This document shows, piece after piece, positions 1 to 64,000 of a stretch of DNA of 64,000 nt. The DNA comes from Acidobacteriota bacterium (lineage in GTDB: Bacteria; Acidobacteriota; Polarisedimenticolia; Polarisedimenticolales; JBBIHH01). Under the pieces are notes generated by a model. It made no database searches. It was not told where the DNA came from and saw only the letters and a list, made by a program, of their open reading frames with translations. The stretch covers positions 17,188-81,187 of the forward strand of contig JBBIHH010000007.1 in the NCBI GenBank assembly GCA_037447115.1. Direction: 5' to 3'. A program made the translations under genes and the position numbers. Position 1 is the first letter of the stretch. Each line of letters opens with the position of its first letter.

Positions 1-75
1 CCTTCGCCGTGCCCGCTCCCGCCGAGGCCGGAGCCGGCGGCGGAGGTTGAGCGGCCACCTCGGGGCCCCGCCGCG

Positions 76-777
76 TCATCCCTCCAGCAGGAAGTCGAGC
101 CGCGAGCCCGGGGCGAACTCCTCGGGCGGGCTTCCACGCCGGAAGACGCGGGCCCCTGCCTCGCCGACGAGACTCACGCCTCCGCCCTCGACCCGCAGCA
201 TCGCCCCCTCGCGCAGGCCCACCACGATCCGCTCGTGCTCTTCGAGATACTGCTCGATGCGTTGCTCGCGCGTCTCTCCCATGTGCGGGCTCGTGGGGTC
301 GGGATCGAGGTAGTGCGGGTTGATCTGGAAGGGCACGAGACCGAGGGCCTCGAACGAGGGCGGCTGGACGATCGGCATGTCGTTGGTCGTCTGGATCGTG
401 GGGCAGGCCACGTTGGAGCCGGCGCTCGAGCCGATGTAGGGCGCGCCGGCCCGCACCCGTTCGCGCAGGGGCTCCAGCAGGCCGAAACGGTGCAGCGCAG
501 CCAAAAGCCGGAACGTGTTGCCGCCGCCGACGAAGAACGCCTCGGCGCGCGCGACGGCAGCCGCGGGATCGGGTTCCCGGTGGACCGACTCGAGACGCAG
601 GCCCATGCGGGCGAAGCGCTCCCGCGCCATGGCGGCGTAGCCGTCGCGGTCGTGGAGCGCATAGGGTAGGAAAAGCACGCGCGCCCGCGGGCCGAGCAGA
701 CGGCGGATTTCCGCCTCGCAGTGGTCGAGGTACCCGGTGCCGTACGTTCGCGAGCTGCTGAGGAGCAACAAACGCAT
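76..777 (-). CDS. pepE: Peptidase S51 family dipeptidase E (PepE-like)
   Basis: ORF 76..837 trimmed to ATG at 777 (MRLLLLSSS). S51 hallmarks FFVGGGNTFRLL and IGSSAGSNV (nucleophile Ser region) are present. Confidence 0.8.
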   Translation of the reverse strand: MRLLLLSSSRTYGTGYLDHCEAEIRRLLGPRARVLFLPYALHDRDGYAAMARERFARMGLRLESVHREPDPAAAVARAEAFFVGGGNTFRLLAALHRFGLLEPLRERVRAGAPYIGSSAGSNVACPTIQTTNDMPIVQPPSFEALGLVPFQINPHYLDPDPTSPHMGETREQRIEQYLEEHERIVVGLREGAMLRVEGGGVSLVGEAGARVFRRGSPPEEFAPGSRLDFLLEG

Positions 778-808
778 CGCGCGCCCCCTTCGGTTGAGGG
801 AAGCGGCT

Positions 809-1597
809 ATGATGCCGCAGGGGATCGCGGGCAGCAACGGAGGCGGATGCGGCGTGCGGTGCTACGACGCGGTGCTGTTCGACGCGGGCGAAACGCTCCT
901 CGCGCCGCGCGAGAGCTTCGGCGCGGTCTACGCCCGGGTGCTGGCGCGACACGGGTTGCGCCTCCCGCCAGAGCGCTTGGAGGCCGCGTTGCGCGAGACC
1001 TGGGAAGCTCTCCAGGCGCGCATCCCGGCGGGCCGGAATCGCTACGCCTATTTCGCGGGGGGCGAGGCGGGCTACTGGCTGGCGTTCGTGCGAGGCACGC
1101 TCCTGCGCGCCCTGGGGCCGGAGGCGACGGCGCGGGCGGCCGAGCTGCTGGAGCCGTTGCGCGAGGCGTTCGGCGAGCGCGAGGCCTGGCGCGTCTTCGA
1201 CGAGGTTCCGGTAGTGCTCGCCGCGCTCGCGGACGCCGGCGTGCGCCTTGCGGTCGTCTCGAACTGGGACAGCCGCCTGGCCGCGTTGCTGGAGCGCTTG
1301 GGGCTGGCGTGGGCGTTCGACGCCATCGTCGTCTCGAGCGGGGAGGACGTCGAGAAGCCGGCGCCGGCCATCTTCCGTCGCGCCCTCGCCCGGCTGGGCG
1401 TGCCGCCCGAGCGCGCCCTGCACGTCGGCGACTCCCCCGAGCTCGATCTCGCCGGGGCCCACGCCGCGGGGATCGCGGCGCTGCTCGTGGACCGCAGGGG
1501 CCGGCTCGACCCGCGCTGGCGAGCCCTGCCCGACCTGAGACCGCTGCCGGCCATCGTCGCGCACGGAGGCGGGCACCCGCCCCCGCGGCGGGGCTGA
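809..1597 (+). CDS. HAD-IA family hydrolase
   Basis: ORF 737..1597 trimmed to ATG 809 (GAGGGAAG upstream). HAD motifs seen: VLFDAGETLL (motif I variant DxxxT), VVSNWD, EKP (Lys) and HVGDSPELD. Divergent from pepE with a 31-nt spacer. Confidence 0.7.
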   Translation: MMPQGIAGSNGGGCGVRCYDAVLFDAGETLLAPRESFGAVYARVLARHGLRLPPERLEAALRETWEALQARIPAGRNRYAYFAGGEAGYWLAFVRGTLLRALGPEATARAAELLEPLREAFGEREAWRVFDEVPVVLAALADAGVRLAVVSNWDSRLAALLERLGLAWAFDAIVVSSGEDVEKPAPAIFRRALARLGVPPERALHVGDSPELDLAGAHAAGIAALLVDRRGRLDPRWRALPDLRPLPAIVAHGGGHPPPRRG

Positions 1598-1601
1598 TCC
1601 C

Positions 1602-2645
1602 TCAGCCCTTGGCCCCCAACAGCTCGCGACGCTTGGCTTCGAGCTTGGCCTCGAGCCCTTCCTCCCCGGAGAGGATGACCGAGTCGACCGTCCCGTCCGG
1701 GCGCACGATCACGAAGGTGGGTGTGGAGACGATGCGGAACTGCTTGGCGATGTTCAAACCCTCGTCGAGGAAAACCGGGAACGACAGGCCGTTGGCGCGG
1801 CAGAATTCTTCGGTCTTGACGCGCACCGCTTCGTTGGGAACATCGGCCGCTCCGACGAGGTTGATCCCTTGACCATGTTCCTTCAGCCAGCGGGACAGCG
1901 GCGGCAGCGCCTGCCGGCAGTGCGGGCACTCGACCGACCAGAACACGAGCACGTTCAGTTTGTCCGCCGCGAGCATCTCGGACCAGCGCTTGCGGGAACC
2001 GTCGAGCAGCGGCGCCTGGAAATCCGGGCATTTCTCCCCGACGAGCTCGCGCACGGGATACCAACGACCGAGCGCCCCGTAGGTGGCGAGCTCGCCCGTC
2101 TCGGCGACGCGGCGCAGCGCATCGGCGAGCGTCACCTTGTACTCCAGCGGCTGCTTGAGGCTCGCCCCGTTCGCCAGGCGCAGCCGTCCCGCCGCATCGA
2201 GGATCGTGATGCTGGGCACGCTGCGCACGTTGAGGGACTGGGCAATGCGAAAGTCCCGGTCGCGCAACACCGGCACGCGGATCTTCAGCTCCCGGGCGCG
2301 CGTCGCCACCTCCTCGGGGCGGATGCCCCGTTCCACCGCTGTGACGCCCAGCAGGACGAGACGCTCGGGGCCGATGTCGTCCGCGAGCGCCTGGAGTTCC
2401 TGGAACACCTGATCCGCGCGGTAGTTGCCGGGAATCCAGTAGCAGAGGACGACGGGGCGCTTGCCGAGAACCCGCGAGAGGTCCACCACTGGCGGGCCGC
2501 CGACACCGGCGTTCAGATTGTCGAGACTGAGCGGGGGAAACGGCTCCCCGAACTCGAGCGGCTCGACCTGCCCGAGCTGTTGCGGGGCCGCGAGCGCCGC
2601 CGCGGATACCGCGAGGAGGGCGGCGACGATCGGATCGAGACGCAA
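1602..2645 (-). CDS. TlpA/ResA-like thiol-disulfide oxidoreductase with two thioredoxin folds
   Basis: ORF 1602..2843. The C-terminal half has FWSVECPHCRQ (CxxC); the N-terminal half has a thioredoxin-like pattern without CxxC. A signal-like segment LRLDPIVAALLAVSAAALAAP follows TTG 2645, which is preceded by GAGGAGGAAG. The start is uncertain. Confidence 0.7.
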   Translation of the reverse strand: MRLDPIVAALLAVSAAALAAPQQLGQVEPLEFGEPFPPLSLDNLNAGVGGPPVVDLSRVLGKRPVVLCYWIPGNYRADQVFQELQALADDIGPERLVLLGVTAVERGIRPEEVATRARELKIRVPVLRDRDFRIAQSLNVRSVPSITILDAAGRLRLANGASLKQPLEYKVTLADALRRVAETGELATYGALGRWYPVRELVGEKCPDFQAPLLDGSRKRWSEMLAADKLNVLVFWSVECPHCRQALPPLSRWLKEHGQGINLVGAADVPNEAVRVKTEEFCRANGLSFPVFLDEGLNIAKQFRIVSTPTFVIVRPDGTVDSVILSGEEGLEAKLEAKRRELLGAKG

Positions 2646-2758
2646 AGCGACGTCTTCCTCCTCTCGTGGCTCGAGTCCGGGCTCGGGACAGGCGACGATT
2701 ATATAGGGCTCCCTGCCGGGCCACCACCCGCAGCGGCCCGGCGGGGGTGGAGGAAGCC

Positions 2759-3640
2759 ATGAGAGATGCAAGCGGACGTGGAGGTTCGAGGCAGCGTGGC
2801 TGCCGGACGGGGGTGCTCCTGCTCTGCGCGCTTGCCGCCGCACCGGCCTGCGCCCGAGACGAGGCCCCCGGCTTCGATCCCGCCTGGGCGCTCGATCCGG
2901 TGTGGGACGACGGGCGGGCCGAGGTGGCGGTCTACGAGGCCTCGCGGGTGATCTACGGCGCGCCGCGACCCTTCGAAGCCATCGCCATCGTGGTCACGGA
3001 GGACTTCGACGCCGAGCGTCTCGTCAAGGCGGATCCCCCCTACGAGGGACGCCGCCTGCTGCCCGTGCTCAAGCTCAACCTCGTCCGCGAGATCCCGACG
3101 CCGAACTACGACTACCGCATCATGACGAGCGTGTTCGTCCGCCGCGAGCGACCCGAACACCTGGTGAAGCTGACGGTGACGAGCCACGAGTGGTGCGGCA
3201 ACACCTGGAAGGTCCTCCGGGTGCGCGACACTCAGGCCCACTACGCCTGGGCCTCGTACTTCGACGCCGAGGGCGACGGAAACCAGAGCTGGCGCGTGCA
3301 GCCCGGGGATCTCCTGGAAGACCAGCTCCCGGTGACACTGCGCGGGCTGCAATTTCGCGAGGGACTGGAGCTGACGTTGCGCGTCGTTCCCACGCTCGGC
3401 ACGAACCGCGGGGGTCCCCTGGAGTGGCGCCAGGCGCGGCTGAGCGTCCGCGGTCTCGAAACCGTGGCGACCGGGCTTGGCGAGCGGCGCGCGTGGCGCG
3501 TGGAGATTCGGGGCGAGGGCTTCGAACGGACCCTCTGGTTCGACGACGAGGGAAGTCACCCGCTCCTGCGCCTCAGCGGGCCCGAGGAGCACTGGACGCT
3601 GCGCTCCATCGAACGGCGGGCGTACTGGCTCAGGCCCTAG
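2759..3640 (+). CDS. Secreted hypothetical protein (no family recognised)
   Basis: ORF 2666..3640 trimmed to ATG 2759 (GGTGGAGGAAG SD). It has the signal-like segment GVLLLCALAAAPACA and coding-like composition. I recognise no diagnostic motif (HEWCGNTWK noted). Confidence 0.55.
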   Translation: MRDASGRGGSRQRGCRTGVLLLCALAAAPACARDEAPGFDPAWALDPVWDDGRAEVAVYEASRVIYGAPRPFEAIAIVVTEDFDAERLVKADPPYEGRRLLPVLKLNLVREIPTPNYDYRIMTSVFVRRERPEHLVKLTVTSHEWCGNTWKVLRVRDTQAHYAWASYFDAEGDGNQSWRVQPGDLLEDQLPVTLRGLQFREGLELTLRVVPTLGTNRGGPLEWRQARLSVRGLETVATGLGERRAWRVEIRGEGFERTLWFDDEGSHPLLRLSGPEEHWTLRSIERRAYWLRP

Positions 3641-3809
3641 CCCCGGAGCGGGGACGAGCGACACCGATTCCCGTCGTGCGCCCATCGCCTCCTGCCTCGC
3701 CACGCGGGAACCCTCGCGAGTCGCCACCCCCTCGCGCACCTATCCCCTCGGGAAGGACCCCCGGATAGTCCAGCTTGGCGCGGGGCCTTCGGGGCCCTAT
3801 CTTCGCCTC

Positions 3810-4607
3810 GTGCGCGGCTGCCGAGGCGGTGGGTGGGGCGCTCTCGCCCTGGTGTCGCTGGCCGTGGTCGGGGCGGCCTGCGGGGGGGGCACACGCAAAG
3901 CCCCCGTCTCCGTGGGAACGGAGGCCGTCGAGGCCACGCCCGGCGCGGCGGGGCATGAGCCGCAGGAAGAGCCCCCTCAGGAGGGCGTCCTGCACTTGGT
4001 GCAGCCTGGGCAGACTCTGTGGCGTATCGCGCGGGCCTACGGGACTACGGTGGAGATCCTGGCCGAGGTCAACGGGCTCCAGGACCCCACGCGCCTCGAG
4101 GCGGGGCAGGTGCTCTTCATACCGGGCGCCCAGGAAGTGCTCGAGATCTCGCCTTTCCCGGCCCCCCCTCCGGAGCCCCCGGAGCTGAGGCAGCAAGACC
4201 CTCCCCTCGCGGGCCTGGCGTGGCCCGTGCCGGGAGGCCGGATGCTTTCGGGCTACGGCGCGCCGCGTGGTGGGAGGCCCCATCGCGGGCTCGACATCGG
4301 CGCAGCTCCGGGAACGGCCGTCATCGCTGCGGCCGACGGGCGCGTGCGCTATGCGGGCGAAACGCTGCGGGGATACGGCAAGACGGTGATCGTGGATCAC
4401 GAGGGCGGCTGGGCCACGCTCTACGCTCACAACGCCGTGCTGCTCGTCGCGCGCGGGGAGCCGGTCCGCCGGGGGCAGACCATCGCCCGCGTGGGGCGCA
4501 CCGGAAAAGCCACCGGTCCTCACTGTCACTTCGAGCTCCGGCGCCACGGCCGGCCCCTCGATCCGCTGCCCTATTTCGGGGATGCCGTGGCGGGGAGGCT
4601 GCCGTGA
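3810..4607 (+). CDS. LysM domain-containing M23 family metallo-endopeptidase
   Basis: ORF 3477..4607 trimmed to GTG 3810 ahead of the signal segment WGALALVSLAVVGAACGGG. LysM: LHLVQPGQTLWRIARAYGTTVEILAEVNGL. M23 zinc motifs HRGLD (HxxxD) and PHCHFE (HxH) are intact. Confidence 0.85.
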   Translation: MRGCRGGGWGALALVSLAVVGAACGGGTRKAPVSVGTEAVEATPGAAGHEPQEEPPQEGVLHLVQPGQTLWRIARAYGTTVEILAEVNGLQDPTRLEAGQVLFIPGAQEVLEISPFPAPPPEPPELRQQDPPLAGLAWPVPGGRMLSGYGAPRGGRPHRGLDIGAAPGTAVIAAADGRVRYAGETLRGYGKTVIVDHEGGWATLYAHNAVLLVARGEPVRRGQTIARVGRTGKATGPHCHFELRRHGRPLDPLPYFGDAVAGRLP

Positions 4608-5251
4608 GCCTCGAAGTGCACTGCGACGTCTGCGGGCAGGGTTTCATCACCGAGCTTGCGGGACCGACGGAACTGCCCTGCCCGGTTTGCGGCGCCCGCC
4701 TGTCGGTGGCCGCCAGCCTGCCGGAATCGCGCTCGGCAGCTGTGGCCGAGCCGAGCGCGATCGAGGCGCACGCCGCGACCGCGGACGAGGTCGTCTGCCC
4801 GCGCTGCGGCTTGCATTTCCGCTCGCGCGCGGCGCAGGCTGCGCCGGCGGCGAGAGCGCGGCGGACGATCCTCGTCTTGGAAGACATGGACTACTTCCAG
4901 GAACTCTTGGCCGAGGCGCTCGAGCCGCGCTACGAAGTGCGGCTGGCGCGCACGATCGCGGAAGCGGACGCCGTGCTGGCGCGCGAGCCCGTCCACCTCA
5001 TCCTCGTGGATCCGGGGCTCGACGGCGGCCGCGGCGGGCTCGCCTGGCTCGCCAGGCTGCGCCCGAAGCCTTGCCCGGTCCTGATCTTCACCGCGGAGGA
5101 TGAATCGGAGATCTACGGGGCGCCCTGGAAGCGCCTGCGCGAGCTGGGGGCAGACGATCTCGTGCTCAAGGGACTGCACGCCGGCGAAGCGATCCAGCGC
5201 AAGGTGGCGGAGCTCCTGGGGGAGCCCGCCGACGCGTTCGAGGGGACCTGA
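4604..5251 (+). CDS. Zinc-ribbon plus receiver-domain protein (orphan response regulator without output domain)
   Basis: GTG 4604 overlaps the M23 stop (GTGA). The N-terminus carries CDVCG-x15-CPVCG and CPRCG. The receiver has ILVLEDMD, LILVDPG (Asp), LIFTAED (Thr) and LVLKGL (Lys). Confidence 0.7.
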   Translation: MSLEVHCDVCGQGFITELAGPTELPCPVCGARLSVAASLPESRSAAVAEPSAIEAHAATADEVVCPRCGLHFRSRAAQAAPAARARRTILVLEDMDYFQELLAEALEPRYEVRLARTIAEADAVLAREPVHLILVDPGLDGGRGGLAWLARLRPKPCPVLIFTAEDESEIYGAPWKRLRELGADDLVLKGLHAGEAIQRKVAELLGEPADAFEGT

Positions 5252-5300
5252 GTTCGGCTCGGGCAGACGCACCCCCCAGCCGACGCGCCGGCGGCGATCC

Positions 5301-6023
5301 TCACCGGCCGAAAGCGAATCCCACCTGAACCGAGGCTCCGGACAGATCGAGGGTGCCGAATCCGGCGAAATCGCCTCCGAGATCGTCCTCGGCTCCGAGA
5401 TAGCGGCCCTCGATCACGACGGAGGTCCGATAGGTCAGCGGTACGCGGGCGCCCAGCAGCGCCGTCCAGGCGAACGTCCACCCGTCGTCCCGGAACCGGT
5501 CGAAGAAGATCTCCAGCGGGTCCGTCCCGAAATCGATGAAGTCCCCGATCTCCTCGTACTCCCAGTACGTCACTCCCGCCCCGGCGCCGGCGTAGATCCC
5601 GGTCCCGCGTTTGCCGCGGCTGTTCCGCCCGCCGGCGCCCACGCGCAGGTCCACCAGGAGCGGCATGAGGCGCAACCGCGTGTCGTGCACGATGGGGAAT
5701 CCAGCGTCGTCCACGAAGTCGCGGTAGGCTGTCGCCACCGTATCGCTATAGAAATCGAGATTGAAGCCCACTTCCAGGCCGCGCGCTACGGCAGTCCGAA
5801 CGGTCACGCCCAGGGTCGTGGAGCGCAGGTCGCTCCCGTCGAACGCGAACAGCTCTTCGTTCGCCCGCCAGAAATCCCCGGACGCCCGCGGGAAGAAACC
5901 GCCCAGGCGCACCTCGAAGGCGCCCGAGCCACCTCCGCGGCGCGAGGCGGCGAGCGCCGGGGGAACCAGACCGAGCAGCGCGAGAAGAGAAGCCAAAGCG
6001 ACGAGACGACCGGAACGAACCAT
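5301..6023 (-). CDS. Outer-membrane beta-barrel protein (OmpW/porin-like, family uncertain)
   Basis: Signal peptide LVALASLLALLGLVPPALAAS, alternating hydrophobic beta-strand pattern, aromatic-rich C-terminus VQVGFAFGR, and a GGAGG SD 8 nt before the ATG. Confidence 0.6.
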   Translation of the reverse strand: MVRSGRLVALASLLALLGLVPPALAASRRGGGSGAFEVRLGGFFPRASGDFWRANEELFAFDGSDLRSTTLGVTVRTAVARGLEVGFNLDFYSDTVATAYRDFVDDAGFPIVHDTRLRLMPLLVDLRVGAGGRNSRGKRGTGIYAGAGAGVTYWEYEEIGDFIDFGTDPLEIFFDRFRDDGWTFAWTALLGARVPLTYRTSVVIEGRYLGAEDDLGGDFAGFGTLDLSGASVQVGFAFGR

Positions 6024-6058
6024 GGCTTGCGCCTCCTGCCCCCGCGCGGGGCGCGGGA

Positions 6059-6074
6059 AGCAAGGCGCACGCCA
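6059..6074 (-). promoter_or_regulatory. Candidate sigma-54 (-24/-12) promoter upstream of the beta-barrel OMP gene
   Basis: The minus strand reads TGGCGT-gcgcc-TTGCT, with GG and GC at consensus spacing (TGGCAC-N5-TTGCW). It lies 35 nt before ATG 6023, with a GGAGG SD in between. Confidence 0.35.
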
Positions 6075-6195
6075 GCCGCTGCGGCGGCCCGCACCAAGCT
6101 CTTGCCCTGTCCCGTCCGAGCCGCGCGGATTGCGGGGTGTCCGCCCGGCGAGACGGCTAGCCCTCTCGCGAAGACAGCCCGCGCGGACGCCGAGA

Positions 6196-6849
6196 CTATT
6201 CGAGGACGTGGATCACGACCCGGCGGTTCCGGGCGCGGCCCTCGGGGGTGGCGTTGTCCACCACCGGTTTCGATTCGCCGTAGGAAATGACGCTCATGGC
6301 GTGCAGCGGGATTCCCCGCTGCCGCAGGTAATCCCGGACGGCGATGGCCCGCTTCTCGCCGAGGGCGTAGTTGTATTCCTCGCTGCCCACGTTGTCCGTG
6401 TGGCCTTCGATCTCCAGGTAAACGGCTTTGTCCAGCCCCCGAACCTGGGCCACGAGTTCGTCCAGGATCCGCATCGCCTCCGGCGAGAGCGCAGCCTCGT
6501 CGAAGCCGAAGTGCACTCGATCGTCCGAGAGTGTTACGCTCCACAGCAGCTTGCCGCGGGCCGCGCGTTCGGCCACGACCTTGGCTTGCTCCGCGGCGCC
6601 CATGGCCTGGCTGCCGATCTCGGCCGCCCTTTCCGCGGTTCCCTTGACCTCGGCGATCTTGCGGTCGGTTTCCTCGGCCAGCTCGGCGACGCGCCGTTCG
6701 TTGGCTTCCACGGCGCTTTCCACGCCCACGATCCGCTCCTCGGTCTCCGTCATGTTCTTGCGGAAAAGCTTCTTGCTCACGCATCCCGCCGACCCGACGA
6801 GGGCCAGCAGCGCTACGGACACCATCAGCACGCGCCCTTTGCGGTCCAT
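6196..6849 (-). CDS. OmpA/Pal-like lipoprotein with coiled-coil N-terminal region
   Basis: Lipoprotein-like signal LLALVGSAGC. The C-terminal OmpA_C motif is EIEGHTDNVGSEEYNYALGEKRAIAVRDYL...NRRVVIHVLE. ATG 6849 is preferred over GTG 6852 (GGAGGGG SD). Confidence 0.8.
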   Translation of the reverse strand: MDRKGRVLMVSVALLALVGSAGCVSKKLFRKNMTETEERIVGVESAVEANERRVAELAEETDRKIAEVKGTAERAAEIGSQAMGAAEQAKVVAERAARGKLLWSVTLSDDRVHFGFDEAALSPEAMRILDELVAQVRGLDKAVYLEIEGHTDNVGSEEYNYALGEKRAIAVRDYLRQRGIPLHAMSVISYGESKPVVDNATPEGRARNRRVVIHVLE

Positions 6850-6919
6850 CACGACAGCCCCTCCTCTGCCATGCCCGTTACGTTAGCTTGTCCGCTCGGG
6901 ATTCTCCAGTCTCGTGCGC

Positions 6920-6935
6920 TACAAACGTCGTGCCA
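6920..6935 (-). promoter_or_regulatory. Candidate sigma-54 (-24/-12) promoter upstream of the OmpA-like lipoprotein gene
   Basis: The minus strand reads TGGCAC-gacgt-TTGTA. The -24 element is perfect (TGGCACG), but the -12 element has T instead of the conserved C. It lies 70 nt before ATG 6849. Confidence 0.3.
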
Positions 6936-7046
6936 ACCCGCACCGGGGCTTCGGGCGGCGGTCGCACCGCAAAAGTTACACGCAGCCGCGCGCAGTTCTT
7001 ACGCGGGTCAGGCCGGGATTGACTTCCCGGTCCCATCCGGCGAAGC

Positions 7047-7078
7047 CCGGGGGCGCGCATCGCTTCGCGCGTCCCCGG
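7047..7078 (-). terminator. GC-rich hairpin immediately downstream of the VWA gene (putative terminator, no U-tract)
   Basis: Arms 7047..7058 (ccgggggcgcgc) and 7067..7078 (gcgcgtccccgg) pair at 11 of 12 positions around an 8-nt loop. The hairpin starts 9 nt after the stop codon. Confidence 0.3.
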
Positions 7079-7086
7079 CGCGCAAG

Positions 7087-8058
7087 CTAGGGCAAGGCGT
7101 AGTAGCCGCTGCGCGTGCGTACGGTGTGCCGGCGGTTGCGCGTCTCCAGCTGGACGCGCCGGAAGCTGCCGTCCCAGCGCGTGCGAGTGGGATAGTAGCC
7201 GATGAGGTACTGGTACTGCAGCTCTTCTTGAATCTCGGCGATGGCCCGCTCCAGCTCGGAGGTCTCGCTGACGACGAACAGCCGGCCGCCGGTCTCCTCG
7301 CTGAACCTCCGGAGCACGTCCAAGTTGAAGGGCACGTCCCCGTCGCCCGCCGAGCGCGCCACCAGTGAAGCGAAGCCGACGGAGTAGATCGGCACGCTCA
7401 CGCGTCGCGCCGCCTCGATGGCCTGCTCGGCCGTCAGGCGACTGCGGTTATCGACGCCGTCGGTGAGCAGCACGATGGCGCGCCGGTGCGGGCCGCCAGG
7501 CTCCTCGAAAACGAGACGAGGGACTTCCGCCACGGCGTCGTGGAGCGCAGTCTGCCCGAAACCCTCCTGGACCGCGAGGCGTTCGAGGAAAACCTGTTTG
7601 TCCGACGTGAACGGCGTCACCCAGGCCACCTGATCGTCGGCGAAGCAGATCAGCGCCACCCGGTCGAGGGGCCTCAGGCGGCGGGCAAACTCCTCCACCA
7701 CCCGCTTGGCCGCCCCCAGCTTGTCGCGCTGGCGCATGCTGCCCGAAACATCGAGGAGGAACGCGATGGCCTTGGGCTCTCCAGACTCGACCGACACGAA
7801 GGCGATCTCTTGCGGCACCCGGTCCTCGAACAGCCGGAAATCGTCGCGGGTCAGCCCGCGAACCGCCCTGCCGCGCCGGTCCTCCACCGTAGCCGAGAGC
7901 AGGACCATCCGCACGCGCTGGACCTCTCGATACACCGGAAACTCCCGCTCGCCGGCTTCCCGGTCGAACCGGGCCGTGCCGGCCTCCAGCCACGACAGCG
8001 GAGCCAGCACGAACGCCGCGACGAGAGCCCAACGCGCCCGAACCACCCGCATCGCCAT
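7087..8058 (-). CDS. VWA (von Willebrand factor A) domain protein, acidobacterial VWFA-type
   Basis: ORF 7087..8073 (TTG) trimmed to ATG 8058. It has a signal peptide and the MIDAS motif LLDVSGSM. The N-terminal pattern VLLSATVEDRRGRAVRGLTRDDFRLFEDRVPQEI is typical of that family as I recall it. Confidence 0.7.
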   Translation of the reverse strand: MAMRVVRARWALVAAFVLAPLSWLEAGTARFDREAGEREFPVYREVQRVRMVLLSATVEDRRGRAVRGLTRDDFRLFEDRVPQEIAFVSVESGEPKAIAFLLDVSGSMRQRDKLGAAKRVVEEFARRLRPLDRVALICFADDQVAWVTPFTSDKQVFLERLAVQEGFGQTALHDAVAEVPRLVFEEPGGPHRRAIVLLTDGVDNRSRLTAEQAIEAARRVSVPIYSVGFASLVARSAGDGDVPFNLDVLRRFSEETGGRLFVVSETSELERAIAEIQEELQYQYLIGYYPTRTRWDGSFRRVQLETRNRRHTVRTRSGYYALP

Positions 8059-8160
8059 GCTGCCAATCTGCAATCCTCTTGCCGCCCGGTCAATAGCTCG
8101 GGTGTCTGCACCCGTGCAGCGCCAATTGGCCCGCGGGGACCTCTACCCCCTGCCGGCGCC

Positions 8161-8194
8161 TTGACGGGGAAGGGTGCTTGCCCCTATATAGGGG
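8161..8194 (+). promoter_or_regulatory. Sigma-70-type promoter candidate with a palindrome over the -10 box, upstream of OMP gene 8243
   Basis: TTGACG (8161..8166), an 18-nt spacer, then TATATA (8185..8190). A perfect 14-bp palindrome CCCCTATATAGGGG (8181..8194) is centred on the -10 box. Confidence 0.4.
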
Positions 8195-8242
8195 GGCTTT
8201 TGTGCAGGGTGCGCACCGCACGGGCCGTCCCGGCGGAGACGG

Positions 8243-9454
8243 ATGGGGGCTCGAGGGATGGGAGCGAAGCCTATCGCGTTGCTCGTTCTGGCCCTGTCGT
8301 TCGGGGCGATGCCCGGAGCCTACGCCCAAGACGAGAAAGCGGGCGAGGGTCCGACGAACAAGCAGAACCGCTTCGCCCTCTATCTCGAGGCCCTGACCGG
8401 CAGCGTGGACGCCGAGGATCTCAACAGCTCGATCGCGACGAGCAGCACCGACCTGAGCCGCAGCTTCCTCGATGTCGACGATGCCACCCTCGGACGCGCT
8501 GCCATCGGTTGGAAGCTCCCGGGCAAAAAGGGTCGCGTGCTCCTGCGCTTCGAGGGCTACAAGGAGGACCACTACAGCTTCCGCAGCGAGGGACTGCTCT
8601 CCCTCACGTTCGACGAAACCAGAGGACTGTTCAACGACCGCACCTCGCAGCCGCTGTCGTGGTGGACCTACGCGGCGCAGCCCGGCGGCTTCACCTCCGA
8701 GCGCACGACACCCCTGTGGAACCCCGTCGCGGACGACGCGGATGCCGACAACATCGCCGACTTGGACGAGGTGCGCTACGCCGCTACCCCGGATCTCGTC
8801 CTCCAAGGCCCGGCACCGCGAAACTTGCAGAACCGGGTCGAGGTCTTCGACCTCGCCCTGGAGCGCGATTTCGGCGGTAGGCGTTACCACGCGCGCTGGA
8901 TGGGCGGTATCCGTCGGTATCGTTACGAAGGCCACGTCCCCGCCGGAGCATGGTTGCAGGTGAACAGCCAGGGTGCGGGCTTCACCTCGGGGAGTATACT
9001 GCGCCCGCTCGTCCTTCGACAGGACACCGACGGCGCGGGCACCTCGATGGGACTCGAGCTCCAGGAGCGCTTCCTGCGCGAGCGGCTCGTGCTCTACCAG
9101 GAGGCGCGCGCGGCCTTCGTGCTGCTGTCCGCGGACACGGACACGGGCGACATCATCATCCTGACCAACAACGGTAGCGAGATCGTCCCGGTCCAAGCGC
9201 GCCTCCAAGCGGAGGTGGACAAGAGCGCGTGGCACACCGCGCTCGAGATCGGCGTGCGGGTGCGCCTCGTCGAAGGACTCCACCTGCAGCTCGCCTTCCT
9301 GACGGGCGCGTTCCAGGATTCCGTGCTGCTTCCCGAGGCGATCGTTCTGCCGGAGACCACGCTTCAGGCGCGGTTGACCACCGTATCCGGCATCTTCAAG
9401 ACGCACGACATCCGGCTCGACGGCTGGCTCGGCGGGGTGACGTTCCAGTTCTGA
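8243..9454 (+). CDS. Putative outer-membrane beta-barrel protein (unknown family)
   Basis: Signal peptide PIALLVLALSFGAMPGAYAQ, amphipathic strand pattern and C-terminal GGVTFQF (terminal Phe). The alternative start is ATG 8258. Confidence 0.5.
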   Translation: MGARGMGAKPIALLVLALSFGAMPGAYAQDEKAGEGPTNKQNRFALYLEALTGSVDAEDLNSSIATSSTDLSRSFLDVDDATLGRAAIGWKLPGKKGRVLLRFEGYKEDHYSFRSEGLLSLTFDETRGLFNDRTSQPLSWWTYAAQPGGFTSERTTPLWNPVADDADADNIADLDEVRYAATPDLVLQGPAPRNLQNRVEVFDLALERDFGGRRYHARWMGGIRRYRYEGHVPAGAWLQVNSQGAGFTSGSILRPLVLRQDTDGAGTSMGLELQERFLRERLVLYQEARAAFVLLSADTDTGDIIILTNNGSEIVPVQARLQAEVDKSAWHTALEIGVRVRLVEGLHLQLAFLTGAFQDSVLLPEAIVLPETTLQARLTTVSGIFKTHDIRLDGWLGGVTFQF

Positions 9455-9475
9455 GCGCACCTGCCGCGCGCGGGC

Positions 9476-10756
9476 CTACCGGCCCGAGGTCAGCCGGCCC
9501 AGATCGTCCCAGAAGCGCGGATAGGATTTCGCGACGCAGGCCGCGTCGTCGAGGACGACACCGCCGAGCCTGAGCCCCGCGACGGCGAAGGCCATCGCGA
9601 TCCGGTGGTCGCCCGCCGTTTCCACGGGGCCACCCCGCAGACGGCCCGCCGGGGCGCGGACCACGAGCCGGTCCGCCTCTGCCCACGCCTCGCGCCCCAG
9701 GCGGCGGAGATTGCGCGCCACGAGCTCCAGGCGGTCGGATTCCTTGTGTCGCAGGTGCGCCACCCCACGCAGCACCGCGGTGCCTTCGGCGAAGAGCGCC
9801 AGAGCGGCGAAGGTGGGCGCCAGATCCGGGGCCTCGGTCAGGTCCACCTCGAAACCCGGCAGGCGCCCCGTGCCCTCGACCTCGATCCAGCCCTCTCCCG
9901 AGCGAACCGTCGCGCCGAGCTCGCGTAACGCTTTGGGGAACCGAGCGTCCGCCTGGGGGCTGTAGGGATCCAGGCCCTCCAGGCGCACGCTTCCCCCGAG
10001 AAGCATCGCGGCGGCGAAGAAGTAGGACGCGCTCGAGTGATCGCCCTCGATCGCGAAGTCCCGGCCCGCGTAGTCGCAGGGCGGCACGCGCCAGGTGGCG
10101 GGTCCGGTACGCTCCACGGGCACTCCGAACCCGCGCAGCACGTGCGCCGTCAGCTCGACGTAGGGGAGAGAGACGGCGGGCGGTTCGACCACGAGCTCGA
10201 GCCCCCGAGGCCGCCGGGCCCCGACGAGGAGCAACGCGCTCGCGAACTGGCTGCTGCGCGCTCCCCGCACCCCCACCCGCGCCGCCTGTGGGTCCCACGC
10301 ACGGCCCCCGACGATAAGCGGCAGGGAGCCGGCAGGGGGGCGTTCGACCCGCGCGCCGAGCCCCTCCAACGCCTGCAGCAGCTCTTCCACGGGCCGTTGC
10401 CTCAGGCGCGGCGTGCCGTCCAACCGCGAAGGCTCCTCCCCGAGAGCCGCCACCGCCGCGAGAAAGCGGAACGAGGTTCCCGAAGCGCCGAGCTGCAGCG
10501 TGCCGCCCCCCGGAACCCTCCCCGCCCGGCCCTCGACGGACCAGCCCTCGGGGGTGCAGCGGACGGAAAAACCGAGCTGCGCGAGCCCGTCCCGGGTGAC
10601 GAGCGTGTCGTCGGCCTCGAGGGGGCTGCGCAGCAGGCTCGTTCCGCGGGCGAGCGCGGCTGCCACGAGGGCCCGGTGCGTGACGCTCTTCGAGGGTACC
10701 GCGTGCAGCCGCGCCTTGAGCGGCCCCCGCGCGGGGTGGATGAGGCGGCCTGCCAT
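9476..10756 (-). CDS. aroA: 3-phosphoshikimate 1-carboxyvinyltransferase (EPSP synthase)
   Basis: ORF 9476..11062 trimmed to ATG 10756 (MAGRLIHPARGPLKARLHAVPSKSVTHRALV...). The EPSP synthase pattern continues through to GDHRIAMAFAVAGL. Confidence 0.9.
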   Translation of the reverse strand: MAGRLIHPARGPLKARLHAVPSKSVTHRALVAAALARGTSLLRSPLEADDTLVTRDGLAQLGFSVRCTPEGWSVEGRAGRVPGGGTLQLGASGTSFRFLAAVAALGEEPSRLDGTPRLRQRPVEELLQALEGLGARVERPPAGSLPLIVGGRAWDPQAARVGVRGARSSQFASALLLVGARRPRGLELVVEPPAVSLPYVELTAHVLRGFGVPVERTGPATWRVPPCDYAGRDFAIEGDHSSASYFFAAAMLLGGSVRLEGLDPYSPQADARFPKALRELGATVRSGEGWIEVEGTGRLPGFEVDLTEAPDLAPTFAALALFAEGTAVLRGVAHLRHKESDRLELVARNLRRLGREAWAEADRLVVRAPAGRLRGGPVETAGDHRIAMAFAVAGLRLGGVVLDDAACVAKSYPRFWDDLGRLTSGR

Positions 10757-10874
10757 CGCTGTTCGGTGTAGTATGCTCCCTCGCGTCGCGCTTCGCCTCC
10801 CGCGTGCGCGTCGCGGCTCGTGGTGCACGCCGGCCCGAAGGCCGACGGGCGAACGGGCTCGACCCGGATCACGC

Positions 10875-11969
10875 ATGAGGATCCCGCGGCCATCGCGCAT
10901 CGTGTCACGCCTCCTGTGCCTCGTTGGCCCGCCCTCGCGGGCCAGGGCCGGCCGGACCGCCAGGCCGTGGCTCGCCCCCGCGCTCGCCGCCCTCGCCGGG
11001 GTATCCGGCGGGGCCTCGGCGCAGGAGATCGACAAGGAGCTGCTCATGCACTTCGCGGCCAAGATGGCCGCGAAGGGGCAGTGGCGCGAAGCGCGCTTCC
11101 GCTGGGAGCAAGCCGCGGATCTGGATCCGGGGGATCCCTACCTCTGGAACAACTTGGCCGTCGCTGCGGAAGCCCTGGGCGAGTACACCACGGCTCGGCA
11201 GCATTACGAGCGGGCCCTCCAGCTCGCCCCGCAGGACCCGGACATCGGCGACAACGCGCGGCGCAACGCCTATCTCCTGGAATCGCTGGAGAGCCGGACC
11301 GAGGAGCCCTCGCCTGCTCCTGCGGGCGAGGCACCGCGCCGGCCGCGGGGCAAGAGGGGCAAACGCTTGCCCGTGACCGTGTCGCTTCCCGTGCCGGCGC
11401 GGCTCGATCTGACCGGTTACACGAGCCTGCTGGTCGCCGCCTTCCAGGTGCCCGAGGCGGAGCGCGTGGACCTGAGCCGGGAGCTGGCCCGTTATCTCCG
11501 CTCGCAATTCCGGCGGCACACGAGTCTCGAGGTCCTGGAGGTCAACCCCCCGCCGGCCATCCCGGAGCAACGGGTCGAGGATTTGCTGGCGAACCTCGAG
11601 TTCTGGCGTCACCTCGGCGCGACCCACGGCGCCGACATCATCGTGTCCGGACGCGCACGTTTCGCCCGACGCGACGCGTCGGGATTCCAGGACGTGGATC
11701 TGATCAGCCCTGCGACGGGCCAGAAGGTGCGCCAGACGCGGTTCGTGGAGCAGGAGGAGTTCTCGCTGGAGATCGAGCTGTGGTACCTGGACGGGCGCAA
11801 CGGCGCGCTGCTGCTGCGCGACCGCGTCCAACGCACCGGGGTCTTCGGTGGAACCGGCAACGACGCGTTGACCGCTCTCTACGAGCTCTCGGACCGGATG
11901 GCGGGTGACCTGCTGGGTTCCGTGACGCTCCAGCACCACCAGGACCTGCGCGTCATCTTCCGCGGGTGA
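10875..11969 (+). CDS. TPR-repeat periplasmic protein with C-terminal alpha/beta domain (TolB-N/LpoB-like by pattern)
   Basis: ORF 10413..11969 trimmed to ATG 10875. Signal-like WLAPALAALAGVSGGASAQ. TPR: GDPYLWNNLAVAAEALGEYTTARQHYERALQLAP. A basic linker PRRPRGKRGKR precedes the C-terminal domain, which ends ...GADIIVSGRARF... Confidence 0.55.
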   Translation: MRIPRPSRIVSRLLCLVGPPSRARAGRTARPWLAPALAALAGVSGGASAQEIDKELLMHFAAKMAAKGQWREARFRWEQAADLDPGDPYLWNNLAVAAEALGEYTTARQHYERALQLAPQDPDIGDNARRNAYLLESLESRTEEPSPAPAGEAPRRPRGKRGKRLPVTVSLPVPARLDLTGYTSLLVAAFQVPEAERVDLSRELARYLRSQFRRHTSLEVLEVNPPPAIPEQRVEDLLANLEFWRHLGATHGADIIVSGRARFARRDASGFQDVDLISPATGQKVRQTRFVEQEEFSLEIELWYLDGRNGALLLRDRVQRTGVFGGTGNDALTALYELSDRMAGDLLGSVTLQHHQDLRVIFRG

Positions 11970-11989
11970 GACCCGCAGAGGAACGGGAG

Positions 11990-14989
11990 ATGCAACGCTT
12001 GCGGATTGCCATCGCCCTCGCCGCGGTCGGCTTCGCCTCGGCGAATGCCGTCCGCGCCCAACTGTTCGACAGCGGGTTCGGGCAGAACAAGATCGCTTAC
12101 GAGCGGTTCGACTTCCGCGTCTACAAATCGCCGCATTTCGACGTGCACTACTACCCGGAGGAGGAGCCGTTCCTCGAAGACATCGTTGCCTACGCGGAGA
12201 GCGCCTACGACTACCTCAGCCGCGCCTTCGACCACGAGCTGCGCTGGCGCGTCCCGCTGATCGTCTACAAAACTCACGCCGAGTTCCAGCAGACCAACGT
12301 GCAGCTCTCCGAGATCCCCGAGTCCACGCTGGCCTTCGCCGAACCCTTGCAGAACCGGATGGTGCTGCCCATCGACTTTCCTCCGGACTTTCTGTACAAG
12401 GTGATCGTCCACGAGCTGACGCATATCTTCGAGTTCTCCATGTTCTTCGAGGGCAACCTGGGGCGCGCCCTGCGCTCGCAGCCGCCGCTGTGGCTGTTCG
12501 AGGGACTGGCCTCCTACATGGCGCAAGACGAGACGAACCTCGACCGCATGGTGGTGCGCGATGCGGTCGTGAACAACGTGCTTCCTCCCATCGAACAACT
12601 CGACGTGAGTAGCTTTTTTGCCTACCGCTACGGTCACGCCCTGTTCGACTACATCGAGCAGGAGCACGGCCGCGAGGGCCTGCGCACGTTCCTCTCCGAG
12701 TACCGCCAGGTGCTGTTGACGAACAACATCGGCAAGGCCGTCAAGGACGCGTTCGGCTACGAGCTCGACGAGCTCAACCGCCGCTTCAACCGCTACCTCC
12801 GGCGCAAATACCTGCCGGTGTTGATGGAGAAGAAGTCCCCCGACGACTACGGCAAGGAGATCGCGGCCCGGAAGTTGCGCCGCGGGTTCACTTTTTCTCC
12901 CGCCCTTTCGCCCTCGGGGGAACTCGTGGCGGTCTTTTCCGCGCCCAAGCTCGACCTCGATCTTTTGATCCTTTCGGCCGAGGACGGCTCGATCGTGCGC
13001 AACATCACCAAGGGGTGGACCAACAAGTACGAGCACCTGGTGACCCGGGTCTTCCAGGGCAAGCGGGACATCGCCTGGTCGCCGGCAGGCGACGAGATCG
13101 CCGTCTTCGCGCGTCGGGAAAACAAGCACAAGCTGCTGATTTTCAACGCCCTGACCGGCAGGCGCGTGCGCACGCTGGACTTCGCGGACATCGTGCAGGG
13201 CGCGAGCCCCGCCTTCTCGCCCGACGGCAGGCGCATCGCGTTCGAGGGTAACCTGCGGGGCACCGTGGACATCTTCGAGTACAACCTGGACACGGGCGAG
13301 GTCCGCAATTTGACGGGCGACGAACACTTCGACACCAACCCCTGGTACGCGGCCGACGGCAAGACGCTGCTCTACAACCGGCGCATCGGTCCCTACTGGA
13401 AGGTGTTCGCGGTGGACCTGGAGGACCCGGAACGCAAGACCCAGATCACCTTCGGCCCTTCCTCGGATCTCCAGCCGAGCTTCTCCCGCGACGGCAAAAC
13501 CATCTATTTCTCCTCGGACCGCGATGCGAACGGCGTGTTCAACATCTATGCCCTCGACGTCGCGACGGGCGAGGTGCGCCAGTACACGGACGTCGTGGGC
13601 GGGTGCTTCGGTCCGCTGGAGACCAGCCCGCGCGAGGAGCGACCCCAGCTCGTCTTCACGGCCTTTTTCGAGGGCAGCTTCCGCCTCTATCGCATGGGGC
13701 TGGGCGAGCCCGAACGGGTCGTCCCTGCCGGCGAGGCCGTCCCCGGCGCGGTGGAGATCGAACCTTTCGAGCCGCCGCTGCGCCTCAGCCTCGACGAGGA
13801 CAAAAAGCAGTCCTACCAACCGCGCTGGAGTCTCGACGTACCGTTCGTCACCGTCGGGGTGGCGGACGACGGAACGTTTCTCAGCAACACGTTCATCCAG
13901 TTCGGCGATCTGTTGGGGGACCGCCGTTTCATCATCCTCGCCCAGTCCGTTTCCAGCTTTTCCAACACGATCCTCTCCTACGTCAACCTCAAGCACCGCA
14001 CCAACTGGGGCGCGTCGTTGTTCGATCTCAGGGACTTCTTCACCCGCGTCGGCTTCGCCGGCCGCGAGCAGATCCAGCGCTCCACCGGGGGGAGCTTCTT
14101 CGTGGAGCATCCCTTCAACCGCCGCTACCGGGTGGAGGGCGAGGTCGGCCTCGTGGACAGCTCGCAGGACGTGCTCGACCGGGACTCGAGCGGGGTTTTC
14201 TTCTTCCGCCGGCTGTCGGATCGCTTCGGCCTGTTTCGCGTGGACTTCGTCGGCGACACCACCCGTTTCCTGGAGTTCGGGCCCTTCCAGGGCAAGCGCT
14301 TTCGCGTAGGCGCCGTGTGGGCTCCCAACCTCGGCGGCAATGTGGGCGAGGTGGTCACGCCCGTGCTCGGCAGCGACCCCCGGGGCGACATCCTCGAGTT
14401 CCGGCTCGACTTCCGTACCTACAAGCAGCTCACGCGCCGCTCGCTCATCGCCTGGAGGCTGGCGAGCGTGTACAACACCGGCGACCGGGTGAACTTCTAC
14501 GGCTTCGGCGGCATCAACCAGCTGCGGGGCTTCGAGTTCCGGGAGTTCTTCGGCTCCCGCATCGCCTGGAGCAACCTGGAGCTGCGCTTCCCGCTCGTGG
14601 ACGAACTGCGCTTCCCGTTCCTGGGGATCCAGGGGATCCGGGGCTTCTTGTTCTTCGATGTCGGCGCCGCGTGGTTGCCCCAGGACATGTTTTTCGATCC
14701 GCGGCTCGCCTCCGAGGTGGGCCTGCTCGTCCGTGCCGATCCGCGAACGGGGCAGATCATCCCCTTCCGCTTCTGGGACTCGGAGAACGACCGGCTCCAG
14801 GACGGGCGGGCGTCCTACGGTTTCGGGTTCCAGTTTCGCTTCCTCGGGGGGCTACAGCTCAACTGGGCGTGGGCCGAGGTGCTGGACTACACGCAGTACG
14901 TCTTCGACTTCGACACGCAGCAGCTCGTCGCCACCGAGGCCGACACCTCCGGGCGGCGCATGGACTTCTACATCGCCTTCGACTTCTGA
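11990..14989 (+). CDS. Fusion protein: MA-clan metallopeptidase-like domain + PD40/TolB-type beta-propeller + Omp85 (surface antigen D15) beta-barrel
   Basis: ATG 11990 (GGGAG SD; GTG 11966 is possible). Signal IAIALAAVGFASANAVRAQ. HEXXH in VIVHELTHIFEF. PD40-like repeats (SPALSPSGELVAVF, WSPAGDEIAVF, FSPDGRRIAFE, YAADGKTLLY, FSRDGKTIYFSSDR). Omp85-like C-terminus (GGINQLRGFEFREFFGSRIAWSNLELRFPL ... FFDVGAAW ... MDFYIAFDF). Confidence 0.7.
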   Translation: MQRLRIAIALAAVGFASANAVRAQLFDSGFGQNKIAYERFDFRVYKSPHFDVHYYPEEEPFLEDIVAYAESAYDYLSRAFDHELRWRVPLIVYKTHAEFQQTNVQLSEIPESTLAFAEPLQNRMVLPIDFPPDFLYKVIVHELTHIFEFSMFFEGNLGRALRSQPPLWLFEGLASYMAQDETNLDRMVVRDAVVNNVLPPIEQLDVSSFFAYRYGHALFDYIEQEHGREGLRTFLSEYRQVLLTNNIGKAVKDAFGYELDELNRRFNRYLRRKYLPVLMEKKSPDDYGKEIAARKLRRGFTFSPALSPSGELVAVFSAPKLDLDLLILSAEDGSIVRNITKGWTNKYEHLVTRVFQGKRDIAWSPAGDEIAVFARRENKHKLLIFNALTGRRVRTLDFADIVQGASPAFSPDGRRIAFEGNLRGTVDIFEYNLDTGEVRNLTGDEHFDTNPWYAADGKTLLYNRRIGPYWKVFAVDLEDPERKTQITFGPSSDLQPSFSRDGKTIYFSSDRDANGVFNIYALDVATGEVRQYTDVVGGCFGPLETSPREERPQLVFTAFFEGSFRLYRMGLGEPERVVPAGEAVPGAVEIEPFEPPLRLSLDEDKKQSYQPRWSLDVPFVTVGVADDGTFLSNTFIQFGDLLGDRRFIILAQSVSSFSNTILSYVNLKHRTNWGASLFDLRDFFTRVGFAGREQIQRSTGGSFFVEHPFNRRYRVEGEVGLVDSSQDVLDRDSSGVFFFRRLSDRFGLFRVDFVGDTTRFLEFGPFQGKRFRVGAVWAPNLGGNVGEVVTPVLGSDPRGDILEFRLDFRTYKQLTRRSLIAWRLASVYNTGDRVNFYGFGGINQLRGFEFREFFGSRIAWSNLELRFPLVDELRFPFLGIQGIRGFLFFDVGAAWLPQDMFFDPRLASEVGLLVRADPRTGQIIPFRFWDSENDRLQDGRASYGFGFQFRFLGGLQLNWAWAEVLDYTQYVFDFDTQQLVATEADTSGRRMDFYIAFDF

Positions 14990-15012
14990 GAAACGAGGAC
15001 CGTTCCGCTGGT

Positions 15013-15912
15013 CTAGTAGCGCCGCACGGCAACGAAGGAACCGAGCAGGCCGACGAGGCCGCCGGTGGCGGCGACGAGGCCCGCCGCACGGAGCGGCAGC
15101 GGCGCACCCAAGACGAGCGACAGCAGCGCCACGGGATCGGCCCCCGCCTGCCAGAGCAGGGCGCGTCGGGCAGCCTCGACGAGCGCCAGTGCCAGCGCCG
15201 CCGCCAGGAGGCCCTGCGCGAGCCCGGCCACGAGGAACGGTCCCCGCACGAGGCCGGGCGTGGCACCGACGAGGAGCATGATCTCGATCTCCTCGCGGCG
15301 GGCGTAGACCGCAAGGCGCAGGACGCTCGCCATCACCAGCGCCACGGCGGCGAACACCGGCACCGCCAGGCACAGCCCGACGATCCGCGCCGTGCGCAAG
15401 AGCGTCCCCACACGGTCGAGCCAGGCCCGGTCGTAGCGCACCTCTTCCACCCCTTCCAGCTTGCCCGCCGCCGCCGCCAGCTCTTCGATCGCCGCGGGCG
15501 CATCGGCGCCCGCCTGGAGCTCGACCTCGAACGACGCGGGCAAGGGGTTGTCGCCCAATGCCTCGGTCACCCCCGCCAGGCTGTCGCCGAAGGCGCGCCG
15601 GAAGCGACGCAGCGCCTCTGCCTTGTCCACGTAGCCGATCGCAGCCACGCCGGGCAGGGCCCGCAGCTGCGCGGCGATCGCTTGGCGCTGGTCCTCGACG
15701 AGACCGTCGGCGAGATAGACATGCACGCGAAGGTCCCGCCGCCACTGCTCGATCTGCCGCGCGAGGTTCGCGACCACCAGCAGCACGAGGGCGGCCAGAA
15801 ACAGCGCCCCGGCGAGGGTGGCGGTCGCCAGCAGGTGGACGCCGGGACTGCGGCGCCACGCGTCCCAGGCATCGGTGACGAAGTAACGCAGTCGCGCCCA
15901 CAAGCGGCTCAC
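15013..15912 (-). CDS. ftsX: Cell-division ABC transporter permease FtsX
   Basis: N-terminus RLRYFVTDAWDAWRRSPGVHLLATATLAGALFL, periplasmic loop and C-terminal TM bundle. It overlaps the ftsE stop by 4 nt. Confidence 0.85.
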   Translation of the reverse strand: MSRLWARLRYFVTDAWDAWRRSPGVHLLATATLAGALFLAALVLLVVANLARQIEQWRRDLRVHVYLADGLVEDQRQAIAAQLRALPGVAAIGYVDKAEALRRFRRAFGDSLAGVTEALGDNPLPASFEVELQAGADAPAAIEELAAAAGKLEGVEEVRYDRAWLDRVGTLLRTARIVGLCLAVPVFAAVALVMASVLRLAVYARREEIEIMLLVGATPGLVRGPFLVAGLAQGLLAAALALALVEAARRALLWQAGADPVALLSLVLGAPLPLRAAGLVAATGGLVGLLGSFVAVRRY

Positions 15913-16574
15913 GGCGCACGTTCCCCCACGACACGCCCCCGCTCGAGTACCACGGTCCGCCGGTGCATGCGGTCCAGCAGCGCTCGGTCGTGGGTGGCGA
16001 CGAGGACGGTCGTGCCGCGAGCGTTGATCTCCGCGAACAAGCGCATGATCTCGAGCGCGAGCTCGGGATCGAGGTTGCCCGTCGGCTCGTCCGCCAGCAG
16101 CAGATCGGGCTCGTGCACGATGGCGCGGGCGATGGCGACGCGCTGCTGTTCGCCTCCGGAAAGCGCCGCGGGCAGGACATTCATCCTGTGGTGCAGGCCC
16201 ACGCGGCGCAGGGCGGCGAAGGCCCGGCGGCGCTGTTCCGCCAGCGGCAGGCCCAGCACATGGAGCACGTAGGCGACGTTCTCCAGGGCCGTCTTGCGGC
16301 CGATCAGCCGGAAGTCCTGGAACACCACGCCCAGCGTGCGCCGCAGCTCCGGAACCTTCGAGGGCGGCAGGGCCGCGACGTTCCTACCGTTGACAATCAC
16401 CTGGCCCGAAGTGGGCAGCTCCTGGCGCATGAGGATGCGCAGCAGCGTCGTCTTCCCCGCCCCGGAGGGACCGGTGATGAACACGAATTCACCCCGCTCC
16501 ACCTCCAGCCCTACGCCCTCGAGCGCCACGGTACCCCCGGGGTAGCGTTTCGTGAGTTGGTAGACCCGGATCAT
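15909..16574 (-). CDS. ftsE: Cell-division ATP-binding protein FtsE
   Basis: ORF 15909..17132 trimmed to ATG 16574 (MIRVYQLTKRY). Walker A GPSGAGKTT, signature LSGGEQQRVAIARA, Walker B LLLADEPTGNLD. Confidence 0.9.
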   Translation of the reverse strand: MIRVYQLTKRYPGGTVALEGVGLEVERGEFVFITGPSGAGKTTLLRILMRQELPTSGQVIVNGRNVAALPPSKVPELRRTLGVVFQDFRLIGRKTALENVAYVLHVLGLPLAEQRRRAFAALRRVGLHHRMNVLPAALSGGEQQRVAIARAIVHEPDLLLADEPTGNLDPELALEIMRLFAEINARGTTVLVATHDRALLDRMHRRTVVLERGRVVGERAP

Positions 16575-16648
16575 CGGCTGGCTGCGACGAGCGCGCGGGG
16601 CAGACCCCCGGGCGTGCCGCTCCAGGACACGCGGGGCGATTCCTCGAG

Positions 16649-16677
16649 GAGGCAGGCGCGAGGTTCTCCCCTGCCTC
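16649..16677 (-). terminator. Hairpin directly after the M1 peptidase stop (putative terminator or processing site before ftsE)
   Basis: GAGGCAGG (16649..16656) pairs with CCTGCCTC (16670..16677), giving an 8-bp perfect stem and a 13-nt loop. There is no U-tract. Confidence 0.25.
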
Positions 16678-16680
16678 GCC

Positions 16681-19521
16681 TCACTCGCGCGTCTGCACGG
16701 GATAGGACAGCATGTCCCCGTACTTATTGAAGGCGATCTCGAGGGGCTCCTCGGGTACCTTGAAACGGAAGGGCGACTCGGGCCCCTCGACCCGGATCTG
16801 CGTGGCGTACTCCTGCTTGCTCTTGCGACCGGTGACGACGACGCGTCCCACGCCGAGATAGTACTGCCCCTCGACGGGGAAGCGGTCTTTGCCGATCGCG
16901 AGCCGCTGGCGTACCACGCCCTCCACGAGCCACTTGCCGTCCTCGGTGCGGCGGGTCCGGTAGTCCACCGTGAACTCCGGAATCGCCACACCGCGGATCC
17001 ACTGATCGAAGAACCAGCCCATCGGCACCTGGTAGACCTCCTCCGCCACCCGCTGCATGTCCAGCGTGACGATCTCCTTGCTCTTGAGCTTCTGGGCCAG
17101 CGCCCGCAAGAAGGCGAAGAGCTTCTCGTCACCGAAAGTCATGCGCAGCACGTGGAAGGCGAAGGGGCCCTTGTTGTAGACGGCGGAGGTGTAGTTGAAC
17201 GGATCGGGGCTGGCGAGGCCGGAGGCGTCCTGCACGCTCGTCGTCATGTCCGTTTCCAGCACGTTGTGGCGCCACTCCTCGACCTTTTCCAGGTACTCCT
17301 GCTTGCTGAAGGCGTTCTCCATGAAGAGGGCCGAGGCGTACTCGGCCAGGCTTTCCACGAACCAGTAGTTCCACGTGTTCGCGTTCGCCACGATGGAGCC
17401 CCACCACTGGTGGCCCACCTCGTGGGCGACGACGGACTTCAGGAACTTGGCGGTCTGGGTGCCGCCGCCCAGGCTCGCGAGCGCGCCCTCGCCACGGAAC
17501 ACGAAGGCGCCGAGGTAGATGAGCGAGCTCGGGGCCTGCCCATAGAGAAAGCCCAGGGGATCGGCCACGAGATCGAGCTTGCCGTAGGGGTAGTCGATCT
17601 GGAAGATCTCGCGGTAGAGGTTGAGCGAGTTCGCGGCCTGCTGGGCGATGGCTTTCAGTTGCCGGGCGCGGATCCCCCGCGCCCCCGCCTCGAAGGCCGT
17701 GATGTCTTTCTGGAACTCGTCGACGTTGGTGGGCTCCTCCAGCTTGACCGTCTGGATGCTCACCTTGTCCACGAAGACCTCCACCGGGATCTTGGTGCCA
17801 TCCCGTTTCTTCGCTTCGACGTCCGGGGTATCGCTGATGTACTCGCCGAAGGTGACGGAGGGGAACTCCACGGGGCTGTCCGTCATCCAGCGCGTGATGC
17901 GCACATCTCCTTCGACCTTATCCTCTACCTTGCGGCCGATACCCAGGACGCGGTAGCGGGCGGGCACCTTGACCGTCAGCTGCACGTCGTCGATGAAATC
18001 GCCGAACCGCACGAAGGGCAGCCAGCCACCCCGAGCCACATAGGAAAACGAAGGGTTGACTTTGGTGACGGTGCCCCGGGTCTGGAACTGCATGCGCAAG
18101 GTGAAGGTCTCCCCCGCCTTCACCGGCTGCCGGAGCACGACGAGCCCGGTGACGGGACCCTGCTTGACCCACGTGAGTTCGTTGCCCTCGCCGTCCTGGA
18201 TCGAGTCCACGGACATCGTGGGGTTGCGCAGCTCGCGCCGCTCCTCGCCGATGAGGTTCTCGCGGGCGATGAAGAACGGCACGCGTTCGAGATCCCGCTT
18301 GGCCCGGAAGCGGTACGTGACATCGGAGCGCTGGAGCTCCGCGTCTCCCAACCCGAGCTCCACCTCGCCGTGCAGGGCCTGCATGTCGTAGTCGCGCGCC
18401 TCGGGGTCGTCGCGCAACTCCAGTTCGTACGGAGACGCGCCCGACTCGCGCAGCGCCCGCGAGTGATACGCCAGGATCGGGCCGAACCAGGTGTCCCACA
18501 TGCCGAGCCGCGTCACCCACAGCTGCACGTCCTTGGGGGCCCAGCTGTCCCAGGCGAGAAGCAGGCTGTGGTCCCCGAGCTCAGGCGTCCCGCCACCGAC
18601 GAGCCCGAGGAAGAAATCCCCATAGATCCCGACATCCCAGAGGATTTCCCGTCCTTTCTTGTTGAGGCCGATCCAGATCGTGCGCCGGTCCGGCGGGACC
18701 TCGGTGCGAAAGCCCGCGAAGGGGTTCTGGTCGAGCGCGCGCCGGTAGCGCCCTTCGTAGTCGGCGTGGAGACGCAGCAATTCCTCGCTCGCCTGCGTGC
18801 GGTCCACGTCGCGCAATCCCGAGAAGCCGTCCCGCAACAGGCGCTCGCAGCTCTCGGGATCGCACAGGACGCTGGCGAAGCGGGGCGTGAACTCGAGATC
18901 GTCCCGCGCCTTGTTCTTGTAGTACCGGTACACGGAGAAGTACTGCCGCGTGGCCTCCGCGGGCGGCGTGTACTCGTAGCGCAGGCCGTCGGCCACGAGC
19001 ACGAAGCCTGCCGGCTTGCCGAGCACGAAGTCGCGGAAGAGGAACCCCGCGCCACCCGACACGTGCAGGCCCTCCAGCTCCAGGTCGATCTTGTCGAAGC
19101 GGTGAAAGGTCTCGTCCCCCATCACGGGCCGAAACACCCCCACGAGCCTGTCTTCGACCTCTTCCCCCACGATCGCCCACTTGCCGCCCGCGCGCTTGAG
19201 CGTCAGGCGCTTGCGCTCCGTCAGAAGCGAACCGTCCTCGCGCACCGTGTCTTCGTGAAAGGTGACCTGGAGCGTTTCGGCGTCCACGGGCACGACGCTG
19301 CGCGAGTACGCGCCGCGTTGGAGCGAGCGGCCCTGGGCGTCCTTCCGCTCCCAGAGATCGGCGACCTTTTTGTTCAAGACCGCCCGCAGCGCCTCGCACT
19401 CGTCGCGGGGCAGGATCTCCTCGCAACGTTGGCCCTTGGTCGCGGCCGCGGGCGTCGCGGCGAGCAGCGCGACGCACAGCACCGCCACGGACGATCCTCT
19501 CGATGGGTGTCTGCGGATCAT
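16681..19521 (-). CDS. Secreted M1-family (gluzincin) metallopeptidase with long N-terminal region
   Basis: Signal SVAVLCVALLAATPAAATKG. HEVGHQWWG followed 18 residues later by E in WFVESLAEY (HEXXH-X18-E). The HEXXH starts at residue 700 of 946 by my nucleotide count. Confidence 0.8.
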   Translation of the reverse strand: MIRRHPSRGSSVAVLCVALLAATPAAATKGQRCEEILPRDECEALRAVLNKKVADLWERKDAQGRSLQRGAYSRSVVPVDAETLQVTFHEDTVREDGSLLTERKRLTLKRAGGKWAIVGEEVEDRLVGVFRPVMGDETFHRFDKIDLELEGLHVSGGAGFLFRDFVLGKPAGFVLVADGLRYEYTPPAEATRQYFSVYRYYKNKARDDLEFTPRFASVLCDPESCERLLRDGFSGLRDVDRTQASEELLRLHADYEGRYRRALDQNPFAGFRTEVPPDRRTIWIGLNKKGREILWDVGIYGDFFLGLVGGGTPELGDHSLLLAWDSWAPKDVQLWVTRLGMWDTWFGPILAYHSRALRESGASPYELELRDDPEARDYDMQALHGEVELGLGDAELQRSDVTYRFRAKRDLERVPFFIARENLIGEERRELRNPTMSVDSIQDGEGNELTWVKQGPVTGLVVLRQPVKAGETFTLRMQFQTRGTVTKVNPSFSYVARGGWLPFVRFGDFIDDVQLTVKVPARYRVLGIGRKVEDKVEGDVRITRWMTDSPVEFPSVTFGEYISDTPDVEAKKRDGTKIPVEVFVDKVSIQTVKLEEPTNVDEFQKDITAFEAGARGIRARQLKAIAQQAANSLNLYREIFQIDYPYGKLDLVADPLGFLYGQAPSSLIYLGAFVFRGEGALASLGGGTQTAKFLKSVVAHEVGHQWWGSIVANANTWNYWFVESLAEYASALFMENAFSKQEYLEKVEEWRHNVLETDMTTSVQDASGLASPDPFNYTSAVYNKGPFAFHVLRMTFGDEKLFAFLRALAQKLKSKEIVTLDMQRVAEEVYQVPMGWFFDQWIRGVAIPEFTVDYRTRRTEDGKWLVEGVVRQRLAIGKDRFPVEGQYYLGVGRVVVTGRKSKQEYATQIRVEGPESPFRFKVPEEPLEIAFNKYGDMLSYPVQTRE

Positions 19522-19591
19522 CCTCCACCTCCTCCGGTCCCTCTCGCGGTTCTCCCGGTTGCCCCCATGATACCTCTGTCCCGCGGCGGGT

Positions 19592-21780
19592 TCACCGCGG
19601 CCACGGCGACACTCCCCCGCCGTGGAGGAGGGATGGCGCAGGCGCGGGCTCGCCCTCGTAGAAGCGGCGCTGCTCGCGTACCATCTCCCGCAGGAGCGGC
19701 GCCGGCGCGAAGCGCTCCCCGAGCGCCTCGGCCAGGCGCACCAGGCGGTCCGTGATGACCGGCACGCCCGTGGCGTCCGCCCATCGCAGGATCCCCCCGC
19801 GGAACGGCGGGAAGCCCGTCCCCAGCACCAGGGCCACGTCCACGTCCTGGGGTTCGCCCACGACCCCCTCCTCGAGGCAGCGGGCGGCCTCGTTCACGAT
19901 CGCCAGGATCATGCGCTCCTGCAGCATCTCGGGGGGGATCTCGCGGCGCGGCCCGGCGCCGGCCGCCGGGTAGACCGACTCGTCCGGACCCCGCCGCCGC
20001 TGCCCGTCGTAGCGGTAGAACCCGCGGCCGCTCTTGACCCCGAGCCGCCCGTCGGCCACCATCTTTTCCAGCAGCGGGCTGGCCGACGCCGCCTGGACGG
20101 GAAAGGCCGCCGCCAGCACCCGCGCGACGTGCAGCGCCGTGTCGAGGCCCACCTGATCCAGCAGCGCCAGAGGACCCACGGGCATGCCGAAGCCCGTCAT
20201 CGCCCGATCCACCGCCTCGATGGACACGCCCTCGCCCACGAGAAGCAGCGCCTCGTTGAGATAGGGCATCAGGATCCGGTTCACGAGAAAGCCCGGGCGG
20301 TCGCGCACGACGACCGGCGTCTTGCCCAGCCGCACCGCCAGGGCATGGACCGTGGCCAGGGCCTCGGGGGAGGTCCGCTCGCCGGCGACGATCTCCACGA
20401 GAGGCATGCGCGGGACGGGGTTGAAAAAGTGCAGGCCCACGACGCGCTCCGGATGGAGGGCCCGGGCGGCGATCTCCGTGATGGGGATGGACGAGGTGTT
20501 GGAAGCGAAAACCGCACGCTCGCTCGTGCGCCGCTCGACCTCGGCCAGCACGTCGCGCTTGACCTGCAGGTCCTCGACGACCGCCTCGATCACGAGATCC
20601 ACGTGGCGCAGCCCGCTCCAGTCGAGCGTCAGCGAGAGATAGCCCAGGCGCTGGCGGGCCTCGCGCGCACCGATCCGGCGCTGCTCCACGCGCCGCCGCC
20701 AGAGCCCCGCCGCAGTGCGCGCGGCCTCCAGGAGCGCCTCGGGGCGCACATCGCGCAGGCGAACGGGGATGCCGCGGTCCGCCAGCAGGTACGCGATGCC
20801 GCTGCCCATGATGCCCGCGCCGAGCACCGCCGCGCGCCGCACATCGCGTGGGGGCGCGGCGAAGGTACCCGCGGTGCGCTTGCGGGCGGTCTGCGTCTTG
20901 AAGAGCCAGATCAGGTTCTTGGAAGTCGTACTGGCGACCAGCTCCCCCACGATGCGGGCCTCGATGTCGAGCCCCTCGGGCAGGGGCCGCGTCAGGGCTG
21001 CCTCCAGCGCTTCGAGCGCGCGAAAGGGCGCCGGGTATTCGAGCTCCCGCACGCGCGCGGCGGTGCGCTTGCGGGCCTGAGCCAGAACGTAGCGCCTGAG
21101 GGGCGGGACTGTTTCCACGAGGCGCGCCGCAACGTGCTTCGCGCGGCGCCGAGCCGGCGCCTGCCCCAGCAGCCAGCGCCGCGCCTCGCGCACGAGATAG
21201 GCCTCGGGGACGAGCGCGTCCACGAGTCCGATCCGGAGCGCGCGCCGAGCGTCCACGGCGCGTCCGGCCAGCACCAGCTCCAGCGACGGGCCCAGCCCCA
21301 CGAGCCGCGGCAGCCGCTGCGTCCCGCCGAAGCCGGGAATGATGCCGAGCTGGACTTCGGGCAGCCCGATCTGCACGGATGGGTCGTCAGCCGCGAGCCT
21401 CCACGTGCAAGCGAGCGCCAGTTCCGTGCCCCCGCCGAGGCACACCCCGCGGATGGCGCACGCGCTCGGCCACGGGAAGTCCGCGATGCGTCCCAGCACG
21501 CGCTGGCCGAATCGCGCGGCCTCGGCCGCCTGGTGCGCCTCGCGCACCGCCGCGATGGCCTCCACATCCACCCCGGCCAGGAACATGCCGGGCTTGTCGC
21601 TGCGGAAGAGCAGTCCCCGCACCGCCTCCTCACGGCGCCAGAGCTCCAGCCAACCCTCGAGCGCCACGAGGATCTCCGGCGTGAGCAGATTGACCTTCTC
21701 CCCGGGCCGGTCGAACACCACATGGACGATGCCGTCATCGTCGCGCTCCCACCGCACGCCGCTCGCCTCAGGGGCCTCGT

Positions 21781-21784
<4 letters not shown>
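19592..21784 (-). CDS. Fatty-acid oxidation complex alpha subunit (enoyl-CoA hydratase / 3-hydroxyacyl-CoA dehydrogenase, FadB/FadJ-like)
   Basis: ORF 19592..22792 trimmed to ATG 21784 (MNEAPEASGVRWERDDDGIVHVVFDRPGEKVN). Crotonase fold, then NAD-binding AAVLGAGIMGSGIAY. There is an ATGA overlap with the thiolase stop. Confidence 0.85.
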
Positions 21785-23084
<1,300 letters not shown>

Positions 23085-23088
<4 letters not shown>

Positions 23089-24494
23089 TTCTCGCTTCCC
23101 TCCTCGCGCCGCAGGCCGTAAGCCTCGAGCTTCTTGTAGAGGTTGGAGCGCGGTGTGTCGATGGCCTTGGCCGTGGCGGCGATGTTCCAATCGTGCTCGC
23201 GCAGTTTGGCCAGGAGAAACGCCCGCTCCGCCTCTTCCTTGAAGGCCTGCAGGCTGCGGCCGCCTACGGGGACGCGCACCACACTCCCGTCCGCCTCGAA
23301 GCTCGGGGCCGCCCCCAGGGGCATGCCGAGCCCCGCCGGAATATCCGCGGCGCGGATCGGATCGTGGGGCGCGAGAATCACGAGACGCTCCACGGCATTG
23401 CGCAGTTCGCGCACGTTACCCGGCCAGGGCATGCGCTGGAGCGCTTCGATCGCCTCCGGGGCGAAACGGCGTCGGCGGTAATTGTTCTCCCGGCAGAAGA
23501 TCTCGACGAAGTAGTCCACGAGCTGCGGAATGTCTTCGCGCCGCTCCCGCAGGGGCGGCACGTGGATCGGCACCACGTGCAGCCGGTAGTACAGGTCCTC
23601 GCGGAAGCGTCCGGCCTCGATCTCCCGCGCCAGGTCCTTGTTCGTCGCGGCGATCACGCGTACATCCACCGTCAGCGTACGCGCGGCCCCCACAGGTTCG
23701 ATCTCCCCGTCCTGCAGGGCCCGCAGGACCTTGGACTGCGTGCGCAAGCTCATGTCGCCGATCTCGTCGAGGAACAGCGTGCCCCCGTCGGCCTGCTGGA
23801 ACTTGCCCACCTGTTCGCGGGTCGCACCGGTGAACGCGCCCTTCTCGTGGCCGAAAAGCTCCGATTCGATGAGCTCCTCCGGAATCGCCGCGCAGTTGAC
23901 CTTGACGAACGGCCGGCGCGCGCGGGGGCTGTTGCCGTGGATCGCCCGCGCCACGAGCTCTTTTCCCGTCCCCGACTCCCCCGTGATCAACACCGGCGCT
24001 TTGGTGGGCGCCGCCCGCGCGATCAGCTCCTGCACCCGCCGCAGTGCCGGCGAGTCGCCGACCATGCGGTAGCGGGCCTCGAAGGACAGGCGCCACTGCC
24101 GGTTCTCCTCCTCCAGGCGCCGGAGCTGGAGCGCGTTGCGCAGCACGAGCAGCACCCGTTCGCGCTCCAGGGGTTTCTCCATGAAATCGAAGGCCCCCAG
24201 ACGGGTGGCTTCGACCGCGGTGGCGATCGTCCCGTGCCCGGAAATCATGACCACCGGCAGCTCCGGATCCCGCTCGCGCAGTTCTCGGAGCACCTCGAGG
24301 CCGTCCATGCGCGGCATCTTGATATCCAGCAGCACCGCGTCCGGTCGGGCCTCCACGAGCAGGGCTACCGCCTCTCGACCCGAGGCAGCCTCGATGACCT
24401 CGAGACCTTCGTACTCCAGGATCATCCGCAGCGAGGCGCGGATGTCCTCCTCGTCGTCCACGACCAGGATTTTGGGACGGGTGCCCGCGCTCAT
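23085..24494 (-). CDS. Sigma-54-dependent response regulator (NtrC family: REC + AAA+ + Fis-type HTH)
   Basis: ILVVDDEEDIR, LLDIKMPRMDG, Walker A GESGTGKE, sigma-54 contact loop GAFTGA, and a C-terminal HTH (NIAATAKAIDTPRSNLYKKL). The TGA overlaps the thiolase GTG. Confidence 0.9.
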
Positions 24495-24527
24495 GCCGTG
24501 CACGGAGGCATTCTATCCGAGGGGCCG

Positions 24528-24547
24528 GCCCGGGCGGAGGCCCGGGC
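24528..24547 (-). terminator. Perfect 8-bp GC hairpin between htrA and the downstream sigma-54 activator gene
   Basis: GCCCGGGC-ggag-GCCCGGGC, where each arm is self-complementary. It is followed on the minus strand by TAGAAT (24515..24510) about 16 nt before ATG 24494. Confidence 0.3.
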
Positions 24548-24585
24548 GTCCCGCACCCGCAGCAGGGGTCGAAGGGCGCGGGCGA

Positions 24586-26112
24586 CTACGGCATCCGCAG
24601 GACCACGATGCGACGCTGCTCTGCCCGCGATTCGTAGAGCTCCAGCTTGAGGAGATCTCCGCGGCGAAGGCCTCGGAGGAGCCTCTCCCAGGCCTCCACG
24701 TCCCGTAGCGGCTCGTCGTTGGCTCGGGTCACGACGAACCCCGGCGCAACCCCCTTGGCAGCCGCGTCGGAGACGGGATCCACGCGGCGCACCATCACCC
24801 CTTCCATCGCTTCCGGCAGGCCCAGGTGCTCGCGAATGGGAGCGCTGAGAGCCTCGACCTCGATTCCGAGACTCGGCGGCTTCACCTCCGGCACCTGGGG
24901 CCGCGCCTCGCCACCCCGCAGGCGCTGCAACCCCTCGCTGCGCGACGCGAGCCTGACCGTGAACGTCAGCGACTCGCCGCCGCGGAACACCTCGAGCGTG
25001 ACCGCCTCGCCGGGACGCTTGCGGGCCACGTGGGCGACGAGATCCTCGTTGTTGCGCAGGGGCTGTCCATCGACGGCGCGGATGATGTCGTCGGGCCGGA
25101 TTCCGGCGCGCGCCGCCGGCAGACCGTCCAGCACCTGCGCCACGAGCACGCCGTTCGCGTCGGGCAGGCCGAAGTACTCCCGCATCTCTTCGTCGATGGG
25201 CTGCGGGTTCATCGTGATGCCGAGGAAACCCCGCTCGACCCTGCCGGCCTCGAGGATTTGTTGCACCGCATCGCGGGCCACGTTGATCGGCAGCGCGAAC
25301 GACACGCCCTCCACCAGGGCGTTGGCCATGTCGCCGCGGTAGATGGCGGTGTTGATCCCCACCACGCGCCCGCGCGCGTCGAGCAGGGGTCCGCCCGAGT
25401 TCCCCTTGTTGATCGCCGCGTCGGTCTGGATGAAGCGCGCCAGTCCCGGGTCCGTGCTGCCGATGGAGAAGGCGCGTTCCTTGGCGGACACCACCCCCAC
25501 CGTCACCGAGTGCTCGAGGCCCATCGGGTTGCCGATGGCGAGCACCCACTCCCCCACGCGCAGCGCGTTGGAGTCCCCGAGCGGCAGGGTCGGCAGGCTC
25601 CCGGAAGCGTCGTCCACTTTGAGCAGGGCCAGGTCGATGGACTCGTCGGTCCCCACGACGCGCGCGTCGTAACGGCGCCCCCCGGCGAGCTCCACGCTGA
25701 CGCGCGACGCCCCCTGGACCACGTGCTGGTTCGTGAGAATGTAACCGTCGGGGGAAATGATGAAGCCCGTGCCGAAGCCGACCGGGCTCCGGCGGTCCGG
25801 TTCTTCGAACAGCCAGGGGGGCACCTGCCCGCGGCGCTCGCCCCTGCCCGGTGCCTCCCCTTCCTCCTCGAGCATCGTCGCGCGCACGGCGACGACCGCC
25901 GGCAGGCTGCGCTCGACGATCTCCACGAAATCCGGCGCACCCGCAGCCGGCTCCGCCGCCCGCTCTGCAGGGCTCTCGCCCGGCGCCAGCACGGCCGGCT
26001 GCACGGGCAACCGGGCCGGAAGCGGGGCCCGGAGCTGGCGGCCGCTGAACCAGCCGATCCATGCCCCGGAAACCATGATCAGCACGAGTAGAATTGCGGG
26101 GCGCTTGGGCAT
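24586..26112 (-). CDS. htrA: HtrA/DegP-family periplasmic serine protease with two PDZ domains
   Basis: ORF 24586..26727 trimmed to ATG 26112 (MPKRPAILLVLIMVSGAWIG). Triad contexts TNQHVV, IDLALLKV and GNSGGPLL. Two PDZ-like segments lie downstream. Confidence 0.9.
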   Translation of the reverse strand: MPKRPAILLVLIMVSGAWIGWFSGRQLRAPLPARLPVQPAVLAPGESPAERAAEPAAGAPDFVEIVERSLPAVVAVRATMLEEEGEAPGRGERRGQVPPWLFEEPDRRSPVGFGTGFIISPDGYILTNQHVVQGASRVSVELAGGRRYDARVVGTDESIDLALLKVDDASGSLPTLPLGDSNALRVGEWVLAIGNPMGLEHSVTVGVVSAKERAFSIGSTDPGLARFIQTDAAINKGNSGGPLLDARGRVVGINTAIYRGDMANALVEGVSFALPINVARDAVQQILEAGRVERGFLGITMNPQPIDEEMREYFGLPDANGVLVAQVLDGLPAARAGIRPDDIIRAVDGQPLRNNEDLVAHVARKRPGEAVTLEVFRGGESLTFTVRLASRSEGLQRLRGGEARPQVPEVKPPSLGIEVEALSAPIREHLGLPEAMEGVMVRRVDPVSDAAAKGVAPGFVVTRANDEPLRDVEAWERLLRGLRRGDLLKLELYESRAEQRRIVVLRMP

Positions 26113-26168
26113 GCGGGCCTCCGGTGAGTTCCTGCCGCGAGAAATGATACGCCGGAAATTCCCGGGCT

Positions 26169-26570
26169 TCACGCGCGGTCGCGCCCGGCGAGCAGGTCCG
26201 CCAGGGCGGCGCGCAGCTGGCCAGGGTCCACGGGCTTCTCGAGCACCCGGTCCACCCCGAGCAATCGCGCCTGTTCGCGCAGCTCGTCGTTGAGGTAGGC
26301 AGACACGAGGATGCAGCGTGCCCGGCACTCCCGGCGCCGGAGTTCCGCGAGCAGCGTCAGACCGTCCATGTGGGGCATGCGGTAGTCGAGGAGGATCAGG
26401 GACACGTCCCGCCACTCGCGCGCCCGCGCGAGGGCGGCCCGCGGATCCTGCAGCGTGACCGCCTCCAACCCCGAGCGTCGGAGCAATCGGGCGTAGCAAG
26501 AAAGCACGGAGAGGTCGTCGTCGACGACGAGCACCCGGTGGGCCCCCTCGTCCCGCGGCGCGTTCACCAT
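26169..26570 (-). CDS. Single-domain (CheY-like) response regulator
   Basis: ORF 26169..26663. ATG 26570 is preferred (GGAAGG SD 10 nt upstream). VLVVDDDLSV, LILLDYRMPHMDG, ILVSAY, VLEKPV. Confidence 0.8.
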   Translation of the reverse strand: MVNAPRDEGAHRVLVVDDDLSVLSCYARLLRRSGLEAVTLQDPRAALARAREWRDVSLILLDYRMPHMDGLTLLAELRRRECRARCILVSAYLNDELREQARLLGVDRVLEKPVDPGQLRAALADLLAGRDRA

Positions 26571-26606
26571 GGTGGGCTGGCCTTCCGCCATCGCGCACGT
26601 GTGGGA

Positions 26607-26622
26607 CGCAAGCCCCATGCCG
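26607..26622 (-). promoter_or_regulatory. Candidate sigma-54 (-24/-12) promoter upstream of the CheY-like receiver / htrA genes
   Basis: The minus strand reads CGGCAT-ggggc-TTGCG, with GG and GC at consensus spacing and a perfect TTGC. It lies 36 nt before ATG 26570, with a GGAAGG SD in between. Confidence 0.35.
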
Positions 26623-26647
26623 GAACGCGGGCGGTCGGAGCAGCGGC

Positions 26648-26683
26648 GGCGCTGGCCTCGCACCTGCCATTTTGGCGCTGGCC
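26648..26683. repeat. 10-nt direct repeat (GGCGCTGGCC x2, 26-nt period) upstream of the candidate sigma-54 promoter
   Basis: Identical decamers lie at 26648..26657 and 26674..26683, about 25-60 nt upstream (in the minus sense) of the -24 element. The function is unknown. Confidence 0.4.
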
Positions 26684-26727
26684 GCGCCGGGACCCGGCCA
26701 AGCGGGCGGCCTGCCGGAGCCCGCCAC

Positions 26728-28122
<1,395 letters not shown>

Positions 28123-28192
28123 CTCAGCTCGACCCGCGTTCAATCTACCGCCGCGGCGCGGGGCGCGCACGGTGTCGCGCGCCCTCCGGGGC

Positions 28193-31590
<3,398 letters not shown>

Positions 31591-31792
31591 GTCGGAGATC
31601 CCGCCAAAGCGGGCCGATATAGGCGAAAGTAAAACGTAGATATTGCACTCTTCGTATTCTAGCCTTCACCCAAAACAGCGTCCTGCGGAGAATCTGCAGC
31701 AGGAAGTCGTTGCCTTCCCGTGGTACGCTTGACGCGGGCGCGAGCGGGGGGTATCTGCCGAGGTAGAACCGAGGGGTGGGAGACGGAGCGTC

Positions 31793-33004
31793 ATGGAAGC
31801 AAAGCCAGCTGCCGTGGATAGCCGCCCGAGGGAGCCGAGGACCCGCGGGAGCCAGCGCCTGGGGGCCTACCTCCGCCGCTTGCGCGTCGGGTACGGGTAC
31901 TCGCTGCGCCGCGTGGAGGAACGCGCGCGCGCCGAGGGTGGGGAAATCGACAACTCGCAGCTGAGTCGTTACGAGAAGGGCCTCTGTTACCCCTCGTTCG
32001 ACAAACTGCGCGTCCTCGCCAGCGTGTTCAACGTGCCGATCCAGACCTTCTCCGACGTCGTGGACCTGGAGGCCTTCGAGCACCTCAAACCCGAAACCTC
32101 CGACCCCGACGCCCTGATGGAAGCGGGCACGGCGGCGTTGAAAAAGGGCGAGGTGGCCCGGGCTTTTGCCTGCTACGAGCGGGCTCTGGAAGTGCTCCAG
32201 GAAGCTCCGGGCAAGGTCGAGCATGCGGTGCGCATCGCCCGCGCGCGGTTGAGCCTGGCCTCCGCGCTCTACCGTCTGGGGAAGCTCTCTCTCGCCGAGC
32301 AGGAGCTCCGGCACGCGCTGCGCACGGGGGTCGCAGACGAACCGCTCTTCCAGGCGCAGCTGATCCTCACCCTCGCCAATGTCCACGCCGATCAGGGGGA
32401 TTGGGTGCTGGCGGAGCTCGAGGCCGAGCGGGCCCACGAGATCGCCCGCGCCGCGGGCCACGAGCTGCTGGCGGCGCGCGCCCTGCACACCGTCGCCCGC
32501 GTCCTCGCCGACCAGGGCCGGCACCTCGAAAGCATCGAGCGTTACCGTCAGGCTGCGGCCCTCTACGAGAAGTGCGGCGAGACCCACGAGGCGGTGCGCG
32601 TCCGCGTCAATATCGGCGGCTGCTACGTCGGGACGGGCCGGCTGCGCGAGAGCCTGCGTTTGCTTCGCGCAGCGATGCTTGAGGCGCGCGCCGGAGGGTA
32701 CCGGCGCCAGCAGGCCCGGGCGTGGAGCTTCCTGGGCGAGGCGCACTACAAGCTGGGAGAACTCGACAAGGCCAGGCGGTGCTTCAAGGAATCGGATGCG
32801 CTCGCGGGAATCGACGAGGCGTACCCGGACATCCTCTTCCTCAACGCCTATTACACGTGGCGCATGGCCCAGGACACGGGCAACACGACAGCCGAAAAAA
32901 TCGCTTTCGGACGCCTGAAGGCGCTGCGGTCGCGCCTGGAACGCAGGTTCCCCGAGATCGACGCCTTCGACGCCCAAATCGAGAGGGGGCGCTCCGATGC
33001 GTAA
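31793..33004 (+). CDS. XRE-family HTH transcriptional regulator fused to TPR repeats
   Basis: HTH: LGAYLRRLRVGYGYSLRRVEERA...NSQLSRYEKGLCYPSFDKLRVLASVFNVP. This is followed by about 300 aa of TPR-like helical repeats (ARAFACYERALEV, LGKLSLAEQELRHAL, GELDKARRCFKES). Confidence 0.75.
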   Translation: MEAKPAAVDSRPREPRTRGSQRLGAYLRRLRVGYGYSLRRVEERARAEGGEIDNSQLSRYEKGLCYPSFDKLRVLASVFNVPIQTFSDVVDLEAFEHLKPETSDPDALMEAGTAALKKGEVARAFACYERALEVLQEAPGKVEHAVRIARARLSLASALYRLGKLSLAEQELRHALRTGVADEPLFQAQLILTLANVHADQGDWVLAELEAERAHEIARAAGHELLAARALHTVARVLADQGRHLESIERYRQAAALYEKCGETHEAVRVRVNIGGCYVGTGRLRESLRLLRAAMLEARAGGYRRQQARAWSFLGEAHYKLGELDKARRCFKESDALAGIDEAYPDILFLNAYYTWRMAQDTGNTTAEKIAFGRLKALRSRLERRFPEIDAFDAQIERGRSDA

Positions 33005-33695
33005 GCGCATGCATCTCGGACGGATCGGCTTGCTCGCTGCGGGGCTGCTGGTGGCCGGCAGCTCGCCGTGCGCGGCGGCGGGTCTCGACCTGCCGCGCCG
33101 ACATTACGTGCCACGCTTCGACGGCGCGCCCGTGGTCGCTGTGGACCCAGCGAGCGGATCGGTATGGTCCGCCTGGACGTACCGCCTCGGGGGCGAGAGC
33201 GCCGTGGCCGTCGCGGTCCGCCGAGCTGGGGAGCCATGGGCGGAGCCGACGTTCTTCGGTTTGGACGACGGGTTGAGCCAGGCGCAACCCGCGCTCCTCG
33301 TGGACGGGGACGGGATCGTGTACCTCGCCTACGCCGTCCGGGAAACGGGGGCGATCGAGATGTCCGCCTTCTACCCCGGGCGCGAGGCGTGGTTCGACCC
33401 CCAGACCGTCAGCGACCCCTCCGAACGCGGCTCGGCTCCTGCGCTCAAGCTCGTGGCCGATCGTGTCGTCCTGGCTTACCGCGTCGCCGGGGCGCCTGGG
33501 ATCCAACTGCGGGACTGGCCCAAGCTGCCGTCGCCGAGAATGCTGCCCGAGGGGATCCAGGAGGGCCCGGACGGGTTCCCGCTCCCCGTGAAGCGCAAGC
33601 AGCGAGAAACCGAGGTCCCGTTCCCCGAGGACGATCAGGATCCGGCGCCGCCTGGGTCCTTGAGCCACACCGGATCCGGGGACGACGATCCCTGA
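32997..33695 (+). CDS. Secreted hypothetical protein with acidic C-terminal tail
   Basis: ATG 32997 overlaps the upstream stop by 8 nt. Signal RIGLLAAGLLVAGSSPCAAAG. No recognised motif. The tail is SLSHTGSGDDDP. Confidence 0.5.
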   Translation: MRKRMHLGRIGLLAAGLLVAGSSPCAAAGLDLPRRHYVPRFDGAPVVAVDPASGSVWSAWTYRLGGESAVAVAVRRAGEPWAEPTFFGLDDGLSQAQPALLVDGDGIVYLAYAVRETGAIEMSAFYPGREAWFDPQTVSDPSERGSAPALKLVADRVVLAYRVAGAPGIQLRDWPKLPSPRMLPEGIQEGPDGFPLPVKRKQRETEVPFPEDDQDPAPPGSLSHTGSGDDDP

Positions 33696-33777
33696 GTTCT
33701 GAAGCCGCCCTCCCGGGTCTGGGCTTCGATATTTGCCTTTCTTTCGCCCAAGTCGGGGCGCTTCCCTCTAGAATCCC

Positions 33778-33807
33778 TTGACAGAACGGTTCCCACTCGC
33801 TTAGCAT
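33778..33807 (+). promoter_or_regulatory. Pmra-like sigma-70 promoter of the dcw cluster
   Basis: TTGACA (33778..33783), an 18-nt spacer, then TAGCAT (33802..33807). It lies about 165 nt upstream of the mraZ ATG. Confidence 0.5.
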
Positions 33808-33814
33808 CGCGGCT

Positions 33815-33848
33815 GTGGTCTGAAGTGGAGCAAAGTGGCCCACTGTGG
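33815..33848 (+). promoter_or_regulatory. Four phased GTGG boxes (candidate MraZ operator)
   Basis: GTGG occurs at 33815, 33825, 33835 and 33845, an exact 10-bp period, immediately downstream of the -10 box. The third box reads AAAGTGG. Confidence 0.5.
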
Positions 33849-33970
33849 ACACGGCTCCGCTTCATGGCTCGCGGGGGACCGACACGGGGTCACCGAAGCG
33901 TTCGCGCTCGCAGGCGCCGGGCGTTGGTGCCGGCGGCACCCGGGACCGAGGCGCGAGCCCAGGATTCGCG

Positions 33971-34411
33971 ATGCTGAGGGGCAGCGCGCTGGCCAAGATG
34001 GACGATAAGGGTCGGCTCAAGCTGCCCGCCTCGTTCCGCGCCTTGCTGGAGCCCCGCTACGGCAAGGAGTTCTTCGTCACGAGCTTGCGGGGGGATTCCG
34101 TGCGGATCTATCCGCTGCCGGTTTGGCGGGAGATCGAGGAACGGCTCGCGCGCGCGCCGTCGCTGCACCCGCCGGTGATGCGCTTCAAAAAAGCTGTGCA
34201 CTACTACGGGCAAGAAGTGTCCATGGACACGCAGGGCCGGTTACTCATCCCGCCGCTGCTGCGCGAAGAAGCGAAGATCGACGGCGAGGTCACCGTGCTC
34301 GGGCTCCAGAACTACCTCGAGGTTTGGAACCGCGCCGCCTTCGTCAAGCAGCTCAGGGAGGACCCGCTGACCGACGAAGACTTGAAGGCCCTCGCGGAGT
34401 GGGGGATTTGA
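33971..34411 (+). CDS. mraZ: Transcriptional regulator MraZ
   Basis: ORF 33845..34411 trimmed to ATG 33971 (MLRGSALAKMDDKGRLKLPASFR). The second SpoVT/AbrB-like half carries MDTQGRLLIPPLLRE. It is the first gene of the dcw cluster. Confidence 0.9.
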   Translation: MLRGSALAKMDDKGRLKLPASFRALLEPRYGKEFFVTSLRGDSVRIYPLPVWREIEERLARAPSLHPPVMRFKKAVHYYGQEVSMDTQGRLLIPPLLREEAKIDGEVTVLGLQNYLEVWNRAAFVKQLREDPLTDEDLKALAEWGI

Positions 34412-34449
34412 TCGGCGTGGCCACGCTGGCACCGACGCGAGAGGAAGTC

Positions 34450-35415
34450 ATGAGAACCGGGGGCGAGGCGCACGTACCGGTCCTCCGCGATGCCGTCCTC
34501 AGGTATCTCGCGCCCCGGAAAGGCGGGCTCTACGTGGACGCCACCGTGGGACCCGGCGGTCACGCCGAAGCGATCCTCGAGGCCATCTCCCCCGAAGGCC
34601 GCCTCATCGGCGTGGACCGCGATCCCCAGGCGCTGGCCTTCGCCCGCAGGCGCCTGGACCGTTTCGGCGCCCGTGCGATCTTCGTTCACGGCGACGCGCG
34701 GCGCTTGCCCGCGCTGCTGCGCGAGCTGGGCATCTCGCGCGTGCGGGGCGTGCTGGCGGATCTGGGCGTCTCCTCGCTCCAGCTCGACACCGTCGAGCGA
34801 GGCTTTTCGTTCCGACACGACGCGCCGCTCGACATGCGCTTCGACACCTCGCGCGGGGTCACGGCGGCCGAGTTGCTGGCGACGCTGGGCGAGGCCGAGT
34901 TGCGCGAGATTCTCTGGCGGTACGGCGAAGAGCGCCAGGCCGCGTCCATTGCGCGGGCCATCGTGCAGCAGCGCGCGCGCCAACCGATCCGTACCACCCG
35001 CGAGCTTGCCGCCTTGTGCGAGCGCGTCGCGGCGCGCCACCCGTGGCGCATCCATCCCGCGACGCGAACCTTCCAAGCGTTGCGGATCGCCGTCAACCGG
35101 GAGCTGGACGATCTGGACGCGCTGGTAGAGGGCGCGGCCTCGGTGCTCGAACCGGAGGGGCGGCTCGTCGTCATCGCTTTCCATTCCTTGGAGGACCGGA
35201 TCGTCAAGCACGCGTTGCGCAGGCTGGCGCGGGGTTGCGTCTGTCCCCCCGAACTGCCGGCGTGCGCGTGCGGGCGCCAGCCCGCCGTGCGCCTGCTCAC
35301 GCGGCGCGCCGTGCGTCCGGCGCCCGAAGAATGCGCGATCAACCCACGTGCCCGCAGCGCGCGGCTGCGGGCGGCGGAGCGGATTCGAACCGGGACGCCC
35401 GAGGAGGTGCCATGA
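34450..35415 (+). CDS. rsmH: 16S rRNA (cytosine1402-N4)-methyltransferase RsmH (MraW)
   Basis: ATG 34450 (GAGGAAG SD). HVPVLRDAVLRYL, DATVGPGGHAEAIL, DLGVSSLQLD, FHSLEDRIVK. Confidence 0.9.
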   Translation: MRTGGEAHVPVLRDAVLRYLAPRKGGLYVDATVGPGGHAEAILEAISPEGRLIGVDRDPQALAFARRRLDRFGARAIFVHGDARRLPALLRELGISRVRGVLADLGVSSLQLDTVERGFSFRHDAPLDMRFDTSRGVTAAELLATLGEAELREILWRYGEERQAASIARAIVQQRARQPIRTTRELAALCERVAARHPWRIHPATRTFQALRIAVNRELDDLDALVEGAASVLEPEGRLVVIAFHSLEDRIVKHALRRLARGCVCPPELPACACGRQPAVRLLTRRAVRPAPEECAINPRARSARLRAAERIRTGTPEEVP

Positions 35416-35822
35416 CCATCCTGCCTCCCCCGCAACGACGCTGGCACAACGCGGTCGTTCCCGCTCCCGACACGCAACGCACGCGACGGCTGCTGGGGAT
35501 GACCGTGCTGCTGGCGATCTCGGTCCTCCCTACGGCGATCTACGTCGTCGGGCAGTTGGAATACGTGCGCACGCGCTACCGCATCGAAGAGTTGCGGCGC
35601 CAGTACGAACGTCTCGTGGAGATGGAACAGCGGCTGCGCGTGGAACGAGCGTCGCTGAGCACGCCGCTCAGGATCGAAGAAGTGGCGCTCCGCGAACTCG
35701 GCCTCGTGGTGGCCGAGCCAGAGCACGTTCAGGTCGTGCTGCTCCCCGCGCCGGCGGAGGGCTTCGTGGCCCGCACGGGCGTGGGCCGGGCTGCAGGCCC
35801 GAGCGCCGCGGGGGATCCGTGA
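35412..35822 (+). CDS. ftsL: Cell division protein FtsL-like (bitopic, coiled coil)
   Basis: ATG 35412 overlaps the rsmH stop (ATGA) and is preceded by a GAGGAGG SD. It has a single TM segment LLGMTVLLAISVLPTAIYVV followed by the coiled coil RYRIEELRRQYERLVEMEQRL. Its position lies between rsmH and ftsI. Confidence 0.7.
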   Translation: MTILPPPQRRWHNAVVPAPDTQRTRRLLGMTVLLAISVLPTAIYVVGQLEYVRTRYRIEELRRQYERLVEMEQRLRVERASLSTPLRIEEVALRELGLVVAEPEHVQVVLLPAPAEGFVARTGVGRAAGPSAAGDP

Positions 35823-35926
35823 GACGGCCGGGGGCAACCACGGGGCGGGGCCGCCCGGAGCGGCGCACGGCGTTTTGCGGCTCCCGGGTCCGGGGTCCGG
35901 CCCGGAGAACGTAGAGGACATACCCC

Positions 35927-37681
35927 ATGAGCTCCGGCCGCCGCCTCGGAATACTGCTCGCTTGCTTTCTCGCCCTGGCGGCGGGAATCGGCGCGGCGCT
36001 CTACGATGTAGGGGTTCAGCAATCCGCCACCCTCCGCGAGAAGGCGCGGCGGCTGCACGAGCGGCGCGTCGAGGTCTGGCCCCGCCGCGGCGCGATTCTC
36101 GACCGGCACGGGCGCGAGCTGGCGGTCAGTATGGAGTCGGCATCCCTGTACGCCCACCCCCGGCTCGTCGAAGACCCCGAGGCCGCGGCCGCGATCCTGG
36201 CCCGTACGCTGGGGTTGCCCCGCGGGGCCTTGCTCGAACGCCTCAACCGCGACGCGCCTTTCACCTGGATCGCGCGCCGGCTCGAACCCGCCGTGGCCCG
36301 TGCGGTGAGTACGTCGGGCCTCGCGGTCGGCACCGGCAGGCCGTTCGGCTTCCAGACCGAAGCGCGCCGCTCCTACCCCCACGGCTCGCTGGCGGTCCAC
36401 GTGGTGGGGTTCACCAACGTGGACCAGCGGGGCATCGAAGGCATCGAACTCGCGCACGACGAGCTGTTGCGGGGCGATCCTGCCCACTACCTGGCGCTGC
36501 GCGACGGGCGCGGCCAGACCGTGCTGCAATTGGTCCAGCCGCCCAGACGCGCACCCCGCGATCTCGTCCTGACCATCGACCTCGTTCTCCAACACATCGC
36601 CGAGAGCGAGCTCGATCGTGCCGTGAGGCACGCGCGCGCACGCTGGGGATCCGCCATCCTGCTCGATCCCGCGACCGGCCACGTGCTCGCCCTCGCGAAC
36701 CGCCCCACCGTCGATCCCGCGCACTACGGCGCGAGTCCCCTCGCCTCCCGGCGCAACCGCGCGATCACCGACCTCTACGAACCCGGTTCCACCTTCAAGA
36801 TCGTCTCCGCTGCGGCGGCCCTCGAATTGGGGGTCGCCTCTCCTGGGGAGCGGTTCGACTGCGGGCAGGGCTCGATCGTCGTCGCGGGAACACGCATCCG
36901 GGACCACAAGCCTTTCAGCGTCTTGACCTTCCAGGAGATCCTCGAGCAATCGAGCAACGTGGGCATGGTGCGCATCGCGAGCCGGATTCCAGCTCCGGCT
37001 TTCGAGAGGATCGTGCGCGGTTTCGGTTTCGGGGCGCCCACGGAGATCGAGCTTCCCGGAGAGGTGGCGGGGCGCGTGCGCCCGCACCGGCAATGGTCGG
37101 GCCTCTCGCGGGCCTGCCTGGCGTTCGGTCACGAGATCGCCGTCACCCCGCTGCAAATGGCCGTGGCCTTCGCCACGATCGCCAACGCCGGGGTCCGCGT
37201 GCCGCCGCGGATCGTTCTCGGCACGCGCGGCCCCGAGGGTAGCTTCGTGCCCGCCCCCGCAGCGCAGCCGCAGCGAGCGATCAGCGCCAAGACGGCGGGC
37301 ACGCTCACCCGCTTGCTGGAGGGAGTGGTCACCCGAGGCACCGGCAAGCTCGCCGCTGTGCCGGGCTACCGGGTGGCTGGCAAGACGGGAACCGCGCAGA
37401 AGATCGTCGATGGCCGGTACTCCGAAAGCGACTACGTCACCTCGTTCGGCGGCTTCGCTCCCACACGGGCGCCGCGGCTCGTCTGCTTCGTGCTCCTCGA
37501 TACTCCCCGCGGCCCCGAGCACACGGGGGGCGCCGTTGCGGCACCGGTCTTCGCCCGCATCATGGCTCGGGCCCTGCCCTACCTGCGCGTGGCTCCCGAC
37601 GACCCTGGCCCGCGCATCGCCGCTCGCGGCCCTGGCACGCGAGGCGGAGCCTCCGGCATGGGTCCCGGGGCGTTGCCATGA
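35927..37681 (+). CDS. ftsI: Peptidoglycan D,D-transpeptidase FtsI (PBP3)
   Basis: N-terminal TM segment, PBP dimer domain, and transpeptidase motifs STFK (GSTFKIV), SSN (EQSSNVG) and KTGT (AGKTGTAQ). Confidence 0.9.
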   Translation: MSSGRRLGILLACFLALAAGIGAALYDVGVQQSATLREKARRLHERRVEVWPRRGAILDRHGRELAVSMESASLYAHPRLVEDPEAAAAILARTLGLPRGALLERLNRDAPFTWIARRLEPAVARAVSTSGLAVGTGRPFGFQTEARRSYPHGSLAVHVVGFTNVDQRGIEGIELAHDELLRGDPAHYLALRDGRGQTVLQLVQPPRRAPRDLVLTIDLVLQHIAESELDRAVRHARARWGSAILLDPATGHVLALANRPTVDPAHYGASPLASRRNRAITDLYEPGSTFKIVSAAAALELGVASPGERFDCGQGSIVVAGTRIRDHKPFSVLTFQEILEQSSNVGMVRIASRIPAPAFERIVRGFGFGAPTEIELPGEVAGRVRPHRQWSGLSRACLAFGHEIAVTPLQMAVAFATIANAGVRVPPRIVLGTRGPEGSFVPAPAAQPQRAISAKTAGTLTRLLEGVVTRGTGKLAAVPGYRVAGKTGTAQKIVDGRYSESDYVTSFGGFAPTRAPRLVCFVLLDTPRGPEHTGGAVAAPVFARIMARALPYLRVAPDDPGPRIAARGPGTRGGASGMGPGALP

Positions 37682-39192
37682 CGGCGCCGCGGCAGTCCTT
37701 GGCCGCGCTACTGCGCGCGGCGGGTGTGAGGGCCGAGGTGACGGGGCCGAGCGGGGTGGAGGTGACTCGTATCGTTTACGACTCGCGCCGCGTCGAACCG
37801 GGGGCGTTGTTCTGCGCCCTGGCGGGTCAGCGCCTCGACGGGATGGCGTTCGTGGACCAAGCCGTGGCGCGGGGAGCCCATGCGGTGCTGGCGGAACGAG
37901 CCCGGCCCGCCGGTCTCGCCGACAGCGTGGCCTGGGTGCAGGTGGAGCACGCGCGGCGCGCGATGGCGCAGCTCGCGCGCGCCTGGCACGGCGAACCGGA
38001 CCGCGCGCTGGTCCTCGTGGGCGTGACCGGAACCAACGGCAAGACAACCGTCACCCACCTCGTGCAATGCATGGGCGACGCCGCGGGTTTTGCCGCAGGG
38101 CGCATCGGCACCCTCGGCGCCGCCCATGGCGCCGCGGCCACCGCGCTCGAGCGCACCACACCCGAAGCCCCGGACCTGCTGGCGCAGCTCGGCCGGATGC
38201 GCGAGGACGGCGCCCGGCTCGTGGTCATGGAAGTCTCCTCCCACGCGCTGGCCCTCGAGCGCGTGGCGGGTATTCGCTTCCGCGTGGGAGCCTTTCTCAA
38301 CCTGGGCGCCGATCACCTCGACTTCCACGGCGATCTCGACGGTTACTTCGCAGCCAAAGCGCGCCTGATCGCTTCCCTGGAAGCCGATGCGCACGCGATC
38401 CTGGCCCAGGACGACCCGCGCATCGCCGCGCTCGGGGAGCGAACGCGGGCCCGGGTCTGGCGTTTCGGGCGGACCGCGGCGGCGCAGGTGCGCATTCTCG
38501 AAGAGGACTGCCGCCTCGACGGCACGCGCGCGGTCCTGGAGACCCCCGCGGGGCGGCTCGCACTCGAGTCGCCGCTCGTCGGGCCCTTCGTGCCGGACAA
38601 CCTGGCCGCGGCGGCGGCGTGCGCGCTCGCAGCCGGACTCCCGCCCGCAGCGATTTCCGAAGGCGCGCGGCTTCTCCGAGGGGTGCCCGGGCGCATGGAG
38701 CCGGTCGACGCCGGCCAGCCCTTTCGGGTGTTCGTGGACTTCGCCCATACCCCCCAGGCGCTGCAAGGACTGCTCGCGGGCCTGCGTCCCCTCGTCGGGG
38801 GGCGGATCCTCCTGGTCTTCGGCTGCGGCGGCGAGCGGGATCGGGAGAAACGGCCCGAGATGGGGAGGATCGCGGCGCGTGCGGCGGACCTGGTCTTCGT
38901 CACTTCGGACAACCCGCGGGGCGAGGACCCGGAGCGCATTCTCGACGCCATCATGGCCGGTGTGGCGCAGGTGCCCGGGGCGAGCGCTCGGGTGCAACGA
39001 GATGCCGACCGCCGGCGCGCGGTGGCGCGCGCCCTCTCTTGCGCCCGCGAAGGTGACGTCGTGCTCATCGCGGGCAAAGGACACGAGACGACCCAGGTGT
39101 TCGCCGACCGCGCGGTGCCGCTCGATGACCGCCAGCTCGCACGGGACGCGTTGGCCGCGCTGGGATTCGGGAGCGGATGCCGTGCGACTTAG
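37678..39192 (+). CDS. murE: UDP-N-acetylmuramoyl-L-alanyl-D-glutamate--2,6-diaminopimelate ligase MurE
   Basis: ATGA overlap with ftsI. GVTGTNGKTT, Mur ligase middle and C-terminal domains, and a DNPR motif (TSDNPRGEDP) consistent with meso-DAP specificity. Confidence 0.9.
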   Translation: MTAPRQSLAALLRAAGVRAEVTGPSGVEVTRIVYDSRRVEPGALFCALAGQRLDGMAFVDQAVARGAHAVLAERARPAGLADSVAWVQVEHARRAMAQLARAWHGEPDRALVLVGVTGTNGKTTVTHLVQCMGDAAGFAAGRIGTLGAAHGAAATALERTTPEAPDLLAQLGRMREDGARLVVMEVSSHALALERVAGIRFRVGAFLNLGADHLDFHGDLDGYFAAKARLIASLEADAHAILAQDDPRIAALGERTRARVWRFGRTAAAQVRILEEDCRLDGTRAVLETPAGRLALESPLVGPFVPDNLAAAAACALAAGLPPAAISEGARLLRGVPGRMEPVDAGQPFRVFVDFAHTPQALQGLLAGLRPLVGGRILLVFGCGGERDREKRPEMGRIAARAADLVFVTSDNPRGEDPERILDAIMAGVAQVPGASARVQRDADRRRAVARALSCAREGDVVLIAGKGHETTQVFADRAVPLDDRQLARDALAALGFGSGCRAT

Positions 39193-40573
39193 CGTGGGAG
39201 AGATCGTGAGCGCCACGGGAGGTCGCCTCCTGCGCGGCCGCCCCGAGGTCGAAGTCGAAGGGGCCTCGCTCGACACCCGACGGCTCGAGCCCGGCATGGT
39301 CTTCTTCGCGCTGCCGGGCCGGCGGGCGGACGGCCACGACTTCCTGCCCCACGCCGCCCGCGCGGGTGCGCGAGCCGCCGTCATCGCGCGCGAGCCGGAC
39401 CCGCAAGCTCCGGCCCCCGAGGCCCTCGTGCTCGTGGAGGACGTGGCCCTGGCGCTGCGCGCCTGCGGGGCTCTGGCGCGCCGCAAGTCCCGCGCGCGGT
39501 TCGTCGCCGTTACGGGAAGCTCGGGCAAGACGATGACCAAGGAGCTCGCCGCCGCCGGCCTCGCCGTCCACGGCAAAGTTCACCGCACCCACGGCAACCA
39601 GAACAACCTGCTCGGTGTGCCTTTGACCCTGCTCGCCTGCCCCGAGGACGCCGACGTCGCGGTGCTGGAGCTCGGCATGAGCGCCAGCGGCGAGATCGCG
39701 GCGCTGACGGCGATGGTGGACCCCCACGCGGGCCTCGTCACCAACGTGGGACCCGCGCATCTCGCATTCTTCGACTCGATCGACGCCGTCGCCGCCGCCA
39801 AGGGCGAGCTGTACGCGGCCTTGCGCGAGGACGCGGTGGCGGTGGTCCACCTGGACGATCCCCACGTGCGGTTGCAAGCGGCGCGGCACGCCGGGGCGCG
39901 CCTGACCTTCGGCGAGGACCCGCGGGCCGACCTGCGCCTGCTGTCCCTGGTGGACCGGTTCGTGCCCGGCACGCGATTGCGCTTCGCCTACCGCGGCGAG
40001 GAGCGGGAGCTCGAGTTGCGACTGGCGGGAGGGCACAACGCGCGCAACGCTCTGGCAGCCCTGGCCCTCGTCGCCGCCGCGGGGGGCGACCCGTTGCGCG
40101 CCGCGGAGCGGCTGGCGGACGTGGAGCCGCTTCCGGGTCGGTGCACGACCTACCGGCTCGCGGCGGGGGTCGTGCTCGTGGACGACAGCTACAACAGCAA
40201 CCCCGCAGCCCTGGCGGCCGTGCTCGAGACCCTGCGCCACAGCGAACCGGCGGGACGAAAGATCCTCGTCATGGGGGACATGCTCGAGCTGGGAGCGCAG
40301 GAGCTGGCGTTCCATCGAGAGGCGGGGCGCCGCGCTGCAGCGGCGGGCGTGCAGATTATGGTCGGCGTCGGCACGCTCGTGCGCGCCGCCCTGGAGGAGG
40401 CGCGGCACGCCGGCGTACCCGAGACACGCCACGAACCGGATGCGGACCGCGCGGCCCGCGACCTGCCCGGCGTGCTCCGTCCGGGGGATCTGGTGGTGGT
40501 CAAGGGTTCGCGCGCCACGCGCTTGGAAATCGTCGTGGAAGCCCTGCGGCAGGCAGCGGCGAAAGTCTCCTGA
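39182..40573 (+). CDS. murF: UDP-N-acetylmuramoyl-tripeptide--D-alanyl-D-alanine ligase MurF
   Basis: GTG 39182 (VRLSVGEIVSATGGRLL) overlaps murE by 11 nt. AVTGSSGKTMT; DDSYNSNP. Confidence 0.85.
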   Translation: MRLSVGEIVSATGGRLLRGRPEVEVEGASLDTRRLEPGMVFFALPGRRADGHDFLPHAARAGARAAVIAREPDPQAPAPEALVLVEDVALALRACGALARRKSRARFVAVTGSSGKTMTKELAAAGLAVHGKVHRTHGNQNNLLGVPLTLLACPEDADVAVLELGMSASGEIAALTAMVDPHAGLVTNVGPAHLAFFDSIDAVAAAKGELYAALREDAVAVVHLDDPHVRLQAARHAGARLTFGEDPRADLRLLSLVDRFVPGTRLRFAYRGEERELELRLAGGHNARNALAALALVAAAGGDPLRAAERLADVEPLPGRCTTYRLAAGVVLVDDSYNSNPAALAAVLETLRHSEPAGRKILVMGDMLELGAQELAFHREAGRRAAAAGVQIMVGVGTLVRAALEEARHAGVPETRHEPDADRAARDLPGVLRPGDLVVVKGSRATRLEIVVEALRQAAAKVS

Positions 40574-41658
40574 TGTTCTACCAGCTTCTCTATCCGCTGC
40601 ACGCCTACTTCGGCGCCTTCAACGTGGTCCGTTACATTACCTTCCGCACGGCCCTCGCCACGCTCACGGCGCTGCTGGTGAGCCTGGCCCTCGGGCCCTG
40701 GCTCATCCGCCGCCTGCGCGAGTCGCAGATCGGCCAGGAGATTCGGGAGGAAGGCCCCGTTTCCCACCGCGCCAAGCGCGGCACTCCCACGATGGGCGGC
40801 CTGTTGATCCTGATCGCGGTGCTCGTGCCGACGGTGATGTGGGCCGACCCGCGCAACGTGTTCGTCTGGCTCGCCGTGGCCTCGACCCTGGCTTTCGGCG
40901 CCATCGGTTTCGCCGACGATTACCTGAAGATCCGCCGCCGACACAACCGGGGCCTGCGGGCGCGAACCAAGCTCGCCGCTCAATGCGCGGTGGCCCTAAC
41001 CGTCGGGCTGCTGTTGATGGTGCTTACGGAGCAAGGGGTCTACGACACGCGCCTGTCGGTGCCGTTCTTCAAGACGTTCACGCCGGATCTCGGCTGGGGT
41101 TACGTGGCGCTGACGGTCCTGGTCCTCGCCGGCGCGGCCAACGCGGTGAACCTCACGGATGGGCTCGACGGGCTGGCCGTGGGCGCCCTGCTCATCGCCG
41201 CGGCGGCCTTCACCGTCCTCAGCTACGCGGCGGGGCACGCCATCGTGGCCGACTACCTGGGGATCGCCAATGTCAAGGGCACGGGGGAGCTGACGATTTT
41301 CTGCGGCGCCCTGGTGGGCGCGAACATCGGCTTCCTCTGGTTCAACTGCCACCCCGCCGAGGTGTTCATGGGAGACGTGGGCTCGATGTCCATGGGGGGC
41401 GCGGTGGGTACGGTGGCGTTGTTGATCAAGCAGGAACTGCTGCTCGTCGTCGTCGGGGGGTTGTTCGTCCTCGAGGCGTTGTCGGTGATCCTCCAGGTGG
41501 GTTCGTTTCGCCTGCGGGGCAAACGCATCCTGCGCATGGCGCCCCTGCACCACCACTTCGAGCTCGCGGGATGGAGCGAGACGAAGGTCGTGATCCGGAT
41601 GTGGATCGTGGCTCTGATCTTCGCGCTGCTGGCGCTGGCGACACTCAAGCTGCGATGA
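40573..41658 (+). CDS. mraY: Phospho-N-acetylmuramoyl-pentapeptide transferase MraY
   Basis: ATG 40573 shares one nt with the murF TGA. MFYQLLYPLHAYFGAFNVVRYITFR, NAVNLTDGLDG, MGDVGS. Confidence 0.95.
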   Translation: MFYQLLYPLHAYFGAFNVVRYITFRTALATLTALLVSLALGPWLIRRLRESQIGQEIREEGPVSHRAKRGTPTMGGLLILIAVLVPTVMWADPRNVFVWLAVASTLAFGAIGFADDYLKIRRRHNRGLRARTKLAAQCAVALTVGLLLMVLTEQGVYDTRLSVPFFKTFTPDLGWGYVALTVLVLAGAANAVNLTDGLDGLAVGALLIAAAAFTVLSYAAGHAIVADYLGIANVKGTGELTIFCGALVGANIGFLWFNCHPAEVFMGDVGSMSMGGAVGTVALLIKQELLLVVVGGLFVLEALSVILQVGSFRLRGKRILRMAPLHHHFELAGWSETKVVIRMWIVALIFALLALATLKLR

Positions 41659-43064
41659 GGCCGACGATGGCATCGCACGACGCGCTGGGCTCGCGCCTCG
41701 ATTTGCGCGGGCGGCGCGTGCTCGTCGTCGGGCTCGGGGCGAGCGGCCGCGCCGCCGCGCGGGTGGCCCTCGCCCTGGGGGCCCGCGTGCTGGCGGCCGA
41801 CCAGCGCGACGCGCCAGAACTGGCGAGCGGGCTCGTGGGATCCGAGCTCGAGCTCCATCTGGGAGGCCACCCGCCGGAGCTCGCGGATCGGGTGGACCTC
41901 GTGATCGTGAGCCCCGGAGTTCCGCTCGCCACCCCGGTCCTCGCCCGGGCACAAGCCCGGGGCATTCCGATCTGGGGCGAGGTCGAGCTCGGGGCGCGCC
42001 TGCTGCGCGGGCGGCTCATCGGCATCACGGGATCCAACGGGAAGAGCACGACGACCGCGATGGCCGGGGCGATCCTGCGGGCCGCCGGGCTTCCCGGCGG
42101 CACGGGGGGCAACCTCGGCCCGCCACTGACCGAGCTCGTGCAGGCCGACGCGCCGCACGCGGTGCACGCCGTCGAACTCTCCTCGTTCCAACTCGAAACC
42201 ATCGTCTCCCTGCGGGCGCACGTGGCCGTCATCCTCAATCTCGAACCGGACCACCTCGACCGCCACGGCAGCTTCGACGCCTACGTGGCGGCCAAAGCGC
42301 GGTTGCTCGACACGCAAGGCCCCCACGACTTCGCCGTGCTCAACGCGGACGACCCCTGCACCCGCGCGCTCGCCGGCCGCGTGCGGGGACACCTGGCCTA
42401 CTTCTCGCTCCGCGAGCGGGTGGTCCCGGGCGCCTACCTCGACGGCGAGCAGCTGGTGGTGGCCCTCGAGGGGCCACCGGAGATCCTGCTGCGGCGGCAC
42501 GAGCTCCCCCTGCCCGGCGAGCACAACGTGGCCAACGCGCTGGCCGCGGCCCTCGCTTGCCGCCTGGTGGGCTGCCCGCCGGAAGCCATCGCCCGGGCAC
42601 AGCGCGCGTTCCGCGCCCTGCCTCACCGCCTCCAGTTCGTGGCCGAGGTGGACGGGGTCGCCTTCTTCGACGATTCCAAGGCCACCAACCCCGCCGCCGC
42701 CGCGCGGGCCCTCGCGTCCTTCCCCGCCGGCCGCGTGCACCTGATCCTGGGCGGGCGCGACAAGGGCGCGGACTGGTCGCCCCTGATCGCGCTGCTCCCG
42801 CGCCATGTGCGCGCGGTGTGGCTCGTGGGCGAAGCGGCAGCCGCGCTGGCGCGCCTGATCGGCGACCGCGTGCCCGCCATCGTTTGCGGGTCGGTGCGCC
42901 GGGCGGTGCGCGCCGCGTTCGAGGCCGCGGCGTGCGGCGACGTGGTGCTCCTCGCCCCGGGTTGCGCTTCGTTCGATCAGTACGCCAACTACGAGGAGCG
43001 GGGCCGCGACTTCCAGCGCGCCGTGCAGGACATCCTCCCGGCAGAAGGAGGTGGCCGTGCCTAG
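41655..43064 (+). CDS. murD: UDP-N-acetylmuramoylalanine--D-glutamate ligase MurD
   Basis: ATGA overlap with mraY. VLVVGLGASGRAAA, GITGSNGKSTT. Confidence 0.9.
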   Translation: MRPTMASHDALGSRLDLRGRRVLVVGLGASGRAAARVALALGARVLAADQRDAPELASGLVGSELELHLGGHPPELADRVDLVIVSPGVPLATPVLARAQARGIPIWGEVELGARLLRGRLIGITGSNGKSTTTAMAGAILRAAGLPGGTGGNLGPPLTELVQADAPHAVHAVELSSFQLETIVSLRAHVAVILNLEPDHLDRHGSFDAYVAAKARLLDTQGPHDFAVLNADDPCTRALAGRVRGHLAYFSLRERVVPGAYLDGEQLVVALEGPPEILLRRHELPLPGEHNVANALAAALACRLVGCPPEAIARAQRAFRALPHRLQFVAEVDGVAFFDDSKATNPAAAARALASFPAGRVHLILGGRDKGADWSPLIALLPRHVRAVWLVGEAAAALARLIGDRVPAIVCGSVRRAVRAAFEAAACGDVVLLAPGCASFDQYANYEERGRDFQRAVQDILPAEGGGRA

Positions 43065-44148
43065 ACGGCGCGTCGTCGACCCCTGGCTGGTTCTGACCGC
43101 TGCGGGGTTGCTCTTGCTGGGCACCTTCATGGTCGCGAGCGCCTCGCAGTACGTGGCCATGCACCACGGCTTGGCGCCGGCCCACTACTTGTGGCGGCGA
43201 CTGGCGCACCTGGCGCTCGGCGCCGCGGCGCTCGCCGCCGGCGCCGCGATACCCTACGAGCGCCTCTCGCAACGCTGGCTGGTCATGGGATGCGTGGGGC
43301 TCGTGGTGCTGGCGCTCGTGGGAGTACTCCTGACGACGCCCATCGGCGGCGCGCGCCGTTGGTTCCGCCTGGGAGCCTTCAACCTGCAACCCTCGGAGGC
43401 GGCGAAGCTCGCCGTCGTGCTGTTCATGGCGCGGCTGCTCTCGCGCAAAGAACGCGAGACGAGCGACCCCTGGGCCGTGCCGGTGCCGGCGTTCGTGGTC
43501 GTGGGAACGATCGCAGGGCTCGTGATGGTGGAACCCGATCTGGGCACGGCGGTGCTGATCTTCGGGACAGCCTTTGCCATGCTGTTCGTGGCGGGCCTGC
43601 CCTGGCGCTACGTAGGGCTCGCCCTGGCGGCAGGGGTGGCCGTCGTGGCGTGGGCCATCGCGGTGGAGCCCTACCGGCTGGAACGCGTGTGGGCCTATCT
43701 CGACCCCGAGGCCGACGCCCTGGGCTCGGGTTTCCAGGTGCAGCAGGCCCGCATCGCCATCGGCAACGGCGGGCTGTGGGGCGTCGGTCTGGGTCAGGGC
43801 CAGCAGAAGGCGCTCTACCTGCCGGAGCCTCACACGGATTTCATCTATGCCGTCATGGCCGAGGAGCTGGGGGTGCTGGGAGGTACGGGGGTACTCGCGG
43901 CGTTTCTGCTGCTCGGCTGGCGCGGCCTGCGGGCGGCGCGGCGAGCGCCGGATCGCTTCGGTTTCTACCTGGCGCTGGGGATCACGGTGTGGATCGTCGG
44001 CCAGGGGCTCGTGCACATGGGGGTGTGCCTGGGCGTGCTGCCCACGAAGGGGCTCCCGCTTCCTTTCATCAGCTATGGTGGCTCGTCCCTGCTCGCCACG
44101 ATGGCAGGCATGGGACTGCTGCTGAACGTGTCGCAGCATGCTCGTTGA
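43057..44148 (+). CDS. ftsW: Peptidoglycan glycosyltransferase / lipid II flippase-family protein FtsW
   Basis: ORF from GTG 43051. GTG 43057 is preferred because it gives better spacing from the GAAGGAG SD. SEDS pattern: FNLQPSEAAKLAVVLFMA, HTDFIYAVMAEELG, PFISYGGSSLL. Confidence 0.85.
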   Translation: MPRRRVVDPWLVLTAAGLLLLGTFMVASASQYVAMHHGLAPAHYLWRRLAHLALGAAALAAGAAIPYERLSQRWLVMGCVGLVVLALVGVLLTTPIGGARRWFRLGAFNLQPSEAAKLAVVLFMARLLSRKERETSDPWAVPVPAFVVVGTIAGLVMVEPDLGTAVLIFGTAFAMLFVAGLPWRYVGLALAAGVAVVAWAIAVEPYRLERVWAYLDPEADALGSGFQVQQARIAIGNGGLWGVGLGQGQQKALYLPEPHTDFIYAVMAEELGVLGGTGVLAAFLLLGWRGLRAARRAPDRFGFYLALGITVWIVGQGLVHMGVCLGVLPTKGLPLPFISYGGSSLLATMAGMGLLLNVSQHAR

Positions 44149-45388
44149 AGCTCGAGTCCGCGGGGCCCGCCCCTGGAGCGCCCGGCGCTCGGCGCTGGCC
44201 ACGAGCGGCGGCACGGGCCACGAGCCGCAGGCCCCCGCCGGCCGTGCTCCCGCGTCCCCTGCGAGCGCCCCCGCAGCGGCCGTGCGCATCCTCCTCGCCG
44301 CGGGCGGTACGGGCGGCCACGTATTCCCGGCTCTCGCCGTGGCCCGGGAGCTGGAACGGCGGTGGCCGGCGGCGCAGATCGAATTCGTCGGCACCGCGCA
44401 CGGTCCGGAGCGCCGGTGGGTTCGCGAGGCAGGATACGCCCTGCGGACCCTGCGCGTGCGCGGGATGCAGGGCCGGCGGCTCCCGGCCAAACTGGCGGCG
44501 CTCGCGGGAGCCTGGGCCGCCACGCTGCGCTGCTGGAGATGGATGCGGCGCGAGCGGCCGTCGCTGGTCATCGGTGCCGGCGGCTACGCGAGCGCGCCGG
44601 CGATCCTGGCGGCAAAGCTTCTCGGAGTGCGGACGATCCTCCTCGAGCAGAATCACCTGCCGGGCGCGACGAACCGGTGGCTCGCGCGCTACGTCGATCT
44701 CGTTTGCGTGCCTTCGGAGCAGGCTCGGGCACGCCTGCGCGGCCGGGCGGTGATCACGGGCAACCCGGTGCGCGAGGCCTTCGCGCGCATCGGCGAGCCC
44801 GAGCAGGCGGCGCGGCCCACCGTCCTCGTCGTCGGGGGAAGCCGAGGAGCACGCTCGATCAACCAGGCCGTGTGCGACGCGCTGGCCGTGATCGCTCGCT
44901 GGGAGACCCCGCCGCGGTTCGTGCACCAGACGGGGGTCGAGGATCTGGAGCAGGTACGGGAGCGCTATGCGGCATATCCCGGGGCCTACGAGATCGCCGC
45001 TTTCTTCGACGACCTCGCCACCCGTTACGCCGCGGCGCATCTGGTAGTCTCACGCGCGGGGGCGACGACGATCGCCGAGCTCGCCGCGGCGGGCCGAGCC
45101 TCGCTGCTCGTGCCCTACCCGCACGCCGCCGACGATCATCAGCGCGTCAACGCGGCGTTCCTGGCGCAGGCGGGCGCGGCCCTCGTCGTGGAGGACCGGG
45201 AGCTGACGGGAGCGCGGCTCGCGCGGGAGATCGGGGCCCTGCTCGCCGACCGGGAACGACTGCGCGCCATGGGTCAGGCGGCGCGTCGCGTGGCGCGACC
45301 CGACGCGGCCGCGCGCATCGCGACGCTCGCGCTCGAGCTGGCGCTCCCGGCGGCACCCGCGGCGAGGAGGCCCGGGGATGTTCCGTAG
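44138..45388 (+). CDS. murG: UDP-N-acetylglucosamine--N-acetylmuramyl-(pentapeptide) pyrophosphoryl-undecaprenol GlcNAc transferase MurG
   Basis: ILLAAGGTGGHVFPA and a C-terminal GT28 pattern. The start is either ATG 44138 (11-nt overlap with ftsW, giving a 48-aa Ala/Arg/Pro-rich extension) or GTG 44282. Confidence 0.85.
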   Translation: MLVEARVRGARPWSARRSALATSGGTGHEPQAPAGRAPASPASAPAAAVRILLAAGGTGGHVFPALAVARELERRWPAAQIEFVGTAHGPERRWVREAGYALRTLRVRGMQGRRLPAKLAALAGAWAATLRCWRWMRRERPSLVIGAGGYASAPAILAAKLLGVRTILLEQNHLPGATNRWLARYVDLVCVPSEQARARLRGRAVITGNPVREAFARIGEPEQAARPTVLVVGGSRGARSINQAVCDALAVIARWETPPRFVHQTGVEDLEQVRERYAAYPGAYEIAAFFDDLATRYAAAHLVVSRAGATTIAELAAAGRASLLVPYPHAADDHQRVNAAFLAQAGAALVVEDRELTGARLAREIGALLADRERLRAMGQAARRVARPDAAARIATLALELALPAAPAARRPGDVP

Positions 45389-46778
45389 AGCGCGCCGGTT
45401 GCACTTCGTGGGGATCGGCGGCTCGGGCATGAGCGGGATCGCGGAGGTGCTGTTGAACCTGGGTTACGAAGTCTCGGGATCCGATCTCGCGACTAACACC
45501 GCGACGCGTCGGCTGCGGCGGCTCGGCGCGCGGGTCCAGCGCGGTCACCGGCCCGAGCATGTGCACGGCGCCGACGTCGTCGTCCTCTCCTCCGCCGTCG
45601 GCCGCGACAATCCGGAAGTCGTCGAGGCGCGACGGCTGGGCATCCCCGTCATCCCGCGAGCCGAAATGCTGGCGGAGCTGATGCGGATGAAGCACTCCGT
45701 GCTCGTCGCCGGAGCCCACGGGAAAACCTCGACGACGGGCATGATCGCGGAAGTACTCACCCGCGGACGGCTCGACCCGACGGTCGTCATCGGCGGTCGG
45801 CTCGCCAAGCTCCGCTCCGGGGCCAAGCTGGGCAACGGTCCCTTGCTCGTGGCGGAGGCGGACGAATCCGACGGTTCGTTCCTCAGAATGACCCCGACGA
45901 TCGCCGTGGTGACCAACATCGATCGGGAGCACTTGGACCATTACCCGGACCTGGGCGCGATCCAAGACGCCTTCGTCGAGTTCCTCTCTCGCGTGCCCTT
46001 CTACGGCGCCGCCGTCGTCTGCCTCGACGATCCCAACGTGCGCGCCATTCTACCCCGCGTGGACCGGCGTCTCGTGACCTACGGCTTCAGTAGCGAAGCG
46101 GACATGCGGGCCACGGGCGTCACGCTCTCGGGGTTGCGCTGTCAATACCGGGCATCGTGGCGCGGGCGCGAGCTGGGCGAGGTCCAGCTCCGGGTCCCGG
46201 GGCGTCACTCGGTGTCCAACAGTCTGGCCGCCCTGGCGGTGGCGCTCGAGCTCGAGGTGCCCTTCGCCACCGCGGCCCGGGCTCTGGCCGCCTTTCGGGG
46301 CGCGGAACGTCGCTTCCAGGTGCGCGGCGAGGCGTTCGGCGCCCGGGTCATCGACGACTACGGGCACCATCCCACGGAGATCCACGCGACGCTCGCGGCC
46401 ATCCGCGAGGCCTTCGGGGCGCGGACGCTCGTCGTCTTCCAGCCGCATCGCTACACGCGCACGAAGTTCTTGCTCGAGGATTTCGGCCGGGCCTTCTTCC
46501 TCGCCGACCACGTGATCGTGACGGAGATCTACCCGGCCGGCGAAGCACCCATTCCCGGTGTCGAGGGCCGCACCGTCGCGGAGGCGCTCGTGCGTCACGG
46601 GCATCCCGCGGTCGAGTTCGAGAGCCGCCCGGCGCAGATCGTCAAGCGACTGCGGGAGCTGGTGCGCCCGGCCGACATCGTGCTGACGCTGGGGGCTGGA
46701 GACGTGTGGAAGGTCGCGGAGGGCCTCCTGCGGGCGGCGCGGCCGGCACGGCCCCGGGCGCGGGAGAGCGAGCGATGA
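45378..46778 (+). CDS. murC: UDP-N-acetylmuramate--L-alanine ligase MurC
   Basis: HFVGIGGSGMSGIAEVL, AGAHGKTSTT, DDYGHHPTEI. It overlaps murG by 11 nt. Confidence 0.9.
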   Translation: MFRRARRLHFVGIGGSGMSGIAEVLLNLGYEVSGSDLATNTATRRLRRLGARVQRGHRPEHVHGADVVVLSSAVGRDNPEVVEARRLGIPVIPRAEMLAELMRMKHSVLVAGAHGKTSTTGMIAEVLTRGRLDPTVVIGGRLAKLRSGAKLGNGPLLVAEADESDGSFLRMTPTIAVVTNIDREHLDHYPDLGAIQDAFVEFLSRVPFYGAAVVCLDDPNVRAILPRVDRRLVTYGFSSEADMRATGVTLSGLRCQYRASWRGRELGEVQLRVPGRHSVSNSLAALAVALELEVPFATAARALAAFRGAERRFQVRGEAFGARVIDDYGHHPTEIHATLAAIREAFGARTLVVFQPHRYTRTKFLLEDFGRAFFLADHVIVTEIYPAGEAPIPGVEGRTVAEALVRHGHPAVEFESRPAQIVKRLRELVRPADIVLTLGAGDVWKVAEGLLRAARPARPRARESER

Positions 46779-47629
46779 CACCGCGGGCCGGTACGCTGGG
46801 CCGGGAGGCGGAGCGCGCGTACTGGCGCCACCGCGCCAACCGCCGCGTACGCAAGCGCCGCCGGTTGCAGGTCGTGCTGCGCGGCACCGGCGCGCTCGTC
46901 CTGCATTTCCTCGCGCTCGGTTTGCTCGCCGTCTCCCTGCGGGGGCTGGTGCAGCAGGCTCGCAAGAGCGCCGAGTTCAGGGTCAGGGCGATCGAGTTCG
47001 AAGGGGTGGACGCCGAGAGGGCTGCGGCGCTCGAGGCGCGCCTTGCCGGGTTTCTCGGACAGAACATCTGGTCGGTGGATCTCGGAGCGCTCGCGCGACG
47101 GGTAAAGGAGGAACCGTGGGTGCGAGGCTGCACCGTACGCCGGCGGCTGCCGGGGACGCTGCGCATCCGCGTGGAGCCGCGCCGACCGAGGGCCATCGCG
47201 TTGCTCGAACTCGGCCCCCAGTTCGTGGATGGGGAAGGGGCGCTGCTCGGCCCGGCCGCGACGAGCGCCACGCTCCCGCGGCTGGGCGGCCTGACTCGAC
47301 TGCCCGCGCCCGCGCGCAACCGTGCGCTCGAACGCGGGCTCAGCGCCCTGGAGCGCCTCGAAGCGGAGGGTGCCTGGAACGGGACTCCCCTCGAGCTCGA
47401 CCTGGGTTACCCCGACCGCATCGTCGTCCGTACCGGCGCCGACCACCCCCCCCTGCTCCTCGATCCGGAACGGCCCGAGCAAAACCTCCGCGCCTACCTC
47501 GCGCTCCAGGCCGAGATCGGCTCGCGCGTGGGGCCGAGCGAGTACGTGGACCTCCGGTGGGAGGGGCGCATCGCCGTCATGCCTTGGACGGAAGCGGTAA
47601 CCGAGAACCATATCGCCGAGGGTAGGTGA
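46775..47629 (+). CDS. ftsQ: Cell division protein FtsQ (POTRA domain)
   Basis: ATGA overlap with murC. TM segment ALVLHFLALGLLAVSL, then a POTRA-like FRVRAIEFEGV...NIWSVDL...V..RRRLPGTLRIRVEPR. Confidence 0.8.
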   Translation: MTPRAGTLGREAERAYWRHRANRRVRKRRRLQVVLRGTGALVLHFLALGLLAVSLRGLVQQARKSAEFRVRAIEFEGVDAERAAALEARLAGFLGQNIWSVDLGALARRVKEEPWVRGCTVRRRLPGTLRIRVEPRRPRAIALLELGPQFVDGEGALLGPAATSATLPRLGGLTRLPAPARNRALERGLSALERLEAEGAWNGTPLELDLGYPDRIVVRTGADHPPLLLDPERPEQNLRAYLALQAEIGSRVGPSEYVDLRWEGRIAVMPWTEAVTENHIAEGR

Positions 47630-47632
47630 ACC

Positions 47633-48871
47633 ATGGGCAAGAACGAACGTTACGTCGTGGGCCTCGACATCGGCACCTCCAAGATCGCCTGCGTCGTGGG
47701 GGAGGTGCGCGAGAGCGGCGCTGTGGACATCGTGGGCATCGGCGAGGCTCCATCGCGCGGGATTCGCCGGGGCATTGTGGTCAACCTCGACGCCACCGCC
47801 GAGGCCGTGCGCAATGCGGTGGAACAGGCGGAGCTGATGGCGGGGGTCAGCGTCGAGGCGGCCACGGTGGGTCTCGCCGGAGGCCACATCCGTACCTTCA
47901 ACAGCCGGGGTGTGGTGGCCGTCACCGGGCGCGACCACACGGTCTCGCGCGAGGACGTCTCCCGCGTGCTCGAGGCGGCACGCGCGGTGAGCATCCCCGA
48001 GGATCGGGAGATCGTCCACGTGCTGCCGCAGGAATATGCGGTGGACGAGCAGCCGGGCATCGCCAATCCCGTGGGCCTCACCGGCAGCCGGCTGGAGGCC
48101 AACGTCCACATCGTCACCGGCGCCAGCACGCAGATCCAGAACCTCGTCACGTGCGTCAACCGGGCGGGCGTCGAGGTACGCGACATGGTGCTCGAGACGC
48201 TGGCCACCGCCGAAGCGGTGCTGACGCGCGACGAAAAGGAGCTCGGCGTGGCGCTCGTCGACATCGGTGGCGGGACCACGGACCTCGCCGTCTTCGAGCG
48301 CGGCTCCCTCTGGCACAGCAGCGTCGTCCCCGTGGGAGGCGGCCACTTCACGAACGACCTCGCCGTGGGCCTGCGCGCCCCGATCCCGGAAGCGGAGCGG
48401 CTCAAGCGGCAATACGGCTGCTGTCTGGCCTCGATGATCGAGGAGGACGAGGCGATCGAGGTTCCCACAGTCGGAGGGCGCAAACCGCGGTTGCTTTCGC
48501 GACAGGTGATGGCTGAAATCCTGCAACCGCGCGCGGAAGAGCTGTTCGCGATCCTGCAGGGGGAGATCGAGCGGGCAGGCTTCGAGCGCGCGCTCAACGC
48601 GGGTGTCGTGCTCACCGGAGGCGGGTGCCTCCTGCCGGGGATGACGGACGTGGCGGAGCAGGTGTTCGAACTGCCGGTGCGACAGGGACAGGTGACCGGG
48701 GTGGGCGGACTGACGGAGCCCGCGTCGGGGCCCGAGTACGCCGTGGCGATCGGGCTGGCCCTCTACGGGGCTCGTCACCGGGAGTCCCAGCACCGCGCGG
48801 GACTGCCCGTCCGGGCGGGGCTGCTGACACGCGTCAGCGGCCGCATGCGGGCGTGGTTCCAGATCTTCTGA
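47633..48871 (+). CDS. ftsA: Cell division protein FtsA
   Basis: VVGLDIGTSKIACVVGE, an actin-like fold, VDIGGGTTDLAVF, and a C-terminal amphipathic RMRAWFQIF. Confidence 0.9.
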   Translation: MGKNERYVVGLDIGTSKIACVVGEVRESGAVDIVGIGEAPSRGIRRGIVVNLDATAEAVRNAVEQAELMAGVSVEAATVGLAGGHIRTFNSRGVVAVTGRDHTVSREDVSRVLEAARAVSIPEDREIVHVLPQEYAVDEQPGIANPVGLTGSRLEANVHIVTGASTQIQNLVTCVNRAGVEVRDMVLETLATAEAVLTRDEKELGVALVDIGGGTTDLAVFERGSLWHSSVVPVGGGHFTNDLAVGLRAPIPEAERLKRQYGCCLASMIEEDEAIEVPTVGGRKPRLLSRQVMAEILQPRAEELFAILQGEIERAGFERALNAGVVLTGGGCLLPGMTDVAEQVFELPVRQGQVTGVGGLTEPASGPEYAVAIGLALYGARHRESQHRAGLPVRAGLLTRVSGRMRAWFQIF

Positions 48872-48919
48872 GCGGGTGGGGTTTCGAACCGCGAGGATCG
48901 CGAAAGCGAGGGGGTGCGG

Positions 48920-50098
48920 ATGATCACGATGGACGACCCGCAGGACCGCGGGCTCGCGCTCGAGGAAGCGCAACCCGCGCAGGCGGTGATCAAGGTCGTG
49001 GGGGTCGGGGGAGGCGGCGGCAACGCGGTCAACCGCATGATCCGCTCCGGCGTGGCCGGCGTGGAGTTCATCGCGGCGAACACCGATTGCCAGGCGCTGC
49101 GGGCCAACCAGGCCCCGCACAAGCTGCAACTGGGGGCCAAGCTGACCAGGGGCCTCGGCGCCGGAGGCAACCCGGAGATCGGGCGCAGCGCAGCCCTGGA
49201 GGACACGGAGAAGATCCTCGAAGCGCTCCAGGGGGCGGACATGGTCTTCGTCACCACCGGCCTCGGCGGCGGCACGGGCACCGGCGCCGCGCCGATCATC
49301 GCCAACCTGGCGCGCGAAATGGGATCGCTCGTCGTCGCCGTCGTGACCCTGCCCTTCGGCTTCGAAGGCCGGCGCCGCCGGATGCAAGCCGAGGAAGGCC
49401 TGGCAGCGCTGCGTCAGGTGGTGGATACGGCGATCACGATCCCCAACGACAAGCTGCTCCACACCGTGGAGACCGGCACACCCCTCGCGGAGGCGTTTCT
49501 CCTCGCGGATGATATACTGCGCCAAGCGGTCCAGGGGATCTCCGACCTGATCACCGTTCCCGGAGAGATCAACCTGGATTTCGCGGATGTCAAGGCCATC
49601 ATGACGGGCATGGGCATGGCGCTGATGGGCACGGGGGTCGCCGAAGGCGAGCACCGGGCCATCGAGGCGGCGCAGCGGGCGATCGCCTCCCCGCTGCTCG
49701 AGGACGCCTCGATTCACGGCGCGCGGGGCGTGCTGATCAACATCACCGGCGGCGAGGACATGACGCTCCACGAGGTCTCCGAAGCCGCCGACATCGTGCA
49801 ACAGGCCGCCGATCCAGACGCGAACATCATCTTCGGGACGGTGATCGATCGCGCCATGCAGGGCAAGATCAAGATCACCGTCATCGCCACCGGCTTCGCG
49901 CGCGAAGCGTCGCGACCCGTGCCGGTGCGCGAGGCTCAAACCCCCGCGCGGCGGGCCGAGCTGCGCCCGCGCCTGCGGGTGGCACCGCAGGCGGGCGAGC
50001 TCGACTTCGAAGAGGGCGAGGAGGGGTTCGGGCCGAATTTCCGGGGCATGAAGGACGACCTGGACGTCCCGGCCTTCCTGCGCAAGCAGATGGATTGA
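48920..50098 (+). CDS. ftsZ: Cell division GTPase FtsZ
   Basis: ATG 48920 (GAGGGGG SD; the ORF opens at GTG 48914). [11 protein letters not shown], the tubulin signature [12 protein letters not shown], and the C-terminal peptide [12 protein letters not shown]. Confidence 0.95.
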
Positions 50099-50105
50099 GC
50101 GTGTC

Positions 50106-51137
50106 ATGAACGGGGCCCGCGAGCCGCAACGCCGGACGCTGCTCGTCATCGACGACGATCGGGAGACGGCCGCGCTGCTGCGCTCGTGGTTCGCGGGCCA
50201 ACCCTACGAGATTCTGGAAGCCACGGACGCCGAGCAGGGGTTGCGCGCCGCCGAGACCCGTGCGCCCGATCTGATCCTGTTGGATGTGCGCATGCCGGGC
50301 ATGGATGGCCTCGCGGCGGCACGCGTGCTCAAACAGCGCGAGACGACCCGCACCATTCCCGTCATCTTGCTCACCGCGTGCCGCGACGTCCAGGCCAAGG
50401 TGGAGGCCTTCGATGCGGGGGCCGATGACTACGTGACGAAACCCTTCGAGTTCGAAGAAGTGGACGCGCGCATTCGAGCCATGTTGCGCAAGCGCGAGCT
50501 CTATCTGGAACTGGAGCTCGCGGTGAGCGATCTCCAGCGCACGAACGCGAAGCTCGAAGAGCTGGCGATCGTGGACGACAAGACCGGGCTCGCTAACTAC
50601 CGGCAGTTCCGCCGCACCCTCGACGTGGAATGGCTGCGCGCCGAACGCTACGGCAATCCCCTCTCGCTGGTCATGCTCGACCTGGACGACTTCAAACGGA
50701 TCAACGACACCCACGGGCATCTTGTGGGGGACCGTGTGTTGCGCGAGCTTGCCACGCTCGTCGCCGGAGGCGCCCGCGCCACCGACATGGCCGCCCGCTA
50801 CGGGGGGGAGGAGTTCGCCGTCATCCTACCCCACACCGACCGGCCCATGGCCGAACGCGTCGCCGAGCGCATTCGCGACGCGGTGGCGCGTTTCGTGTTC
50901 GTGGAAGGCGAGCAGTCGCTCAAGCTCACGGTGTCCGCCGGTGTCGCGACCTTTCCTTCGTTCGAGGAGGTCGACTCGCCCGACGCCCTCGTGCGCGCGG
51001 CCGACCGCGCCCTCTACGAGGCCAAGCGCGCAGGCAAGAATCGCGTCGTCGCTTACGCCACCGTGCGCCGCGCTAGCGCCCGCACCGGACCCCACGGTCC
51101 CGAACGGCCGCGCCCGGGCCCCACCCTCGAGCATTGA
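50106..51137 (+). CDS. Response regulator-diguanylate cyclase (REC + GGDEF, PleD/WspR-like)
   Basis: LLVIDDDRETA, LILLDVRMPGMDG, DDYVTKPF, a coiled-coil linker, and GGDEF with active site RYGGEEFAV. RATD lies five residues upstream (I-site RxxD). Confidence 0.9.
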   Translation: MNGAREPQRRTLLVIDDDRETAALLRSWFAGQPYEILEATDAEQGLRAAETRAPDLILLDVRMPGMDGLAAARVLKQRETTRTIPVILLTACRDVQAKVEAFDAGADDYVTKPFEFEEVDARIRAMLRKRELYLELELAVSDLQRTNAKLEELAIVDDKTGLANYRQFRRTLDVEWLRAERYGNPLSLVMLDLDDFKRINDTHGHLVGDRVLRELATLVAGGARATDMAARYGGEEFAVILPHTDRPMAERVAERIRDAVARFVFVEGEQSLKLTVSAGVATFPSFEEVDSPDALVRAADRALYEAKRAGKNRVVAYATVRRASARTGPHGPERPRPGPTLEH

Positions 51138-51172
51138 GTTGCGCCGCGCCCTTGGGGGCGGGCCCCTTCGCG

Positions 51173-52087
51173 ATGCGCGTCTATTTCTGGGGGGTACGCG
51201 GTTCGCTGGCCAGCCCGCCTTCCCCCCGGGCATGGCAGCGCTGGCTCGGCAGGCTGCGCGCGGCGCGCGCCCGGACGGGCGTGCTTTTCGAGCGGCGGCC
51301 CCCTCCCCCTCCCGGGCTGACGGGAGGCCACACCCCGTGCGTGGAGGTGCGCCACAGACGGCAACGCTTGGTCCTCGACGCGGGCACGGGTCTCGTCCGC
51401 CTGGGGCGCGCGCTGATGCGCGGCGCGTTCGGCCGGGGCCGCGGGACGCTCGACCTGCTCGTCAGCCACACCCACTGGGACCACATCCAGGGCTTCCCTT
51501 TTTTCGAGCCTGCCTACCGGCGGGGCAACCGGCTGACGATCCACGGCCCCCAGCGCCACCTGGCACGCGCGTTTCGCCGGCAGCAGCATCCGGACCATTT
51601 CCCCGTACCCCTCGAAGCCCTGCCCGCTCGGATCCGCTTCCGGCGCAGTCCTGTGGAGCGCTGGTTCCGCATCGGGGACCTGCGGGTCTACGCCCTGCGC
51701 GTCCCGCACCCGGGCGAGTGTTACGCCTTCCGCATCGAGAGCGACCTGTGTAGCCTTGTCTACGCCACCGATCTCGAGGTGCGCACCGCTAGCCGGGGCC
51801 CCGGAGCGGCGTTGGCACGACTGGCGCAGGGGGCGGCGTTGCTCATCTTCGACGCCTACCACGGTACGGGCCGGCCCCGCGGATGGGGCCACAGCAGCGC
51901 CACCCTCGCGGCGCAGGTCGCGGCTCGCGCCGGGGTGCGGCGCCTGGCGCTGTTCCACCACGACCCCCGCGCGGACGACCGCGCCCTCACCCGGGCCGCC
52001 GAACGGGCGCGCCGGGAGCTGCGCCGGCTGGGCGCGTCGTGCGAGGTCCTCGTGGCGCGAGAGGACGAGGCGTGCCGGCTCGCCTGA
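51173..52087 (+). CDS. MBL-fold metallo-hydrolase
   Basis: ORF 51134 (TTG) trimmed to ATG 51173 (MRVYFWGVRGS). HxHxDH motif VSHTHWDHIQG; later GHSS and LFHHDP. Confidence 0.75.
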   Translation: MRVYFWGVRGSLASPPSPRAWQRWLGRLRAARARTGVLFERRPPPPPGLTGGHTPCVEVRHRRQRLVLDAGTGLVRLGRALMRGAFGRGRGTLDLLVSHTHWDHIQGFPFFEPAYRRGNRLTIHGPQRHLARAFRRQQHPDHFPVPLEALPARIRFRRSPVERWFRIGDLRVYALRVPHPGECYAFRIESDLCSLVYATDLEVRTASRGPGAALARLAQGAALLIFDAYHGTGRPRGWGHSSATLAAQVAARAGVRRLALFHHDPRADDRALTRAAERARRELRRLGASCEVLVAREDEACRLA

Positions 52088-52115
52088 GGCGGGCCGGGAA
52101 AGGAGGAGGTGACCG

Positions 52116-52550
52116 ATGAACGGGAACGGAGGTTGGCTCGTGCTCGTGGGGCGGATCCTGCTGTGCTCGATCTTCCTGATGAGCGGCGCGAACAAGATCT
52201 TCCGTTGGTCCAGCACCGCAGCCTACATGAAGTCGGAGGGGATGTTCGCTGTCCCGTTTTTCCTCCTGATGGCGATCCTGTTCGAGGTCGCGGGCGGGCT
52301 GATGGTGCTGCTCGGTTTCCGGGGCAAGCTGGGGGCGTGGTTGCTGATCGTGTTTTTGATTCCGACGACGCTGATCTTTCACGACTTCTGGACGTTGGAG
52401 GGACAGGAAGCGCAGATGCAGAGGATTCAGTTCATGAAGAACCTCGCGATCCTCGGGGGACTGTGCGTCGTGGCGGCCCACGGTAGCGGCCGCTACAGCC
52501 TCGACGCTCGCTCCACGGGTCCGCGCCGGGACGAGGCGCCGAGCCGTTGA
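52116..52550 (+). CDS. DoxX family membrane protein
   Basis: AGGAGGAGG SD. Four hydrophobic helices; LVGRILLCSIFLMSGANKI and FEVAGGLMVLLGF are typical DoxX patterns. Confidence 0.75.
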   Translation: MNGNGGWLVLVGRILLCSIFLMSGANKIFRWSSTAAYMKSEGMFAVPFFLLMAILFEVAGGLMVLLGFRGKLGAWLLIVFLIPTTLIFHDFWTLEGQEAQMQRIQFMKNLAILGGLCVVAAHGSGRYSLDARSTGPRRDEAPSR

Positions 52551-52733
52551 CCGTTCCGGAGCGAAGGGTACGAGCCGCGCACCCCGTAGCACAGCCACGA
52601 TCCACCGGCCCAGCTCTACCTCGGCCGGCGCGAGGGATGGGGGCGACGGCCCACGGGGTCGTCGAGCGGCGGCGGCGCAGCCTGCCCGCAGGAGCGGGTG
52701 GATGGGGTCCGCGGTGCGCACGGCCGACCCGTG

Positions 52734-53696
52734 TCAGGCGCCGCGGAGCTCGCGGATCGTCTGGATGAAGGTCGACCAGGCCCGTTCGGGCCGCTCGCAG
52801 GCCAGAGCGGACATGGCGGCGCAGGCTTCGAACCCCCAGAAGGCGATGACCTCGATGGCCTGCGCCGCCGCGGCGCGCATACCTCGGGCGATGTCCTCCT
52901 CTCGGCCCGCGGGAATCCGGAAACCTTGGATCCACACGTGCCCGCTCGTGCCGGCGCCCGCCGCGACCTCGGCGACTTCGGCGGCGTAGACCCCGACACA
53001 GGCCTCAGGTGCCTCGCCGCGCAGCGCCCAGAAGGGCGTCGTGCCGAAGCTCGCGAGGCGGGGCGCCCGCGCGCAGGCACGCCACGCGGCGCGGCGCAGG
53101 GGGTCGCCATCGTGCGGGAGCGGACAGACCGCGTTGCGCCCGCCCCGCCGGGCCACCTCGCCGCAGGCCCAGTGAACGAAGGCGAGCACCGCCGCGGCTG
53201 CGGCTGTCGCGTCGGGCTCCAGGGCGCGGCCCGCCTCGGCCGCTTGCTTGCAATGTTCGCAGGCACAAGCCCGGGCCCCCGCGCGAGGCTCGCCGAAGAA
53301 ATGCGGCTCGTCCCAGAACACGGAATCCGCCCCGCTGGCGAGGGCGAACTCGATCCATTCCACCAGGTAGCGCCGGAAGCCGGGGTGGCTGGGGCAGCAG
53401 GCCGGCAGGCGCGCGCCGTCCTGGTCGAGCTGGCACCACTCGGGGTGCTCGAGGGCGACGGCCGTTTCGGCCTCGCCTCCGAAGACCCCTCCCACGCCCC
53501 ACGGATCGAGCCACACCTCGAGGCCGGCGTCCCGGCTGACCTCCACGATGTTCCGCAACGTCCCGCCGTAGTAGCGAAAATCGTTCTCGCTCGCCGCGTG
53601 CACGACGAGGTCGAAGCCCGCCCCGCGCAGCGCCCGCATGTCCTCCCGCACGTGCCGCAGGATCCGGTTGCCGAAGTAGCTCACGGCGAATCGCAC
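52734..53696 (-). CDS. Cys-rich glycoside-hydrolase-like TIM-barrel protein (function unknown)
   Basis: GTG start at 53696. The pattern ...RALRGAGFDLVVH...LEVWLDPW...CCPSHPGFRRYLVEWIEF...VFWDEPHF resembles GH42/GH-like (beta/alpha)8 barrels, but the usual NE catalytic pair is not evident. Confidence 0.45.
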   Translation of the reverse strand: MRFAVSYFGNRILRHVREDMRALRGAGFDLVVHAASENDFRYYGGTLRNIVEVSRDAGLEVWLDPWGVGGVFGGEAETAVALEHPEWCQLDQDGARLPACCPSHPGFRRYLVEWIEFALASGADSVFWDEPHFFGEPRAGARACACEHCKQAAEAGRALEPDATAAAAAVLAFVHWACGEVARRGGRNAVCPLPHDGDPLRRAAWRACARAPRLASFGTTPFWALRGEAPEACVGVYAAEVAEVAAGAGTSGHVWIQGFRIPAGREEDIARGMRAAAAQAIEVIAFWGFEACAAMSALACERPERAWSTFIQTIRELRGA

Positions 53697-53807
53697 GCGA
53701 GCCCCCCTGCGGTCCTCGCTATGCCGCCGACCCGAGGCGCGCCCCGCGTTCGAGCGCGAGTTTGCCGAACGCGATGGGTCGGCTCGGCGTGCCGTCGCGA
53801 CCGCGTC

Positions 53808-54557
53808 TCATCGCCGGCCAAGCTCGGACCAGCCGGCGAAGACCTCGTGCAGGGCCGCTTCCACGGCGTCCACCACGCGGCGGAAGAATTCGCGTGCCTT
53901 GGCTTCGTCGAGCACGGGAGCACCCTCGCCGGCTTGCTCTTCTCGGTCGAGGATGATGCTCGCGGGAAACGGCCGGGCTTGGATTCCCGGTCGCCGCGGC
54001 AGCCGCCGGGCGGTGCGCACGCGCTCGTCCCGCACGAGTTCCGGCGCCACGGCGAGCACCATCGCGGTCTCTTCCACCCCGGCGTGCCCGCTCGCCACCT
54101 CGCCGTAGAGCTCGCGGCTGATGTCGGCGGCGAGGCCCCACCACTCCACCGCCACGGAAAACACCCGCTTCGCCTCCCACAGGCGGTGCACGACGCGGTG
54201 CACTTCCCGGGTCTGCCCCCCGTGCCCGTTGAGCAGCACGATCCTCCCGAAACCGGCGTCGGCGAGCCCTGCCGCCGCCTCGAACAGGTAGGCCTCGAAC
54301 GTCTCCGCCGAGACGGTCGTCGAACCCGGATAAGGCAAGAGAGTGTTCGTCACGCCGTACGGCACCGGGGGTGCAATCAGCCCGTCGAACCGGGGCGCCA
54401 AGTGCCGCGCCATCGCTGCCGGAATCAAATTGTCGGTCCCCAGGGGAATCGCCCCGTGGGCTTCGATCGTTCCCACGGGCACGAAAACGAGATCCGTCTT
54501 TGCCGGCACCCGGTCTCGAAAGCTCAGCCACGAAAGCTCGCTCAGCTCGTAGCTCAT
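53808..54557 (-). CDS. Creatininase-family amidohydrolase
   Basis: ORF 53808..55646 trimmed to ATG 54557 (MSYELSELSW), with an ATGA overlap with the lnt stop. VPVGTIEAHGAIPLGTDN, LLNGHGGQ, HAGVEETAM. Confidence 0.75.
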   Translation of the reverse strand: MSYELSELSWLSFRDRVPAKTDLVFVPVGTIEAHGAIPLGTDNLIPAAMARHLAPRFDGLIAPPVPYGVTNTLLPYPGSTTVSAETFEAYLFEAAAGLADAGFGRIVLLNGHGGQTREVHRVVHRLWEAKRVFSVAVEWWGLAADISRELYGEVASGHAGVEETAMVLAVAPELVRDERVRTARRLPRRPGIQARPFPASIILDREEQAGEGAPVLDEAKAREFFRRVVDAVEAALHEVFAGWSELGRR

Positions 54558-56173
54558 GCTCCTTCCTCTCCGCGTCGACTGGACGCGATCGAGGCCACAC
54601 CGAGCAGCACTATGGCGAGCCACGCCACGAGATCGCCGGTCCGATCGTAGACGGTGAGGTGGTCTGTCAGCGGGACCTCGCGCACGACCACCGCTTCCTG
54701 GAACAGCGGCGTCCAGCCCTCGTAGCGGCCGAGGGGATCCACGAAGCCCGAGATCCCGGTGTTGGCGACGCGCACGATCGCCGTACGGTTCTCGATGGCG
54801 CGCAGGCGCAAGGCGTGCGCCAGGTAAGGTTGGAACACCGTGCGACCGAACCAGGCGTCGTTCGTGATCACCGCCTGGAACTGGGCACCCTCCCGGCGCA
54901 GCCGCCGCGCGAGGTCCCAGTAAAGCTCCTCGTAACACACCAGGACCCCCACGCGCGAGCCCGCCGCGGACAGCACGACCGGCGCCGGCGGTGGGGTGAA
55001 CCCACCGGCGAGCCAGCGCAGCCGCTCCCCTTCCTTTCCCCCGAGCCACCGCCCCAGGACGGGCTCGAAGGGAACTTTCTCGGTGAAGGGCACGAGATAG
55101 ACCTTGGCCGTCCATACGGGTGCGAGCCCCTCCTCCGGTGTCACCACCACCGCGGCATTGTAGAGGTCGTAGTCGCGCGTGCCGCGGACACGAGCGTACT
55201 CCACGCCGGCGAGAATGGGGACGCCGATCTCCCGCGCCAGGGCTTCCACCTCCGGCAGCCGGTAGGTCTCGGGGCGGTCCAGCCAGTGCCGCAGCACCCC
55301 GGGATATGCGGTTTCGGGCCACACGATCACATCCGGGCGCTCGAGTGCCGCCTGCCGTGTCGTGCGTACCAGCACCGCCCACTGCTCGGCGTTCGTCGCG
55401 GGGTCGAGCTTGGTCAGCAGCGGGACATTGGGCTGCACGAGCGCCACGCGCAGCTGCCCCTGGCTCTGGGGCGGGTGCGTCCAGGCCCAGCCAGCGTAGG
55501 CCAGCACGCTGCCCAGCACCCACGCCAGAGCGCAGGCCGGAGTCCGCCAGCTGCGGTCCTTGCGCCGCCGCCAGACCTCGTACGCGAGCCCGTTCACCGC
55601 CAGCATGAACGCCCCGACGCCGTAAGGACCCACGACATCGGCGCATTGCACGAGAAACGGGTAGCGCGCCAGGGAATGGGCCACGTGATCGGCGGTCATG
55701 CGCAGATCACCCCACGTGCGCAGCCACTCGAAGGGCAGCCAGGTGGCGGGCAGCAGCAATCCGAAGCTCCAGCCCGTGCGCCGGCGCAGCCAGCCCAGCC
55801 AAGCCAGCGACACGGCGGCGCACACGGAGAACAGAGCGGCGAGAAGCGCGTACATCGCGATGGCGAGCCAGGAAACCCACACCATCGCGAAGACCCAGTG
55901 CAGGATCGTGCCGTACAGGGCGAGGGCGAAAGCGAATCCCGCGCGCAGCCGCTCGCGGGCACGCGCCCTCGGGTTGGCGTCCAACCAGTGCAGCATCGGC
56001 AAAAAGCCGAGGAGATTGGGCAGCAACAGACCCCAGGGAAAGTAACCCTGGGCGCACACGAACCCGCCGAGCGCGGGAAGCCGCCACGGGCTACGTTGCC
56101 AGTCGGCCGGCCCGGGGACCGGAGCCGCGCTGGGTGCCGCGGCCCCGGGCCTGGCGCTCCGCGCCGCCATCAT
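54554..56173 (-). CDS. lnt: Apolipoprotein N-acyltransferase
   Basis: ORF 54554..57232 trimmed to ATG 56173. It has an N-terminal polytopic membrane domain and a C-N hydrolase domain with VIVWPETA (Glu), KVYLVPFTEKVPF (Lys) and VLVCYEELY (Cys). There is an ATGA overlap with the KAS stop. Confidence 0.85.
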   Translation of the reverse strand: MMAARSARPGAAAPSAAPVPGPADWQRSPWRLPALGGFVCAQGYFPWGLLLPNLLGFLPMLHWLDANPRARARERLRAGFAFALALYGTILHWVFAMVWVSWLAIAMYALLAALFSVCAAVSLAWLGWLRRRTGWSFGLLLPATWLPFEWLRTWGDLRMTADHVAHSLARYPFLVQCADVVGPYGVGAFMLAVNGLAYEVWRRRKDRSWRTPACALAWVLGSVLAYAGWAWTHPPQSQGQLRVALVQPNVPLLTKLDPATNAEQWAVLVRTTRQAALERPDVIVWPETAYPGVLRHWLDRPETYRLPEVEALAREIGVPILAGVEYARVRGTRDYDLYNAAVVVTPEEGLAPVWTAKVYLVPFTEKVPFEPVLGRWLGGKEGERLRWLAGGFTPPPAPVVLSAAGSRVGVLVCYEELYWDLARRLRREGAQFQAVITNDAWFGRTVFQPYLAHALRLRAIENRTAIVRVANTGISGFVDPLGRYEGWTPLFQEAVVVREVPLTDHLTVYDRTGDLVAWLAIVLLGVASIASSRRGEEGA

Positions 56174-57459
56174 GCGGGGGTGAGCACGAGACAGGCGTTG
56201 TGCCCACCGAACCCGTAGGAGAACTTGAGGGACACGGCCGGCCGCGCCTCGAGCGGCCGGTTGGCGACGAGATTCACGTCGCACTCGGGATCGGGGAACT
56301 CGTAGTTGATCGTGGGCGTGAGGATGCCGTGGCGCAGCGAGAGCACGAGCGCGGCGGTCTCCAGCGCCCCCGAAGCACCGATGGCGTGGCCCGTCATGGA
56401 CTTGAGAGCCGTGACGCTGACTTCCGAAAAACGCCGGCCCAGCAGTTTCTTGAAAGCCAGCGTCTCCGTCTTGTCGTTCAAGATGGTGGACGTGCCGTGG
56501 GCGTTGATGTGCTCCACGTCTTCGACGGAGAGGCCCGCCGCGCGCAGCGCGTGCCGGGCGAGGGCGACGATCGTCTCCCCCGTCTCGTCGAGTTGCATCA
56601 TCGAGCCCGCATCGCAGTTGGACGCGTAACCGACCAGCGCGGCATACGGTCGCGCACCGCGCGCTCGCGCGTGGCTCTCCCGCTCGAGAACGAGCACCGC
56701 CGCACCCTCGCCGAGGACGAACCCGTCGCGTTCGCGGTCGAAGGGGCGGCTGGCCCGCTGGGGGTCGTCGTTCCGGGTGGACATCGTGCGCAGCCGGTCG
56801 AAGCCCATCAGCCCGTAGGCGTCGGCGTCTTCGGCGAAACCCTCGGTGCCACCGGCGAGGACGACGTCGGCCTCGCCGTCCCGCAACAGACGCCACCCGT
56901 CGCCGATGGCCATCGTCCCCGCGGCGCACGCCGTGCAGATGGCTTTGCATTCGCCCTGAGCACCGAAACGGATCGCCACCTGTCCGGCCGGCGCATTGGG
57001 AATGAGCATCGGCAAGGCGTAGCGCTTGACTTTGGCCTTGGAGCGGGTCTCGCGCCATGCCGCGTGGGAGACTTCCATCGTCGCCAGCCCCCCGATCCCG
57101 GAACCGACGATCGTGGCCAAACGCCGCCGATCGCAGCCGTCCACGAGCAGTTGATCCCGCTCGTGGGGACTGGGCACGAGCGAAAAGCCCGCGTCCTCGA
57201 GGGCCTCGTGCGCCGCTGCCAGGACGAACCAACTCGTCCGGTCGAGCAGGCTCACGAGCCGGGAGGGGATCCCGGAGGCCACCGGATCGAACGCGCGCAC
57301 CGGGCAGGCGATCTTCGTGGCCAGGTCGCTCTCGGCGACCCAGGAAGAGTCCAGCCGCACCGCTCCCGATCTCCCCTCGAGGCAGCCCCGCCAGAACCCC
57401 TCGCGGTCGTGCCCAATGGGGCTGACGACACCGACTCCCGTGATCACGACCCGTTCCAC
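56170..57459 (-). CDS. Beta-ketoacyl-ACP synthase I/II-like condensing enzyme (FabF-like, orphan context)
   Basis: GTG start at 57459. VVITGVGVVSPIG, active-site Cys in CTACAAGT, and His-His in INAHGTST and KSMTGHAIGASG. No acpP or fab neighbours. Confidence 0.8.
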   Translation of the reverse strand: MERVVITGVGVVSPIGHDREGFWRGCLEGRSGAVRLDSSWVAESDLATKIACPVRAFDPVASGIPSRLVSLLDRTSWFVLAAAHEALEDAGFSLVPSPHERDQLLVDGCDRRRLATIVGSGIGGLATMEVSHAAWRETRSKAKVKRYALPMLIPNAPAGQVAIRFGAQGECKAICTACAAGTMAIGDGWRLLRDGEADVVLAGGTEGFAEDADAYGLMGFDRLRTMSTRNDDPQRASRPFDRERDGFVLGEGAAVLVLERESHARARGARPYAALVGYASNCDAGSMMQLDETGETIVALARHALRAAGLSVEDVEHINAHGTSTILNDKTETLAFKKLLGRRFSEVSVTALKSMTGHAIGASGALETAALVLSLRHGILTPTINYEFPDPECDVNLVANRPLEARPAVSLKFSYGFGGHNACLVLTPA

Positions 57460-57533
57460 TGTCGTGCCCCTCGTCGTCGTGGCCGCGTCCCTATGTCCGC
57501 ATGGAATAAAGACTTCGATGCTATCATGGGGTG

Positions 57534-58109
57534 ATGGGCGGATCCAGCGTGGAGATCGAGGTCAAGCTGCGCTTGCCTTCCGCGGACCATGCGCGACGGC
57601 GCCTCGCGGCACTCGGCGCCCGCGAGATGCGTCGGCGCGTCTTCGAGGACAACCTCGTCTACGATCTGCCCTCCGGAACCCTGGAACGGGAAGGCCGCCT
57701 CCTGCGCCTGCGACGCGCCGGCAACGATGCGTGGCTGACCTACAAGGAGCCCGCTCACGACGACCTCCGGCACAAGGTGCGACGGGAATTCGAGACTCCG
57801 ATCGCGGATCCGGTGGCCCTCGAACGCATCCTGGCAGCGCTCGGATTCCACGTCACCTACCGCTACCAGAAGTATCGCACCGTTTACCGGCTCGAGGACT
57901 TGGAGCTCGCCGTGGACGAAACGCCCCTCGGCTGCTTCCTCGAGCTCGAGGGCACGCCCGCGGCGATCGAGCGAGCCGCACGCGCCCTCGGCTTCGCGGA
58001 GGGCGACTACATCCGCGAAACCTACCGCGACCTGCACCGGACGGCGATCGCGCAGGGCACCGCCTCGCCCGGCGATCTCGTCTTTCCCCCGGATGGGCGC
58101 CCCGTCTGA
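57534..58109 (+). CDS. CYTH-domain protein (class IV adenylate cyclase / triphosphatase family)
   Basis: ExExK signature VEIEVKL at the N-terminus, LRLRR...LTYK and FLELE. The start is ATG 57534 or GTG 57531. Confidence 0.75.
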   Translation: MGGSSVEIEVKLRLPSADHARRRLAALGAREMRRRVFEDNLVYDLPSGTLEREGRLLRLRRAGNDAWLTYKEPAHDDLRHKVRREFETPIADPVALERILAALGFHVTYRYQKYRTVYRLEDLELAVDETPLGCFLELEGTPAAIERAARALGFAEGDYIRETYRDLHRTAIAQGTASPGDLVFPPDGRPV

Positions 58110-58145
58110 GCCACCGCGCGCCATGGCGTATCCCGAGGGTCGCCC

Positions 58146-59219
58146 ATGAGGGCCATGCTCCTCAGCGCCGGCCGTGGCGAGCGCATGGGGCCGCTCACGT
58201 GGACCACGCCGAAGCCGCTGCTGCCCGTTCTGGGCCGACCCTTGGCCGCGCTCGTCCTGGAACGCCTCGCCGCAGCCGGGATCCGGCACGTGGTGGCGAA
58301 CCTGCACCATCGGGCCCGCGAGCTGGAGCACGCTCTCGCCGCCGCCGCCCCGGAGCATCTGCGGCTCGGCTTTTCCTACGAGCCCACGTTGCAGGGCACC
58401 GCAGGAGCGCTGCGCCATGCGGCGGCGCAGCTGCGCGGAGCGGAAACGCTGCTCGTCGTCAACGCGGACAGCCTGGCCGACATCCGCCTGGCCGAGGTCC
58501 GCCGCGCGCACGAGGCTTCGGGAGCTCGGGTCACCCTCGTGCTCGCGGCGCACCGCCCGGGCGACACGCCCGTGTGGGTCGGCCCCCAGCGGAGGATCGT
58601 CGCATTCGGCGCCCTGCCTCGGTCCGGGCCGGACGGCCTCGCCGGACCTTACAGTTTCACCGGCTGGCAGCTTTTCGACGCGGCGCTGTTGGAGTGCATC
58701 GGCGAGGGGCCGCGCGACCTAGTACGCGACCTCTACACGCCGCTGCTCGGCGAAAGTCGTGTGGCGGCGTGGATCCACGAGGGTTACTGGTGGGAATTCG
58801 GCACCCCGGAACGCTACCTTCGGGGTCAGCTGGAGTTGCTCGCCATGACCGCCGACGCGCGAGCGCGCATCGTTCCGGGCGTGCGGTGCCGGGAGCAAGG
58901 GGGCGCGGTCGTCTGCCTCGGCGAGCGCGTCCGCTGCCCCGGGGCGAAGCTCGCAGGCGGTGTCGTTCTCGGCGATGGCGCGCAAGTGGAAACGGGCAGT
59001 GAGCTGGAGGACGCGGTCGTGCTCCCGCACGCTCGCATCGGGAGAGGGTGCCGGCTGCGAAGGGCGATCGTGGGGGCGGGGACCGAACTGGCCGACGGCC
59101 TCCTCGCCGAGGAAACCATCGTCGCGCACGCGCCTTCCGGGACCGCGGCGCTGGCGGATCCTCGCACGATCCTGCGGCAAGGCCTGCTCTGGCGTCCCCT
59201 GGAAGAGGCGACGCCATGA
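58146..59219 (+). CDS. Sugar-1-phosphate nucleotidyltransferase with C-terminal left-handed beta-helix
   Basis: MLLSAGRGERMGPLTWTTPKPLLPV (GxGxR pyrophosphorylase loop), EPTLQGTAGAL, and a C-terminal hexapeptide-like segment. The specificity is unknown. Confidence 0.75.
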   Translation: MRAMLLSAGRGERMGPLTWTTPKPLLPVLGRPLAALVLERLAAAGIRHVVANLHHRARELEHALAAAAPEHLRLGFSYEPTLQGTAGALRHAAAQLRGAETLLVVNADSLADIRLAEVRRAHEASGARVTLVLAAHRPGDTPVWVGPQRRIVAFGALPRSGPDGLAGPYSFTGWQLFDAALLECIGEGPRDLVRDLYTPLLGESRVAAWIHEGYWWEFGTPERYLRGQLELLAMTADARARIVPGVRCREQGGAVVCLGERVRCPGAKLAGGVVLGDGAQVETGSELEDAVVLPHARIGRGCRLRRAIVGAGTELADGLLAEETIVAHAPSGTAALADPRTILRQGLLWRPLEEATP

Positions 59220-60232
59220 GCCGTGCGTTGCGCCCGGCGCTGCGCCCGCTGCTCGAGCGTGCCTTCCCCGGCGCGAGGGTGGAGGTCGTGCCGGGCGATG
59301 CCTCCACACGGGCCTTTTTCCGCCTGCGCCTGCCCGCGGGGCAGTCCCGCATTCTGATGGATTACGGCAAACCGTTCACCGGGGACACGGACGACATCCG
59401 CCTGGCTCGGCTTTTCCGCAGCGCGGGTCTTCCCGTGGCGCGCGTGCTCGACGCCTGGCCCGAGGCCGGCTGCCTGATTTTGGAGGATCTTGGCGAATTG
59501 ACCCTCGAGCGGGCCCTGCTCCAACTCGATTCCCGCGATCCCGCGGCAGGCCGCCTCCGCCAGACGCTTTACACCCAGGCCGTGACGCTCGCCGCGGCGC
59601 TCGCCACACAGGGCACGGCGGCGCTGGCGCGGTCGCCCTGCGCCGGCGGTCCGGCGCTGGACGCGGCGCGCTTGCGGTTCGAGATGGATTTTTTCCTGCG
59701 CCACTGGGCCGGCGACCTCCACGGACGCAGGCCGCCCGACAGCGTCCGCGGGGTGCTGTACGCCCTCGCGGACGCCGCCGCGCGCACGCCGAAGCGCGTC
59801 CTGTGCCACAGGGATCTGCACGCCCGCAACCTGATCCTTCGCCCCGACGGTTCGCTCGCCATGGTGGACATCCAGGACGCTCGCTGGGGCCCGGACACCT
59901 ACGACATCGCCTCCCTGCTGCGGGACGCATACGTGGAGCTCGAGGAGGGCGAAGTGGAACTCTTTTTTTCCCTTTACCTGGAGCGCTTGGGGCAGGCCGC
60001 GGACGCGGCCATCCGTGAGCGCTTTGCGGTCGTCGGAACGCAGCGCATGATCAAGGCCCTCGGCACCTTCGGCTACCAGATGGCGGTCCTGGGACGTCTG
60101 CGTTATGCGGACGCCGCCGTACGCACCGTGCGCAGGCTGCGGGCGCTCGGTGCGGGCCCTCCGGTGGCGCAAGAAGCGGTGCGCGCCCTCGCCGCCGTTG
60201 GACTGCTGGAGGAGCCTGCCGGCGGCGGCTAG
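59216..60232 (+). CDS. Aminoglycoside-phosphotransferase-fold kinase (AmgK-like sugar kinase candidate)
   Basis: ATG 59216 overlaps the upstream stop (ATGA). Catalytic loop CHRDLHARNLIL and metal-binding VDIQDARWGP. The substrate is not determinable from sequence alone. Confidence 0.65.
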   Translation: MSRALRPALRPLLERAFPGARVEVVPGDASTRAFFRLRLPAGQSRILMDYGKPFTGDTDDIRLARLFRSAGLPVARVLDAWPEAGCLILEDLGELTLERALLQLDSRDPAAGRLRQTLYTQAVTLAAALATQGTAALARSPCAGGPALDAARLRFEMDFFLRHWAGDLHGRRPPDSVRGVLYALADAAARTPKRVLCHRDLHARNLILRPDGSLAMVDIQDARWGPDTYDIASLLRDAYVELEEGEVELFFSLYLERLGQAADAAIRERFAVVGTQRMIKALGTFGYQMAVLGRLRYADAAVRTVRRLRALGAGPPVAQEAVRALAAVGLLEEPAGGG

Positions 60233-60368
60233 GCCACAAACCGGATCGAAGTTCTCCCCTCCTCGCTCGTCCCGGGGCGATCGAGCAGTTATAGTGGAAC
60301 TGCCCGGCGCGGGCGCCGGGTAGCTTGGGTGTCGCGAGGCGCGTGCCGGCGGCGCAAGAGGTGAGACG

Positions 60369-60944
60369 ATGAAGCGATGGGCATTCCTCCTGGCGGTGGC
60401 CACGGGTTCGATGTTGTGGGGTGTTTCGGCGGGTTCCGCGGGGGAGCACGCCTACGTCGGGAGCAAGAACTGCAAGAAATGCCACCTGCAGCAGCACAAG
60501 TCCTGGTCCGAGACCAAGATGGCTCAGGCCTTCGAACTACTGAAGCCAGGCGTGGCCGCCGAGGCCAAGCAGAAGGCAGGTTTCGATCCGGGCAAGGACT
60601 ACACCAGGGACGCGCAGTGCCTTCCGTGCCACACGACCGGCTACGGCAAGCCCGGTGGCTTCGTGGATATCGAAACCACGCCCGACCTCGCGGGCATCGG
60701 TTGCGAGGAGTGCCACGGCCCCGGGGGCACGTACACCCAGGAAGGCTACATGACGCTCAAGAACAAGGAGTACAAGAAGGCCGACCTCGTCGCCGTGGGG
60801 CTCGTGGACACCGTCTCGGCGAAACAGTGCCTCCACTGCCATGACAAGGAGAAAAACCCCTTCGCCCCCGCCGAGCCCTTCGACTTCGAGAAGATGAAAG
60901 AGAAAGATTTGCACCAGCGATATCCGCTGAAGTACAAGCACTGA
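60369..60944 (+). CDS. Periplasmic tetrahaem cytochrome c (cytochrome c554-like family)
   Basis: Signal peptide, then four CXXCH motifs: CKKCH, CLPCH, CEECH and CLHCH. YVGSKNCKKCHLQQHKSW is typical of the c554-type family. Confidence 0.8.
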   Translation: MKRWAFLLAVATGSMLWGVSAGSAGEHAYVGSKNCKKCHLQQHKSWSETKMAQAFELLKPGVAAEAKQKAGFDPGKDYTRDAQCLPCHTTGYGKPGGFVDIETTPDLAGIGCEECHGPGGTYTQEGYMTLKNKEYKKADLVAVGLVDTVSAKQCLHCHDKEKNPFAPAEPFDFEKMKEKDLHQRYPLKYKH

Positions 60945-60970
60945 CCGCCGCTTCGGCCCCTGCCCGACGC

Positions 60971-62824
60971 CTAGCGCGCTTCGACCCCGGGCTCCGCCTG
61001 CCGGCGCTCGTGCGCCCGGCCCGGAGCGGAGCGTCCGGTGAGCCACGCCGGGTCCATGGGGTAGACCAGCGGATCGAAGATGACGAAGTAAAAGTGCCAC
61101 ACGACAATGGCCAGGCTCGCCAGCACCGCTTCGTAGAAATGGACCACGGTGGCGAGGTCCGTGATCCATTTGGGAAACCAGCGCAGGGCTGCTGTCTCGA
61201 ACCACAGGACGAAACCGGTCGCCGCCATGATCGCGGAACCCCACCACAAGGCGATGTACTCGATCTTCTCCGGGTAACCCACGACGGGCGTCCTGGGAAG
61301 CGAGGCTCGACGGCCTAGCCAGTAGGCGATCCGTTCCCGCAGCTCGCGCAGGTCCTCGCGCCCCGGACGCATGCGGGCGATGCAGCGTCGCGCGCGCCGG
61401 CTCGAGACCGCGTGGAGGGCATGGCCCAGCAACGAAATCAGCAGCGCGACCGCGGCCACGCGGTGCACGAGGCCACGCATGTCCGTCGTCCCGCCCCACC
61501 GTGTCAGCGGCCGGGTCCACCACTGCTCGGGATACGTCAAGGCGAAGCCGCTGTACGCGAGCGCGACGAAGGACAGCGCGATGCCTGCGTGGGCCAGCCG
61601 GAAACCCGGCGACATCCGGCCCGCTGCGCGCACGGTGGCCGGCACGCTGGGGCGGCGAAGGAGCTTGCGCAGCAGGTCGAGGCCGTTGTGCAGGATCATC
61701 GCCCCGATCACGAACACGATGAGGACCCGATAGATCATCCTCGCCCCGCGCACCAGCGGGTGCGCCGAGGCTTCCTGGAGCACGTGCACGGGCCCCAGTT
61801 CGAAGCGCTGCCCCGCACCCGGATGGCAGCGGCCGCAGGTGGCGGCCAGGTTGTCGGGATGCACGTGAGACCGGGGATCGCTCGAGGGCAGGATGTCGTG
61901 GATCCCATGGCAGGAGGCGCAGTTGGCGGCGGTCACCACCCCCGTCTCCACCGCGAGGCCGTGGTAGCTCTCCTCGTAGGCGGGCACCCGGTCCGCAGGG
62001 ATGTCGTACTTCTCGGCTAGCCGCACGTCGGCGTGGCATCGCTCGCACGTCCGCTTCGGGATGTTCGTCGCATAGACGGGGGAAGCCGGATCGCGCGGCG
62101 AGAGGATCCTGTGCTCTCCGTGGCAGTCGGTGCAGACGGGCGCTTCCCGCAGCCCCCGCGCGGCGGCGCGTCCGTGGACACTCTGGCGGTACGCCTCGCT
62201 CACCTCCCGGTGGCAGCCGCCGCACGTCTCCGGAACCCGGAGGCGAAAAATGGAGGATTCCGGATCCGACGGGGGCAGAATCTCGTGACTGTCGTGACAG
62301 TCGCTGCAGGTGGCGCCCGGTTTCCCTTCCTCGAGGGCACGGGCGTGCACGCTGGCGGCGTACGCTTCCAGAGGCCGCGCGACGAGAATACCGAATTTCT
62401 CGGCCAGAGCTGGATCGGAGTGGCAGCGCCCGCACGTGGCCCCGATGCGTCGCGCATGCGTCGCGGAGCGCGGATCCGAAGAGGGCAGCAGCGCGTGGAT
62501 CGAACCGTGGCAATCGGCGCAGCCCGGTGCCTCGACGACCCCGGAGGCCCGGGCTCGGCCGTGGACGCCCCTCGCGAAAGCTGCGGTCACCTCGTCGTGG
62601 CACGTCTCGCAGCGGGCCTGGGCCTCCGGCGATTCGTGCGGGACGGCCGCGGCGCCCGCGTGGCAGTCCACGCACTCGAGAAAACCGTGCACCGTCTGCT
62701 GCAGCGCTTCCGCCGGAACGTCGTGGCACTCGTGGCAAGGCTCAGCGGCGGCGAGCGCGCTGCCTTGCAGCCCGCAGGCGATCACGAGGCCCCACCACCC
62801 ACCGCTCTTCCGAGCCAGTCGCAT
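60971..62824 (-). CDS. Multihaem cytochrome c (11 CXXCH) fused to a C-terminal b-type cytochrome membrane domain (CbcL-like architecture)
   Basis: ORF 60971..62857 trimmed to ATG 62824 (MRLARKSGGWWGLVIACGL). The 11 CXXCH motifs are CHECH, CVDCH, CETCH, CADCH, CGRCH, CSDCH, CGGCH, CTDCH, CERCH, CASCH and CGRCH. The C-terminal ~250 aa contains several hydrophobic helices with embedded His residues. Confidence 0.75.
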   Translation of the reverse strand: MRLARKSGGWWGLVIACGLQGSALAAAEPCHECHDVPAEALQQTVHGFLECVDCHAGAAAVPHESPEAQARCETCHDEVTAAFARGVHGRARASGVVEAPGCADCHGSIHALLPSSDPRSATHARRIGATCGRCHSDPALAEKFGILVARPLEAYAASVHARALEEGKPGATCSDCHDSHEILPPSDPESSIFRLRVPETCGGCHREVSEAYRQSVHGRAAARGLREAPVCTDCHGEHRILSPRDPASPVYATNIPKRTCERCHADVRLAEKYDIPADRVPAYEESYHGLAVETGVVTAANCASCHGIHDILPSSDPRSHVHPDNLAATCGRCHPGAGQRFELGPVHVLQEASAHPLVRGARMIYRVLIVFVIGAMILHNGLDLLRKLLRRPSVPATVRAAGRMSPGFRLAHAGIALSFVALAYSGFALTYPEQWWTRPLTRWGGTTDMRGLVHRVAAVALLISLLGHALHAVSSRRARRCIARMRPGREDLRELRERIAYWLGRRASLPRTPVVGYPEKIEYIALWWGSAIMAATGFVLWFETAALRWFPKWITDLATVVHFYEAVLASLAIVVWHFYFVIFDPLVYPMDPAWLTGRSAPGRAHERRQAEPGVEAR

Positions 62825-62934
62825 CGCGCACTCCCCGCGAGCCGCCCATGGGACCACAATGCTGCGCCAGACTCAAGGGACCGAAGGCCCCCTCAACTCG
62901 CGACGCCTGGTCGAGCGGTCCCGCAGCGGCGCGC

Positions 62935-64000
62935 TCAGGGCTGCAGCCAATCGAGGATCCGCGGCGAGGGCTCCTCGAGCGCTAGAATCGTGTGGCAGGT
63001 GAGGCAATCCTGGGAGATCGTTTCGCCCCCGTCGTTCGCCATCAGGCCGTCGTGGCAGCGAAAGCAACCCTCGAAATGCAGATGTCCGAGGTGATTGGGG
63101 TAGGTGCCCCAGTAGACCTTCATCGAGGGAAACACATTCTCGCGATAGATTCCGGTCAACCGTTCGATGGCTCGTTCGATCTCCTCGGTCTTTGACGCGT
63201 AGAGATCGGGGTAGCGTTCGCGGTAGAAAGTCTCGAGATGGGAGCGGATGCCGCGGGAGGCCTCTTCGTACGACGCCGCCTCGCGCAGCAGCGCCCGCAA
63301 TCCCTCGCGGCGGATGTACGGTAGCTCGCGCGGGATCCATCCCATCGCGAGCGCCCGGTCCAGCGCCTCTTGCGGCATCTCGAAGGTGTGCGTCGGGCGG
63401 TTGTGGCAGTCCACGCAGTCCATGACCCGCCACCCTTCCAGCTCCGCCGGCGGGTCCTGGCCCGGGCGGCGGTAGCGCCGAGGAACTCCATCCGCGACGG
63501 TCAACTCGACCTCGTAGATTCGTTCCCGGGTCGGGTCGGAACGGTAGCGCACGGTAACCTGCGGATCCACGTGCCAGTGAATTCCGTGCGAGCGGAACCC
63601 CAGGAGTCCGCCCACGCGCAAGAGCAGGACCGTCTTCACCTCGGTGTTCGCTTCGTCTTCCAGGAAGCGCGTGATGACCTTCAACCGATCGCCGTAGAAC
63701 TTCACCGGCCAGTGGCATTGCTCGCACGTCTCCCGCGCGGGCCGCAGGTTCTCGATCGGCGTCGGGATCGGCCGCGGGTAGAGATCGAAGGTCGTCGCCA
63801 CGACCTGCCACGCGCCGGAGAGCTTCGATTGGACGAACCAGCTCGCGCCGGGGCCGATGTGACACTCGACGCACTTCACGTGCGCGTGGGGGGACCGCTG
63901 GTACACGCCGTACTCCGGGTGCATCACGCTGTGGCACGCTTGCCCGCAGAATTCGACGCTATCCATGAACTCCACCGCTTTGTAGGTGGCGACAGACAGG
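62935..64000 (-). CDS. NapC/NirT-like multihaem cytochrome c, N-terminus beyond the window edge
   Basis: The reading frame stays open to nt 64000 (..LSVATYKAVEFMDSVEFCGQACHSVM), so the GTG at 63975 is probably internal. Motifs: CGQACH (CX3CH), CVECH, CEQCH, CVDCH, CFRCH and CLTCH. Confidence 0.7.
   Translation of the reverse strand, partial: LSVATYKAVEFMDSVEFCGQACHSVMHPEYGVYQRSPHAHVKCVECHIGPGASWFVQSKLSGAWQVVATTFDLYPRPIPTPIENLRPARETCEQCHWPVKFYGDRLKVITRFLEDEANTEVKTVLLLRVGGLLGFRSHGIHWHVDPQVTVRYRSDPTRERIYEVELTVADGVPRRYRRPGQDPPAELEGWRVMDCVDCHNRPTHTFEMPQEALDRALAMGWIPRELPYIRREGLRALLREAASYEEASRGIRSHLETFYRERYPDLYASKTEEIERAIERLTGIYRENVFPSMKVYWGTYPNHLGHLHFEGCFRCHDGLMANDGGETISQDCLTCHTILALEEPSPRILDWLQP

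What the first reader, a model, noticed from the sequence alone, without database searches (positions are those of the whole stretch)
60369..64000. A multihaem cytochrome cluster has a CbcL-type cytochrome b/c fusion and a NapC/NirT-like protein, with no catalytic reductase in view
Seen: three adjacent genes carry haem-c motifs. There are 4 motifs in 60369..60944 (plus strand), 11 in 60971..62824 (minus strand), and 5 canonical plus one CX3CH in 62935..>64000 (minus strand, N-terminus off the window). The 11-haem protein continues into a C-terminal multi-pass membrane domain with His residues inside hydrophobic helices (ILHNGLD, RLAHAGIAL, VHRVAAVALLISLLGHALH, VVHFYEAVLASLAIVVWHFYF). Established: a periplasmic multihaem c domain fused to a HydC/FdnI-type dihaem cytochrome b is the architecture of Geobacter CbcL. 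CbcL is an inner-membrane quinol oxidase used for low-potential extracellular acceptors, and NapC/NirT proteins are the other classic quinol dehydrogenases. Inference: two different quinol-oxidising modules plus a soluble tetrahaem carrier may form an electron-export unit. Its terminal acceptor or OM conduit is not encoded in the visible sequence. The haem count (11, against 9 in CbcL as I recall) and the lineage differ from the described system.
Basis: partly seen in the sequence, partly recalled or inferred. Interest (0 to 1): 0.65.

Follow-up and report, generated by a model that had tools for sequence, protein, structure and literature searches.

The report
ImcH–CbcL cytochrome operon with Rieske/b complex
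The window ends inside a five-gene respiratory operon from a probable Acidobacteriota genome that puts three different quinone-reacting membrane modules side by side; each part belongs to a known family, but I found no description of this recurrent combination.

Summary
In detail: 4, 11 and 5+1 haem-c motifs sit in three adjacent genes, and only one other CXXCH occurs in the whole 64 kb.

- **Gene B** is an 11-haem cytochrome c fused to an FdnI-type dihaem cytochrome b. It fits the CbcL/MtrH/MtoC family.
- **Gene C** is not a plain NapC/NirT protein. It is an ImcH-type cytochrome with three transmembrane helices, a CX3CH first haem, and haem spacing and key residues in register with Geobacter ImcH.
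- **Gene A** is a cytochrome c554 homologue. It lies tail-to-tail with B, and its homologues occur as stand-alone genes in unrelated contexts, so its link to the cluster is weak.

An identical public contig extends 10.3 kb past the window. Upstream of C, tightly packed on the same strand, are Rieske, cytochrome b and a 9-haem cytochrome. There is no reductase and no porin.

Across 78 related loci, C-like genes adjoin B-like genes in about 43. MtrAB-like conduits occur in at least 18 and Rieske/b modules in 20.

The most likely role is a multi-gear quinol:cytochrome c hub that feeds periplasmic or extracellular acceptors. The direction of electron flow is not shown. These are known families in a new operon arrangement, of moderate interest.

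The parts
60369..60944 (+). Gene A: a 191-aa periplasmic tetrahaem cytochrome of the cytochrome c554 family, with a Sec signal peptide (MKRWAFLLAVATGSMLWGVSAGSAG). It is probably a general soluble electron carrier. Its link to the operon is uncertain.
   Evidence: It has 4 CXXCH. PF13435 scores E 2.6e-26, 92.8 bits. Nitrosomonas c554 (PDB 1bvb) matches at E 2.3e-28. The c554 equivalog NF043010 scores only 107 bits against a cut-off of 400. Homologues at 58-66% identity are stand-alone genes in unrelated neighbourhoods.
60945..60970 (.). A 26-bp spacer between the convergent stop codons of A and B.
   Evidence: Read from the sequence. No terminator-like site was detected here.
60971..61777 (-). 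Gene B, C-terminal membrane domain (residues ~350-617). It has five predicted TM helices: one linker helix plus a four-helix FdnI/HydC-type dihaem cytochrome b. The putative axial His are H412 and H577 (cytoplasmic-side haem) and H454 and H562 (periplasmic-side haem).
   Evidence: PF01292 scores E 9.9e-13, 48.7 bits, against a cut-off of 30.1. The AF2 model has pLDDT 82, with helices 356-389, 406-430, 449-474, 517-541 and 552-582. The top Foldseek PDB hit is 1kqf_C, E 6.6e-4, TM 0.70. A profile search against the PDB finds 1kqf_C at E 5.3e-4. hhalign pairs H412/H454/H562/H577 with FdnI H18/H57/H155/H169. All four are invariant in 53 homologues.
61778..62824 (-). Gene B, N-terminal part (residues 1-349): a signal peptide followed by a periplasmic 11-haem cytochrome c domain.
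   Evidence: It has 11 CXXCH, at residues 30, 51, 72, 102, 131, 173, 201, 231, 260, 302 and 330 of the 617-aa protein. All are invariant or at least 90% conserved in 53 homologues. P0001 is the identical public protein.
62825..62934 (.). The 110-bp C-B intergenic spacer, inside the operon.
   Evidence: No promoter-like or terminator-like site was detected. C-like and B-like genes are adjacent and co-directional in many related loci.
62935..64000 (-). Gene C, the C-terminal 354 of 469 codons: an ImcH-type inner-membrane hexahaem cytochrome (CX3CH plus 5 CXXCH). The missing 115 N-terminal residues (three TM helices) lie beyond the window, to the equivalent of coordinate 64344.
   Evidence: The motifs were counted. 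The full-length identical protein is P0122. It has three hydrophobic segments, 11-38, 43-70 and 97-124, and C133-x3-C137-H138. The motif positions 133/158/207/310/427/447 compare with 132/156/205/311/428/448 in GSU3259. K174, Q180 and Y189 match ImcH K173, Q179 and Y188. PF03264 scores 26.1 bits against a cut-off of 24.1.

Best explanation
The window ends inside a five-gene respiratory operon on the minus strand. Its gene order is Rieske protein, cytochrome b, a membrane-anchored 9-haem cytochrome c, an ImcH-type hexahaem cytochrome (C), and a CbcL-type fusion of an 11-haem cytochrome c with a dihaem cytochrome b (B). Only C (in part) and B lie in the window.

**Shown here**
- The identity and architecture of each protein.
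- The operon structure in this genome.
- Recurrence of the C-B pair, of Rieske/b-9-haem modules and of MtrAB-type outer-membrane conduits in relatives.

**Inferred**
The operon is an inner-membrane hub between the (mena)quinone pool and periplasmic multihaem cytochromes. It offers three routes with different energy yields.
1. The Rieske/b complex would oxidise quinol by a Q cycle. This gives the highest H+/e- and needs a fairly high-potential acceptor.
2. The ImcH-type protein would oxidise quinol at the periplasmic face near its CX3CH haem. This is electroneutral, as reported for Geobacter ImcH.
3. The CbcL-type protein would oxidise quinol at an FdnI-like site near the cytoplasmic-side b haem. 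It would pass electrons outward through two b haems into its 11 c haems. This route conserves no energy but works toward low-potential acceptors.

Electrons would then pass to soluble periplasmic cytochromes, possibly the neighbouring c554-like protein A. From there they would go to acceptors or conduits encoded elsewhere in this genome. In many relatives an MtrA/MtrB-like porin-cytochrome pair is encoded next door.
For: **Architecture**
- Haem motifs.
- B: PF01292; AF2 model with 5 TM helices; Foldseek top hit FdnI 1kqf_C; profile hit to 1kqf_C; four axial His aligned and invariant.
- C: the full protein P0122 has 3 TM helices plus CX3CH, with motif spacing and K/Q/Y residues in register with GSU3259.

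**Operon**
- L083 is identical to window 52935..64000 (11,066 nt, 0 mismatches) and extends 10,344 nt further.
- Upstream of C it encodes Rieske (PF00355), cytochrome b (PF00033/PF00032) and a 579-aa 9-haem cytochrome.
- The gaps between genes are 40, -4, 4 and 110 nt.

**Recurrence over 78 related loci from many phyla**
- A C-like gene adjoins a B-like gene in about 43, and is present in the locus in 49.
- Rieske/b occurs in 20.
- After Rieske-b-9-haem, the next gene is C-like (7, counting this contig), a 16-haem NapC/NirT-like protein (4) or B-like (3).
- A DmsE/MtrA-family decahaem (TIGR03508, 266 and 252 bits against a cut-off of 192) plus an MtrB/PioB porin (PF11854, E 6.5e-98) or an unassigned 851-aa outer-membrane protein occurs in at least 18.
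- No catalytic reductase family is among the conserved neighbours.

**Mechanistic precedents**
- ImcH is reported to be electroneutral and to reduce PpcA (bioRxiv 10.1101/2023.05.03.539133).
- CbcL is proposed to release protons on the cytoplasmic side. It gives a lower growth yield and is gated by potential although constitutively expressed (bioRxiv 10.1101/2022.08.31.506072).
Against: - Nothing here shows the direction of electron flow. The FdnI fold natively reduces quinone, and MtoC-type family members are assigned to Fe(II) oxidisers.
- No outer-membrane conduit, terminal reductase or oxidase lies in the 74 kb known for this genome.
- I could not align B and C directly with the Geobacter proteins. 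Their sequences were not obtainable, so orthology rests on architecture, motif register and published tables.
- The quinone type is unknown.
- Co-transcription is inferred from spacing only.
- The AF2 model of C was poor (pLDDT 63).
- The synteny survey covers only the best 80 of at least 583 matching loci in species-representative genomes. It also relies on my own six-frame ORF clustering.
Confidence: 0.55

Rival explanations
1. Inward flow (electron uptake or lithotrophy). The CbcL-type protein works in the native FdnI direction. It takes electrons from periplasmic or extracellular donors through its 11 c haems and two b haems, and reduces quinone at the cytoplasmic face. This is a pmf-generating half-loop. 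The co-encoded Rieske/b-9-haem complex then re-oxidises the quinol toward a high-potential acceptor chain (oxidase or nitrate). The operon would thus hold both the entry to and the exit from the quinone pool.
For: - The b domain is FdnI-like, with all four ligands conserved. FdnI reduces menaquinone with periplasmic electrons (established knowledge; also stated in the CbcL preprint).
- The same protein family includes MtoC of Fe(II) oxidisers, and Zhong & Shi conclude the family may work in both directions.
- Class-I monohaem cytochromes (PF13442) often sit between the porin and the C-like gene in relatives. By my own knowledge, not tested here, such cytochromes typically donate to oxidases.
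- A quinol-consuming Rieske/b complex sits in the same operon.
Against: - ImcH-type proteins have so far been tied only to quinol oxidation.
- The only cultured-isolate genome among the 80 scanned loci is a Geothrix. The Geothrix species discussed in the ImcH literature, G. fermentans, is listed with bacteria that transfer electrons outward to extracellular acceptors.
- No oxidase, Cyc2 or MtoAB is near this locus.
Confidence: 0.2
2. General periplasmic respiration rather than extracellular electron transfer. The three modules feed soluble periplasmic cytochromes, which serve ordinary periplasmic reductases or oxidases encoded elsewhere (nitrite, N-oxides, sulfur compounds, cbb3/caa3). The association with porin-cytochrome conduits in some relatives is one of several outlets.
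For: - No conduit lies within 74 kb in this genome.
- Only about a quarter of related loci carry an MtrAB-like pair.
- 10 of 47 loci with at least 6 kb on both flanks carry none of the C-like gene, an MtrAB-like pair or Rieske/b.
- c554-like homologues sit next to a Mo-oxidoreductase/NrfD cluster or haem-copper oxidase genes.
- By my own knowledge, not tested here, NapC/NirT-type relatives such as CymA serve many periplasmic reductases.
Against: - 11 to 21 haems on the CbcL-type proteins, and the repeated adjacency of MtrA/MtrB-like and OmcA/MtrC-like genes, are typical of long-range electron transfer.
- No reductase gene is a conserved neighbour.
Confidence: 0.2
3. One reading: A (c554-like), B and C alone form a self-contained export unit in which the tetrahaem protein is the dedicated shuttle.
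For: - A is adjacent.
- c554-domain proteins recur near C- or B-like genes in some relatives: 6 of 83 loci, and a 374-aa c554-domain gene lies directly upstream of the C homologue in L086/L087.
- ImcH is reported to reduce a small soluble multihaem cytochrome, PpcA.
Against: - A is convergent to B, so it is a separate transcript.
- Four of four sampled homologues at 58-66% identity stand alone in unrelated contexts.
- The operon actually includes Rieske/b and a 9-haem cytochrome that this model omits.
Confidence: 0.15

Closest known systems
Geobacter sulfurreducens CbcL (GSU0274) and the wider CbcL/MtrH/MtoC family (Zacharoff 2016; Zhong & Shi 2018, PMC6295460)
   Same: One polypeptide carries a signal peptide, a periplasmic multihaem c domain and a C-terminal HydC/FdnI-type dihaem b. 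It has no FeS or Mo partner, and its length is similar (617 against 619 aa). The published family spans 3-23 haems and 15 phyla. It already lists 11-haem members and 19-21-haem members of about 930 aa, like those in the loci studied here.
   Different: - 11 haems against 9.
- The membrane part is shorter, with 5 helices in the AF2 model against 6 TMHMM helices reported for CbcL.
- It is encoded directly after an imcH-type gene and a Rieske/b module, whereas no imcH-cbcL gene linkage is reported in the papers I read (own knowledge: they are separate loci in Geobacter).
- Direct identity to GSU0274 was not measured.
Geobacter ImcH (GSU3259) and its 6-haem homologues (e.g. Anaeromyxobacter A2cp1_2287, 468 aa)
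   Same: - Three N-terminal TM helices.
- A CX3CH first haem right after TM3.
- Motif positions in register: 133/158/207/310/427/447 against 132/156/205/311/428/448.
- K174, Q180 and Y189 match ImcH K173, Q179 and Y188.
- A NapC/NirT/NrfH-like core.
   Different: - It lacks the seventh, C-terminal haem of Geobacter ImcH. That makes it the 6-haem type already catalogued in Acidobacteria, Gemmatimonas and Anaeromyxobacter.
- It is translationally packed behind a Rieske/b-9-haem module and followed by a cbcL-type gene.
- Zhong & Shi reported no mtrAB next to imcH, whereas several loci here show this (L004, L007, L030, L036, L046, L047, L054).
E. coli formate dehydrogenase-N gamma subunit FdnI (PDB 1kqf_C)
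   Same: A four-helix dihaem b fold with all four axial His in equivalent helices and depths.
   Different: - About 15-20% identity.
- An extra N-terminal TM helix ties it to a covalently fused multihaem c domain, in place of the FdnGH partners.
- The presumed working direction is the opposite one.
Nitrosomonas europaea cytochrome c554 (CycA, PDB 1bvb/1ft5)
   Same: A tetrahaem periplasmic protein. It aligns over about 140 residues at E 2.3e-28, with all four CXXCH aligned.
   Different: - It scores below the equivalog cut-off (107 against 400 bits).
- No hao or cM552 context is present.
- Homologues are scattered stand-alone genes.
NapC/NirT/NrfH/CymA quinol dehydrogenases
   Same: The membrane-proximal haem region of C matches PF03264 and TIGR03153.
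   Different: C has 3 TM helices and 6 haems, against 1 TM helix and 4-5 haems. Its first motif is CX3CH. It scores far below the NrfH and NapC equivalog cut-offs.
Rieske/cytochrome b complexes with multihaem c subunits (e.g. those described in anammox bacteria; my own knowledge)
   Same: Rieske plus cytochrome b is followed by a membrane-anchored multihaem cytochrome in place of c1.
   Different: Here the module is followed in the same operon by ImcH-type and CbcL-type quinol dehydrogenases. There is no HAO-like or NAD(P)-linked subunit.
MtrAB/MtoAB porin-cytochrome conduits
   Same: In relatives, a DmsE/MtrA-family decahaem plus an MtrB/PioB porin lies directly beside the C-B pair.
   Different: It is not present in the 74 kb known for this genome.

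Membership tests
CbcL/MtrH/MtoC fused bc-cytochromes | N-terminal signal peptide and a periplasmic multihaem c domain (3-23 CXXCH in the published family) | tested here: met
   11 CXXCH follow a signal-like N-terminus. The motifs are conserved in 53 homologues.
CbcL/MtrH/MtoC fused bc-cytochromes | C-terminal HydC/FdnI-type cytochrome b domain in the same polypeptide | tested here: met
   PF01292 scores 48.7 bits against a cut-off of 30.1. Foldseek finds 1kqf_C at E 6.6e-4, TM 0.70. A profile search finds 1kqf_C at E 5.3e-4.
CbcL/MtrH/MtoC fused bc-cytochromes | Conserved His ligands for b-type haem in the TM helices | tested here: met
   H412, H454, H562 and H577 align with FdnI H18, H57, H155 and H169. 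Its ligand numbering checks out, and the matched range agrees with the PDB profile hit. All four His are invariant.
CbcL/MtrH/MtoC fused bc-cytochromes | Demonstrable sequence relationship to GSU0274, Rfer_4073 or Daro_1404 | not tested
   The reference sequences could not be obtained with these tools. Only the published motif and TM tables were compared.
Geobacter CbcL proper (orthologue of GSU0274) | Nine haems, and a role as a low-potential (at or below -0.1 V) menaquinol oxidase | tested here: not met
   The haem count is 11, not 9. The function cannot be tested in silico.
ImcH family | Three N-terminal transmembrane helices | tested here: met
   Hydropathy segments at 11-38, 43-70 and 97-124. 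AF2 helices at 12-36, 43-81 and 96-129. GSU3259 has TM helices at 13-35, 45-67 and 100-122.
ImcH family | Atypical CX3CH haem motif immediately after TM3 | tested here: met
   C133-GQA-C137-H138. It is invariant in 38 and in 48 homologues.
ImcH family | Haem-motif spacing in register with GSU3259 | tested here: met
   Positions 133/158/207/310/427/447 compare with 132/156/205/311/428/448. The seventh motif (486) is absent, as in the catalogued 6-haem homologues.
ImcH family | Conserved Gln distal ligand of haem 1 and nearby Lys/Tyr (Q179, K173, Y188 in GSU3259) | tested here: met
   Q180, K174 and Y189 lie at a constant +1 offset. Q180 and K174 are at least 90% conserved. The match rests on register, not on a direct alignment to GSU3259.
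Classic NapC/NirT/NrfH (CymA-like) | Single TM anchor and a tetra- or pentahaem domain, scoring above the family cut-offs | tested here: not met
   C has 3 TM helices and 6 haems. TIGR03153 scores 52.7 bits against a cut-off of 134.2, and there is no NapC hit. The Pfam N-terminal-region model just passes, at 26.1 against 24.1 bits.
Cytochrome c554 (CycA of nitrifiers) | Tetrahaem c554 fold or sequence | tested here: met
   PF13435 scores 92.8 bits. PDB 1bvb matches at E 2.3e-28.
Cytochrome c554 (CycA of nitrifiers) | Equivalog-level similarity and an HAO/cM552 gene context | tested here: not met
   NF043010 scores 107 bits against a cut-off of 400. No hao gene lies in the 74 kb. Homologues occur in unrelated contexts.
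Rieske/cytochrome b complex (beyond the window, L083) | Adjacent Rieske 2Fe-2S and cytochrome b genes | tested here: met
   PF00355 on the 153-aa product and PF00033/PF13631/PF00032 on the 388-aa product. Both are on DNA identical to the window over 11,066 nt.
MtrAB-type porin-cytochrome conduit | DmsE/MtrA decahaem plus an MtrB/PioB barrel at this locus | tested here: not met
   It is absent from the window and from the 10.3-kb extension. It is present beside the pair in at least 18 of 78 related loci.

The most novel reading that the evidence does not exclude
The ImcH-type and CbcL-type cytochromes may not be free-standing alternatives, as in Geobacter. They may be stoichiometric partners of the Rieske/b-9-haem complex. 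The supporting observations are the 4-nt gap between the 9-haem gene and C, and the fact that a NapC/NirT-like or CbcL-like gene follows the module in 14 of 17 cases. The result would be a single inner-membrane supercomplex with three quinone sites. Such a complex could shift coupling stoichiometry with acceptor potential without transcriptional control. Alternatively it could run a quinone-based loop or bifurcation between the P-side and N-side sites.
Probability: 0.15. Interest if true: 0.75.

Novelty: new variant of a known kind. Interest (0 to 1): 0.42.

Why it matters
ImcH and CbcL are among the recommended marker genes for calling extracellular electron transfer in metagenomes (mBio 2026, PMC12977616). 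In Geobacter they are described as separate, alternative exits from the menaquinone pool, tuned to different redox potentials.

This work shows something different in Acidobacteriota and many other phyla. The two types are commonly adjacent and co-directional, often follow a Rieske/cytochrome b-multihaem module, and often lie next to MtrAB-like conduits.

If the three modules really are co-expressed gears with different energy yields, that would give a compact, testable model. It would explain how uncultured soil and sediment bacteria match respiration to acceptors of varying potential, such as humics and Fe or Mn minerals.

It also warns against reading imcH or cbcL hits as independent pathway markers. 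They often come as a single unit.

Tried and rejected
- **Contig look-ups.** Exact-protein look-ups for A and B found nothing. Only the full-length C protein, P0122, retrieved an overlapping contig.
- **Cluster look-up.** It gave no names or accessions for the source.
- **Genome scan.** The source genome is not among the species representatives. The best match was 61% identity, a Candidatus Polarisedimenticolaceae MAG. The lineage is therefore only 'probably Acidobacteriota'.
- **PDB sequence search.** phmmer with the b domain alone found no FdnI. A profile was needed.
- **PDB entry 28pb_A.** I considered that this 278-aa 'Cytochrome c' might be the CbcL c domain. Its haem spacing does not match GSU0274, so I dropped the idea.
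- **AF2 model of C.** It was too poor in the haem domain (pLDDT 63), so I ran no fold search on it.
- **Signals and RNA.** The promoter/terminator scan gave nothing usable, and Rfam found nothing in the window.
- **Literature.** Searches found no description of an imcH-cbcL-Rieske/b operon. The library is incomplete, so this is weak evidence of novelty.
- **Rejected readings.**
  - C is not a plain NapC/NirT protein.
  - A is not an HAO-linked c554.
  - No reductase lies just past the window edge.

Full report
**1. The observation**

I translated the three ORFs and counted haem motifs in all six frames of the window.

| Gene | Coordinates | Length | Haem-c motifs |
|---|---|---|---|
| A | 60369..60944 (+) | 191 aa | 4 CXXCH |
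| B | 60971..62824 (-) | 617 aa | 11 CXXCH |
| C | 62935..>64000 (-) | 354 codons in the window | 5 CXXCH plus CGQACH |

The remaining 60 kb holds one CXXCH in six frames, so this is a true cytochrome cluster. A and B are convergent, with stops 26 bp apart. C and B are co-directional with a 110-bp gap that shows no terminator-like site. The rest of the window is housekeeping: a dcw cluster with Mur ligases, FtsA and FtsZ, plus LigA, EPSP synthase, FabF and Lnt. Rfam finds nothing.

**2. Gene B**

- **Family hits.** Pfam gives Ni_hydr_CYTB (PF01292) at E 9.9e-13, 48.7 bits, above the 30.1-bit cut-off. Multihaem c models cover the N-terminal half. NCBIfam's formate dehydrogenase gamma model hits weakly (E 2.7e-9).
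- **Family size and conservation.** The family is very large: 7,840 of 8,000 scored candidates pass E 1e-3, and the closest non-self relatives are 61% identical. In 53 homologues all 11 CXXCH motifs are conserved, as are H379, H412, H454, H468, H471, H562 and H577.
- **Structure.** An AF2 model (pLDDT 82) shows five TM helices after the haem domain: 356-389, 406-430, 449-474, 517-541 and 552-582.
- **Fold and profile matches.** The only significant PDB fold match is FdnI (1kqf_C), at E 6.6e-4, probability 1.00 and target-normalised TM 0.70 over 213 columns. A profile of the family also finds 1kqf_C by sequence, at E 5.3e-4, profile positions 410-585 on chain residues 12-173.
- **Axial ligands.** hhalign against FdnI pairs H412, H454, H562 and H577 with the known axial ligands H18, H57, H155 and H169. 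Its ligand numbering is reproduced.
- **Topology.** Topology is consistent with FdnI. With the c domain in the periplasm, H412 and H577 lie toward the cytoplasm and H454 and H562 toward the periplasm.

That test fails to refute: B has the CbcL architecture.

**3. Gene C**

The protein search returned the identical full-length product, P0122 of 469 aa. The 115 residues missing from the window form three hydrophobic helices, followed immediately by C133-x3-C137-H138.

Zhong & Shi 2018 (PMC6295460) define the ImcH family by exactly these features: three TM helices, an atypical CX3CH next to the membrane domain, and 5-9 further CXXCH. Their Table S3 allows a position-by-position comparison.

| Protein | Length | Haem-motif positions | TM helices |
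|---|---|---|---|
| GSU3259 (Geobacter ImcH) | 507 aa | 132, 156, 205, 311, 428, 448, 486 | 13-35, 45-67, 100-122 |
| Anaeromyxobacter A2cp1_2287 | 468 aa | 134, 158, 207, 309, 425, 445 | 13-35, 50-72, 104-123 |
| C (P0122) | 469 aa | 133, 158, 207, 310, 427, 447 | 11-38, 43-70, 97-124 (hydropathy) |

The ImcH biochemistry preprint (10.1101/2023.05.03.539133) names H137 and Q179 as the ligands of haem 1, and K173 and Y188 as conserved pocket residues. C has H138, Q180, K174 and Y189 at a constant +1 offset. Q180 and K174 are at least 90% conserved in 48 homologues of 39-60% identity.

Classic NapC/NirT/NrfH membership is not met. C has 3 TM helices and 6 haems, and it scores 52.7 bits on NrfH against a 134.2-bit cut-off. 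C is therefore an ImcH-type protein of the already catalogued 6-haem kind. The AF2 model of C was too poor to use beyond the three helices.

**4. Gene A**

A is a clear cytochrome c554 homologue: PF13435 at 92.8 bits and PDB 1bvb at E 2.3e-28. It is not an equivalog, scoring 107 bits against a 400-bit cut-off.

Its family of about 190-aa proteins is common in Acidobacteriota and Thermoanaerobaculia. Four homologues at 58-66% identity are stand-alone genes in unrelated contexts:
- beside a Mo-oxidoreductase/NrfD cluster;
- beside carotenoid genes;
- beside a histidine kinase and response regulator;
- convergent with COX1/COX2.

In the B-centred survey a c554-like gene is nearby in only 6 of 83 loci. 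A larger c554-domain gene does precede the C homologue in L086 and L087. A is best seen as a general periplasmic carrier that may, but need not, serve this operon.

**5. Beyond the window edge**

The look-up with P0122 returned L083, a 22.9-kb Logan contig.

- The reverse complement of L083 is identical to window 52935..64000 (11,066 nt, 0 mismatches) and continues 10,344 nt further.
- The mapping is: window coordinate = 52935 + (21410 - L083 coordinate).
- Upstream of C on the same strand lie three genes:
  - a 579-aa 9-haem cytochrome with a C-terminal TM anchor (L083 8257-9996, ending 4 nt before C);
  - a 388-aa cytochrome b (7094-8260, overlapping the 9-haem gene by 4 nt);
  - a 153-aa Rieske protein (6592-7053).
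- Further upstream there is a 151-bp gap, then an unassigned 753-aa helical protein and PmbA/TldD-like genes.
- The operon is therefore Rieske - cytochrome b - 9-haem c - C - B.
- No reductase, porin or further cytochrome lies in the extension.
- The 9-haem protein shares the repeated CxxCHG..H...P..CGxCH unit of B's c domain, and it clusters with that domain.

**6. Comparative context**

A scan of species-representative genomes found at least 583 loci encoding relatives. The best 80 were kept. They come from Acidobacteriota (many classes, including a cultured Geothrix), Woeseiaceae, Binatia, NC10, Omnitrophota, Elusimicrobia, KSB1, Zixibacteria, Gemmatimonas and others.

I clustered six-frame ORFs from all loci and removed shadow ORFs. 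The counts below are over the 78 loci that have a main B-type gene.

| Feature | Loci |
|---|---|
| C-like gene directly adjacent to B | about 43 |
| C-like gene somewhere in the locus | 49 (31 of the 47 loci with at least 6 kb on both sides) |
| Rieske plus cytochrome b present | 20 |
| Decahaem plus outer-membrane protein pair | at least 18 (15 of them also carry C) |

- The figure of about 43 is 36 scored by the script plus 7 that were mis-scored because of over-long ORF calls. Most of these C-like genes are upstream and co-directional, as in the window.
- After Rieske-b-9-haem, the next co-directional gene is C-like (7 cases, counting this contig), a 16-haem NapC/NirT-like protein (4) or B-like (3).
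- The decahaems pass the DmsE/MtrA model cut-off: 266 and 252 bits against 192.
- One barrel type is MtrB/PioB (PF11854, E 6.5e-98). The other, about 851 aa, matches no family.
- Complete chains occur in L020, L025, L028 and L055, in the order MtrA-like, porin, monohaem c, Rieske, b, 9-haem, C, B.
- No catalytic reductase family appears among the conserved neighbours.
- As a side check, at least 11 contig lengths coincide between the top 120 B and top 120 C homologues. This is consistent with frequent co-location.

**7. Mechanism**

What is shown is the architectures, the operon and the recurrent neighbourhoods. What is inferred follows from the known families.

- **ImcH.** It is reported to oxidise menaquinol electroneutrally and to pass electrons to a small periplasmic cytochrome.
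- **CbcL.** It is argued to release protons on the cytoplasmic side, because its b domain is of the Fdn/Hyd type. It gives about half the growth yield, and it is switched off by high potential although constitutively made (10.1101/2022.08.31.506072).
- **Rieske/b complexes.** They conserve the most energy but need a higher-potential acceptor (established knowledge).

An operon that co-expresses all three would give three 'gears' between the quinone pool and periplasmic cytochromes. The gear in use would be set by thermodynamics or protein-level gating rather than by transcription. I rate this outward (quinol-oxidising) hub at about 0.55.

The main rival is inward flow. The FdnI fold natively reduces quinone, and MtoC-type family members belong to Fe(II) oxidisers. 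A quinol-consuming Rieske/b complex in the same operon would complete such a chain. I rate this at about 0.2.

A third reading is a general periplasmic respiratory branch without extracellular transfer. It is also open (about 0.2), because this genome shows no conduit in 74 kb.

**8. Comparison with the known, and novelty**

Each protein is a member of a described family:
- CbcL/MtrH/MtoC, spanning 3-23 haems and 15 phyla;
- ImcH, found in 12 phyla;
- cytochrome c554.

The 11-haem and 6-haem forms were already tabulated in 2018. Porin-multihaem clusters in Acidobacteriota have also been noted, most recently in a 2026 peat preprint that does not mention ImcH or CbcL.

What I did not find described is:
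- the conserved imcH-type/cbcL-type gene pair;
- its fusion to a Rieske/b-9-haem module;
- its adjacency to mtrAB-like genes. Zhong & Shi explicitly reported no mtrAB next to imcH.

I therefore rate this a new variant of a known kind, with moderate interest (0.42). The literature library is incomplete, and I could not align B and C directly to the Geobacter proteins.

Noticed in passing
L061:2511-5066 (also L019-L021, L036, L046, L047, L054, L056, L063, L065): An ~851-aa predicted outer-membrane protein with no Pfam or NCBIfam match. It occupies exactly the MtrB/PioB position: after a DmsE-family decahaem and before monohaem c, the ImcH-like gene and the CbcL-like gene. It is seen in at least 11 Terriglobia/Acidobacteriota loci and is possibly an unclassified conduit barrel.
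   Followed up: partly
L005, L008, L031, L077 (e.g. L075:12664-14430): Where no ImcH-like gene follows Rieske-b-9-haem, a ~588-aa 16-haem protein with a NapC/NirT-like N-terminus (PF03264, E 1.8e-8) takes its place. The Rieske/b module therefore nearly always carries a second membrane-anchored multihaem partner.
   Followed up: partly
L002, L003, L008-L010, L012, L018, L025, L028, L043, L058, L084, L086: A second, much larger CbcL-type paralogue (19-21 haems, ~930-1100 aa, ~30% identical to B, b domain retained) is often encoded next to the 11- or 13-haem form. It is sometimes divergent and sometimes lies between the C-like and B-like genes.
   Followed up: partly
L058:11873-14930, L060, L068, L069: Downstream of B-like genes lies a triad: a 10-haem cytochrome with a c554-like N-terminus and a C-terminal TM anchor, a 4Fe-4S protein, and an HmcC/NrfD-like membrane subunit (NF045714, E 4e-85). 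This would be a further quinone-reactive module.
   Followed up: partly
L035:6076-7269 with neighbours; L057, L031, L079, L080: A 397-aa protein with no family match, ending in ...YRW (barrel-like), is paired with a 13-haem cytochrome upstream of B-like genes in KSB1, Kryptoniota, Bacteroidota and Gemmatimonas loci.
   Followed up: no
window 60971..61777 (B residues H379-N380, H468, H471): Invariant His/Asn in the extra first TM helix, and two invariant His at the cytoplasmic end of TM3, are not FdnI haem ligands. They are candidates for a quinone or proton site, or for a third cofactor contact.
   Followed up: no
L083:4179-6440 (beyond the window, upstream of the Rieske gene): A 753-aa helical protein with two hydrophobic segments and no Pfam hit. 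It is separated from the Rieske gene by 151 bp and preceded by two PmbA/TldD-like genes. Any relation to the operon is unknown.
   Followed up: no
window 31733..51137 and 52935..60232: The cytochrome operon is embedded in core housekeeping DNA. This comprises a dcw cluster (Mur ligases, FtsA, FtsZ), FabF, Lnt, creatininase-like, CYTH, and an NTP-transferase/APH pair resembling MurU/AmgK. Coding GC3 in the cytochrome genes (0.83-0.85) falls within the 0.80-0.91 range of the other called ORFs. The APH/NTP-transferase assignment to MurU/AmgK is my reading of the Pfam hits only.
   Followed up: partly
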